Assembly: GCA_049999805.1 (NCBI GenBank)
Contig: JBNGIO010006043.1
Coordinates: forward strand, 1-40,917
Reading direction: 5' to 3'
DNA length: 40,917 bases
Source of the DNA: Folioceros fuciformis
Taxonomy: Eukaryota
In this document: piece after piece, positions 1 to 40,917 of the stretch
How the letters are laid out: every line of letters starts with the position of its first letter
Numbering within the stretch: the first letter of the stretch is position 1
Notes under the pieces: model-generated
The model's input: the letters and a program-made list of their open reading frames with translations, nothing else
Databases searched by the model: none
Told to the model about the DNA's origin: nothing
Translations under genes and position numbers: made by a program

Positions 1-2004
1 TGGAATTCATTTGATGTGAATTCCCCACCATTATCTGATCTTAAGGTTTTCAGCTGCTTCCCTGTCCACCGTTCAGCAAACTTGATATACTCCTTGAAGT
101 AGGAGAAACACTTGCTCTTCTGTTTCAGGATGTATGTTGTGACAAATCTGCTCTTGTCATCGGTGAATGTGAGAAAATATTTTCCTCCACCAATTGAATC
201 CTGGGACAGAGGTCCACACAAATCTGTGTGGACAAGTTCAAGAAGATCACTTGCTCGGTGAGGGGCCTGATTTTTGAAGGTTGCTTGATGTCTCTTCGAA
301 AGAACACAAGCCTCACATAATGGAATTGAGGTCAAGGGACCAATGGGTCCATCCTGGTAAAGGTCACTAACTGCTAACTTTTGCAGCTTTGTCATGTGTG
401 GGTGACCTAAGCGGGCATGCCACAACTGAGATTTAGCTATCTGTTGTGCTGATGCCTTGGAGACATCCTGTGTCAGGTGGGACTCAACTATTCCACTATT
501 CAAATGGAGACGGAACAGGTCATGGTCCGAAGACCCATATGCAAGTACCTTCATATGGTCAAATGCATCTATTATCTGATAGTCTGTTCTAGTAAATAGC
601 ACATGGCTGCTATTGTCTGCATTCAGTCTTCTAACTGAGATGAGGTTTCTTGTCATGTCAGGTACATAGTAGACATCCTGCAATTTGAGGGTTAGTCCAG
701 TGGGAACTGGCAAGTCTACAGTACCTCGACCAGGAGAGACGAGAGACCTATCGTCTCCAAGATACACATACTGGTCAGCGAGTGGCCTGTATGTTAAGAA
801 TGCGTTTTTTGTCAAAGCAGATATGAGCTGTGGCTCTTGTGTCGAGATACCACTCTGCAGTGGGTTTAAAATATGCTTTGGCAGACAAGCATGTGGGTAG
901 CAGAAGTGGACTTGCAAACTCCCTTGTCCCAACTGTGAGGGCAGAAGGAGTGTTTAGCTTCTTGACCACAACGTGTGTCTCAGCTGAAGATCCCTCCTTG
1001 CGAGGAATTCCAGCCTGCTTCTTCCGACACTCACGTTCCCAATGGCCAGGTAACTTGCACCAGTTACAAGTACCTGCCTTTTTGGTTTTCTTGTATAGAG
1101 TGTTGGTTCCCTATTGACCAGCACCCTTGAAATTACTGCTGCTTCCACCCTTTGAGAAGGTCCTTCTACCTCCTCGTCCTTGGTTGGATGTGTACAGGGC
1201 CTGCTGCTTCCCTGCACGCCTATAGTTGGTCTTGCTTGCTTCCTCTTGAAGCATTGAGCTCACCAACTGTGAAAAGCTCATCTCCGGCATTTCCACACCT
1301 TGTTTCTTGGCTAACAATGTAGCCTGTGTCTGTGCAGCAGTATGTGAAGTCACAAAATGTGACCACGATTCTGGAAGAGAAAGAAGGAGTCTCATCACCA
1401 TCTCATCGTCTCCTATGGTGACTTTGGAGGCACCCTGAAGCCTTGAAGCTAGGGTCCTGAAGGTACTCACGTGCTTTTCCACTGAGTCCCCATCCTTCAT
1501 TCTCAAATTTTGGAAGCTGTCATGATAATTTTGGAAGCATGTACCTGACATGACAATTTTGGAAGCTGTCATTGCACTGACCATGTTCTGCCCTGCGTAG
1601 AGTTCCTTGAGGCGAGTTAGGATTTCGGCTGAAGTCTTCACCCGAGCAGTCTGCCTCAACATTTCAGATGTTAGGCCACTGCGTATGAGGTACTTGGCTC
1701 CGCTGTCTTTAGCTAACCAATCTGCTTCCCCTGCTGTCCCTTCGCCAGGATACTCTACCTTTCCGGTTGCATATTTAAGGAGGCCTCTCATCTCGAGAAC
1801 ACCCTCCATCCGGATGAGCCAGATATCAAAGTCATTGCCGTTGAACCTGTCCTTTTCTTTGAAGGATTCACTACTACCAAAGTTAGAAGACAAGGCTGTA
1901 TCACCCATGTTTCTGGGTATAGATTGCTCTTCTATGACAGGTTATGACTCTGCTTTATTGAAGACGTTTCCAAAATCGTCTAGATCACTTTCTGATCGTT
2001 CCAT
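1..2004 (-). pseudogene. copia gag-pol of element 1 (gag, zinc knuckle, protease, integrase N-terminal/core), disrupted
   Basis: ATG at 2004 is in frame with ORF 1111..1908. In-frame stops at 1942-1944 (TAA) and 1111-1113 (TAG); frameshift in the T-run at ~805-810. The protease DTG motif reads DTR. Confidence 0.88.
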
Positions 2005-2014
2005 TCATTATTAC

Positions 2015-2704
2015 TTACAGTGCATGTTGGTTTTGACGTTGCAGGGTTTGATCCCATGCAATACTGCGTGCTGCTATCCTAGCACTTCTCATCTCATATT
2101 TGTTATAGAAGTAAGTTGAACATGAAGGGCAAGAATTTGGTGAGTCAAACTTCCTTTCACGATTTGTTTTACTTACGTGCTTGTAGGCAGTACCTCTAAA
2201 TGCTGGGTTAGACAGCAACTCGGGTTTTAATAGCATTACAAGTTTGTAATCTATATGTGCAAGCTGTTCTTTTAAATCCTGCAAATCGATACTAGCTGCA
2301 GAAACATGACCTGAAATCTGGTTGAATCTATTTTCAACATTCCTATTGTTAGTTTCAAGACGCTGAACAATTGTGTTTACACTGGTTGATTGTGCAGCGC
2401 CAGTCGTGAGGAAACTGCATTGGCGTACAATTTCAGCAAGTGGTTGATTTTGTACAGCGCTCCTCTCCACTGTGAATGTTAGGTCGAGTTCTGTTGGGAA
2501 CAGCAATTCAAGTAGTGTGTTGAATGCTCCCTTCAGTGTTTCTGTTTGCGCTGGTTGAGTCCTGTGCCTGTGGCTCCATTGTTGAACACACACATGTAAT
2601 TGGTTGGCAAGGGTAAATCTGTCAGCGACTCTGTATCGATTCTGCCTAGGATTGTTGTTCCCCCTAGGATTTTCCTGGGGAGCAAGATAGATATAATTTG
2701 CCAT
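2015..2704 (-). CDS. Extra 229-aa ORF of unknown function inside copia element 1, between PBS and gag
   Basis: Uninterrupted 229 codons in AT-rich sequence; start context GCC-ATG-G. Heptad-like segment (IVQRLETNNRNVENRFNQISGHVSAASIDLQDLKEQLAHIDYKL) and a CPSC motif. Stop lies 10 nt before the gag ATG. Confidence 0.65.
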   Translation of the reverse strand: MANYIYLAPQENPRGNNNPRQNRYRVADRFTLANQLHVCVQQWSHRHRTQPAQTETLKGAFNTLLELLFPTELDLTFTVERSAVQNQPLAEIVRQCSFLTTGAAQSTSVNTIVQRLETNNRNVENRFNQISGHVSAASIDLQDLKEQLAHIDYKLVMLLKPELLSNPAFRGTAYKHVSKTNRERKFDSPNSCPSCSTYFYNKYEMRSARIAARSIAWDQTLQRQNQHAL

Positions 2705-3056
2705 GGCCTTGAGCCAGGATTGTTATATCTAAAATGCAGAATTTCTGCATTATAGAGATCCTTTTATATAAATCATATACACTAATCTGCCTATTAGACA
2801 GTTGTTCTAGTGCATCTGCATGGAATTGTCTAAACTGACAATTTAATGGAAATGCATTAGAAAATCTGCCTGATTCAGCAGCATTCTGTGTTAGATTTTT
2901 CTAAAAGAAAATATCAGAAACTATTTTCTTGAAAATCTTCTTGTTTCTTTCTTTTGAACTCATTTTCAAAATAGGAATACTAAAGAAGATAAATTCGTGC
3001 ACATTTTCTAGTGCAGAATTTCAATGCGCATCTTCCTACATGCATTCTACAAAGTG

Positions 3057-3069
3057 AGCTCTGATACCA
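3057..3069 (-). promoter_or_regulatory. Primer binding site (tRNA-iMet) of copia element 1
   Basis: Plus strand agctctgatacca = TGGTATCAGAGCT on the minus strand, the standard plant iMet PBS. Confidence 0.9.
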
Positions 3070-3389
3070 TAACAATATTATACAGATTATGTAGAAATAA
3101 ATCACATCATTAAGTANNNNNNNNNNNNNNNNNNNNNNNNNNNNNNNNNNNNNNNNNNNNNNNNNNNNNNNNNNNNNNNNNNNNNNNNNNNNNNNNNNNN
3201 NNNNNNNNNNNNNNNNAAGTAATTACATTGTATATCAAGAAAGGGGTTAAAATGCTTATGCATTAAAAGACAACTTAAACTAAATGTGAAAAGACATAAC
3301 GTTTCTCAAGCGACGTAACCCTAATGAACGGTCATGTACTATAGCTTTAACTAAACCCAATTAATACAACCCTAATCATGACTCCAACA
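3070..3389 (-). repeat. Putative 5' LTR of copia element 1 (interrupted by assembly gap 3117-3216)
   Basis: Begins TGTTGGAG on the minus strand at 3389 and abuts the PBS at 3069. AT-rich and not similar to the LTR of element 2. The partner LTR would lie outside the window. Confidence 0.55.
3117..3216. other. Assembly gap (100 N)
   Basis: Run of exactly 100 n; the flanks share aagta. Confidence 0.99.
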
Positions 3390-6300
3390 CATCTATTCTG
3401 TTAAAGACATGTTGTCACAATGCAAGATTGTTGGCCCTTCTTGCTTCATACCTAAGTCTTCACAAAGCTTCCTTTCCCACTCAGCCTCCTTAATGGCTTC
3501 AATGAGTGCCTTGTACTCAGACTCTGTGGAATACAGAGAGCTGGCTGCTTGTTTTCTACATGACCAATTAACTACAGAGGAGTTGGCTAGAAAACAATAA
3601 GCCGATATAATTTTTCAAGTATCAGCGTCAATGGCCCAGTCTGCATCTACATAACAAGTGAGCTTAAGATGCTTCTTCTTAAATGAGCTTAAGAGCTTAA
3701 GATGTTGTGTTTATCGCAAAGACCATAATTGGATGTGCCCTTGAGGTACCTCATGATACGCTTGAGAGCTACCTAGTGATCCTTTCCTGAGTTTTCAAAG
3801 AACTGAGCAATTGCATTTACAGTGTTGGAGATATCAAGCCTTGTTTGATTACTCAAAAACGTAAGAGTACCAACGGCCATACGGTAAGGAATATTCTCCA
3901 TCTCTTTCTTGTCCTCTTTAGATTGTGGACATGAGGCAAATGAGAGCTTGACGCCAAAGGCACCTGGAGTGTTTGATGCCCTTGCACCCTCCATGTTGTA
4001 GCGTTTGAGCATACCAGCTACTTCTCTACCCTAATGAAGATAAATAGCACCTGTACTATCTTTGTGTACATGCATGCCAAGGATATACTTAACCTTTCCC
4101 AGGTCTTTCATCTCGAATTCCCTGCTGAGGTCTGCCTTAATCTTGTTAACTAGTTCTACGTTATTTCCTCGAATGGCCAAGTCATCCACATAGAGAGCGG
4201 CTAGCACAAGAGAACTATCCTTGCATAGAACATAGATGTTAGTATTAGCTTCACTTTGGATAAAACCTATTTTCTTAAGATAAGTGTTCATCCTCTCATA
4301 CCACAGACGTGGGCTTCACTTGAGTCCATAGATGGAGCAATTGAGTTTACACACCTTGTGTGGGTACGTCTTGTCTTCATAATTCTGAGGCTGATCCATG
4401 TAGATCTCTTCCTGAAGATGACCATAGAGAAAGGCCGTGCACACATCTAGCTAATAAATCTCTAAGTTGAATTCAACACATAAAGCTAGAACCATCCTAA
4501 CCGATGCGGCTTTAACTACAAGTGAGTAAACCTTATCGCTCTGATAATCAACTCCTCTTTCTGACTATACCCCTTAGCCACTAATCTCGCTTTGTAGCGA
4601 ATTCTAGGCTCAACTTCTTGGAACTTAGTCTTAAGAACCCATTTGCACTTAATGCTAGTTCTACCCTTAGGCAGGCTCACTAGAGACTAGGTATTATTTC
4701 TGATCAATGAGTTATACTCATCATCGACGGCCAGCTTCCATTTAGCTGCCTCAGGTCTAGAGTAAGCCTCCTGCAAGGTTAAAGTATCTCCCTATGCAAC
4801 ACCAACACGTAAGGCATAGAGAGCATCCATTGAATCAACATAGGTTAAACCAGCTTGATTAAACTCAATGTCAAACGATTGTTCCTTCCAAAGGTGAGGT
4901 TGGCGCACAAGAGTAGGATATCTACGCTCAGGAGCAACCGTTGGCCTAGGAGGGGATGGAGGAGTGTGGAGAGCATGAGGAATATCATGAGGCACCATGT
5001 GATCAAAACCAACATGTTCAACATCACCTTGTTCCACAGGTAGGTCCTCCGCTACTCCCTCGTGATCTATCTCCATGTCCCCCTCTTGAGCAGGAATAGG
5101 TGGCGTAGGAGCGGGCTGCATGTGTGGAACAAGACCAACAACTGGCGGCACCGGACCTGCTTCAGGGATAGGAGCCATAGGAAGAGGAGGAACACCAACA
5201 GCGGGAAAAGTAAAGGACTGAACGATGTGTTCAAAACAAATGGCACTAGGGGAGTGTGGAGTGCTCGAGCCAGAAGAAGCACCATCAAAGACGCTAGGAG
5301 GAAGCTCCAAGGGTGTCCCAAGAGCAGGCACTAGCTTGGCTTCATCAAAAGTTACAGTGCGCGCATAGATTGGAGTCCGAGTGGCCATGTCCACGAGCTT
5401 GTAGGCTTTGCGAACATTACAATAGCCCACAAAGACAAGCTTTCGAGCACAAGCGTTAAGCTTATCACGATGCTATGAAGGAACAAGAGCATAGGCCAGG
5501 CAACCAAAAACACGAAGATGTGAAATTGGAGGCTTGGTCCCATGCCAACACTTGTAGGGTGTATGGCTGGAAATCGCCTTGGTAAGGACCCTGTTCTTAA
5601 TGTATGCCGCAGTAGACACAGCCTCAGCCCAAAAGGACTTGGGCAACTGAGACCAGGTCAGCATGGCACGAGCCATGGACATCAAATCGCCAGGTTAGCC
5701 TTCTCGGCCACGCCATTCTACTCAGAGGTGTAAGGTACAGTGAACTGCCTCAAGACACCACTCGGCTCGTAGAAACCACGAAACTGATGATTGTTGAGTT
5801 CCCCCACATTGTCGAATCGAATACATTTAAATTGACGGCCAGTCTGTAACTCGGCCATAGCAACAAAAGGTGAGAACACATTAAACGAGTCTCTCTTAAG
5901 TTGGATGGGAAACGCAAATGTATATTGACTGAAGTCATCAACGATAGTCATAAAAAGGTTAGCCCTGCCTAAGGACGCAACAGGGAGAGGACCACATAGG
6001 TCTACGTGGACCAGGTCAAGAGGCGTAGTGGATCGACGAGCAGGAAGAGTAGGATATAGAAAACTTCTCTATTTCGCAAGCACACAAGCTTCGCAAAGAG
6101 GCAGTTTCGAGAAAAGCATTGGAAGTTTATCCCGATACAAATCCTGCTGAGTCGTGGCCAAAAGCCGGGCTGGATTAAGATGTCCAAGCCGACAATGCCA
6201 AAGGAGAGTGTCAGTGGGGTGGGATCTCCTCAAAGGCTAGTTGCCAGGAGAGGAAACCGCAAGGGAGCCAATCGCCGTAAGCACGGGCTGACCTGAGAAG

Positions 6301-9300
6301 ACATACAAGTCATGACGGGGACGACCTCTAGCAACAATCACATGGGGTTTAGAGAACTGATATAGAAGGCAATCTCCAGACCCAAACTCAAGACGAAAGG
6401 AGCCATCCCAAACAAGTTGTCGGACAGAGATGAGATTCTTGGCCATCTGGGGAACATGTAAAACTTGAGAAAGCACCATGAGGGATCTGTCATCCAGAGT
6501 AAAAGCAGCGGAGCCAACCCCCGCAATAGAGAGGCCAGAGTCATCTCCAAGGAGGACGAAGCGCTGAGTGTCAGTAGCCGCCTCGTAGGTGGTGAACATG
6601 GTCTTGTGACTACATATATGCGTTGACGCAATAGAATCAATCAGCCATGACTATCTGTATTCAAATGCCACAAGAAAAATTCCAGGTGAAGAAGGATTCT
6701 TGGCCTTGGGCGAGACAACAACGGTGTTAGCTGTACGCGGCGCATGCTTGGTCTCACCTGCTTGCTTCTTCCTACACTCTCGTTCCCAATGACTCGGCTT
6801 TTGGCACCAATTACATGTGCCTTGCCGCTCAGGAGTCTTGGATGAGGAGGTTGCTGAGGAAGAAGGCTTGTAGGAGCCATGGGAATTGTTCCTGTTATTA
6901 GATTTGTTAGAAGGCGTACGCTGTTGTTGACGTCCTTTGGCGACGAACATGACCCGGTCGCCTCCATGTTTTGAAGTCCCGACATTGAACCTGGCAGACT
7001 CCTCTTGAAGGAGAGCTTTAGCAATCTCGGACACAGTGATGTTGGGTACCATACCCAACTGCACAGCCTGATGTGCATTTCTCACCGTTTGGTTTTGTGA
7101 GGAAACAAATGTATAGTAGCCAGCCGGGAGGCTAGCCAATAACTGAATACCAGCTTCAAATTTGGTGATGGTTGTCTCAAGAGTAGCAAGCTGGGCTCGC
7201 AAATATCGAAACTTGCTAATGTGCTAAGCAATGCTGTCATTGGGGCCCATGTGAGAAGAATAGAATTCCAGGCATACCGTGACAAGCGTCATCACGGTAG
7301 TGGACTGATAGATGTCAGTGATTTGCTTCCAAGCTTCAGCAGATGTGGACGCACCATCCGTATGGTGTAAGGTAACCTCATCGAGGCTAGAGATCAACAT
7401 CTGCATAGCTTGTCGATCTTGACGAACTCAAGCATCAATGGCAGCCAGATTAGCAGTGGGCTTGGGAATGGTTTCTTCCACGATGGGAAGAAGATCCTAA
7501 GTGTTGAGCGCAGTCTTCATGCGCTTTGACCACACCTCAAACTTCGTACCGTTAAATCTATCCTTTTCCTTGAAGTTAGTATTGATATTAATGATGTTGA
7601 AGTAAGGTTGAAGTGGTGAAATACCAACTGGGGGTGGAGGCAGTGGGTTGCCTGCTGGTCCACCAAAAGGTGGTGGGTTACCGGTTTGCCCACCTGGAAG
7701 TGATGTGGGTGGTGACGGGGGTCTTTATCCTGGCCTTGGAGACCCAAGGAACCCCGACCCAGAGGTAGAAGCGCTTAACATCTCTTGTGGGTTTTAAACC
7801 AACACGTAAGCCGACAATATGTTATGACACAATGCCGAGAGTACCAATGAAAGAAGAATCACAAGAAATTATTTAATAAAAGTATTTCCCTTCGTCTTTT
7901 AGGATCCACCCACCACAGTTATTTCCTCCCTTGCTTCAAGTGATCTAAAGGAGAGGAGGAGAAGGCTCGGTGACTTCAGTGCTCTCTGAACTGACACTCC
8001 CTTGAAATTCTTGAATTTGGGTTGTCAGGTGGAGAAGATCTTCGTTGGCCTTGGCCACTGCTTGCCAGAGAGCAAGAAGTCTGGCAGGCCGTGTTGGTGG
8101 ATTGAATGGAACAAGAGAGTCTCTAGACAAAGGGTTCTCCAGACAAGTCTTCAATGGGTTTCCGGTGAGGATGCACCCGCATTGCCAAACCGCGATGAGG
8201 AGGAGGCAAAGGATTGGCCTCGATCTTCACGGGTGCAAGGTTGAGTCCTTCTCCAGTCAAAGCCGTAGGAAAAACACAGGTAAGTCCTTACTGTGCCAGA
8301 AAATCGCCATGAAGGGGTGCCAACAAGTGTGAAGAGGCACAAAATGGAACTGGTGCCAAACTTGGCCGCATTCACATTGGTTCGTGGATAAAACGAACCC
8401 ACCTCCACGAAACGACGAGTTAAAACGTCGTTTCGGGGGTCTCGCACCGATTCGGGGGTCACGCACCGATTTGCAGGTGCGTGCGCCTCCTCGCGTGCAG
8501 GGCAAGCGCCTTGGGCGCAACACTCCACCGCGATCGCGATGGCGGCAGCACGCTCTTCACTGAGCGCCTGCAGCCTCGACCGCTCGGGACGGTGGTCTAG
8601 CGACGGTGCGTCCCAAAAAATGCCTTCCTCCTGCACAGTAATCAAACAAGATTGAGCTCCTGGCTTGACGATTTGCCCGTGCACCTGGGTAGAAGCAAAT
8701 CCACCACAATCCGAACAAATCCTCATCCTACAGGGTTAGAGAGGAGAGCATTATCGATTGTCTGCTCCTTAGGAAGGGGCAGAAGGCTCCGAGACGCCCC
8801 GGGGACATGATCATCTTCTGGAAAACCGTCGTGAAGACAATCAACTTTTGGGCTTGGTCTTGGTGTGCAGGTGCAAGCACGGGTGCGATTTCAGCCAAGT
8901 GCTCAGGTCCTTCTGGTAAGGTGGAGGTCCTCTCCAAAAATCAGGTCATGAATTGAAGCAAAACGGCCGAAATCCTCCCCAACAAGATTGCTAGAGAAAA
9001 GCATTCAGAGGAGCTCTCCTATCACAGATTGCACCCATCTTGGTGCGATTCGATGGGCAAGAAATGGCGTTCATCTAAGGCGAGTTGGCCTAGGCAATCG
9101 TGCCTCAGAAAGATGGGGAAATCGTACATTCCGACGTCGTCTCCTGGCCATGATCGGGCTGGGAGGTTGCGCACGACGAAGTGTAGGGGAGAGGCAGAAT
9201 GCCTCTCCCTTTACTTCGAAGATTCATACAGCCTGCTGTATGTTCATATGTACACGAAAGCATATTTAAATTGTAGAAAGTTGACAAGGGTTTGATAGCC

Positions 9301-9466
9301 CGTCTTCTACCAAAACTCCAATATTAAGCACCTTGGGCTTGGATCAATACCCAGATGGGTAAAGAAAATTTTTTGATGGCATATTCATAGCCAAGACACA
9401 ATGCTACCTAGACTATCTAGGACAAACAATCTTCTAGGCATAATAAACATAGGCCATATGAGTTGT

Positions 9467-9479
9467 AGCTCTGATACCA
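9467..9479 (-). promoter_or_regulatory. Primer binding site (tRNA-iMet) of copia element 2
   Basis: Plus strand agctctgatacca. Confidence 0.9.
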
Positions 9480-9675
9480 AGTTAGAATTGCTAATGTAGA
9501 AGCAGATGCATCGAAAATGATCTATTAGCAACTGAATAGGTGGATACAAAGTAGCAGTTTCGGAAGGGGTGTGCCCTGTAACTAACCGGCCAGTTAACTA
9601 ACTACACTTATAACTAGGTCTAGTTAGGCTAACCAACGTAATACAGAACCATGTGGTCTGCCTTATATTCCAACC
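9480..9675 (-). repeat. Putative short (~195 bp) 5' LTR of copia element 2
   Basis: Adjacent to the PBS; the distal end reads GGTTGGAATA on the minus strand (TGTTGG-like), with TATAAG inside. No second copy in the window, so the boundary is approximate. Confidence 0.5.
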
Positions 9676-10584
9676 CTAATGCACCAGCAAGTAAGGATCC
9701 CCATTCATCAAATGTGTGCTTACAACTTTTGCTAGCCGGAATTTTTGATTATGGATATCGTTCTCACATGGTGTGATTATAAACATCTCTTTTTTATCTC
9801 CAAAACATATCCATTCATTTGAGCAATCTCAATCGCTTGCCTTCCAGTACTTCTACAAGCACCTAATAGTATGTACATGAGCATTTCAAGTAGGTTTTGT
9901 TAGATGAAGCACAAAAGTGCTTCATCTAACAAAACTTCTTTTAATATCTGCATAGGTAGAAACAGTCTTTTCACATCAGCCTTTTAATTTTGTACCACTT
10001 CCAGGGGTTTATAGGTTCGAATTCCACTTTGTTATCCACAAATATTGTGGACTTCCTACAAAGGGTTAGAATAGACAAATACTCTTTGCCAACCCTTTGT
10101 CCATTATCCTTTAGGATGGATAGGCCCCATTCATGGTTTTTGCATAGTGATGAAATATTCCAGCTGTAGTTTGAAACAGTTAATGGTGAATTCCATTGTT
10201 TCCTCTTCTCCAAGGTGTGTAGGATAATATTAAGGCCTTTGCATTAACCTTATTATCCCACACAAGACAGAAAACAGACAAAAGCTACTCTAGACATTGT
10301 GACTCTCTAGAGTAAGGGCATGATATGCTATTTGGGATTACATCGATGCCTTGGAGCCGCTAAATGTTATTCTCTTAAAAAACATTTGTCTTCCATAGTA
10401 GTTGCCTACTGTGGTATGACCTTGACATGTAGTCTTAGAGGTGGTTTAGGGTTTACGAGTGCTTCTATTTGCTCTTCATGATCGCATGCGCTAACACCAC
10501 TCATCTCCTCCTTCAACCCGCTAAGCCCCAAAGCACAATTTGAGTGATTGAAACATCTTTTTCCAACTGATTCAATTCTTTTGC

Positions 10585-12445
10585 CTAGAATTGGGAAGCC
10601 CCCCAATGATGGGCCTCATATATCAGCTCCTCATCCGCATCTGGCAAATCCTCATATCCATGAATGTGCTGCGGTATAAACTCGGCGCAACACTTAACAA
10701 TAACAATGATGTAGCACCCGCATAACAATCCTGCCAATATTGTGGACCAACCACCTAAACATGCATCAACTATCCAATTGCCCTCCCTCGAGAACATTAT
10801 GATTAGCTTCATCATAAGACCAAGTGGGCCTTGGTAAGGACTTACAACTAGCTTATCGAGAGACATATATAGCAATTTCTTCACAAATAGTGTCGTGGGA
10901 TATGATGGTACGACCATTGTTGAAGGATCCTTGCAATATAATGGGTTGCATGGCGACTTTTGTCTTTGTGCTGCTTGACGATGTGCCCCAGCCGATTATT
11001 ATGCACTCCACTGTATTAAACCCCCCAAGTCATTGGGCATATTGGTCTTATCCCACGCCCTAGCCCATTATTACACACCCCACTATATCCAAACCCCCCA
11101 AGTCATTGTCCATGTGGGTCTTATCCCAAATGAAGGAAACAAGGCCTCCGATTGTGCACCACTTTCTCATGGAGTCCTACACTACTCGAATATCCTCCAC
11201 ACCATGCATGACAATGAACCATATATCTTTTAATATCGTCATATCATTGAAAGCTTGGTATATAGTGGACATATGTGCTTGTTCCATACAACTGTTATAT
11301 AGTCTTTTTCGAAGCCCTATGGGGACATTCATGATCAATGTGGTATAGAGATGCGGACGTAGAAAACCCTGCATATTCAGCACATACCTCGCCACCACTT
11401 AATATTGCACAATAGCTTCGATATGAGAGATTATGAACTTTTGCAACCCAACCTCCATATCCAAGTCCGCCAGAGCATGGAGCTCATTCTCGAGTCCTTT
11501 CTGCGTATGGACCTCTAAGATGAAAGCTTGGAAAGCTTTACGTAATTTTTTGAGGTTTTCTACATCCTTCACTTGCTACACATAGGAAAAGAAATCCTAG
11601 TTAGTAAAGTGTCATATTGACGAGTAACACAAAGAAGTTTGTGTGCCTACCTTTCCCTCAAATGATGTTTGGAACCATGTGACAACTTCGTCTGTTGAGT
11701 GCACTAGGTATTTACAACGCACCTCGTGAAACGATTCACAAGCAAGATGGTTAACCTTGGAAACCTAGATAACATGGAGCTTTTTCCTTAAAATGATCTC
11801 TTTGATCATGCCATTCAAGTCAATCAAGCCAGTCAACACGGGAGCTAAGGTGCCAACGCCCCGTTTTCTTGCCTTTCCCTTTGCTTGTGCCCCCTCCCCG
11901 GCTTGTGGGCCTCTTTAGCACCATATTTGTTGCATGTGGAATCTTCCGTTCGTCACATGTTCCTCCTCTTCTGCTACCGAAAACTCTTTGTCGATGTCTT
12001 CCTGTTTGTAGCGTGGTGGAAACCAAGCAAGTTGGGGGCTTTCAAGATCCCTACGCTCACTTTTCCTCTGCTTTGCTCTTCCATGATTAGTGTCCGGAGG
12101 CGATAGTGGCAACTAATCATCCAGTCCTTCTCTTGGAGGTTGTGTGTCTTTGCCTTAGCAGCAATTTGTCGAAGGTGCATCATCGCTTTGTACATGTATG
12201 GAGAAGGATTCAGTAGATCTTTTCCCATAAACCTCAAGGACTTGCTAAATCCCTCACTCCAAGGTCACCTTGAGCCTGCACTGCCGGGACTTGGGCCCAT
12301 AGCCCCTCCTCCCTTGCCACCAGTCACTCTTGCTCCGTCCTTCTGCTAAGATAAGTGCCCTATCCTCGGTGTGGAGGATGGTAAGGCTGTGGCCTCTGTA
12401 GTTGTCGCTACTGGAGGTTTCTTTCTTGTCAGCTTTCGTGGGCAA
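10585..12445 (-). pseudogene. Decayed beta-class DNA amino-methyltransferase (N6_N4_Mtase-like) gene with an N-terminal extension
   Basis: Motifs in beta-class order across frames: YTTLIMNVPIG (motif IV, DPPY-like, 11318-11329), FIWDKT, TVECIIIGWG, then SPYQGPLGLMMKLIIMFSREGNWIVDACLGGWSTILAGLLCGCYII (compare HPxQKP..L...LI..S.EGD.VLDPF.GSGTT..A....GR..IG). Phase-0 GT-AG intron 11650-11576. Several stops and frameshifts; the 5' limit is uncertain. Confidence 0.7.
10984..11128. repeat. Diverged tandem duplication (72 + 73 bp) inside the methyltransferase relic
   Basis: Copies 10984-11055 and 11056-11128 both contain aaaccccccaagtcatt and end ggtcttatccca. Confidence 0.9.
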
Positions 12446-12656
12446 AACTCGCTCTTCAATCCACCTGTGAATTCATTCACACCCTATGTCAAATCCTTCT
12501 TGCTTCAGAGCCTACTTGCCAAGTGAACAACCCCGGAAAGAAGGATGAAAGGACCAACAAGCTAGAAACTTGAAAGGTGCAAACACGAACTGTGTTGGGT
12601 GCAAACGATGCAAGTTTAAGTAGTTCAATGATTCAAGTAGTTCTTCTTCTTTGTAG

Positions 12657-13708
12657 GGGAAGACTATCTTCCAAGCTTTGCTAATTACTAAGGTCTTGAT
12701 TTCATTTCACTTTTTATCAGATATTTTAGAGGTCCTTAATACCTTGAATACTAACTTTCAACATGATTATTTAGAGCCAGTTAGCATAGCTCCGCTTATA
12801 GATTCTGTTGTTGAACATGTCAAAAGTATGTATACAATTGATAGGGTGAGCATGGGAAGTAGAAAGCTTTTCTCTTTCCTTGAAAACTTGAAAAAAAGTC
12901 ATAGAGTGTATGAGGGTTTTGTAATATCTGACTGTTCTGAAACCGAACTAAGCTATTGCATTGCTAATGCTAACAAATAGGCTTTAGCTGTTGTTGATGT
13001 AGTGAATAATAAGTTTCCTGATCTTCGTGTGCTGCATGCTTGTCGCTTATTCAGTCCTAAATTTTTTCTTGAAGATGCAAATGAGCGTATACAGTTAGTT
13101 AATAGTTTGTTAGAGGTATTGTTGAAAAAGTTTGGCACTAACTCTTTGGATGCAAATACTAATGTTGTTGACCCTTTTGTAGTTGATAAAGTGTGTCAAG
13201 TTGAGTTGGTAACATTTGTGTCGATCTTGAAGTCTTCTTGTGCTGGATTGAGTATGTTAGCAGCTTATAAAATATACTCAACAGCTAGGGAGTGGGTAAT
13301 ACTAACACCCTCTATGTTACGTCTTTGGGAATTATGTTTGGTCATACCTTGTAATACTGCTATATGTGAGTGAGGATTTTCCAAACAAAACTTTTTGATG
13401 AACAACATGAGAACTAATCTTAATATTCTGACCGTTGATGCATTGATGAATATATCCATCAATGGTTCCCATGTTAAGGAGATAGATTGGAATGGTATTT
13501 TTAAAGCTTGGAAAGACCAACCCCGATGATAGAATATACTAGATATTTTTGTATTTTAATAATAATATTATTCATAAATATTATTTAATATTATTATATT
13601 TAGTGACCAAGGGTTGCAAAAAGGCATGGTCCCTCGGTCCGGGACTAAGCATAGCCAGGCTAGGCGGTCCCGGTGACTGAGGTAGTACTCAGTCAAAATG
13701 ACACCTTG
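12657..13708 (+). mobile_element. 5'-truncated hAT-superfamily DNA transposon (ZNF862/ZMYM1-like transposase C-terminus, dimerisation domain), pseudogenised
   Basis: One frame 12657-13529: FHFLSDILEVLNTLNTNFQ ... LCLVIPCNTAICE*GFSKQN...RTNL...VDALMNISING...W, matching the hAT dimerisation motif (P.S.A.CERGFS). Stops at 12978 and 13371. GC-rich subterminal region ends aaatgacaccttg (13696-13708), resembling a CAGGG-type TIR. Confidence 0.8.
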
Positions 13709-14112
13709 CTCATAGCGAGCTAGTTCCAAAAGATAAACAAGGGTTTAGAGGTCACTCAAAGTAAGAACACAATAATAATCGTAGAAATAAAAATGAAATT
13801 CAAGTCCTTATACCTAGTGAAATAGATGCCAACTTCCCCAGCCAGCACAGTCATGAGAAGGTCTATGACCTCTCTTAGAAGACCAATCAAAGGATGAATC
13901 AAAGGACTCGGTTCGGTTAGCGACTGAAAACCATTTTATTTAAAAAGTGTTCATTTTCTCTCAAAATAAGCCAAGTTGTTAAGACGAAGGGCTTTCTCCG
14001 GGTCTACGTACAGTGTATGTATGAGGCAGGGTGCCCGAGTGGTGGGGCCATCTGCGCTTTCTAACTTATTCTTATATCTCTACATACTGTAAGACCTGCT
14101 CGTAGTGGAGTG

Positions 14113-14122
14113 GCCACGTGGC
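14113..14122. promoter_or_regulatory. Palindromic G-box (GCCACGTGGC) upstream of aldose 1-epimerase
   Basis: Perfect 10-bp palindrome ~365 bp upstream of ATG 14486; matches the known bZIP/bHLH G-box. Function untested. Confidence 0.4.
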
Positions 14123-14485
14123 AATGACACTGTTCAAGGTGGAGGGTGACGACACCTGAGGGAGGCTTGGAGAAGGTGGACCGTCAAGGTGGAGCTTCAC
14201 TTCTCTGTCTCTATCGGTTCCTGAACAGGGTTCGGATTTACTGACCCGCTTTACAGGCAGTGCCGACTCGGATATACGTATCTACATGCCTACGCTTCGC
14301 AATATATTCTGGATTCTGGTCTTGGAGCACGAAACGCGTGACTCGCTTTACTTTACTCGGGTACGACAGAAGTGAGACACACTGTTGCTACTTACATGCC
14401 GCGAGGCCATCAGTTTTGTTCGTGTTTCCCCAGCTGCATTGAACTTCAGAGAGGAATTCGCTGAATTCTTGCCCCCTCTGAAAGT

Positions 14486-15915
14486 ATGGGAACGGTTAGC
14501 AAGGAAGTGATAGTGGGGAAGGAAGGAAGTGAGGTGAACGTGTACCAACTGGAACGAGGTCCCATAGCTGTTAAGGTCACTAATGTAGGTGCCACAATCA
14601 TGTCAATCACGGTGCCAGATGCTGAAGGTGAGTTTGTGTTCTCCAGTGCAAACCGCCTCGTGAAGCACTCTCTCTTGGTGTTGTGTGTTGACTGATGTGC
14701 AGCAGAAGGGGTGGGGTATCATCATCTCCATTTGACTACTTGGTTTGGGTGGGTTGTAGGTGAAGTTGACGACGTAGTCCTGGGTTTTGACAGCCTCAAT
14801 CCCTACCTGGCAAACCTTCTCAACCTGCTCATGCTGAAGTTGTTGAATTTGCATGCTGAAGCTGTTGAATTTGCATGTTCGCATGGTTTTTCACAATCAC
14901 AATCAAGGTGCTGGAATGCTAGAACTTGCGAGAAAGGGGCGATGAGTGCTAGAACTTACAAGAAATGGCTGATGAGTGCAGAACGGCACTTCCCCCTACT
15001 TCGGTTGCATAGTAGGGAGAGTGGCCAACCGGATTGCTGGTGCGGAGTTCACACTTGACGGGGTGAGACACAAGCTCCCTGCAAACAATGGTCCCAACAC
15101 TCTTCACGGTGGAGAACAAGGGTTTGATAAGGTGCTCTGGCAGTCCAAGGAGGTGGACAATCCGAAAGGGCCATCGGTGCAGTTCACCTATCGAAGCCAT
15201 GACGGGGAGCAAGGTATGCATGCGTCCATGATCGCTGCTGCATCCAGCCGCCAATTTTTGTCCACTAAACCCTGATGTCTTCAAATCGTTGACAGGTTTT
15301 CCAGGGGACCTGGATGTCGCGGTGACGTATACCTTGACGTCGGACAAGGAACTGGAAACCAGGATGGAGGCCAGTCCCAGCACTAAGGCCACTCCTGTAA
15401 ACTTGGCTCAGCACACATACTGGAACTTGGGAGGCCACGGCAGCGGTGATGTTCTGGAGCACGAGATACAGATATTCGGTGACCACATCACCCCAGTGAA
15501 TGAAAACCTCATTCCTACCGGTGAGATCAAACCTGTAGCGGGAACTCCGTTCGACTTCACGCAGCTGCAAGTTATTGGGAGCCGGATTCACCAAGTCCCG
15601 GGTGGCTACGATCACAATTACGTTTTGCGGAAAGGAAAAGACTCTTCAGAGGTGGATCTGGCAGCAAGAGTGAAGCACATCAAGAGCGGCAGGGTTTTGG
15701 AAGTACTGACTAGCGCACCTGGAGTTCAATTCTACACCGGCAACTTCTTGGACGGGATGGCAGGCAAATCTGGAGCCGTGTACAACATTCACGCAGGCCT
15801 GTGCTTGGAGACGCAGCACTTCCCTGATTCCGTCAACCAGCCGAGCTTCCCTCCCATCATTGTTCAACCTGGAGAGACATACAAGCAAGTGATGATCTTC
15901 AGATTTTTCCCGTGA
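14486..15915 (+). CDS. galM: Aldose 1-epimerase (galactose mutarotase); exons 14486-14627, 14760-14809, 14982-15213, 15296-15915
   Basis: Spliced protein contains DVVLGFD, PYFGCIVGRVANRI, LHGG, GFPGDL, NLAQHTYWNL, GYDHNY, GVQFYTGNFL and CLETQHFPD. Intron 2 is GC-AG. Confidence 0.95.
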
Positions 15916-15930
15916 TGATGACCAGCTCAG

Positions 15931-16013
15931 TCTGTATGTGTCCTAGCTTATGAGACCAGATCTGTACGTGTCCTAGATTATGAGACCAGCTGCGTACGTG
16001 TCCTGGGTTATGA
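15931..16013. repeat. 30-bp tandem repeat, ~2.8 copies, in the 3' UTR of aldose 1-epimerase
   Basis: tctgtatgtgtcctagcttatgagaccaga / tctgtacgtgtcctagattatgagaccagc / tgcgtacgtgtcctgggttatga. Confidence 0.9.
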
Positions 16014-16521
16014 CAATCCACGTCGTGGAGTGGAGTCACAGCCGTGCCGCCTTCTACCTTGGTCGAAGGCCTGTTACAACAATATGGAGACGGCAATTGC
16101 AGGGGTCGCAGCCCAAAGGACAAGAGGGCCGCGGTCGCCGCTATTTTAGCGGCGAACTGGGCGGCGCCGCCGATCGATTTGGGGATCATACATGACTATG
16201 GCGTCCGGCGATCGCCGGCTTCTCTGACGGTGCTCTTACGCGCTCGCTCCTCTTCAACGGAGACTTGTTCGGCCAAGTTCTGGCATTCTCGCTTTGGTCC
16301 GTTGCCCCCGGGCACCGGATGGGCTGTCCCGAACTGTCCCGTGCAGTAGAGAGCTGGTGAGCACGCTCCAGCACGGCGGGTACCATGTGCAGTAGCAGTA
16401 TCATGAGATTGAGGGCCCGCACATCGTTCCAGCTAACTTTTCTCGGAAAGTGAAGACAGGTTCATGAAGAGCCCCAGTGGCGTGTGTGATATATTCCAAT
16501 TATGAGAAGGGTACACCCCGC

Positions 16522-19500
16522 TCACAAACCGCGGTAACTTTTGCGGTCCGTCCGAGATACCTCGTCTAGGTTACTCAAAAACCTGCAATTCGAACGGGAC
16601 GGGATTAGAGGCGGAACCCATGGGAAGAGACAAGCCACTACGCCTGGTCTTACTTTGCGGTGTTGAGAACTGTGGAGCCGCCGAGATACACTCTGGTGCT
16701 TGGATTGCCAGCGTTTTGCAACGCTACAGCTCGAGCCTCCTCGTAAGTTGAGCCGCCAATGATGAATACAATCAAGTCTTGTGGGGGCCTGTGACCACGG
16801 AACACAATGCGATCATCAGAGACAACTGAAATAGGTCAACATTTGGATCAGACACAAATCCAGCCTGTCCAACCTTGTTGCCTGCTGCATTATGTTGCCA
16901 ATTGCCGGATAATCCATGTCCTTCACCCGTAGCTTCACGACACTTTCGATGATTTGAGTGACGAGGGGCTGGTGCTGTGTGTACACGTTCTCAACGCCCT
17001 GACAGAAAGAACACAATTTTGTCAGTGCCGTTGGTAGTCATGAGGCATGAACAGAGGATGACAAGACCCACAAACTTCACCCAAAGACATCTAGGAAAGG
17101 ACCCACCTTCAACCCTCGGGCCATGTTTCGGGCCCGGTTGAATAAATCCCTGTTTCCATAAAGATCTCCAGTCCGTTTATCCACACCAGCTTGCTTCAAT
17201 AACGTGCGCACAAGCTGAAACAGACAACACAGTGCCTAATTACACAAAACCTCCACAACTCTGTGAGACCTTCCCGACTGGCATTTTCAGTACCACAATC
17301 CCAGCAAAAGACAAATATAACAACCATGGCGCATCATGCTGCTGTCGCATGTCCAGATTCAAAGCACATGGACGTTCGCTTACATTGAAGTTGTAGTTAC
17401 TGCTGCGTGACGAGAGTTTAGAAATCAGCTGCTCCAACATCATTGGGTTTTCTTTCTCATATCGAAGAGCATACAGCATCACAAGGCGTATTCTGTCCAT
17501 GTCAGCTATCCGTTCATTGTTCAGCTGATTCACAACAGCCTGTGCAAGACCAGAAGTAAGCTCTCATCCGTACACTACGCCTTGTACTTGCAAGACTTCT
17601 GACTCCAAGCCCAAGGATATACCTCAAAAGCAGCTTGTTGTCCAGCATTGCACGCAAGTTCTTGTTCTGTTTGTGAAACTGACATCAGTTGCCTTTCATC
17701 CACAATTCGACTCATCTCTGTCATCATAGTCACATGTTTGGAAACATTGCCCTGCATTTTCCGATACTCGGGATAGTTCTCAACAAAGCGAACCATGTCA
17801 TCTGCATCCAGCACCTGTTGTCTCAGAACACACACGTCACACCATCCCACTAAAGCTTCAAATACACGGCCTGAAGGACATGTACCAAGAGATTGGATGT
17901 TCTGGTTGCTTTTAGCGGTATGCTGAAATTCATCCACCATCTTCTTTATGTTGGCTCCAAGATCCCCAAAGTTCTCATACATATTTGACTTGAAAAAGGG
18001 ATCTTGTTCTGACGATAGAACCACCTCCTAAGAACAACGAGCCTCACACTGTTAGTGGATTTACAGAATCCATACAGATCTAAGATGCCCAGTGATCTTA
18101 GAGCATACCTGCTGATCTGTGGGAACCTTAGAGAGATGCTTCAAGTCCACTCTATTGTCTTGAATGCCTATCAGCTCATGGACCATGGCCTGCATCAAAG
18201 GCAGCCGTAGACAGTGAACAGGGAACCATGGCATCTTCCACAAAGTCTCTTTGCCAGTGGCAGGCAAGTTTGCAGCTGGGAATGAGATAGCTCTAGTTCA
18301 TTGGAAACAAAATCGTGCACCACAAAACCTGATATGTCCACTGGTTCAGAAGAGGCGTCACTGGATCGTCCCGTCTATCCATAATCAAAAGCAGAGGATG
18401 AACATCGGGTCGTCTGAAGTCAAACAGCCCGCTCTCAGTTTCGTACATTAGCTTCTGCAGACAGTTCAAATAGTCTCATTCGCATGATTTGGATGAACAA
18501 TCAGCAAATATATGTCATGAGAACGGAGGAAAATCATTCAGCAACATGGAGACAGACAAACACACCGCTGAATCTTGGGCAATTCGACGTGCTATCTCGG
18601 AAGTACGAGAGTATCTCACGATGGGACGCTTCTTTAATGAGAGACAAAAAGCTGTAATGCCTTCCACAATCCGATCTACAACCTGTTGGCTCATTTGTGG
18701 GTCCAAGACTGTTGGCATCAGACAAACGTGATTCGCGGGAAGATTGAGGGAGAAATGGAACGGATCAATAGCAAAATAGTCTGCAAAGTACTCCTGCAAA
18801 CCACCACCTTTCATGATTTACAAAACGTGCCACCGCTGTTGGACACAAGGGCCTGAAGCAGAAAACTGACAAGCATTTCCTGCCAAACCACAAATCCAGG
18901 ACTTACAACACGCTTCAACAAACAATACCGCCACATTTCAACATCGCACAGACACCAAGCTACACACAATACACAGCAAGAAAGGACCCCTTCCACAGAT
19001 CTAGGTAGCTTAACCACACCAATCATTTGAATAAACCCTTACTTGCACTGTTTGGACAGCGTCATGTTCATCTCCATCAGCCAGCATTTGAAGGTACGAG
19101 TTCTTCACAATGTTGGAAAAAACTGCCAAAGAGAACAAGTCAGCTGCACTGCGTCCTGCAGATCGGACGAATTCCACATCACTATCTTGAAAACCTGCTC
19201 CACGATACTCACAAACATGATACTCTCCAAACCGCGGATTCATTAGATGGCGCTTCAGAAGCTGCACATTGTCAAGAGTAGGCCGTAGAAAGCAAATTGC
19301 CTTCAAATGTGTCATGACTGTCTCGGCTCCTGAATCCAGCATCTCGACCAAGAACACCTCCTTCTGCAGCAACTGCGTCTGACTCAAAACCACACTCACA
19401 ATTCCAACCTGCAATCCGGAAAACCAATGATCAGCTCCTCGACCTAGAAGGACGTGCACTGACGTTGTCCATCTCAGGACAGTGAATGAGAAAAACATCG

Positions 19501-19628
19501 GCAGATCGGCCATATCTCATGCATGCACGCCATCTCACCGTCTGCGCATCCAGCAGAATAACTTTCATCCCGGCTATGTCATTCACCATCCGATTTATGT
19601 ACTCCCGGACTCCCGCTACCAGCACCAT
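16522..19628 (-). CDS. VPS45: Vacuolar protein sorting 45 (Sec1/Munc18 family), multi-exon
   Basis: Exon translations: MVLVAGVREYINRMVNDIAGMKVILLD, SQTQLLQKEVFLVE, HLKAICFLRPT, QEYFADY, QAMVHELIGIQDNRVDL, NMYENFGDLG, GNVSKHVTM, LYALRYE, VENVYTQHQP, IVFIIGGSTYEE. Last exon FLSNLDEVSRTDRKSYRGL* ends at 16522. Confidence 0.95.
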
Positions 19629-19939
19629 GGCTGGAGTCGTTGCTGGATTTCGAGTTCTTCCTCGCCAAACCTACAGCCGCAAAAGATCGCGATCTTTGCT
19701 CCTGCTGCTGCTCAGCCAGCGATGATTTGAAGCGGACAGTGATGGCTGTGGGAGCACAATGTCGTGAACTGCTGCACCGATACATTCTGACAGCTAAACT
19801 CTAATAGCTACCTAACCTATTCGGTGGTTAGCTACGACTGTGAGGTCCTTAGTTCATTCTCATACCCAATTATCAAAGCTCGTCGGTGTGCAAGCCACTG
19901 CAAACCTCGAGGAAGAAACTGCAGTCACAAGCGGTCAGG

Positions 19940-20451
19940 ATGCAGGGGCTGCGGGCGCTTCTCGCTCGTAGAACATCCATTGCTCCGCCAGCTCACACCC
20001 GCAGGCTGTCGGTGGAAGCGGGCGGAAGGGAGAAGATCGTGAGTCCGATTGCCAGCTACGATTGTAATTTTACTCTCGCGATCTAATCTCGTTTCCATGA
20101 CTCGCATCTTCGATCACTTTGATCACTGTTTGCAGCTTCTGGATGACGATCCTTATCTGGCCCCCTACAAGTCTACGAAGAAGACAGTGGGCGCCATGAA
20201 ATCATTTGGGGATGTGCTCGTCCTGCTTGTCGTAGCAGGTGAGGTTTCATGCCCTGATGTCATTGAAGAAAGGCTGGATCTGTGTTACCATTCGTGTCGT
20301 GTTAGGTGACTTCTGTGGAGAGAAAATGAAGGTGACATCGATCCTGAACAAGATGGGAATGGTTTCGTTCTTTGTAGGTGGTGTGTATGAGATATTCTAC
20401 AGAGTCCAAGCACGGAAGGCTGCGAGAGCTGAAGAAGCGGAATCTGGCTAG
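19940..20451 (+). CDS. SDH7: Plant-specific succinate dehydrogenase subunit 7, mitochondrial (91 aa); exons 19940-20038, 20136-20238, 20378-20451
   Basis: Spliced at GT-AG sites: MQGLRALLARRTSIAPPAHTRRLSVEAGGREKI|LLDDDPYLAPYKSTKKTVGAMKSFGDVLVLLVVAG|GVYEIFYRVQARKAARAEEAESG. This matches the SDH7 pattern RR...E.G.REK.LL..D..L...KS.KK.V...K..GDVL...VVAG..YEI, with an Arg-rich presequence and one TM helix. Confidence 0.88.
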
Positions 20452-21333
20452 CACTCCAGCTAGAGGACCCTCTTGTCTTCTGTTCCACCTCCGAAAATTG
20501 CAACGTGAGCCATCGATCGTGCTGAACATGGCAGTGGTTTCCGTGTTTGTAATAGTGACATGCCGTGATTCTACAGGGTTGAGTTGTGGGAACGCTGCGA
20601 GGGCTGAAAAAGCTTAACTTGCTGGCGTGCAGCCGGCAGCATCCCTTGTCTTTTGTGCTACTTCCAGCCAGTGCAGTCAGACCCGAATCCTCGAAAGCTT
20701 TCATTGCTGCCAGAGGAAGGGCAGGACGCTTCTTAGGCCATTTGGATCGTCCTTTCACCTCAAAACCGTCATGCCTTCTCTTCTTCTACGAGAAAAGAGG
20801 CTTTTACAGAACGAAGCAGGATGAAACCACAGAGCATGTAAAGCCAGCGGTAGGTAGAAAACACGGTGACAAGTGTAACAGAACCCTAATCGGATGACAA
20901 AGCAGCCCCGACTCCAAATCCCTTGTGGAAGAGTCTCTTCCTCTTCGATCCATGAGGGAAAAGGAATGCGGAGGATGCGTCCTGTTCAAGTATGATAAGA
21001 GTATGGGAGGAGGAAGTCCTAGGAGACGTATGTACTTTCGATCCAAGAGCGTCTCATGGATTTTCACAGCCTGTCAGTCAATCTTAGCGAAAAGCCTCCA
21101 CTTGGGTTCAGCCACTTTCTCGTCAGTCCGCTGCTTGGGTCTCTCCAACCAGAAGGTATGACTGACCTTGCTATTCGATTAATCAAGAATCCTGAATATT
21201 TTTTGTCAAAAAAAACTAAGGAAAATAAAAAGTCTCTCTCCATCAGAGACGCTCTCTAGCGCGGTCACTTTGGTGGACAGATGCCATGCAGTGTGTGTTG
21301 TTAGGCCCATCCTTGGACAGCGGTCCCTGATCG

Positions 21334-24246
21334 ATGGCCACAGTCTGGCAACCGGATTCGTTGTGGACTCAACAGAATCGTGGTGTGTGTACAAGGATTC
21401 TGCCAACAGCTCGGGCTCCCGCTCACTTCAATTCATGGAATGAAGCCCAGGCAAACAAGCAAGCGTCCAGGTGCAGTAGTTCGAGGAGCCCAGCACTTGT
21501 CATTCCGAGGAAATGTGTGGGTGGAGACGGATTATCCATGGATGGTCGTCGCCAGGAGCAGGAGCACTTGTGGCAACAGTTCTTTCTGGAGCCTACCATG
21601 TGGTGGGACAGCAGACGAGATAAGAAGAGCTCACATGCGCCTGACTTCCGGCGGAAGGGGTCAGGGGAGGTCCTGTGGTTAAATAGCATCCTCAAACCAG
21701 CTTGGGTGGATGAGCAGCTCGTGTGTTTGGATGAGCAGATGGGTCATGGTGCCTCTGCTGTCAAGTCCAGCTCTCCGGATAAGCCTGAACCCAGTGGCAG
21801 GAGTGCAGGATCGGTGACGCCTGGATCAGTGAGTATGTTATGTCAGCAGGGAAAGCTTTCTGAGGCTGTCGTAGCCCTGGAGTGTTTGGGGGAGACAATG
21901 TCTGCCATTTCTCCGTCTCTCTTTTCCACTGTGCTGAAGCTGTGTGCGGCTAAGAAGGATCTCGTTGTTGGGCGACGAGTTCATGAGCTGACGGTCAAAC
22001 TGGGGTACGATTCGAATGCGTACTTGGGGAAGCATATCTTGCGCATGTACGCATGTGGGGGTAGGCTAGAGGAGGCCATGAATGTGTTCACCAGGGTGAT
22101 CAAACCAGACGCCTTCATGTGGTCTTCCATAATCTCTGCACATGCTAAGCAGGGGAAACCTAAGGAGGCCATACAACTGTACCATGAGATGGGTGGGTCG
22201 GGAGTGAAGGCGGATGCCCACGTCTTTGTAGCTGTCCTTCAAGCTTGTGCATTCGCTAGCGACTTGGAATCTGGTAGAAAAGTGCACTGGGATGTGTTGC
22301 ACAGTGGCATTCCTCTGAACTTGTTTGTTGGCACCTCCCTGGTGGGAATGTATGCAAAATGTGGTGCACTGGAGGATGCTCGAAGGGTTTTTGACAACTT
22401 GGCCACCAAAGATGTGGTGACATGGACGGCTCTGCTTGGGGGCTATGCCGATCGTGGCTTCAGCCAAGAGGCTCTTGTTCTGTATGGACAAATGGAGGAG
22501 GAGGGCCTCATTGTGGCTGACCGTGTTACTTTTTCTTGTCTTCTGAAGGCATGTACACGCGCTGGCGACGTACTGAAGGGCAGGCAGTTGCACTCACAGA
22601 TAATGAAAGGGGTGCTGCTGCATGACACCGTGTTGGGCAACAGCCTGGTGGACATGTATGTAAAATGTGGTGAACTGAAAGATGCACATCAGGTTTTCGA
22701 CAGCTTGGCCACAAAAGATGTGGTGACATGGACGACCCTTATTGCTGGGTATGCACAGCAAGGTCTTGGCCAAGAGGCAATTGGTCTGTATGGGGAAATG
22801 CAGGAGGAAGGCCTGATTGTGGCTGACCATGTCACTTTTGCGTGCCTTCTGAAGGCCTGTACGAGCGCTGGTGCCTTGCAGAAGGGCGAGGAGCTATATT
22901 CACAGATTGTGGAAAGAGGACTCTTAGATTATCCCCTGGTGGGCAACTGTCTGGTGGACATGTATGCAAAATGTGGTGAACTAGAGGGTGCACGCCGGGT
23001 TTTTGACAGCCTGGCCACGAAGGATGTGGTGACATGGACCACGCTGATTGCTGGGTATGCAAATCATGGGCTTGGCCAAGAAGCAATCGTTCTGTCTGCA
23101 CAGATGGAGCAGGAGGGCCTGATTGTGGCTGACCATGTTACTTTGGCTTGCCTTCTGAAGGCCTGTGCAAGCACCGGGGCCTTACAGAAGGGCAGGCAGC
23201 TGCACTCACAGGTTGTGGAAAGAAAATTGCTAGATAACGTACTTGTGGGCAACTCCCTGGTGGACATGTATGCCAAATGTGGTGAACTGGAAGATGCACG
23301 CCGGGTTTTTGACAGGTTGGTCACCAAGGACGTGGTGACTTGGACCGCCCTGATATCTGCGTACGGTACTTGTGATGACGGTCACAGTGCACTGGCTTGT
23401 TTTGATGAAATGTTGCTTGCCGGTATTCAGCCTGATGGTGCTACATTATCTTGCCTTCTGGCAGCCTGCAGTCACGAGGGGCTTGTCCACGAGGGTCGCA
23501 AGCACTTCGATTCCATGGCTGAACAGCATGGTATCAAACCCACGGTTGAGCATTACAGTTGCATGATTGATCTCCTTGGGCGTGCGGGCTATCTAGATGA
23601 GGCAGAGAACATGCTGTTATCATGTGAAAGCCAAAGCAATGTCGTGGGGTTGACATCGTTGTTGAACGCCTGCAAAAGTCACGGGGATATTGAGAGGGCC
23701 ACGCGGTGCTTTGAAACTCTGCTCAAACTAGAGCCTCAGAGTGCTTCCGCATATGTGCTCATGGCCAATGCCTACGCAGACGCAGGTAGATGGAGCGATG
23801 TGGACAGGATCGAAACCCTGAGACTGGCCGCAGGAGCTAACAAGAAACCTGCCATGGCAACCATCGAGGTGAACACGCAAGTACATAGATTTGTGGTGGG
23901 AGAAAAAAGAGAGGATATTGCACTTCAAGTAGAGAGCACGAATGCTCGGTTGAAGCAGGAGGGCGGCCACGCCCCTCACACAAACTTGGTGTTGAAGCCA
24001 GTGTGCGAGAAGGAAAAGGAAGATGCGCTTTGCGGGCATGCTGAGAAGCTAGCTCTTGCATTTGGTCTCTTGAACACTCCGAGCGGGACACCCCTGGTGG
24101 TAACCAAGAATCTCCGCATGTGCAGTGACTGCCACAGTTCCACGGAGGTCATGTCAAGGCTCGAACGGAGACACATTGTTGTAAGGGATGGGTACCGCGT
24201 TCATCGATTTGCGGATGGATCTTGCAGTTGTAAGGGTCGACCTTGA
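21334..24246 (+). CDS. PLS-class PPR protein with E1/E2 and a DYW:KP (GRP-terminating) deaminase-like domain and an N-terminal PDF motif; candidate organellar U-to-C RNA editing factor
   Basis: Intronless 970-aa ORF with P-L-S triplets and P2-L2-S2-E1-E2. KPAMATIE replaces the PG box; HAEKLA; CSDCH; C-terminus CSCKGRP. Ser/Arg-rich N-terminus is compatible with a transit peptide. Confidence 0.95.
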   Translation: MATVWQPDSLWTQQNRGVCTRILPTARAPAHFNSWNEAQANKQASRCSSSRSPALVIPRKCVGGDGLSMDGRRQEQEHLWQQFFLEPTMWWDSRRDKKSSHAPDFRRKGSGEVLWLNSILKPAWVDEQLVCLDEQMGHGASAVKSSSPDKPEPSGRSAGSVTPGSVSMLCQQGKLSEAVVALECLGETMSAISPSLFSTVLKLCAAKKDLVVGRRVHELTVKLGYDSNAYLGKHILRMYACGGRLEEAMNVFTRVIKPDAFMWSSIISAHAKQGKPKEAIQLYHEMGGSGVKADAHVFVAVLQACAFASDLESGRKVHWDVLHSGIPLNLFVGTSLVGMYAKCGALEDARRVFDNLATKDVVTWTALLGGYADRGFSQEALVLYGQMEEEGLIVADRVTFSCLLKACTRAGDVLKGRQLHSQIMKGVLLHDTVLGNSLVDMYVKCGELKDAHQVFDSLATKDVVTWTTLIAGYAQQGLGQEAIGLYGEMQEEGLIVADHVTFACLLKACTSAGALQKGEELYSQIVERGLLDYPLVGNCLVDMYAKCGELEGARRVFDSLATKDVVTWTTLIAGYANHGLGQEAIVLSAQMEQEGLIVADHVTLACLLKACASTGALQKGRQLHSQVVERKLLDNVLVGNSLVDMYAKCGELEDARRVFDRLVTKDVVTWTALISAYGTCDDGHSALACFDEMLLAGIQPDGATLSCLLAACSHEGLVHEGRKHFDSMAEQHGIKPTVEHYSCMIDLLGRAGYLDEAENMLLSCESQSNVVGLTSLLNACKSHGDIERATRCFETLLKLEPQSASAYVLMANAYADAGRWSDVDRIETLRLAAGANKKPAMATIEVNTQVHRFVVGEKREDIALQVESTNARLKQEGGHAPHTNLVLKPVCEKEKEDALCGHAEKLALAFGLLNTPSGTPLVVTKNLRMCSDCHSSTEVMSRLERRHIVVRDGYRVHRFADGSCSCKGRP
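22321..23350 (+). repeat. 306-bp tandem repeat (S-P-L triplet, ~3.3 copies) within the PPR gene
   Basis: S motifs start at 22321, 22627, 22933 and 23239, exactly 306 bp apart, with near-identical DNA (e.g. atgtatgcaaaatgtggtg, gatgtggtgacatggac). Confidence 0.92.
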
Positions 24247-25412
24247 GGGTGATAATGACCAAGACCTCGCCTCACCTTCGGTAGCGGACATGCATCTTTC
24301 GCTTTATCCCCTCTGAAGCTGCAGCATCACCAAAGAAGCAACACCAGGGGGGGCGGGGGGGGCCGCGGAGAGGGGGCTGTTGTCAGCCACATTTAGGGTA
24401 TCTCGCAAGAAGCGGGAGGAAGACGTGTTTCAGATTGTTAATCGCAGGGGCTGCTTGCGGGTCTCAGGCAGGAGCCATTTGAAGGAACTCCCTCTTTTGC
24501 CGAGACTTCCACCATGAAGCCAGATGTTTGCAGTTCTGAATCCAGCAAGGGTTTGCCGGGAGATGCCGGTGCTGCAAGCTGCATGTCGGCCTGTTCAGAA
24601 GAGCCGAATTGGATGACATGCATTGTCCTAGAGGTGAGTGTATTGGACAAGCTGGCCCTTTGCACGATCCACATTCGGTGGCTACCTGGGTCTCCGTGTT
24701 GCTTCTTGCGGTGAGGCGTGGACAGGACTTGCAGCCAGTCCTGCACCGTCCTTGTAACTTGACATAACGAGTCCCCCCCTGTCCAAGGTGTCCGTTATCC
24801 CGTAACTTGACTATTCATGACAAATTCCCCTTCTGCACTCCCACCATCGTAAACCGTTCCCTGTCACTGGCGCGTTACTGTACATGAATGACAGCCCCTT
24901 TTGCCTGTCCTGTTACAGGACAGTGAGAGATGAATGCAGGGCGCATTGGGCAACGCGCCCGCGATACGATTGAATACCATGTCCATGGAGTAAAATTTGA
25001 ATCTATGATTATATTTCTGCTGGAAATCTGGGCAATATGCATATATACATATGTATACATATGCTCAATGAAGCTGAAGACTTGAAGGATGGGCATGGAA
25101 GAGCCTTGAGAGGGATCTTATATTTTCTATATATAGATAACTCGTGTAACGGGAAGGTGTGAATCGTTTGGGAAGCCTCCTCAGTTGGCTGTCCGTCTGA
25201 GAGGCGTGTAGAGTATAGAGGAGCTGAAGGTGTGTAGTAGGCTGAGGACTTGGCATGCCTGACACCATGCTCCTTCAATTCAGGCCCCAGCAGGCGATGC
25301 GTCGAGTGAAGTGAAGGGGAGTAGATGTAGCTGTTGCTGCTGCTGCTCTCATTACCACGCGATTTCTGCTGGATATGGGAGCAAGTGGAGCCCGGTGAGT
25401 GAGCAGGCCGCC

Positions 25413-28400
25413 ATGAGGTACTCGGACGGGCCCAATACCAGGCAGAATGGGAAGAAACAACGGTGCGATCCGGTGCAGGAGACTCTCAGGTGATAATCTC
25501 TGACGCGAGACTCTGCAGGTGTGTGGCTGTGCTGCCTGCTGCTTGCTCGGGGGACTGGGGGAGTGGTGACACGGCTCTCAGGCAACCCTAAACCGGGCTC
25601 ACACTGCTAGGGGGCCCGGGTGGTTGAGATTAGACGGGAGATTGTGGGTGGGAATGCGTGTTAGAATGGTCTTTGGCTCGGAAGAGGGGGCTTTAGCATT
25701 AGAATGCGGGAATTCGGCTTTGTGATTGGATGGGAGGGGCTTGTGCCTGTTAGTCTGCTGCATTGCTGTAGAGTCCAGCTGGTTGCGTGCTGAATCCGGA
25801 GAATCCGGGTGACTGATGGATAGTCATGCTTTTGTGTCGCGGTGCTTGGCAACAGGAAGATCGATCGGACGAAGGAAATTGGTCAGGATGATATTGGCCA
25901 GCTGTACAATCTGGACAAGCCTTACTGTAGTGGTTGTAGGACGAATTCCAAAGACTCGCCGAATTGCTTCTGCGGGTTAGTCCCTACCAGCGGCGTGCGC
26001 AAGCAAGGTCTTTGGCAGAAGGCTAGCGAGATGATGGCAGATCTTGGTCCTGATCCGAGTGAGAGGATGCGGCCGGATGGTAGCTCTCCTTCGGGGTTGA
26101 CAAACTTGGGAGCGACCTGTTACGTGAATAGCGTCTTGCAATGTCTGTACATGAACCGGGCGTTTCGGTATGGCGTGTTGTCGGCTGAGCCTGAATTGGT
26201 TGAACGGCAACCTGTGCTATACCAGCTTTGCCGGCTTTTCGCATTGCTTCACTGTGGGAAGAGAAATGCCGTCGACTCAGCTGCATTTGCTAGCACCTTG
26301 GAGCTCGACAATGCTATCCAACAGGATGGCCAAGAGTTCATGAAGTTGCTGCTTTCTCTGCTGGAAAGGGTTCTCAGCCAATCCAGAAATCGACATGCAC
26401 AAAACGTGGTTCAAAATGTTTTTCGGGGGACATTCTCATATGTCACCAAGTAAGCTGCTGCTGCTACCACAGCTTGTGCTGCCACCGCCGTTGACTTTCA
26501 AAAGCTGCTTGATATGTTTTCGAGATTGCGACTAGCTTGTAACAAATATTGGTGTTTGACTTTCGATCTGCCCATGTCGTCCTTGCAGGTGTGCAAGATG
26601 CCGACAGGACTCTGATGCCTCTAAGCAGTTGGTGGATTTTTATGAGCTGGAATTGAATGTAAAAGGATTTTCTAGCTTGGAGGAGAGCATGGAGGATTAT
26701 TTCAGTGAAGAGAAGCTGCAAGGGGAAAATCAATACTTGTGTGAGCTTTGCAAAGTCCGTGTTGATGCCACTCACTACACGCAACTACGGTCTCTGCCAC
26801 CCGTGTTGAATTTCCATCTGAAGAGATTTGTTTTCAACTCCAAGGTTTTGTATCAGGCTTTCCTCTTGAAGTGGACGCAGTGCTGGGTTTCGAATCACAG
26901 TGTCCTGAATCTGACAGGGTGCTTTTGCAACTGAACTGTGTTGCAGACGGCAACAAAGAAGAAGGTGACTTCCAAGTTCAGCTTTCCAAGGACTCTGGAC
27001 ATGGCACCCCGACTCTGTGGTTCAGGGGTTGCTGGCTCTGGGGCCGGAGGAAGACGGTCTTTGTACACACTGTCTGCAATTCTGGTGCACAGAGGGAATA
27101 TGGCAAACAGTGGCCACTATGTTGCACATGTGAAAGATGAGTGCACCGGACAATGGTGGCAGCTTGATGACGAAGACGTCACAAGTCTGGGATACCACCC
27201 ACTTGGAGAGGTGCCAACTGGAATGGCTCGGAAAAGGGACGTGGAAGGGAAAGATGGAGAGAGGTCTTCAAGGAATTTGGATGGCCCTGGGGATGGAAAT
27301 GCATCCTCTGTGGATCAAGATGTGCTCACATCCGCTGATGCATACATGCTCATGTACAGTAGTGTAGATCAGCCGAGCAACAGCCATGGTGCAGTTCTGG
27401 AATCCTTGCCAGAGCAGCTACAACGTGAAGCGGATCAAATAAATGAAGAATTTTGTAGATCTTGTGATGAGTACAATGTGAAGAAGGAGTATGTTATGCA
27501 TGAAATTGCCAATCGCAAGGCAGAAGTGAGGGACACACTTGCTGAGGTGCAGGTTAAAGAACAAGAACTGACGTTTCATTGGATTTCAGCTGACTGGCTC
27601 CGGAATTGGGCAGACAACTTGCAACCACCGTAAGTAGACAAATGAGACCCTTGTCTGCGATTTGATTACACTATCTTGCAACTCTGACAGTTGGGAATGC
27701 TGTACTTGTGCAGTACCTGCAAGTCTAGGGCTCTGGGGTTTGCAGCTTGCATTGTCTGTGTTTGTTGCCGTGCGTCAAGCTGAAGGATACAACACATTGT
27801 CAGAATCATTTGATCCCTGACAACAGTGGGGATCCTGGATCTAAGCAATTGCTGGAAATGGTTGCAGACCTCCCATTGATAATCATCAACTTCTTTGTCA
27901 TCATGAGAAGGTCCCGCCAAAGAAGCTGCCACTCATGAAGCGTCTCTCTGTGATGGCTTGGAAGCTTTTAGAAAGTAAGGTGTGTGATTCACATCATGTT
28001 CTTCTTGCCTGCCGTAGTTGTGGTGCTTGTCAAGCCTTCAGTTCTCACGGCCTTACTGGATTTCAATCCAGAAGATGATGCATTTACCGAGTCAGGAAAT
28101 CTGCGAATAGTTGCCAACAGAACCAGGGGGTATGTTGCCCATGGATCTTTTCAAAGGAGTTGCTTCTTTGATGAAAACAGCGGAGGGACTGCTGCATAAC
28201 CTTCATGTCCTTGCCTGCTGCATCTGCTGTTTGTTGCGTTGAAGTATGGATCTGGACGTCTAATCCACGTTATTTGAGAAAAAATCTTCTGAACCTTGCA
28301 GTTCTCAATGGACCACTCAACTCGGTGAAGCTTGTCATTTTTAGTTTCTCAACGGTGTCTTTTGCTGTTTTACCCAGTATGGTGGAGGTCCCGCACTTTC

Positions 28401-30954
28401 AAGTAAAGACTTTTGTGCGTCGTGTATATTTGAGGAGGCAAAACTATCAGCACATGCAGATAGCTTTCGAGATCAAAGAGCTGCAATGAGGGAACTAGCA
28501 GACGCTGTATGTCGGAGACCAACAAGTGATGGCGATCAGTACTATGTCTCAAGACCCTGGTGGGTAGAACAGTTTTCCCTGAAGACGGGGTTTTTTTTTT
28601 TTTTTTCACTTATGTCCTTTCAGTCATAACCAAGTCTGGGTGCTGGTGCAGGTTTCTGCAGTGGCACCGCCGCAAGCCGGCAGATGCCCCAATCGAGGCA
28701 GATGCCACCCCTACAGCTGCTCTGAGATGTCAACATGGCCAACTGCTACCTGAAGATGCACCGAGTGCAAAGCGCCAGGCAGTGCCAGAGGTTCTTTGGC
28801 AATACTTTCGTCAAACTGCTGCACTAGTTGAAGGAGCAGATCCTGTTGGTTATCAGGCATTTGAAAGAGATTCCGACACTTGTCCCGTCTGCGACATCCA
28901 GAGGAAACTGGTGGCTTCGAAGCAGGAAGGCCTGAGGTATGTATGTGCACAGGTTTTGGGTAAACATCTGGAGAGTTGGGTCATGTCTATGCTGGTATTT
29001 GCTGGTATTGTGCTGGGTTGTCTCTGCTTTTGAAGGTAGTGTCTGCTTTTATCTGATCAGGGCAAACAAACTCGAGCAAAGGCAAAAACATGATGCACTT
29101 TACATGGGAAAGAGTCCGGTTTTAGTGCCTGGTGTGACATATTATCTCGTGCCAACAAATTGGATACTCCAGTGGCGTACCTATCTTGGAGCAAGTGGCA
29201 AAAATGTGTTGACAGTTGATGAGCCGAATGGACTAGAAGCCATGATTTTGTCTCTCATATGCCCTATGGTGATTTTCTTTTCGTCTGCTAGTATTCACAC
29301 ATTGGGTATCAGCTTTTGTAACTTATGACTAATTTCTTTTCTTGTGTTTCTGGCAGCATGACCGTCTGATTCACAAGCCACCTCTCTTATGTAGAACACG
29401 GAAAGGGGAACTTGTGCAGCGGACCTCTAATGTATGAGTCGTCTCTACCATTTACCAGTTATTTTCTTTTCTGATTCTGGAGCTCTCGTTCTTTGTTGGG
29501 CCATGCATCTAACAGCATGCCTTGTCTACAGGAGGACAATTTTACTGTTGTAACAGAGGCTGATTGGCATTACTTGCAACAAGAGTGGTGTGTGGATCCT
29601 GGAAGGGGTATCAAGGCAACTGTTTTAGAAGCAAATCCATTGGGGGAAGGTAGTAGTGGGATCATTGAGCGAACTGGAAGCAAGTCTAGCAAGTCTCAAA
29701 CAACGGCTCCCACAGATGATCCAGAAATCTGTGCTGCAAAAATGGATCTTGATGATGTGGAGTACCGGCAATCTCCAGTTGTCCCCATCTTGGTCACCCA
29801 TCCAGAGGTTTGTTTCCCAGCTGCATTTTTCCAAGTATTTTTTATCGTTGTCACAATCTGAGGTTGGTAATGTGTGACAGGTCTGCAGGTTGTGTGCTGA
29901 AGATATGGAGAGCCTTGAGCTAATGAGCAAGTTGAATTATTCACATGGGACCATAACCGTAGATCTTGTGAGAGGGAAAGAACCTCCACCTTCCGTCCTT
30001 GCTGCATCAGGTCCTGGGCCCGAAATAGATCGGCGGACATCTAAGCGTCCAAGGCGTGGCTCTGCAAGCACCAGTGGCCGAGTTTCTCTGACTGTTTCAT
30101 CAGAGACCACCATCTACCAACTGAAGCTCCAAATCTGGGAGGCACTTTCGGTAAGCCATATGCGCTTTGGTGCTGAGAAATGAGGCCTCAATTTGGATTG
30201 GAAGATGTTCTGTGTACGGTGTCCTGAATTTGTGTCCCTGTTCTATGTGAGAAGGTTGCGATTAAGAATCAACGATTACATTTTGGGAAAGAGGAGCTGA
30301 CAAAAGAGTCTGCTACCCTGGCAGACGTTAACATACTAGATGGGTCACATTTGTGGGTTATGGACACTGGCGAGTATGAAAACCTGGATATTGCAGGTAG
30401 TGCTCTCAATTCTGGAGTACAAGCTATGGAAGTTGTGTGGTGGTTCTGTGTTCTAATGAATTATTACTTGCGCAGAGGAATTACCAGACATGGAGTTCTC
30501 GCAGCCTACTGGTGTGGAGGAAGGCTTTAGGGGAACGCGTCTGTTGATGGGGGGCTTATCCAGTCTGGTGGAAGCCACACATGGTCAGTATGACGCAATC
30601 CCAACTGATTTGGAAAAGCTAGACGCTGCGACTAATACTCTGCCTGAGCCGTTGCATCAATTGCCTTCTAATACTACTGAAATGGCTAGCAACTTGGAGT
30701 ATGTTGACGAGACGAAGCATGGTTTACAGGATAGAATTTCCGACTCTCTTGATGGCTTTCGTGTTGAGTTGCGAATTGTGGAGGAAACAGACGGTTTGCA
30801 GTCTGCACAGGCGTGCCCAACTGTTGACGTTGACATGGATGATTCTTTGGAAGATTGCACTGCCTCCTCCAAATCCTGTAAATCATCTGACACTGACAGG
30901 TCCGATCCATTATCACGGGTAGTAAATATGAAGGAAAGTTTTGTTCGAACTTGA
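25413..30954 (+). CDS. UBP26: Ubiquitin carboxyl-terminal hydrolase 26 (USP48-like; UCH + DUSP domains + ubiquitin-like domain), multi-exon
   Basis: N-terminus [21 protein letters not shown]...[23 protein letters not shown]; Cys box [25 protein letters not shown]; His box [30 protein letters not shown]-like exons; [21 protein letters not shown]. Confidence 0.95.
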
Positions 30955-31265
30955 GGAGATGCGCATTCTTTTTGTATGGGGCTCTTGTTCCCACTCCCTG
31001 CAGTCTCTGGTTGGAGGTTCTCCAGATCAAGCCGGAGACGAGGGAAGGGCTCTCTCTATTGCAGTAATGTTGTACAGATCAATTGAAGTATTTCCTTTGC
31101 ATCCCAGGAATGCTGTGTAGTGGCAAGGGACTATGTGCTCTAAAGGCATAGGATCATACTCAACATCCAACGGCAGACTACAAATGAAAAGTTGTCTGTC
31201 ACATGATTATCTACAAGAAAAGATCCGTCAATTCCAAGAAATGAATGGCTTGGAATAGTAATGCT

Positions 31266-32226
31266 CTACTTCTTCTTCTGTGCCTTGTGTACCCTCTTCC
31301 ACTCTTCGGGACTATCGATGACTTCTCCTGTCTTTAGGAGGTAACGTACTCGCTTACCGTTGTCTAACAATTTGTGGCCAACCCTGCTTGCCACTTTAGC
31401 AGTTTTCGAGTAGAGCATAACATTCGAACTGTGAACTGGAGCTTCAACCTGGAGAAAGTTTAGAACAAAATCAGCAAACTCACACAACCACACTAGCCGA
31501 TCGAAATTGTCATAATTGAAACAGCGATCGAAAAACGTACCTGAACGATCTGTCCAGTTTCCCCCTCAGCCTTTGGCTTCACATGCTTCGTCTTCAGGTT
31601 GACATCCTTCACTATGACCTTGCTGTTATGCCGGAAAACTCGACTGATTTCACCGATTTTGCCCTTCTCTGCCCCGGCGATAATCTTCACAGTGTCTCCC
31701 ACTTTCACATGTAACTTCTTCAAAACGGGCAAACTGTTGGGCTTCACCTCCTTCCTTTCCCAGCGCTTAATCTGCAGGAGCAGGTCATTGTTTGTCCAGT
31801 CACCTGGTCTGATCCATGACACTGGACTGACGAAATCAACGCGGCATTGAGTCCCCGCTCGCTGACACAGTTGCTGCGCACTTGTCATCCAGAGCCACAG
31901 CTTTACTGATCACTCACTCACCTCCATGGTAATGACGGACGGTCTCCTCAATGGAACCCCCTGCAGATTTTATCCATTAAAGGCCAGTGTTAGCTGATTC
32001 TGAACGACTCCAGGCGAACATGCCAGCGGCTACCGTGAACGGCATGGACGAGGTCGCTGTAATAGAGATCATCCAGAGACCACTTGCTTTGCCACAAGCT
32101 TGAAATGCCACACACCAGAGACAGGGAGTGCGGTTGAGGAGCGCCGACTCCCATGAGGGAGCTGGAGGAGAAACCCCCGATAGCCAATGCTCCCATAGCC
32201 GATTGCAAGCTGAGAACGGCCGCCAT
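31266..32226 (-). CDS. RPL24: Plastid 50S ribosomal protein L24 (nuclear-encoded, 4 exons)
   Basis: Transit peptide [16 protein letters not shown]...; [39 protein letters not shown] (KOW); [14 protein letters not shown]...ASRVGHK....[15 protein letters not shown]. Confidence 0.95.
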
Positions 32227-32304
32227 CGCGTCCTCCCGTTCCTTGGTCGCGGAATGCCAGTATCGCAGAAAGGATAATGGAAAGAGTTTTGTTTTGATAG
32301 GGTC

Positions 32305-32312
32305 TAGGGTTT
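32305..32312 (-). promoter_or_regulatory. Telo-box (AAACCCTA) upstream of RPL24
   Basis: Plus strand tagggttt ~80 bp upstream of the RPL24 ATG; telo-boxes are common near plant ribosomal-protein gene starts. Confidence 0.45.
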
Positions 32313-32643
32313 TACTTGACGTAACGGAACTGGCTGAAATGGTTAATCACAAATTTAGTGTCACGGCATACAGTACAGTATGTCGCTGTAGCCCCAGATA
32401 ACTTCAGCACGGAACGGGGCCATCGATTACAACTCTTATGCTTGTGGGCGTTCTCAGGAACACGTCCTCCCTTGGAAGAAGAGCCATAAGTCTGTTGTGC
32501 TGCTTTTGACCTGTGAATACGGGAGAAGGAGCTTACAAGCGCTGTCACCTTCAGCAAGGCGTGCAAGATGTTCAAAAACCAGTGAGGATTTGGATTTGGA
32601 ATTGGTGGGTGGGATTAGTGAGCAATTCGCCTAATAATTGGAG

Positions 32644-34656
32644 ATGAAGCGGTTTTTCCAAGCAGTAGAGCGGGATGGGGCGTCCAAAAGACAAGCTGCT
32701 GGGAGAGAGGATGAAGGTCAGAAATCTGATGTTTCAGCCCAGGCTGCTGATGGCAACACGGAGAAGAAGGAGCCAGCAACCTTTTTCTCTTGGAACGCAA
32801 ACAGTCTGCTTTTGCGTTTCAAGAAGAATGCTGAGGAGCTGACAGAGCTTCTGCAAAGGGTTGACCCGGATGTCATCGCCATTCAGGTGCGCAGCTGCCA
32901 GGCGCTGTGGAGCCCTCTGTTGAAGGGGAGTGTGTCGGTGGCTAATTACCGATGTCCCGTTGTGCAGGAAGTCCGCATGCCAGCGGCTGGAAGGAAGGGC
33001 GAGACCAAGAATCAGGGAGAGCTGAAGGATGATACGGCTGCCGCCCGGGAGGATAAGCAGGTGTGCGAAGAAGTGTAATTGTGCTAGTTCTGGGGCATTG
33101 TGGCTTAGATTCGGATGAGACATACATACTTGACTGAGTTTGCAGGCAATTATGCGGGCCCTTTCGGTCTTGCCGTTGGCGCATTACAAAGTTTGGTGGT
33201 CCCTATCGGAGAGTAAATATGGAGGGACGGCGCTCTTCGTCAAGCGTTTTTGCAAGCCACTCTCTGTGAGATTCTCACTGGATGAGGAGAACCCTGCAGG
33301 TCTTGATTCTAGGCAGCTACTTCTAATCGCAAGCGTCTAATGTCATGAAGGTGATGTGGGTTGTTGTGGACATCAGGTCTTGCGGTGCGAATTTTGACAT
33401 TGCTTTGTCCAAATATGTGCAGGCAAACACGACCCTGATGGCAGAGTGATTCTAGCTGAATTTGAGTCGTTCCGTTTTTTGAACACCTACGTGCCCAATA
33501 ATGGCTGGAAGGAAGAAGAGTCTGCATTTCCGAGGAGACGGAAATGGGACCGCAAAATGCTGGACTTTGTCTCCCGCCCCTCGAAAAAACCGCTGATTTG
33601 GTGTGGGGATTTGAATGTCAGGTTCGTTCTCTTCAACCTCGTCACGGCTTTGAGTGTTCTGGATTTGTGTTGCCGTGGGAGGATGCCGGACGGGATGAGT
33701 AATCAACAGCTGCATTTGAATACTGGATTAATGTAAAGAGCAGCCTGAAGCACTCATGTTTTGAACATATTACCTGACGACGTCTGCAGTCACAAGGATG
33801 AGGATGTGAGCCACCCGGAGTTTTTTAGGAATGCCAAGCTTGCTGGTTATACTCCGCCTAATTCTGAGGCAAGATTAAGACATAGTCTGAGGCATCTGAT
33901 TGGATGCTTGGATCAATCTGGTTTCGAAAGCCTGAAAATGTCTCGTGTCATGACAGCAGGACTGCGGGCAGCCTGGGTTCACAGTAGGGGAACGAAAACG
34001 GTTTTCGGCAATGCTGACACAGTGAGTGTGAGATGGTGGTTTTGTCTTGCGTGGGGCGGCTGCTAAGCCCGTTAGTGGCCTGCTGTGCTGTGTCGGATCG
34101 CTTCACATCCATGACATGTTTGTAGGGGAAAGTTGGTGGATACCTACAGGTGGTTGCACAAAGAAAAAGAAGAAGACGGATGCTTCACCTGGTCAGGGAA
34201 TCCAGTAGGGAAGTAAGTACCTCATGTGTGCTTCATGTTGGCAATGATCAGGTGCCATGGGTTTGTGTCGTTTGTTCCTGCAAAGTCCACGTTCCTGGCG
34301 AGGGAGGTTAACGGCTGCAAATGCCCAGATATCGGGGAAAACGGATGAGGATAGACTACTTTCTCATATCGGAGAGCATCGTCGGCCGACTCACGAGCAG
34401 TGAGATTTTGGGTCAAGGAATTGAGCAACAGGGTAGGCGATCTTACTGTGTATGGCACAGAAGCGTCACATGATGTTTTCGTGGATTGCACTGCCACGAT
34501 GCGATTCGATGCGCTGCGTTGCGCGGCATCATTGTTGTGAAGCTGTGTGTATGTTTGCTCCATCGTACTCGGTTGCCGTGTGCAGGCTTTTATGGGAGCG
34601 ACCATTGCCCAATAACCATGAAGCTTGCTGTTTTAGCGGTGACGGCCACCCCTTGA
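32644..34656 (+). CDS. APE1L: DNA-(apurinic/apyrimidinic site) endonuclease APE1L (ExoIII family), multi-exon
   Basis: MKRFFQ...SWNANSLLLR...DPDVIAIQ|EVRMPAAG, KYGGTAL, HDPDGRVILAEF, NTYVPNNGWK, WCGDLNV|SH, DCGQPGFT, WSGNPVGK|YRGKRMRIDYF, FYGSDHCP. One GC-AG intron (33869-33959). Confidence 0.95.
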
Positions 34657-35713
34657 ATACTGGACCGTATTCTACAACTGTCAAGCATTCGGGACCAAAC
34701 TTTAGATTCTTCCACCTTCTCCCTAGTGTAGGCACCTGGAAGACTAGAAGGACTAGGGAATTCTGGATCGGTTGAATTTAGAAAGGGGAAATTCTGCAGG
34801 CCTCCGGACGCGGTGCTAGCTGTCGAGACTGGATGTGCATCTACAGCAGGTGAAAGCAGCGGCAGCTACGTACATGGATGCATACTTTTATCTGGGATGC
34901 GCACAGCGCACACGTGATGCTCGTCTCAAGAGCCTTTCCTCGCCCAGACCTCTGCCTTCAGGGGTCACCCTTAACTCGGTCCTTTACCCTCAGTCCAGTT
35001 CGTGTGGTCTGTACTTTGTACCGCTCCGTTTAGGTGCAGTAGCTCGGTGCATAATTGTCAAATTCACCTCACCACCGGCTTCGCTTTCCAGAAACTGAGA
35101 GATGGGCCTAAGGTACGGCACCGACGCTCCTCTTGAAAGCCAAAGTCGAAGTTCAGGAACCACAGAGGAGACAAGACTCCTGAGAGCACACAGCCTGAGG
35201 TGGTGTGACAACCAATACCATCCGATGACCGCTCTCGCCGAGGACGAGGACGTGGACAAGGTGGTTTCAAGTTGGCACGTCGTGGGCCAGCGTGGAAACT
35301 GTGTTATTTTCGGACCTTATGTCCGGTCCATTGCCAAAGGTAACCAATGTTTTGAGGACAATCCTCTTTGTAGTCCAAGTATCTAACAAGAATTGCGGAC
35401 AAAAGTTCAAATAAGAATCATAAATTGGCCAGGTCAAGGGGAGCCGCAGGGAGGATGAGAGGCAGAAATGCAAGAAACGAAAGAATGCAACAGTGTGCCC
35501 CCTCTTGAACAGGCTCGGCTAACATGATCCCCAAAGTAGCGATATACGGCAGGATTAACCTACGATGCTGTCCAAGAATCTCACGCATGCAGCTTTCTGG
35601 CTCCCAGTTATTAGACGCCACATTGGAAAAGGAAACAGTGAGCCGAACATAAATCAACGGGTCCCTGTGACATCCAATCCCATTAAATTTGGGCAAAGAC
35701 TTGGGTGTGGCCT

Positions 35714-38700
35714 TTAACTCGCATTCAAGCTGTCCGCCTGGCTGGTAGACTGGGGCTGCACTGGCTGGGATGGCGAGATGACGGCACTGGGAGTCTCTCT
35801 GTTCTGACTTGACGAGGCCTCTGATACGGAGTCCTTGGAAGAGGTCATGACCAACAGTGTTGAGTCATGGACATGAGAATCAGTTGACGAAGATAGGGGG
35901 GCAAGTATTGTCGAGGATGAACCCATTGGATAAGGAGCCACGGCCATATCTGCAAGAGACGATGCCGATGGGCTATAACTTAGAGCACTCAGAGGATGAT
36001 CAAACTTGCAAGTTGGCCCGTACTTGCAGACGCGATTCTTCATGTAGTAATTACACGGTGGAGCTCCCTGCACAACACAACGGCAGGTTTCAGTATCAGC
36101 ACATCCCGTCAATTATAGTCAACGCACAGAGCAACATTTTCGGAAGCTGGGTTGAATTTGGCTCACCGGCCGAAGAGGTAAACCCATGGGACTCAAGGTG
36201 CAGGTCGGAGACGGTGTGGCCCGATCTTTCGGATGATGGAAACGGCAAGTTAAGCCGTATTTGCAATCACCTGTTTTCATGTAATATGGACACTCTTGTA
36301 CGCCAGGCCTTTCTGGGAAATTCGTGTCTTTTGGCACCCCAAGACCTGCCGGTTGCAAGCCAGCCAGGCCCATGGCTGAAGAGGTCGGCATGTACGGTGA
36401 GAAGGTGGCATGTACTCCGATCTGATCAGCTTGGGGAGCCGGTCCATAAACATAGGGATGTTGAGCATCTGGAGATTGGAGTGGGCCCTGTGCACGTGCA
36501 TGCATCACATCAGTCCGTAGCTAACTGGCCATGATTAGGTCTAGGTTTAGGGCAAGCATATAAAGGTAAACCCCCTCAAAGTTGCATGTAAATCAGCGCT
36601 GCCCTCCTACTTACTTCTCCACTTATACCTCAGCGTGCCGACAGCGCTCGGCTGGACTCTTAGCATCGGACTGCGACGGCTGGGTGGAGCTGGGAGAGTA
36701 AGGACAGGAAAGGAACGCAAGCAAGCTCAGACTCTAGCAGCACCACATAGTGACTAACATACAGGATTTCGGAAGAGGTTGCAGAAGGTGTGGAGTGACA
36801 AGGGGAGCACAGGACAAGAACGCAAGCAAGCAAGACTCCAGCCTTAGCAGCCTCACACACGGGATGACATTCAAGAGCTACGGAGGAGGTGAGATTCTTA
36901 CTTGGTACGTACTCCACGGTGGCACTGGCACGATTGTCTGTGGAGATGGCACTAGGACCGATGTGTAGCTGGACTGCAGACGAGGAGTCAGAAAAGGTCC
37001 TCTTGCAATTCCTGGCCACGAAGGAAGCCCTCCTTGGTAGTGTGACGGTGCAGCTCCTGATGGGCCCCCTGGATAAATAGTAGGCGGGCTCAGCATTGCT
37101 GGCTGTGGATGATGAAACTTGCAGGTGACACTGTATTTGCACGAGCTGGTCCGCATGTAGTATGAACACTCCTTCTCATTCTGCAACAAGCAAATGTTGA
37201 GTGAGAACTCATTTCCATAGAAAGGAGTCCAAACAATCAGCGCTGCCATCAGCAGTCAAGAGCAAATCAGGAATTGCCATCAGTTAGCTCTCGACATCCA
37301 CATTCGCAAGCATCACTAACCGGGCGGAGAGGTAGACCCAAAACATTCAGTTGTACTCTCCCAGTTGATCCTGCTTTGTCTCTCGGGTGATGGAACTTGC
37401 ATGTTGCCCCATATTTACAGTTCCCTGTTTTCAGATAGTACTGCAGGTTACGGGCCGGGCAGAGAAAGGTTAGTAGGCATCCCTTCCACCTGTCCAAAGT
37501 TTCATTAAAATGCACGCAAGCAGAACCCACTCTAACAGCGTTTAAGGCCCAATGAATTTGGTTGCCTAAACATTGTCAATCAGGTTATTCACGAAAGGCT
37601 AGTGTGTGTTTTCTTGGCCATGCTAGTCCCTACATAACATAGCACTTTTGCTGCTGGTGTTTCCAAAAGGGCTGAAGTGCACTCTTAGTGCACTCAACAA
37701 GTATAAATTGTTGCCCAATTGAGGAGTTAGGTTTATCCATGGATCACCTACTAACAGTTAGGGTTCCCGAAAAGCCAGAGAAATTTGTACCTGACACTCT
37801 AGCTGCCCGGGTCTCTCAGGATACTCCCCTTTACCTCTTGCAACAGCTGCAGCCTGAATGAGGAAAGCAGCAAGCACAGCTCATCTCAGCTGTTGTGCAA
37901 ACAGTGAGACATTGGTCATGCTAGTGTAATAGGTAGCAAGAGAGCACAGGGCCTTACCAGCTTGCGGTTTGGAGGATGGTTAAAGCGACAGCTCATGCCA
38001 TACCCGCAGAGGCCAGTACGCATGTAGTAGGAGCAGTCTTGCTCTCCTGGTCTTTCGGGATAATGACCGGGGGCTCCATCCATGCCGTCGGGAGTCATCT
38101 GCCACATGTCTGCATGAAGAATACAACAGCAGATACGATAAGTGCTCAGTCAGAACTTCCGGAAGGGCCAGATCTGAAAGTGCAACGAGATTCAGTCTGA
38201 GCGAATTTTCGGCTCAGTCCTGAATTGCTAAGTGAACAATGATTCTTCTTGAAGAACAGGCAGTGTCAGCTTCGGTTAAGGCATCAATTCAAGATGTGGT
38301 TCCAGTTAGCCATATTAGAAAAACAGAAGTTTGTGGTGTAGCTGCATTCAAGCCTCACATCTACAAGGCCAGCACAATCCAAGCAGAAGCGTGCAAGCCC
38401 TTGTGGAAAAATCCACGACAACCTGGCTTGCTTTGTGAGTGACAAGATGACCTGCAGGGGAAAGCAACCCTTGAGCCCCATGGGACTCAAGACGGGGAGA
38501 AGCAGATGACACAGAAGCCGCAGGTGATTTGTCAGGTGATGGATCCCTGATGGAGGAGGCCATGTTGCATACGGAGACCCTGCTCAAAAGTAGCTGTAAA
38601 GCTGCTGCTGTTGGCCAACAGCGCTACAACCCATTTCTTGTGCCAAGGCATGCCCTGTACGAACAACCATGTTCCGAATCGATCCAAACCGAAGCCCTTT

Positions 38701-39544
38701 CACATGAGAGCAGATGGACGATTCGAGCTGTGCCACAGGATGGCGGGGAAGCTGGCGGTGCAGGTGGATCGCTTTCCACGTTCAATTCCAATGCGGAAAT
38801 CATCCATCAGTAAGCATCGAAAAGCAACGATCTGACAAGCACCCCGCCACCGGACCCGCACGAGGCAGTCACCTATCCCAGCCCCTCCCGGGATCTACTC
38901 CTGCACTGCTCCACGACTGACCATGTCGCAATTTGCAACGGAATTGACGGGGGAGGTGGAGCCGTGGAGCGGTGAGCAGATCAAGGGGATTCTGCGCTTG
39001 CCTTCCTGCAGTGGCGCACGACCTAGACCCCAGCCGAGGCTCACACTATTGCGGGCGGACACCAGATCCGGCCAGGCCAGGGGAGCCATGAAATTGGACG
39101 CAAGGACTCGAATTCCTGCAACCTGAGCCTACTTCCGTGCGCAGCCTGGGGACACATGTGAGCAGCGGCAAGAGCCCGGGGCCCGGGGTCCGGGGGCCCC
39201 GGTGAGGCTGCAAGGCAGCGTACGGCGCCGCGGGAGAAGAGGAAGAAGAAGAAGAGGAGGAAGCAGGATGCAGGAATGAAGAAGGAAGAAAGGAGCAGAC
39301 AGAAGAAGGAGGAGGAGGAGGAGGAGGCGCAGGTGGAGGCAAGAGAAGAATGAGTGACAGGCACGTAAACACGGGACTCACCGTCAATGCCACCAGGGTC
39401 TGCGTTGGGGCCAGCAGGAGAAGGCGCAACATGTTTAAGACCCCAGGCCTCGTGCGGAAGCGAGGGACCTGCCCCGGGGTCGCCAACGGAGGCGTCAAGG
39501 CCCGCGTAGGAGGAGGCCCCTTGCGGTGGAGCATAATATTCCAT
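35714..39544 (-). CDS. Five-finger CCCH zinc-finger RNA-binding protein (ZFN/C3H family), multi-exon; first coding exon ambiguous
   Basis: Five C-x8-C-x5-C-x3-H motifs with YPERPG/FPERPG and GLPLRP leaders ([50 protein letters not shown]). Conserved MWQM at 38107. Start is ATG 39544 or 38563. Confidence 0.9.
39232..39350. repeat. GAA/GGA purine-rich microsatellite tract in the first intron of the CCCH gene
   Basis: Runs of gaa and gga triplets. Confidence 0.8.
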
Positions 39545-39999
39545 CAATCATGCCCGCGTCGCTGCTGTGCTCCAGGAATTGCCAGCTTCGCTCCTTCCTA
39601 GCGTGAAATGCACGCACAATTTCAGCTCCCGGAATGCCTCCCTCGCGTTCTCCTAGGCAGATTCAACCTCCACCTCCCGGGCACGCAATTGTGACATGGG
39701 CAGCCGCAGTCGGGGGCAAATTTGGAGCCACCCCAATTTGGCCGCTTTCGCCGCTTTCAATTCCTGCTCCCTGATCCGCCACAGATCCGCCACGGAAAGA
39801 GATCGGAAAGTCTGGCCAGGCTTCGGCCCGGGGCAAGAGCTCGGGCTTAGGGGACGGGAAGGGAGCAAAGGAGGGAGGGAGGGAAAGAGAGAGGAGCAGC
39901 TGCTGCTGCCTTGCTCCTCCCGCTCCGCTCTCGCAACCGAGGAAGCTGGTCACGGCTCTGCCCGCTGCAGCAGGAGGAACAGCAGAGAGGCTGGAGCGG

Positions 40000-40540
40000 A
40001 GCAGGCCAGGCCAGGCCAGGCCAGGACGGTGAGAGAGAGGGAGGGAGGGAGGCAGGGACGGAGGGAGGGAGGGAGGGAGGGAGAGAGGGAGAGAGAGAGT
40101 GAGAGAGAGAGAGAGCCTCCTCCTGCTACTCCTGCTGCTGTCGATGCTGCTGCTGGTGCTTCTGTTGCCGGTGCTGATGCTGCTTTGCTTTGCTTCTGCT
40201 GCTGCTGATGCTGCTGGTGTATGAAGAGTGTGCGCTCTTCTCGGCTCTGCTCCCTCTTGTCTGTGTGCGTAGAGAGTCTGGTGGCTACTGGTTGCTGAGT
40301 GCGGTGTGTGGTGTGTGTGTGGTGTGTGTGCGGTGCGCTATGCTGTGCTGTGAGCTCTCTCTTCTGCTTGCCTGCCTGCCTCCTTCATCCGTCGTCGCCG
40401 TGTGCTGCTGTAGCTCTGTGTGCCCCCCGCAGCAGAGGTGTGTTGAAGACGACAAAAAGAAAAAAAAAAACCCGAGGAGGAGGAAGAAGAAGAAGAAGAC
40501 GATGACGACGACGAAGGAGAAGAAGAAGCAGAAGAATGAG
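40000..40540. repeat. Compound microsatellite/low-complexity block: (GCCAG)n, (GGGA)n, (GA)n, (GCT)n, (TG)n, poly-A, (GAA/GAC)n
   Basis: Directly visible; lies in the probable 5' UTR/promoter of the CCCH gene. Confidence 0.9.
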
Positions 40541-40917
40541 GGGGTGGAAGCAAGGTCGTGGCAAGGGTGCACCCTTGGCAAGGGCTTCCCCATAGCCCCA
40601 CACACAGGCTTCACGACCGCGCAGTACAGTCCTTAAGTGCGAGCGCGGAGTAGGCGGCAAGGCATCGGAGGCGGGCACACAGTTGGCCACGTCCCGGTTG
40701 TCGGGGCGTCCGCCGTCGTCGCCGTACCTGGGAGCAATCAATGGGCGAGAAGCTTTGGCACATGGGGCGGAATCGGCAGCGGGTGGACGCGTCCACCCGG
40801 TGCGTCCAGAAGCGCATTGCCCTTGGCAAGGGCAGGAAGGAAGGCAGCGCGGTTCCCCGCGCGCGGTCGGGCCCCGAGTTGCCGACTGCTTGCGCGCTGG
40901 AGCGCGCGCGGTTACAG

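Follow-up and report, generated by a model that had tools for sequence, protein, structure and literature searches.

An extra open reading frame with a coiled-coil pattern between the primer binding site and gag of a defective Ty1/copia element from Folioceros fuciformis

Introduction

Extra open reading frames (ORFs) are numerous in plant LTR retrotransposons, and nearly none of them has a known function. In the portion of the survey by Neumann et al. 2019 (PMC6317226) drawn on here, extra ORFs of at least 250 codons occur in 582 of 5,410 Ty1/copia elements and fall into 45 mutually dissimilar groups, and a known domain is found in just 21.4% of all eORF proteins. The same survey defines the classes eORF-5'F, eORF-5'R, eORF-3'F and eORF-3'R, and within that portion SIRE, with its 3' forward ORF, is the one copia lineage singled out for extra ORFs. 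It also names tRNA-Met as the primer used by most copia elements. Vicient and Casacuberta (PMC7264820) describe, in the excerpt consulted, aORFs that lie upstream or downstream and in either orientation in plant LTR elements, as well as transduced ORFs that are confined to one or few copies. Two further sources extend the picture to gypsy elements, with conserved helical 5' aORFs in Tekay (PMC11728184) and with sORF1 and sORF2 upstream of gag in the MDG1 elements of insects (PMC11952523).

Here we describe a 229-codon ORF that lies in sense orientation upstream of gag in a copia element. In copia, a 5' sense ORF whose product has a clear coiled coil would offer a structurally interpretable case outside the gypsy lineages best known for 5' ORFs.

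Results

Layout and defects of the host element

The window is the whole stretch of DNA analysed, 40,917 nucleotides from Folioceros fuciformis, and the extra ORF lies close to its start, within an element that we call element A. Judged from its sequence, element A is a defective Ty1/copia retrotransposon, since it carries a copia-type gag (PF14223, E 1.2e-22 on 1908..1111 of the minus strand) and its integrase follows directly after the protease, with Pol_BBD, gag_pre-integrase and rve in that order over 932..3. The features that concern us, in the order in which the element is read, are as follows.

3070..3390, minus strand: presumed 5' LTR of element A, directly upstream of the primer binding site, split by a gap of 100 N at 3117-3216
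3058..3069, minus strand: primer binding site (PBS), TGGTATCAGAGC, an exact 12-nt match
2705..3057, minus strand: AT-rich upstream leader of 353 nt with 11 upstream ATGs, GC 0.317
2015..2704, minus strand: extra ORF, an ATG-to-TAA frame of 229 codons plus TAA, predicted pI 9.5, without a transmembrane segment
2489..2491, minus strand: codon 72 of the extra ORF, Glu in the window and a stop codon in other copies (position 2491 is C in the window and A in contigs of the runs X2 and X3, introduced below)
2222..2368, minus strand: coiled-coil segment, residues 113-161, made up of seven heptads in which hydrophobic residues fill 13 of the 14 a/d positions
1913..2018, minus strand: candidate 106-nt intron, whose donor, GTAAGT, overlaps the stop of the ORF and whose acceptor, a pyrimidine-rich CAG, lies 4 nt short of the gag ATG
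1111..1908, minus strand: gag, 265 codons, cut short by an in-frame stop (PF14223, E 1.2e-22)
3..1110, minus strand: zinc knuckle and protease in the gag frame as far as 777, followed in the +1 frame (932..3) by Pol_BBD, GAG-pre-integrase and integrase core

The 12-nt sequence TGGTATCAGAGC, which we take to be complementary to the 3' end of initiator tRNA-Met, has a second exact copy at 9468-9479, ahead of another copia element in the window. The 5' edge of the LTR of element A would lie near 3390: the presumed LTR can be aligned block by block with the stretch that precedes the PBS of that second copia, and the coding similarity of the second copia stops at about 3400. Because the 100-N gap falls inside the presumed LTR, its length and the join are uncertain. 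At its other end element A leaves the window at the first bases, and the reverse transcriptase, the 3' LTR and the target-site duplication lie outside.

The gag frame is interrupted by a stop at 1113-1111, beyond which it continues across the zinc knuckle and protease as far as another stop, at 777. The CCHC knuckle (CX2CX4HX4C) sits in this frame, downstream of 1110. Since the protease stays in the gag frame to 777 while the integrase is read in the +1 frame from 932, at least one frameshift must lie between 932 and 777. On the upstream side, the gag frame is closed 11 codons before the gag ATG.

Position and start of the extra ORF

The extra ORF is in sense orientation, 353 nt past the PBS and 106 nt ahead of the gag ATG, and forms a complete start-to-stop unit. 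Its ATG is the first of the open frame; the nearest upstream in-frame stop begins at 2725, which leaves 18 nt between the two. The start context, GCC-ATG-G, has a purine at -3 and G at +4. The upstream ATGs of the leader open frames of 1-28 codons. The layout (PBS 3069..3058, ORF 2704..2015, gag from 1908) agrees with the first-pass annotation, which had described a stop-free sense ORF of 229 codons with a strong start between the PBS and gag of a copia element, and its account of a broken gag-pol alongside is roughly matched by the stop and the frameshift given above.

Two further elements of the leader can be recorded. A TATA-like motif is found about 60 nt upstream of the ORF ATG, and directly 5' of this ATG, at 2725-2759, is a near-perfect 17-nt hairpin palindrome with a 1-nt loop. 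A nested DNA transposon was also considered, but flanking terminal inverted repeats were looked for and not found. No second copy of the ORF was found within the window.

Coding origin of the frame

When the 1147-nt leader was simulated 20,000 times with a first-order Markov model and all six frames were counted, an ORF of at least 229 codons appeared once, and the longest ORF of the simulated leaders averaged 66 codons. The remaining five frames across the extra ORF carry 10-19 stops. The ORF is also a GC island, with a GC content of 0.422 as against 0.317 in the upstream leader and 0.368 in the spacer. No tandem repeat array was detected in the DNA under the ORF (TRF, score of at least 30), so neither the open frame nor the heptad pattern described below is due to a tandem repeat.

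Measures of codon composition are more equivocal. The base composition by codon position gives a chi-square of 17.8, compared with a mean of 8.7 for stop-free random ORFs, and 4% of these nulls reach 17.8. In codon usage, 4-14% of stop-free nulls score equally well, so the usage is not clearly gene-like. The simulated ORF lengths, the heptad pattern and the GC island lead us to regard the frame as derived from a true coding sequence. That it is open purely by chance is unlikely, even when the size of the scan is taken into account.

Properties of the predicted protein

The ORF would encode a basic protein of 26 kDa with a near-neutral helical core. Over residues 113-161, 13 of the 14 a/d positions are V, I, L, F, M or A, and the heptads run without interruption. 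This core count was equalled by 1 of 5,000 shuffled proteins and by 1 of 5,000 translated stop-free random ORFs (P about 2e-4), and the contrast between core and surface, 0.757, was reached by none of the 5,000 in either null. The signal is independent of ORF length. The coiled coil is flanked by Arg/Lys-rich ends, the N-terminal 55 residues with a net charge of +4 and the C-terminal 67 residues with one of +7. The maximum Kyte-Doolittle mean over 19 residues is 0.89, which indicates that the protein has no anchor, fusion peptide or signal peptide.

The first-pass annotation had reported a coiled-coil-like protein with a CxxC motif. The coiled coil stands, and so does the motif, which occurs once (C192-x2-C195). 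A CCHC zinc knuckle was considered for it and rejected: C192 and C195 are without partner His or Cys, the closest His being at 176 and 227. Structure prediction, which the same annotation had pointed to, returned helices from AF2 run without an alignment but at low confidence (mean pLDDT 36.9 over the full length and 42.8 over residues 98-229). A two-copy complex prediction for residues 98-170 scored 0.10 against a mark of 0.32, a 'no answer' that is evidence neither way.

Homology and structure searches

The ORF returned nothing from Pfam at E up to 10 except TBCC_N (E 0.059). With phmmer against 1.84 billion representative proteins, one match was obtained, P0002, which we reject as spurious, its score being summed over 9 stretches of a repetitive 1447-aa protein. 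A word-index search near the length of the ORF gave 298 candidates, none at E of 0.01 or below. None of 115 pattern matches in metagenome contigs and none of 22 in viral contigs was confirmed, and an Rfam scan of 1800-3116 was empty up to E 1. A collection of 15 billion contained no exact copy of the ORF, of gag or of the PPR protein nearby, and the bona fide gag, searched against longer proteins, gave 2,066 candidates with none at E of 1e-5 or below. These results for gag and for the exact sequences indicate that close relatives of the source genome are poorly sampled, which makes the blanks obtained for the ORF weak.

In the ESM Atlas the ORF protein had a recognition value of 1405, where 91 in 100 proteins of known families reach 2300, and its neighbours were phage scaffolding proteins at chance-level scores of 0.78-0.80. 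Among PDB sequences, the top phmmer match was 6v47_B, 'Hemagglutinin HA2 chain' (E 0.037, 17.2 bits), in a nearly gap-free alignment of ORF residues 104-202 with HA2 46-143 that includes a Cys. Two more HA chains followed at E 0.6, a score equalled by the archaeal coiled-coil protein CdvA.

Related contigs in public sequencing runs

Variants and related contigs were taken from public sequencing runs, of which X1 and X2 come from one sample (organism A) and X3 from organism B, under another species label. The figures given below are from 40 of 264 differences and 25 of 194 pieces, and absences among them prove nothing.

The whole ORF is covered by one contig in each of the organism A runs, among the pieces listed: X1 record 6 (1651-2977) and X2 record 11 (1325-3116), both of which differ from the window at 12 places. 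For gag, the same runs contain several more diverged contigs, such as X1 record 3, with about 15% differences (about 85% identity). An equally diverged (~85%) contig over the ORF was not found in the organism A runs among the pieces listed, nor was any second contig at least 80% identical to it. The lack of such a second contig argues against a recently captured host parent gene.

Organism B provides contigs that bridge the ORF to its surroundings. X3 record 17 spans 1847-2259 and joins the gag start to the 3' part of the ORF, and X3 record 21 spans 2921-3116 and joins the leader to the PBS. X3 records 19 and 20 both lie over 2801-2950 and show 25 differences and 1 difference, respectively, which implies more than one copy in organism B. 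The bridging contigs place the ORF in a repeat family common to two species, as opposed to an insertion private to the copy in the window. Restriction of the ORF to a single copy, which the first-pass annotation had weighed against its own proposal, is thus not what we find.

The ORF is damaged in these copies. The stop at codon 72 is present in two of the three contigs that cover the site, namely the sole X2 contig and that of X3, while X1 has the letter of the window; X1 and X2 thus differ here despite coming from the same sample. Inside the ORF, X3 record 18 has 169 letters against 182 in the window, a net deletion of 13 nt. The gag of the X3 copies has single-base deletions as well, so decay is general to these copies, and a once-functional ORF and a never-functional one are not separable on this ground.

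Differences in the ORF number at least 8 among those listed and include R223H, A103T, C96R (in a codon that is also altered at its third position), V84I and the stop at E72. Five of the 8 are non-synonymous where 5.7 would be expected under neutrality, and 3 are synonymous on their own; once mutation types are considered, this pattern fits neutrality. The stop and the deletion argue against present function or domestication, and in the copies visible now the ORF appears no longer to be under selection. The first-pass annotation had entertained a present function, which these results do not bear out. Of the decay that it had named as the opposite outcome, the stop and the neutral pattern are found, while the presence of the ORF in a second species goes the other way.

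X3 shares with X2 the variant at 2480 in addition to the stop at codon 72. The variant at 2037, a CpG site, and those at 2480 and 2491 are incompatible on one tree, which makes it unsafe to root on X3 as outgroup and so to read the stop as ancestral.

Over 900-3116, C>T and G>A dominate the differences between window and contigs (72 of 188 places in X1), the pattern to be expected where methylated cytosines of silenced repeats are deaminated. A further run, X5, guessed to be RNA, gave a single contig among the pieces listed, which covers 992-1050 only.

The second copia and the surrounding window

A second decayed copia occupies about 3400-9700 on the minus strand, with the identical 12-nt PBS at 9479..9468. 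Its pol similarity stops near 3400, where the presumed LTR of element A begins, and this suggests that element A inserted into it. Between its PBS and the start of gag similarity at 7577 are about 1.85 kb, an unusually long leader, which is unrelated to the extra ORF. This leader contains a GC-rich frame of 191 codons (8726-8151) for which we found no Pfam match, no homologue and no long heptad run. Protein identity between the second copia and element A is 29% in gag, 37% in the zinc knuckle and protease and 33% from Pol_BBD to integrase, and at 29-37% a comparison of the two leaders neither supports nor refutes a lineage-wide 5' gene.

Beyond both retrotransposons is a gene-dense region (15364-37249), with exons matching aldose 1-epimerase, the Sec1 family, ubiquitin C-terminal hydrolase and CCCH zinc-finger proteins. 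It includes, at 21334-24246 on the plus strand, an intronless PPR protein of 970 aa with an E motif and a DYW deaminase domain (PF14432, E 1.7e-32), which contains KPAMA and ends in GRP instead of DYW. We presume this to be the DYW:KP variant, a form that in hornworts, ferns and some lycophytes is associated with U-to-C RNA editing, and the gene hints at a non-seed plant as the source. The end of the window (39000-40917) is very GC-rich, of low complexity and open in several overlapping frames on both strands, and is probably a simple-sequence region rather than genes.

Discussion

Origin of the extra ORF

The reading that we favour, and for which we judge the chances to be evenly balanced, is that the ORF is the decaying relic of an extra ORF that is specific to its family and occupies the 5' forward position ('eORF-5'F') of a now defective Ty1/copia retrotransposon. 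Family-wide conservation and a function of the protein would draw no support from homologues, none having been found.

A captured coding sequence is an unlikely alternative. Template switching would in this case have copied a small cellular or foreign coding sequence into the leader, where it was carried as passive cargo without a part in transposition. It would account for an ORF of coding origin that is without a retroelement-like domain, and the unrelated sequence that fills the leader of about 1.85 kb in the distant second copia could be read in the same way. Many different sources are assumed for extra ORFs (PMC6317226, in the portion used here), and transduction by plant LTR elements is documented (PMC7264820, in the excerpt consulted). 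Against capture, no cellular homologue was found among the 1.84 billion representatives, no second contig of at least 80% identity covers the ORF in the organism A runs among the pieces listed, and the ORF is a complete start-to-stop sense unit and not a fragment. Moreover, where transduced ORFs occur in one or few copies according to that excerpt (PMC7264820), the junction of ORF and gag is here seen in a second species.

We consider it improbable that the ORF is a presently functional accessory or domesticated gene expressed from this locus, whether as an anti-silencing, movement or particle protein. An intact ORF beside a broken gag-pol, the strong start context and the TATA-like motif some 60 nt ahead of the ORF would all suit such a gene. 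The substitution pattern is neutral, however, the X2 contig from the same sample as the intact X1 form carries a nonsense variant, and a transcript from the LTR would place 11 upstream ATGs before the ORF.

There is a still slimmer chance that the frame is fortuitous, a non-coding leader that was opened lately by loss of the stop at codon 72. Parsimony with X3 as outgroup, which shares both that stop and the 2480 variant with X2, would make the stop ancestral; the substitutions look neutral, codon usage is matched by 4-14% of nulls, the ESM and AF2 scores are low, and the ORF was picked from a very large scan that is subject to look-elsewhere effects. With that stop counted, however, the frame would still contain a single stop over about 230 codons, compared with 10-19 in the other frames, the seven-heptad pattern occurs in 1 of 5,000 random ORFs, the ORF coincides with a GC island, and the rooting is unsafe given the conflict between 2037 and 2480/2491.

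Finally, the match to 6v47_B raises the prospect that the helical core (104-202) is the relic of an influenza HA2-like class I fusion-protein core, an env-type module that would have moved upstream of gag and lost its membrane parts. We regard this as very doubtful: the E value is marginal, the two further HA chains do no better than the archaeal CdvA, all three HA chains are homologous to one another and so not independent, no hemagglutinin match appeared in Pfam at E up to 10, the ESM Atlas neighbours are phage scaffolding proteins at chance level, and a maximum hydropathy of 0.89 leaves room for no anchor, fusion peptide or signal peptide. The same low standing applies to the joint reading in which the ORF, with an HA2-related core, would be what remains of a true third gene in a copia family of non-seed plants that has yet to be described.

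A possible mode of action and expression

Returning to the family-specific extra ORF, we can sketch how its product might have worked while the family was active. The protein may have oligomerised through the coiled coil of residues 113-161, and its basic ends may have bound the element RNA or Gag, so that, by analogy with other systems, it would have acted as an accessory particle or chaperone protein. The ORF could have been translated as the first cistron of the genomic RNA. Given the 11 ATGs ahead of the ORF and the 25 ahead of gag, this two-cistron reading needs a mechanism of translation or splicing, for which we can name a candidate only. In the alternative, the candidate 106-nt intron would be removed and the ORF read as an N-terminal extension of Gag. 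Removal of these 106 nt (2018..1913), as computed from the sequence, would join the ORF to the gag ATG in frame, which is not so for the join from another GTAAGT at 2176.

Comparison with known systems

Small proteins with a coiled coil and basic regions are encoded directly upstream of capsid or enzymatic genes in other systems, as in L1 ORF1p and the P3/VAP of caulimoviruses. The resemblance is one of analogy only, since the searches gave no sequence or structural match between them and the extra ORF, in which no RRM, CTD or proline-rich DNA-binding motif was identified. The env-like eORF-3'F of SIRE (Sirevirus) is likewise an extra ORF of Ty1/copia with very heterogeneous sequence, but it lies downstream of pol, while the ORF described here is upstream of gag.

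Among gypsy elements, the 5' aORF of Tekay, a Ty3/gypsy chromovirus, is similarly in sense orientation upstream of gag, largely helical or disordered, basic and of unknown function (PMC11728184). It differs in belonging to another superfamily, in its length of about 400 aa and in being kept in 500 of 523 sunflower copies, whereas our ORF is seen in few contigs with a stop and a frameshift. The MDG1 sORFs also lie between LTR and gag on the sense strand, and are read from the transcript of the element itself (PMC11952523, as excerpted). They are products of an insect gypsy element, of about 110 and 70 aa, and sORF2 is a membrane FAST-like fusogen, in contrast to the extra ORF, which has no hydrophobic segment.

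The closest correspondence is with the eORF-5'F class, as described in the portion of the survey drawn on here (PMC6317226). Like its members, the extra ORF is on the forward strand between PBS and polyprotein, separate, domainless, dissimilar to the other groups and of no tandem-repeat origin, and its 229 codons fall short of a cut-off, 250 codons, that is operational. The first-pass annotation had set the layout apart from the downstream extra ORFs that are normal in copia, and this overstated its novelty, the class having already been described in the survey that counted 582 of 5,410 copia elements. The extra ORF is an orphan, and a new case within the known class of 5' extra ORFs.

Follow-up and report, generated by a model that had tools for sequence, protein, structure and literature searches.

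The window is the whole stretch of DNA that was analysed, 40,917 nt of a Folioceros fuciformis contig (JBNGIO010006043.1). On its minus strand, at 10585–11764, lies a locus that is very likely a non-functional pseudogene fragment of a eukaryote-specific beta-class (PF01555-type, circularly permuted) amino-methyltransferase-like family. The locus and its flank comprise the following parts:

10210..10584, minus strand: 3' flank duplicated along with the relic, part of a ~1.5-kb repeated unit (10210–11700)
10585..10995, minus strand: methyltransferase-like domain, C-terminal half; the frame is open for 136 aa and stops at 10585–10587
10985..11128: 73-bp tandem duplication, 2.0 copies with 83% matches (Tandem Repeats Finder, repeat search and translation)
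11063..11575, minus strand: N-terminal, catalytic half of the domain, a single frame with internal stops
11576..11650, minus strand: putative 75-nt GT-AG intron, splice signals read from the sequence
11651..11764, minus strand: open frame preceding the putative intron, from the ORF list

The peptide strings quoted in an earlier note on this DNA were all found by translation and in the ORF list, on the minus strand within 10585–11575, and along the locus the catalytic half comes first and the SAM-binding half last. The canonical motif IV of beta-class enzymes has the consensus (D/N/S)-P-P-(Y/F/W). In the window copy, the end of the string TLIMNVPIG is the motif IV remnant NVPIG (11315–11329), which departs from this consensus and stands where the relatives described below carry DLPRG, DIPHG or DIPYG. 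IWDKT lies within ORF 11060–11176 and ECIIIGWG within ORF 10853–11029; FIVMHG and IWDKT are the counterparts of VVFHS and VW.KTN in the family. PYQGP (10825–10839), which is PYQKP in relatives, lies in ORF 10585–10995 and is followed downstream by LMMKLI, FSREGNWIV and DACLGGWST. The last of these is the remnant of the SAM-binding motif I (10741–10767), in which the second G of the relatives' D-x-x-x-G-x-G-S/T is replaced by W. The same ORF bears the acidic LPD..EE tail of the family.

The putative intron has GT at 11650–11649, AG at 11577–11576, TACTAAC at 11606–11600 and a pyrimidine tract, so that the signals claimed earlier for a 75-nt GT-AG stretch with ACTAAC are present. Its length is a multiple of three, and three in-frame stops lie inside it. 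In the BLASTP alignment, similarity to the relative P0003 starts at the first codon past the AG, and in two relatives, L001 and L002, a canonical phase-0 GT-AG intron directly precedes the methyltransferase exon; both observations lend indirect support to the predicted acceptor. Of the upstream frame 11651..11764, only the last ~40–50 nt (to ~11690–11700) are common to the diverged copies of the unit, whose contigs stop matching at 11689–11699. A by-eye likeness of 11651–11764 to the end of the family N-terminal region was rejected, as the N-terminal profile detected no similarity between them, and Pfam gave 0 matches for this frame. In addition, tblastn and profile searches for the family N-terminal region found nothing in the window, and the copy is without its N-terminal part.

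The copy is an inactive relic, as the earlier note had held. In-frame stops interrupt the catalytic half at 11399–11401 (TAA) and 11177–11179 (TAG), and the frame closes at 11060–11062 (TAG). The 73-bp duplication doubles the W-D-K-T...G segment and breaks the reading frame, and a frameshift was placed by eye at ~10890–10925 from the ORFs and translation. Together with the mutated motifs, these lesions mark the copy as dead.

Several direct searches with the window sequence gave no significant match. Six minus-strand fragments were compared with Pfam, and at E ≤ 10 none of them hit a family, PF01555 included, the profile with which the earlier note had proposed to check the translation. A profile built on six proteins with canonical DPPY reached E 0.18 with the C-terminal ORF (not significant), phmmer of the 136-aa ORF alone against PDB yielded one SAM-methyltransferase match (E 0.95, not significant), and a word-indexed homologue search with this ORF produced six candidates, none of them significant. 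Searched by phmmer against 1.84 billion proteins, the same ORF retrieved 10 proteins at E ≤ 1e-3 (best E 5.6e-12), and all ten exceed the PF01555 gathering score (30.0–66.2 vs. 26.7 bits). A word-indexed search with the alignment of these relatives (alignment A1) returned only four proteins, its 7999 candidates probably being swamped by low-complexity tails.

Alignment A1 was trimmed to the methyltransferase domain, and the resulting family profile was compared with every one of the 1597 ORFs in the six frames of the window. The profile matched 10588–10995 with E 7.2e-23 (profile positions 162–251) and 11180–11398 with E 1.1e-4 (positions 20–90); ORF 11063–11176 was placed at positions 94–115, in the right order and alone not significant (E 9). 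Besides the ORFs of the locus, none of the 1597 fell below E 2. The segments 11398–11180, 11176–11063 and 10995–10588 thus follow the profile order, which is the permuted one with motif IV before motif X/I, and the beta-class order read earlier from the peptide strings was borne out in both halves. Moreover, 14 of 14 stored relatives matched 10585..10995 by tblastn (E 1e-16 to 2e-7), and the N-terminal half, translated across its stops with X in their place, matched by BLASTP all three relatives that cover it (P0016, P0003 and P0002; E 2e-11, 2e-8 and 2e-7). Because these direct searches, including that of PDB, were not significant, the PF01555 assignment rests on intermediate sequences, and the link from window to PF01555, as judged by sequence comparison, is a transitive one through a eukaryotic family. 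Through these relatives, the reading of the locus as a relic with a beta-class, PF01555-type amino-methyltransferase fold is supported.

The family is eukaryotic. One member is the Ginkgo biloba protein Gb_37443, GT-AG introns occur in its genes, and pattern-based scans, which may miss distant relatives, found 0 relatives in IMG/VR and 0 in 185,579 prokaryote genomes. A literature search found no description of it, and the sections consulted of a 2015 survey of eukaryotic adenine methyltransferases list no such land-plant clade and give few N6A-MTases for land plants (PMC4738411). The 'DNA methyltransferase' reported among horizontally transferred genes in part of the hornwort genome paper was considered and set aside, being of a different family (PF02870/PF01035; PMC7027989). 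The suggestion that the relic points to a wider, undescribed family was therefore upheld in that a coherent and apparently undescribed eukaryotic family was found.

The motif IV of this family is D-[I/L/V]-P-x-G in place of DPPY/SPPY, so that inspection of the relatives did not recover the D/S-P-P-Y that the earlier note had looked for. Among 53 stored proteins, 34 have D[IV]PYG, three DLPRG, one DIPHG (the Ginkgo protein) and one a spoiled ANIPSG (P0051), and 14 do not cover the motif; motif I is intact in most relatives. The subfamily nearest to the window copy has DLPRG in 3 of 3 members, which are the only sequences that document it, and its motif IV is without an aromatic residue. The DIPYG subfamily comprises many 55–78%-identical variants in environmental assemblies, with a basic KRKRK stretch that by eye resembles a nuclear localisation signal. 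In a tree of 36 rows (27 family rows including the window and 9 DPPYG proteins), the family rows were split from the DPPYG proteins at 100/100, and the window copy, on a very long branch (2.37), joined the DLPRG clade with moderate support (87/66).

The fold of the family was evaluated by profile and structure comparison. Searched against PDB sequences, the family profile matched CcrM (6pbd) over the whole domain (E 3.4e-12), with DPPY of CcrM facing the family D-l-P-r-G, and 11 of 11 matched sequences were DNA methyltransferases or putative modification methylases. NCBIfam CcrM-type models also matched the family, with scores below their cut-offs. Furthermore, an AF2 model of the relative P0009 (pLDDT 80.7) had among its top 20 Foldseek matches CcrM (E 3.2e-15), rotifer N4CMT, M.BceJIV, RsrI, MboIIA and PvuII. 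As modelled for P0009, the family is predicted to have a beta-class fold closest to that of CcrM. Intact relatives thus keep motif I and a CcrM-like fold but have the D-[I/L/V]-P-x-G motif IV.

In L001, L002 and the Ginkgo protein P0007, the domain is preceded by a long N-terminal stretch that contains a GGNHGARA box; the N-terminal ORF of L002 matches P0007 at E 5e-30. This region gave a weak HTH_ParB match (E 8.6e-4, below cut-off), and P0007 matched DUF6551 at E 0.019. Comparison of the region with prokaryote-like ParB N-termini by hhalign yielded E 0.26, and there were 0 matches in NCBIfam and PHROGs. The AF2 model of the region (pLDDT 45.5) was too poor for structure search.

The locus lies between copia relics (1–7223) and a hAT-like relic at 12657–13373 (atlas score 0.95; Dimer_Tnp_hAT set on 19 of 30 matches), and 9501–9667 is a very high-depth repeat. 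The same contig holds a DYW-type PPR gene, copia elements and an aldose epimerase gene, and neighbouring ORFs had no accepted Pfam match. A PDDEXK_12 match for 11974–12264 on the minus strand (E 0.072) was weak and was set aside as chance. In the organism's DNA runs, exact contigs account for most of the locus and of the sequence on either side, leaving 10668–11120 uncovered. Several diverged ~1.5-kb copies, ~85% identical, are present in the same organism: in DNA runs X1 and X2, diverged contigs align from 10210/10218 onward, diverged records span 10210–11699, and up to four diverged contigs cover 10730–10757. As X1, X2 and X3 represent one sample and summed contig depth is not copy number, the copy count is a lower-bound impression. 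The upstream stretch 11839–12506 has the depth of one listed exact contig only. No RNA run was listed for 10300–12300, and run X4, which we guess to be RNA, contributed only two contig pieces (13635–13705), outside the locus.

These observations bear on several other explanations of the locus. That the similarity is due to chance, or the DNA to bacterial contamination, would agree with the want of a direct Pfam match of the window, but is refuted by the family profile match (E 7e-23), by the genes and copia elements on the contig, by the exact contigs in the organism's own DNA and by the zero relatives in the prokaryote genomes scanned. Its probability is negligible, and the earlier view of the locus as eukaryote-resident holds. 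The locus could also be active still, through a 136-aa C-terminal peptide or a regulatory RNA. The C-terminal frame is indeed open for 136 codons, but it is without an upstream in-frame link to the catalytic half, motif I is mutated and 0 of 6 opposite-strand ORFs matched a Pfam family, which makes residual function highly improbable. More weight, although still as an unlikely reading, attaches to carriage by a transposon, in which a DNA transposon would have picked up and multiplied the fragment, or the whole family would belong to a mobile element as cargo or as one of its core genes. The several diverged copies of the ~1.5-kb unit, the copia relics, high-depth repeat and hAT-like relic around it, and the many variants of the DIPYG subfamily, one with a spoiled motif, are consistent with this reading. 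On the other side, the repeat search of the window found no terminal inverted or long direct repeats at the borders of the unit; on L001 and L002, contigs of 5 kb, the gene is accompanied by the N-terminal ORF of the family and a single unassigned ORF, with no transposase, reverse transcriptase or integrase; and the depth just upstream of the locus is that of one listed exact contig. Transposon carriage, which the earlier note had called possible, was not demonstrated, as no transposase, terminal repeats or target-site duplication could be tied to the locus.

The kinship with the 4mC writers DN4MT1 and N4CMT suggested by the earlier note was evaluated in the same way. The fold class is shared (beta-class PF01555), and rotifer N4CMT ranks among the best structures matched (Foldseek E 1.6e-13; profile E 1.6e-8, C-terminal part). 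Against this, the best matches in sequence and structure are to an adenine enzyme, CcrM, with the CcrM-type NCBIfam models below cut-off, and no chromodomain was seen in the relatives. As described in portions of PMC8885841, N4CMT has a chromodomain and is said to have no eukaryotic homologues; motif IV of DN4MT1 is given as TSPPY in excerpts of the bioRxiv report (10.1101/2021.02.12.428880). S occupies that position in 0 of the 39 family proteins covering motif IV. Because the family has D-[I/L/V]-P-x-G instead, and DLPRG in the subfamily nearest to the window, the locus would not derive from a DN4MT1-type writer, and a relic of a DN4MT1/N4CMT-like N4-cytosine writer is hardly credible.

The preferred explanation remains the pseudogene fragment of a eukaryotic amino-methyltransferase-like family. 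The fragment would consist of a decayed methyltransferase exon, the preceding intron and a short upstream piece, and would encode nothing now. Since it retains the intron and exists in several ~85%-identical ~1.5-kb copies, it probably spread at the DNA level rather than via RNA. The aromatic residue of motif IV matters for catalysis, and on this ground catalysis in the DLPRG subfamily appears doubtful. Judging from the subfamily motif, even the ancestor of the window copy probably did not write 6mA or 4mC in the conventional way; it may instead have bound SAM as a pseudoenzyme or acted on a changed substrate. For the family itself, the most likely origin is the ancient acquisition of a methyltransferase from a bacterium or phage, which would have been followed by intron gain and by diversification into at least three subfamilies.

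A further and rather improbable extension concerns the presumably nuclear, intron-bearing family as a whole, found in two plant genomes and other assemblies, with its non-canonical motif IV and long DNA-binding-like N-terminal region. [D/N]-[I/L]-P-Y is the motif of the Erm/KsgA adenine-N6 methyltransferases. By analogy, the DIPYG paralogue could actively methylate N6-adenine (or other amino groups), with the DLPRG/DIPHG proteins as its non-catalytic partners, as METTL14 is to METTL3; together they would mark plant DNA or RNA by a system other than that of DN4MT1. How eukaryotes use amino-methyltransferases of bacterial type is a question of current interest, and to our knowledge there are two cases, the 4mC of Marchantia sperm and that of bdelloid rotifers. 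The relic is ordinary, dead DNA; the interest lies in the family behind it, with its Ginkgo protein, spliceosomal introns, three subfamilies and changed motif. Activity of any subfamily would mean that a prokaryotic base-modifying enzyme had been recruited independently once more; an inactive family would instead illustrate how eukaryotes can keep a pseudoenzyme that binds SAM.

The family can be compared with four known systems. The beta-class PF01555 enzymes (CcrM, M.RsrI, M.MboIIA and M.PvuII) have the same catalytic-first, SAM-binding-last order and the same (P)-x-Q-K-P...L helix followed by D-x-x-x-G-x-G-S/T. In contrast to them, the family is eukaryotic and intron-bearing, with an acidic C-terminal tail and the motif IV D-[I/L/V]-P-x-G, and the window copy is a pseudogene that itself reaches no Pfam threshold. 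The nearest canonical whole-domain relatives found are prokaryote-like fusions of ParB_N and PF01555 from metagenome loci (L026, L047 and others), with 21–26% identity over ~200 residues. Of the nine DPPYG proteins in the tree, the two that were scanned, L026 and L047, matched both PF01555 and ParB_N, the latter reaching its cut-off in L047 only. These fusions share D-x-C-C-G-S/T-G-S-T-L-V-A with the family but have DPPYG. The long N-terminal region of family members is a further, tentative resemblance to them. Marchantia DN4MT1a/b and bdelloid rotifer N4CMT are likewise eukaryotic; they are of bacterial origin and share the Pfam family and the permuted class, whereas the present family has D at the first position of motif IV and is without a chromodomain, DN4MT1 being compared by its published motif only. 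METTL3–METTL14 (MT-A70) has a distantly related fold (Foldseek E about 1e-7) and belongs to a different family. METTL14 has a degenerate motif IV and is a non-catalytic partner, and the DLPRG/DIPHG beside the DIPYG subfamilies recall, as an analogy only, this pairing of an active with an inactive protein.

All the peptide strings on which the earlier note had built its relic of a bacterial-type 4mC/6mA writer were found on the minus strand between 10585 and 11764, confirming that observation. The features of the locus are as follows.

11650-11576, minus strand: putative intron, 75 nt, with canonical splice signals (GT...AG and TACTAAC) read from the sequence
11575 to 11063, minus strand: N-terminal (catalytic) frame carrying TLIMNVPIG, FIVMHG and IWDKT
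11399-11401 and 11177-11179, minus strand: stops breaking this frame
11315-11329, minus strand: motif IV remnant NVPIG, from translation
11060-11062, minus strand: stop closing the N-terminal frame
10985-11128: tandem duplication, 73 bp, repeating the 'WDKT...G' segment
about 10890-10925, minus strand: frameshift preceding the 136-codon frame
10995-10588, minus strand: C-terminal open frame, 136 codons, carrying PYQGP, LMMKLI, FSREGNWIV and DACLGGWST

The direct PF01555 match asked for by the earlier note was not obtained, as none of six window fragments matched any Pfam family at E<=10. The 136-aa ORF alone gave a best E of 0.95 against PDB sequences, and the window gave E 0.18 against a profile built from six canonical DPPY enzymes. 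An exhaustive phmmer search of 1.84 billion representative proteins with the same ORF returned 10 proteins at E<=1e-3 (best 5.6e-12), and all 10 exceeded the PF01555 gathering score. The methyltransferase domain of these proteins was made into a family profile and run on the complete six-frame ORF set of the window (1597 ORFs). Significant matches were obtained at 10588-10995 (E 7.2e-23) and 11180-11398 (E 1.1e-4); the ORF at 11063-11176, which lies between them in profile order, was not significant alone, and no other window ORF fell below E 2. In addition, a read-through translation of the N-terminal half (stops set to X) matched the three relatives covering that half at E 2e-11 to 2e-7. The profile matches to both halves and the read-through alignment indicated that, judged from its sequence, the relic is a complete methyltransferase domain in permuted beta-class order, but broken. 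As a pseudogene, the locus is ordinary. Similarity to P0003, a protein relative, starts at the first codon 3' of the putative-intron AG; an intron also precedes the methyltransferase exon in relatives, at a position not reliably alignable across the variable linker.

The relatives include Ginkgo biloba Gb_37443 (670 aa), all others being proteins from public assemblies; a second search yielded 27 proteins of one tightly conserved subfamily (55-78% identity). Across the entire domain the family profile aligned to CcrM (E 3.4e-12), its D-l-P-r-G falling opposite DPPY, and it further matched RsrI, MboIIA, DpnA and rotifer N4CMT, while NCBIfam and PHROGs returned CcrM-type and phage DNA methyltransferases at scores under curated cut-offs. 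Moreover, the best 20 Foldseek matches listed for the AF2 model of one relative, P0009 (pLDDT 80.7), were all beta-class DNA amino-methyltransferases. In two metagenome contigs carrying family genes (L001 and L002), the methyltransferase exon is separated from a long N-terminal ORF by a canonical phase-0 GT-AG intron; this ORF aligned with Ginkgo protein residues 135-347 (E 5e-30). Neither IMG/VR nor a set of 185,579 prokaryote genomes yielded a relative when scanned with family patterns. Taken together, the introns, the Ginkgo match and the null scans indicate that the family is eukaryotic.

The introns of these two genes (L001 3160-3500, L002 2990-3440) are full of short palindromic repeats, which translate to recurring peptide-like strings in several frames and look like miniature inverted-repeat insertions. 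An extra conserved ORF of ~370-460 aa (L001 403-1782, L002 138-1238) is found upstream, on the strand that also encodes the N-terminal and methyltransferase ORFs; it had no Pfam or PHROG match and represents either a further exon or a gene linked to them.

The canonical motif IV consensus is (D/N/S)-P-P-(Y/F/W). None of the 53 collected proteins carries it: D[I/V]PYG was found in 34, DLPRG in three (P0002, P0003 and P0016), DIPHG in one (Ginkgo) and ANIPSG in one, motif IV being outside coverage in 14. Motif I is conserved in most of them. The window NVPIG would most simply derive from DLPRG, and since the aromatic residue of motif IV is absent, we infer that conventional amino-methyl transfer is doubtful in this window-nearest subfamily.

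The 36 rows of a tree comprised the window ORF, 26 proteins out of the 53 collected and nine DPPYG ORFs of metagenome loci. The split between the 27 family rows and the nine DPPYG rows was supported 100/100, and the family rows formed three groups, namely DLPRG, Ginkgo-type DIPHG and DIPYG. The window ORF grouped with DLPRG (support 87/66) on a very long branch (2.37). The metagenome DPPYG proteins are the nearest canonical relatives; the two of the nine that were Pfam-scanned (from prokaryote-like loci L026 and L047) both matched PF01555 and both had ParB_N matches, at its cut-off in L047 only. The family N-terminal region, which left no trace in the window, carries a 'GGNHGARA' box and matched HTH_ParB weakly (E 8.6e-4, under cut-off). 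Because profile-profile comparison was not significant (E 0.26), NCBIfam and PHROGs gave no matches and the AF2 model was poor (pLDDT 45.5), possible ParB-likeness of this region is treated as a lead.

A land plant is very probably the source of the window. The surroundings of the relic contain the following features.

1-7223: copia relics
12657-13373, plus strand: hAT-like relic, decayed transposase C-terminus (ESM Atlas 0.95 with hAT dimerisation-domain clusters, ORF 12981-13373; Pfam empty)
15232-15915: aldose epimerase exon
21331-24246, plus strand: PLS-type PPR gene with E motif and DYW deaminase domain, 971 codons, open stop to stop; apparently an intact RNA-editing factor gene

Contigs of the organism's DNA runs (X1, X2 and X3, one sample) were aligned to 9000-14000. 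Exact contigs covered 9622-10667 and 11121-12684, with none among those listed for 10668-11120. Extra contigs of ~83-90% identity covered 10210-11699 (up to 4 at 10730-10757), and depth at 11839-12506 was only that of the single exact contig listed there. The extent of the diverged contigs and this single-contig depth define a repeated unit of ~1.5 kb, in which the methyltransferase exon is accompanied by its 3' flank on one side and by the putative intron plus ~40-50 nt of upstream sequence on the other. That the intron was kept speaks for DNA-level duplication. That a transposon carries the unit, as the earlier note had suggested, is a minority reading, as no terminal repeats or transposase tied to it were found in the window, L001 or L002.

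The hAT-like relic had a summed depth of about 80-190, suggestive of moderate repetition of this element. At 9501-9667, summed contig depth was 961-1620, where flanking single-copy sequence has about 7-9. Because it is also overlain by numerous variant contigs and small insertions, this stretch is probably a high-copy dispersed repeat. A near-perfect 28-nt hairpin (9885-9944, 86% complementary, 4-nt loop) lies between this repeat and the relic. A 96-aa ORF upstream of the relic (11974-12264, minus strand) matched PDDEXK_12 at E 0.072, under cut-off; this weak match to a PD-(D/E)XK nuclease is probably due to chance. Run X3 showed 235 C>T and 314 G>A changes at 9000-14000 vs. at most 23 of any other change, an excess that would be expected after bisulfite or enzymatic conversion of the library, so that methylation data may exist for the organism.

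No description of this family was found in the article texts searched. In the available portion of PMC4738411, N6A-MTases are few in land plants, and none of its six group-1 clades is a land-plant permuted clade with the family's motif. The available text of PMC8885841 reports no eukaryotic homologues of the rotifer enzyme, and in that of PMC12344493 the only cases mentioned are those of Marchantia and the rotifer. Marchantia DN4MT1 carries TSPPY in the accessible part of its report (bioRxiv 10.1101/2021.02.12.428880), against DLPRG, DIPHG or D[I/V]PYG in the family, so that the proposed link to a DN4MT1-type 4mC writer is unsupported. The original interpretation is partly right: its 4mC-writer and transposon-borne suggestions are unsupported, but the locus does represent an inactivated, eukaryote-resident member of a beta-class PF01555-type lineage.

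Follow-up and report, generated by a model that had tools for sequence, protein, structure and literature searches.

Among the base conversions of RNA editing, that of U to C is understood least, and, to our knowledge, no enzymes other than DYW:KP domains are known to carry it out. In a window of 40,917 nucleotides of Folioceros fuciformis DNA, an original prediction had recognized such a domain at 23842-24246 and regarded it as belonging to a natural, apparently intact U-to-C editor, which raises the questions of what gene carries the domain, whether the domain is of the KP type and in which direction the encoded protein could be expected to edit.

The interval 23842-24246 was found to hold the DYW domain alone, the whole gene being an uninterrupted, intronless coding sequence at 21334-24246 (+) with 970 codons and a TGA. 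The stop-to-stop frame spans 21331-24246, an in-frame stop lies just 5' of the first ATG at 21334, and the chance probability of the stop-free 971-codon frame is about 1.5e-22 as calculated from the base composition of the window. The apparent intactness was thus borne out by this uninterrupted frame together with the kept zinc-binding and catalytic residues. A frame on the opposite strand was rejected, as it is full of stops. No poly(A) tract was found 3' of the stop codon, indicating that this hallmark of retroposition is absent. A presequence and a PDF motif are followed by six PPR triplets of the PLS type, E1, E2 and DYW:KP, and this layout recurs in the homologues P0003 and P0006, with a comparable length ahead of the PDF motif. 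We are confident, though short of certain, that the locus is an intact intronless nuclear gene for a PLS-class PPR RNA-editing factor of the GRP subgroup of DYW:KP, which would act by the proposed U-to-C mechanism. Its features were located as follows.

21334-24246 (+): complete coding sequence of the PDF-PLS-E1-E2-DYW:KP protein, based on the single frame, the upstream stop and the layout of the homologues.
21334-21552 (+): putative organellar targeting presequence, the N-terminal 73 residues, suggested by composition (R+K 10, D+E 4, S+T+A 20).
21553-21735 (+): OSB-type PDF motif (LWQQFF..WWDSRRDKK..PDFRRK..VLWL..KPAWV), based on phmmer, its own HMM, the columns of alignment A2 and the model.
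21736-21810 (+): Ser/Pro-rich linker, from the translation, with no family match.
21811-23640 (+): PLS-class PPR tract of 18 motifs, based on Pfam PPR families and motif-by-motif segmentation.
22326-23354 (+): 306-bp tandem repeat in 3.4 copies with 79% matches (Tandem Repeats Finder), made up of the duplicated P1-L1-S1 triplets.
23641-23742 (+): E1 PPR-like motif, from the translation and Pfam E_motif PF20431 (E 3.8e-14, E1/E2 region 23641-23841).
23743-23841 (+): E2 PPR-like motif, from the translation, and in the model a pair of helices that lies against the DYW domain.
23842-24243 (+): DYW:KP deaminase domain of the GRP subgroup, 134 residues (133 from 'KP'), based on Pfam, phmmer, alignment, tree and model.
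24037-24054 (+): HAEKLA, with the zinc-binding His, the catalytic Glu, the Ala typical of KP and the Lys that corresponds to KP6 K693, from the translation; roles after PMC11713852 and PMC9478123.
24103-24135 (+): TKNLRMCSDCH, with Lys88 (24106-24108), Met92 and the CxxCH zinc ligands, from the translation; numbering after PMC11845758 and PMC9478123.
24223-24246 (+): CSCKGRP and the stop codon, with the CxC of the second zinc site and the GRP tail, from the translation.

The translation of 23842-24246 (+) reads KKPAMATIE…HAEKLA…KNLRMCSDCH…CSCKGRP and then the stop codon. Pfam DYW_deaminase (PF14432) matched frame residues 879-969 with an E of 1.7e-32 (111.6 bits, the curated cut-off being 24; 91 of the 93 profile positions), and solved DYW structures were matched by phmmer at E 2.7e-37 to 5e-27. 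Each of the sequence traits that had been predicted for the domain was recovered: KKPAMATIEV occupies the position of the PG box, with KPAMATIE in place of PGxSWIE; CGHAEKLA is read where HSEKLA would otherwise stand; the zinc ligands, claimed to be intact, are kept with the catalytic residue as HAE (24037-24045), CSDCH (24121-24135) and, near the C-terminus, H…CSC (CSC at 24223-24231); and the C-terminus is GRP instead of DYW, directly before the TGA at 24244-24246. The shortened segment after the box was also confirmed in the alignment as an xHP gap, 3-4 residues being absent after 'VGEKR' in the query, four other GRP rows and nine DRH rows, whereas PG-type rows have xHP there; this deletion is described as a feature of DYW:KP (PMC11713852, PMC9478123). 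In the DYW:KP variant, the Ser after the zinc-binding His is exchanged for Ala or Cys. Among the query and the 75 hits aligned with it, HAE is present in 36 of the 76 rows, none of which ends in DYW or DFW, whereas the HSE/HTE rows end in D[YF]W in 37 cases out of 37. The box in the other HAE-type rows is mostly KPA.A.IE or a related form (KKPG…, KKAA…, KKLA…), and that of the PG rows is PG/PA/LG…S.IE.

Counting from 'KP', the Lys and the Met of TKNLRMC are residues 88 and 92, exactly the published positions. GRP and DRH subgroups of DYW:KP have been described from hornworts, and in GRP proteins the Lys partner of the Asp in DYW has given way to Glu (PMC9478123). The corresponding column, which is Lys in PG and DRH rows, holds the Glu of CHSSTEVMS in the query; it is non-Lys in all five GRP rows (E, T, E, E and Q) and Lys in all nine DRH rows. 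In alignment A1, which covers E2 and DYW in 39 rows, all 20 invariant columns are retained in the query, including H, E, K, L and A of HAEKLA, K, N, R, C, C and H of TKNLRMCSDCH and the second-site H, C and C.

The phylogeny of the domain, which had been proposed as a check, was determined with the query and 75 hits, all from one word-indexed search, in two trees, one from all 141 columns and the other after removal of the 19 kept columns that bear the traits. With all columns, the 37 PG rows were on one side of a branch with a support of 100/96, the five GRP rows grouped at 100/96, and the 36 HAE rows formed a clade at 98/79. After removal of the trait columns, the PG rows were still set apart at 100/95, and the query was placed within a 31-row all-KP set (97/89), within an 18-row set of GRP, DRH and four further rows (99/96) and within a 4-row GRP set (100/80), all five GRP rows grouping at only 67/88. 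A quick tree without the trait columns, in which GRP was split in two, was superseded by the finished careful search. The domain was, thus, not grouped with DYW:PG, and its membership is supported by sequence as that of a DYW:KP variant of the GRP subgroup, next to DRH, a placement that would in itself point to a hornwort origin.

The fold could also be assigned. An AlphaFold model of E2 and DYW had a pLDDT of 91.7, and its best structural match was 9kfx_A, a synthetic PPR-DYW with RNA (TM 0.91, rmsd 1.7 A, 48% identity), followed by OTP86 and DYW1; the target-normalized TM was 0.85 to 7o4e_B and 7w86, with an rmsd of 1.5 A to 7w86. In the model, the E2 helical pair packs on the DYW domain as in 9KFX, and the modeled domain has a deaminase fold with the beta-hairpin of the PG box. 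The query resembles the DYW:PG C-to-U factors OTP86, DYW1 and consPPR-DYW (PDB 7O4E/F, 7W86 and 9KFX) in the deaminase fold, the zinc ligands, the catalytic Glu, the active-site Lys and the RNA-reading logic of PLS-E1-E2. It differs from them in having KPAMATIE for PG..SWIE, HAE for HSE, GRP for DYW and a 3-residue deletion, in being parted from all 37 PG rows by the 100/95 branch and in its expected reaction, which would be the reverse. Fern and lycophyte DYW:KP proteins (KP4-KP6 type; Ceratopteris and Adiantum hits P0025 and P0033) share the HAE, a KP-like box, a non-DYW tail and the 36-row HAE clade with the query, but they are only about 50-55% identical to it, have tails such as GDMF and EDNG and fall outside the 18-row set. 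The closest likeness was to the hornwort GRP DYW:KP proteins, as far as PMC9478123 conveys them in citing Gerke et al. 2020, and to KP2 and KP3: these have the KP box, HAE, the missing xHP, Lys88, Met92, the GRP tail, the Lys-to-Glu change after CxDCH and the PLS-E1-E2-DYW layout, and the query domain clusters with four other GRP-tailed proteins. Compared with what that source gives of them, the query is natural and has its own 18-motif PPR tract with duplicated triplets and an N-terminal PDF motif, whereas KP2 and KP3, compared with the query by their published description, are consensus chimeras on a designed (P1L1S1)3 tract.

The class to which the gene belongs is already established, with 3,761 DYW:KP domains catalogued (per-species counts are tabulated in Tables S3 and S8 of PMC13386178), its GRP subgroup being described and the basis of the active designer editors KP2 and KP3. 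The original prediction had stated that the variant clade is tied to lineages with U-to-C organellar editing, which agrees with the literature, and that engineered DYW:KP proteins show U-to-C activity, which is borne out by KP2 and KP3: made from the GRP consensus, these gave U-to-C editing of 26% and 22% in E. coli with C-to-U not detected, and they are termed obligate U-to-C editors (PMC9478123). Its further statement that the chemistry and the amino donor are unresolved is partly outdated by the Lys88 Schiff-base/nitrogen-donor model of 2024-25 (PMC11713852, PMC11845758). By analogy, the protein would be imported into plastids or mitochondria, and each motif of its PPR tract would recognize a single RNA base, S2, E1 and E2 being placed opposite positions -4, -3 and -2; in the published model, the base would then be activated by the Zn/Glu site and the intermediate hydrolyzed, leaving cytidine. 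In bacteria, synthetic KP proteins are arrested at the stage of RNA-protein crosslinks, so that completion of the reaction is as yet a proposal for the whole class, and, as of February 2025, no natural KP protein had been assayed, the activity data being those of consensus designer proteins (PMC11845758).

The direction of editing deserves particular consideration, because both editing directions have been recorded for designer KP6, in human cells as well as in vitro (PMC11713852), which means that the domain type alone does not fix it. Single substitutions are also known to switch the direction (PMC11845758), and the query keeps the zinc ligands and the catalytic Glu for deamination; the protein could, accordingly, be a DYW:KP member that acts in vivo as a C-to-U or dual-direction editor rather than a dedicated U-to-C one. 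We regard this as improbable in view of Lys88, which is present in the query and which restrains C-to-U and is required for U-to-C, its replacement (K88A) abolishing U-to-C in KP2, KP3 and KP6 (PMC11713852, PMC11845758). Moreover, KP6 is a consensus of the fern type and not of the GRP type (PMC9478123), and it was the GRP-based KP2 and KP3 that yielded U-to-C without detectable C-to-U in E. coli. The expected activity of this natural protein is, by inference from these analogues, U-to-C editing.

The PPR tract was matched by Pfam PPR, PPR_1, PPR_2 and PPR_3 at E 1e-32 to 3e-81, and it was divided, with the motif names and lengths of the PLS class in general use, into one degenerate triplet, four P1-L1-S1 triplets and a final P2-L2-S2, giving segment lengths of 35/36-35-31 for P1-L1-S1, 35-36-32 for P2-L2-S2 and 34-33 for E1 and E2. 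The duplicated triplets share the code residues T/D in P1 and N/D in S1, and the PPR code, in the form that we assume for it, predicts the target 5'-G.GG.UG.UG.UG.A...U*-3' at positions -18 to 0, which is oddly periodic (UG.UG.UG) because three internally duplicated PLS triplets have identical code residues.

Such a low-complexity predicted target would also suit a paralogue that is superfluous or decaying within a very large family, intact by virtue of its youth, with no cognate site and functionally silent. The size of the family is consistent with such a copy: hornwort genomes have 1,583-2,308 PPR genes, and in each of the four sequencing runs compared, contigs of 85-95% likeness are stacked over the ORF and not beyond it (4,831, 3,476, 37,448 and 17,597 records), in depths that are sums over contigs of many paralogues and not a copy number. 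A frame of 971 stop-free codons with the chance probability given above, in which all 20 invariant columns of A1 are retained, nevertheless argues against decay. The DNA of the internal repeats, furthermore, has diverged to 79% identity with the frame preserved, indicating that their duplication is not recent. Identity over the E/DYW region with the nearest protein found, which is GRP-tailed, reaches only 71-73%, so that the query did not arise by very recent copying from a sequence in the database. A silent paralogue, therefore, seems to us a poor explanation, and a working editing factor is preferred. As one among thousands of such genes, this editing factor is of modest individual value, but, being natural and of the GRP type and equipped with a PPR tract of its own, it is a usable test object for the question of whether native enzymes finish the reaction.

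Apart from its N-terminal PDF motif, the gene is a real but ordinary member of an established class; what is new here is this motif, of a single-stranded-DNA-binding type, at the N-terminus of an editing factor and in DYW proteins. The PDF motif is defined in PMC6963530 and PMC4166229, reviews in which the binding of single-stranded DNA by it is reported for AtOSB1. Query residues 75-135 match the motif of OSB proteins, W..FF..P..WWDNR..K....PDF.HK....LW....P.WV, of about 50-60 residues; our own PDF HMM matched them at E 2.3e-25, none of the 10 invariant columns of alignment A2 is missing from the query, and the model of the motif had a pLDDT of 94.0. Only an exhaustive phmmer search brought out the family, which numbered 542 representatives with E ≤ 1e-3, of which 135 had E ≤ 1e-10. 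Pfam gave nothing for the motif on residues 1-190 even at E 10, the protein atlas gave no usable match for it, and a word-index search among shorter proteins gave nothing for it. Comparison of the motif with the PDB by Foldseek yielded no match at E ≤ 0.001, and VIA-align against 48,161 chains had a best Z of 4.3 with none at Z ≥ 5, which is not evidence of a new fold.

In OSB proteins, an SSB/OB-fold domain sits upstream of the PDF motif, as it does in 33 of the best 150 phmmer matches; PPRs are present in 8 of these 150. No SSB domain was detected in the 971-residue frame at E ≤ 0.01 or in residues 1-190 at E ≤ 10; the query is, therefore, not an OSB, and its motif occurs once, at the N-terminus, in fusion with a PPR editing factor. 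The motif was present in 4 of the 76 DYW proteins examined, a subset of hornwort-type DYW:KP factors comprising this gene, P0003, P0006 and P0010; a separate set of PPR-E proteins also bears OSB-type PDF motifs, and the PDF-PPR proteins together have one to three N-terminal copies. No published description of a PDF motif in PPR proteins was found in the literature searched. Speculatively, the motif may add single-stranded nucleic-acid binding or nucleoid tethering to the protein. That it is a working single-stranded nucleic-acid clamp, which either tethers the U-to-C editor to nucleoid single-stranded DNA or nascent RNA for co-transcriptional editing or holds the substrate during a slow covalent Lys88 step, is a tentative idea that we consider possible but doubtful. 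The motif joins an organellar single-stranded-DNA-binding module to RNA-editing factors, and it may be more useful than the gene itself.

Some observations were also made on the sequencing runs and the flanking DNA. In run X3, the RNA status of which is only guessed, zero-difference contigs were present at 21581-21864, 21837-22140 and 24369-24974, and some contigs leave the genome at exon ends of neighboring genes; these were not counted as evidence of transcription. A neighboring aldose-epimerase exon was uninformative as to the taxon: it has no close named relative, its identity to land-plant proteins being 55-67%, and its best named matches are in monocots (64-66%), with a lycophyte protein at 62%.

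The translation of 23842-24246 (+) reads KKPAMATIEVNTQVHRFVVGEKREDIALQ…CGHAEKLALAFGLLNTPSGTPLVVTKNLRMCSDCHSSTEVMSRLERRHIVVRDGYRVHRFADGSCSCKGRP*, and coding on the opposite strand of this segment was ruled out by stops throughout. The segment forms the final 134 codons of one stop-free frame, 21331-24246, in which the ATG at 21334 is the first, and the chance of a 971-codon stop-free frame was about 1.5e-22, as calculated from the base composition of the window. In this frame, Pfam identified PPR families (E 3e-81 to 1e-32), the E motif (E 3.8e-14), and DYW_deaminase PF14432 (E 1.7e-32, 91 of 93 profile positions), and a PDB sequence search matched the three DYW proteins of solved structure, 9KFX, 7W86, and 7O4E, and no others (E 2.7e-37 to 5e-27). 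The gene, spanning 21334-24246, is intronless and is composed of the following parts.

21334-21552 (+): putative targeting presequence, the N-terminal 73 residues, with abundant Arg/Lys (R+K 10, D+E 4) and Ser/Thr/Ala
21553-21735 (+): PDF motif, residues 75-135
21736-21810 (+): linker, rich in Ser/Pro
21811-23640 (+): 18 PPR motifs by segmentation, as one degenerate triplet, four P1-L1-S1 triplets, and P2-L2-S2
23641-23841 (+): E1 and E2
23842-24243 (+): DYW:KP domain
24244-24246 (+): TGA stop

Three published accounts (PMC9478123, PMC11713852, PMC11845758) define DYW:KP domains by an altered PG box, a zinc-binding His followed by Ala or Cys, the loss of 3-4 residues, with most KP proteins being devoid of xHP, and a tail other than DYW. 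Those of hornworts fall into two subgroups, DRH and GRP, named for the last three residues, and in the GRP subgroup Glu takes the place of the Lys whose bonding partner is the Asp of DYW. The query has every one of these DYW:KP and GRP-subgroup features, and the Lys and Met of its TKNLRMC segment are residues 88 and 92 counted from 'KP', the same as the published numbers. The KP-type box, HAE, H/E/CxxC zinc site, shortened segment, and GRP tail listed in the original prediction are all present in the translation. When the query was aligned with the full set of 75 matches from one word-indexed search, HAE was found in 36 of the 76 rows, none of which ends in DYW or DFW, and HSE or HTE in 37, all ending in D[YF]W; the remaining three are odd (HCE, HCE, and HVE). 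The GRP tail occurs in five rows, the query and its homologs P0003, P0005, P0006, and P0011, and the column after CxDCH is non-Lys in all five (E, T, E, E, and Q) and Lys in all nine DRH rows.

The phylogenetic placement was determined using IQ-TREE (LG+C20), on rows that all came from one search seeded with the query and that included neither KP1-6 nor the Anthoceros references from the literature. With all 141 kept columns, DYW:PG, the canonical C-to-U type, was on one side of a branch (100/96), and the GRP clade (100/96) and a clade of GRP, DRH, and four others (99/91) were recovered. Because the labels sit in the alignment itself, a second tree was made without the columns of the box, the gap region, the tail, and the Lys/Glu position, and without the one that follows the His. 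In this 122-column tree, DYW:PG was still on one side of a branch (100/95), and the query was in a four-row GRP set (100/80), an 18-row GRP+DRH set (99/96), and a 31-row set of all KP (97/89). The five GRP rows together reached only 67/88, GRP was also split in an earlier quick trait-free tree, and two fern rows shift position, so that uniting all 36 HAE rows takes two changes. Since the trees place the query apart from DYW:PG, with the 100/95 branch separating them even without the trait columns, the grouping that had been named as contradicting the original prediction was not found.

The region from the last residue(s) of E1 through E2 and DYW (168 aa) was modeled from a 39-row alignment with a pLDDT of 91.7 and a pTM of 0.82. 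Its nearest structure by Foldseek was 9kfx_A, a synthetic PPR-DYW bound to its RNA (TM 0.91, rmsd 1.7 A, 48% identity), followed by OTP86 and DYW1, with bacterial DYW-like deaminases far behind. As modeled, the DYW:KP domain is structurally intact. The query is a natural, intact GRP-subgroup DYW:KP PPR protein, and its earlier interpretation as an intact member of this class was correct in both membership and integrity.

As to activity, PMC9478123 reports that KP2 and KP3, designer proteins of GRP consensus, convert U to C in E. coli at 26% and 22%, respectively, with no C-to-U editing, which bears out the statement that engineered DYW:KP proteins have U-to-C activity. Replacement of Lys88 by Ala in KP2, KP3, and KP6 abolished U-to-C and unmasked C-to-U editing, according to PMC11713852 and PMC11845758. 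[quoted passage not shown] Synthetic KP enzymes finish covalently joined to the modified RNA, and in the fern Ceratopteris edited RNAs occur without the crosslink. Thus, the earlier view of the amino donor as unresolved has been partly overtaken by the Schiff-base proposal. By analogy with its class, the query protein would be imported into an organelle, where it may act on an RNA target and edit it in the U-to-C direction. In February 2025, PMC11845758 described natural KP proteins as being of unknown activity, and searches of later-dated literature, together with passages of a December 2025 review, revealed none that had been assayed.

It is improbable that the query is a C-to-U or dual editor like KP6, because it has Lys88 and because the designer proteins based on GRP were U-to-C only. 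That it is a silent surplus paralog would be in line with a very large family, as four runs gave 3,476 to 37,448 contig records that matched only the ORF at a likeness of at least 85%, and 1,583-2,308 PPR genes are reported per hornwort genome (2026 survey of domain fusions among editing factors); the long open frame has, however, been retained despite 21% divergence between internal repeats, and the conserved residues are all in place, so that this reading also has little probability compared with that of a functional U-to-C editor.

GRP-subgroup DYW:KP proteins are a kind that has been described before, exploited for engineering (KP2 and KP3), and catalogued in thousands, with 3,761 DYW:KP domains listed from 68 land plants (PMC13386178). 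Membership in this subgroup would point to a hornwort as the source of the gene. The interest of the query rests on two points, that natural KP enzymes have so far gone unassayed and that its PDF-PPR fusion is unreported in searchable papers.

The PDF motif, residues 75-135, is LWQQFFLEPTMWWDSRRDKKSSHAPDFRRKGSGEVLWLNSILKPAWV, for which Pfam, the protein atlas, and the word-index search gave no match. Two reviews (PMC6963530, PMC4166229) describe the motif as about 50 residues long and as binding ssDNA in AtOSB1. When 1.84 billion representatives were searched exhaustively by phmmer, 542 proteins matched at E≤1e-3, of which 135 reached E≤1e-10 and 17 reached E≤1e-30; many of the matched proteins have 2-13 copies each. 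Among the best 150 of the 542, scanned by Pfam at E≤1e-4 (24) or E≤1e-5 (70 and 56), an SSB/OB-fold domain was upstream of the motif in 33, the same layout as in OSB (plant organellar ssDNA-binding) proteins. Eight were PPR proteins with an N-terminal PDF motif, one (P0080) with three copies and none with a DYW domain by Pfam, and one was a kinesin. Pfam gave no domain for 106 of the remaining 108 and, for P0078 and P0121, only weak matches to unrelated families. The query shares the PDF motif with OSB proteins but was ruled out as one because it is without an OB-fold domain (Pfam).

An HMM built from 331 motif segments detected the motif in four of the 76 DYW proteins, the query, P0003 and P0006 (both GRP), and P0010 (DRH); its absence from the others may be partly due to truncated gene calls. 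Besides the query, the motif was observed in the proteins P0003, P0006, P0010, P0080, P0145, P0185, P0214, and P0222. The motif was modeled with a pLDDT of 94.0, and structure comparisons gave no clear solved counterpart. The motif is undescribed for PPR proteins in searchable papers, a coverage outside which the founding DYW:KP papers lie and in which another name is possible; papers found on the 'PDF motif' and ssDNA did not concern PPR proteins, and 'PDF' and 'OSB' are absent from the main text of the 2026 survey.

A tandem repeat lies within the coding sequence at 22326-23354 (+), with a 306-bp unit, 3.4 copies, and 79% matches, and hence three P1-L1-S1 triplets are internal duplicates. 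Their specificity residues are identical, being T/D for P1 and N/D for S1. In the PPR code, TD specifies G, ND U, SN A, and SD G. With E1 at -3 and the edited base four nucleotides past the last PLS triplet, the register given in PMC9478123, and with L motifs left open, the code predicts G at -18, -16, -15, -12, -9, and -6, U at -13, -10, and -7, A at -4, and the edited U at 0. The identity of the duplicated triplets thus leads to a predicted periodic UG.UG.UG target.

The window is plant nuclear DNA, in which the following features surround the gene.

3-7223 (-): copia-type LTR retrotransposon pieces, including gag and integrase
15232-15915 (+): Aldose_epim (Pfam family name; aldose 1-epimerase) gene, split into exons
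17575-19516 (-): Sec1-family gene, split into exons
25824-27633 (+): UCH (ubiquitin C-terminal hydrolase) gene, split into exons

The neighboring aldose 1-epimerase, Sec1, and UCH genes are ordinary intron-bearing plant genes, and named relatives of the aldose 1-epimerase exon reach at most 66-67% identity. The copia pieces include Retrotran_gag_2, a pre-integrase domain, and an SH3-like polymerase domain, with at least two gag-bearing pieces, and the integrase core is truncated at the window end. At 21188-24352, thousands of contigs from sequencing runs X1, X3, X4, and X6 aligned at 85-95% likeness only on the PPR coding region, the runs being from at least three differently labeled organisms (A, B, and D), and the flanks were single-copy in organism A; this pile-up suggests that the close paralogs form a shared family of very large size. 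The right end of the window (38000-40917) is GC-rich (0.58) and of low complexity, with runs coding for poly-Lys and, on both strands, long frames of Ser/Pro/Leu and Glu/Arg/Gly repeats.
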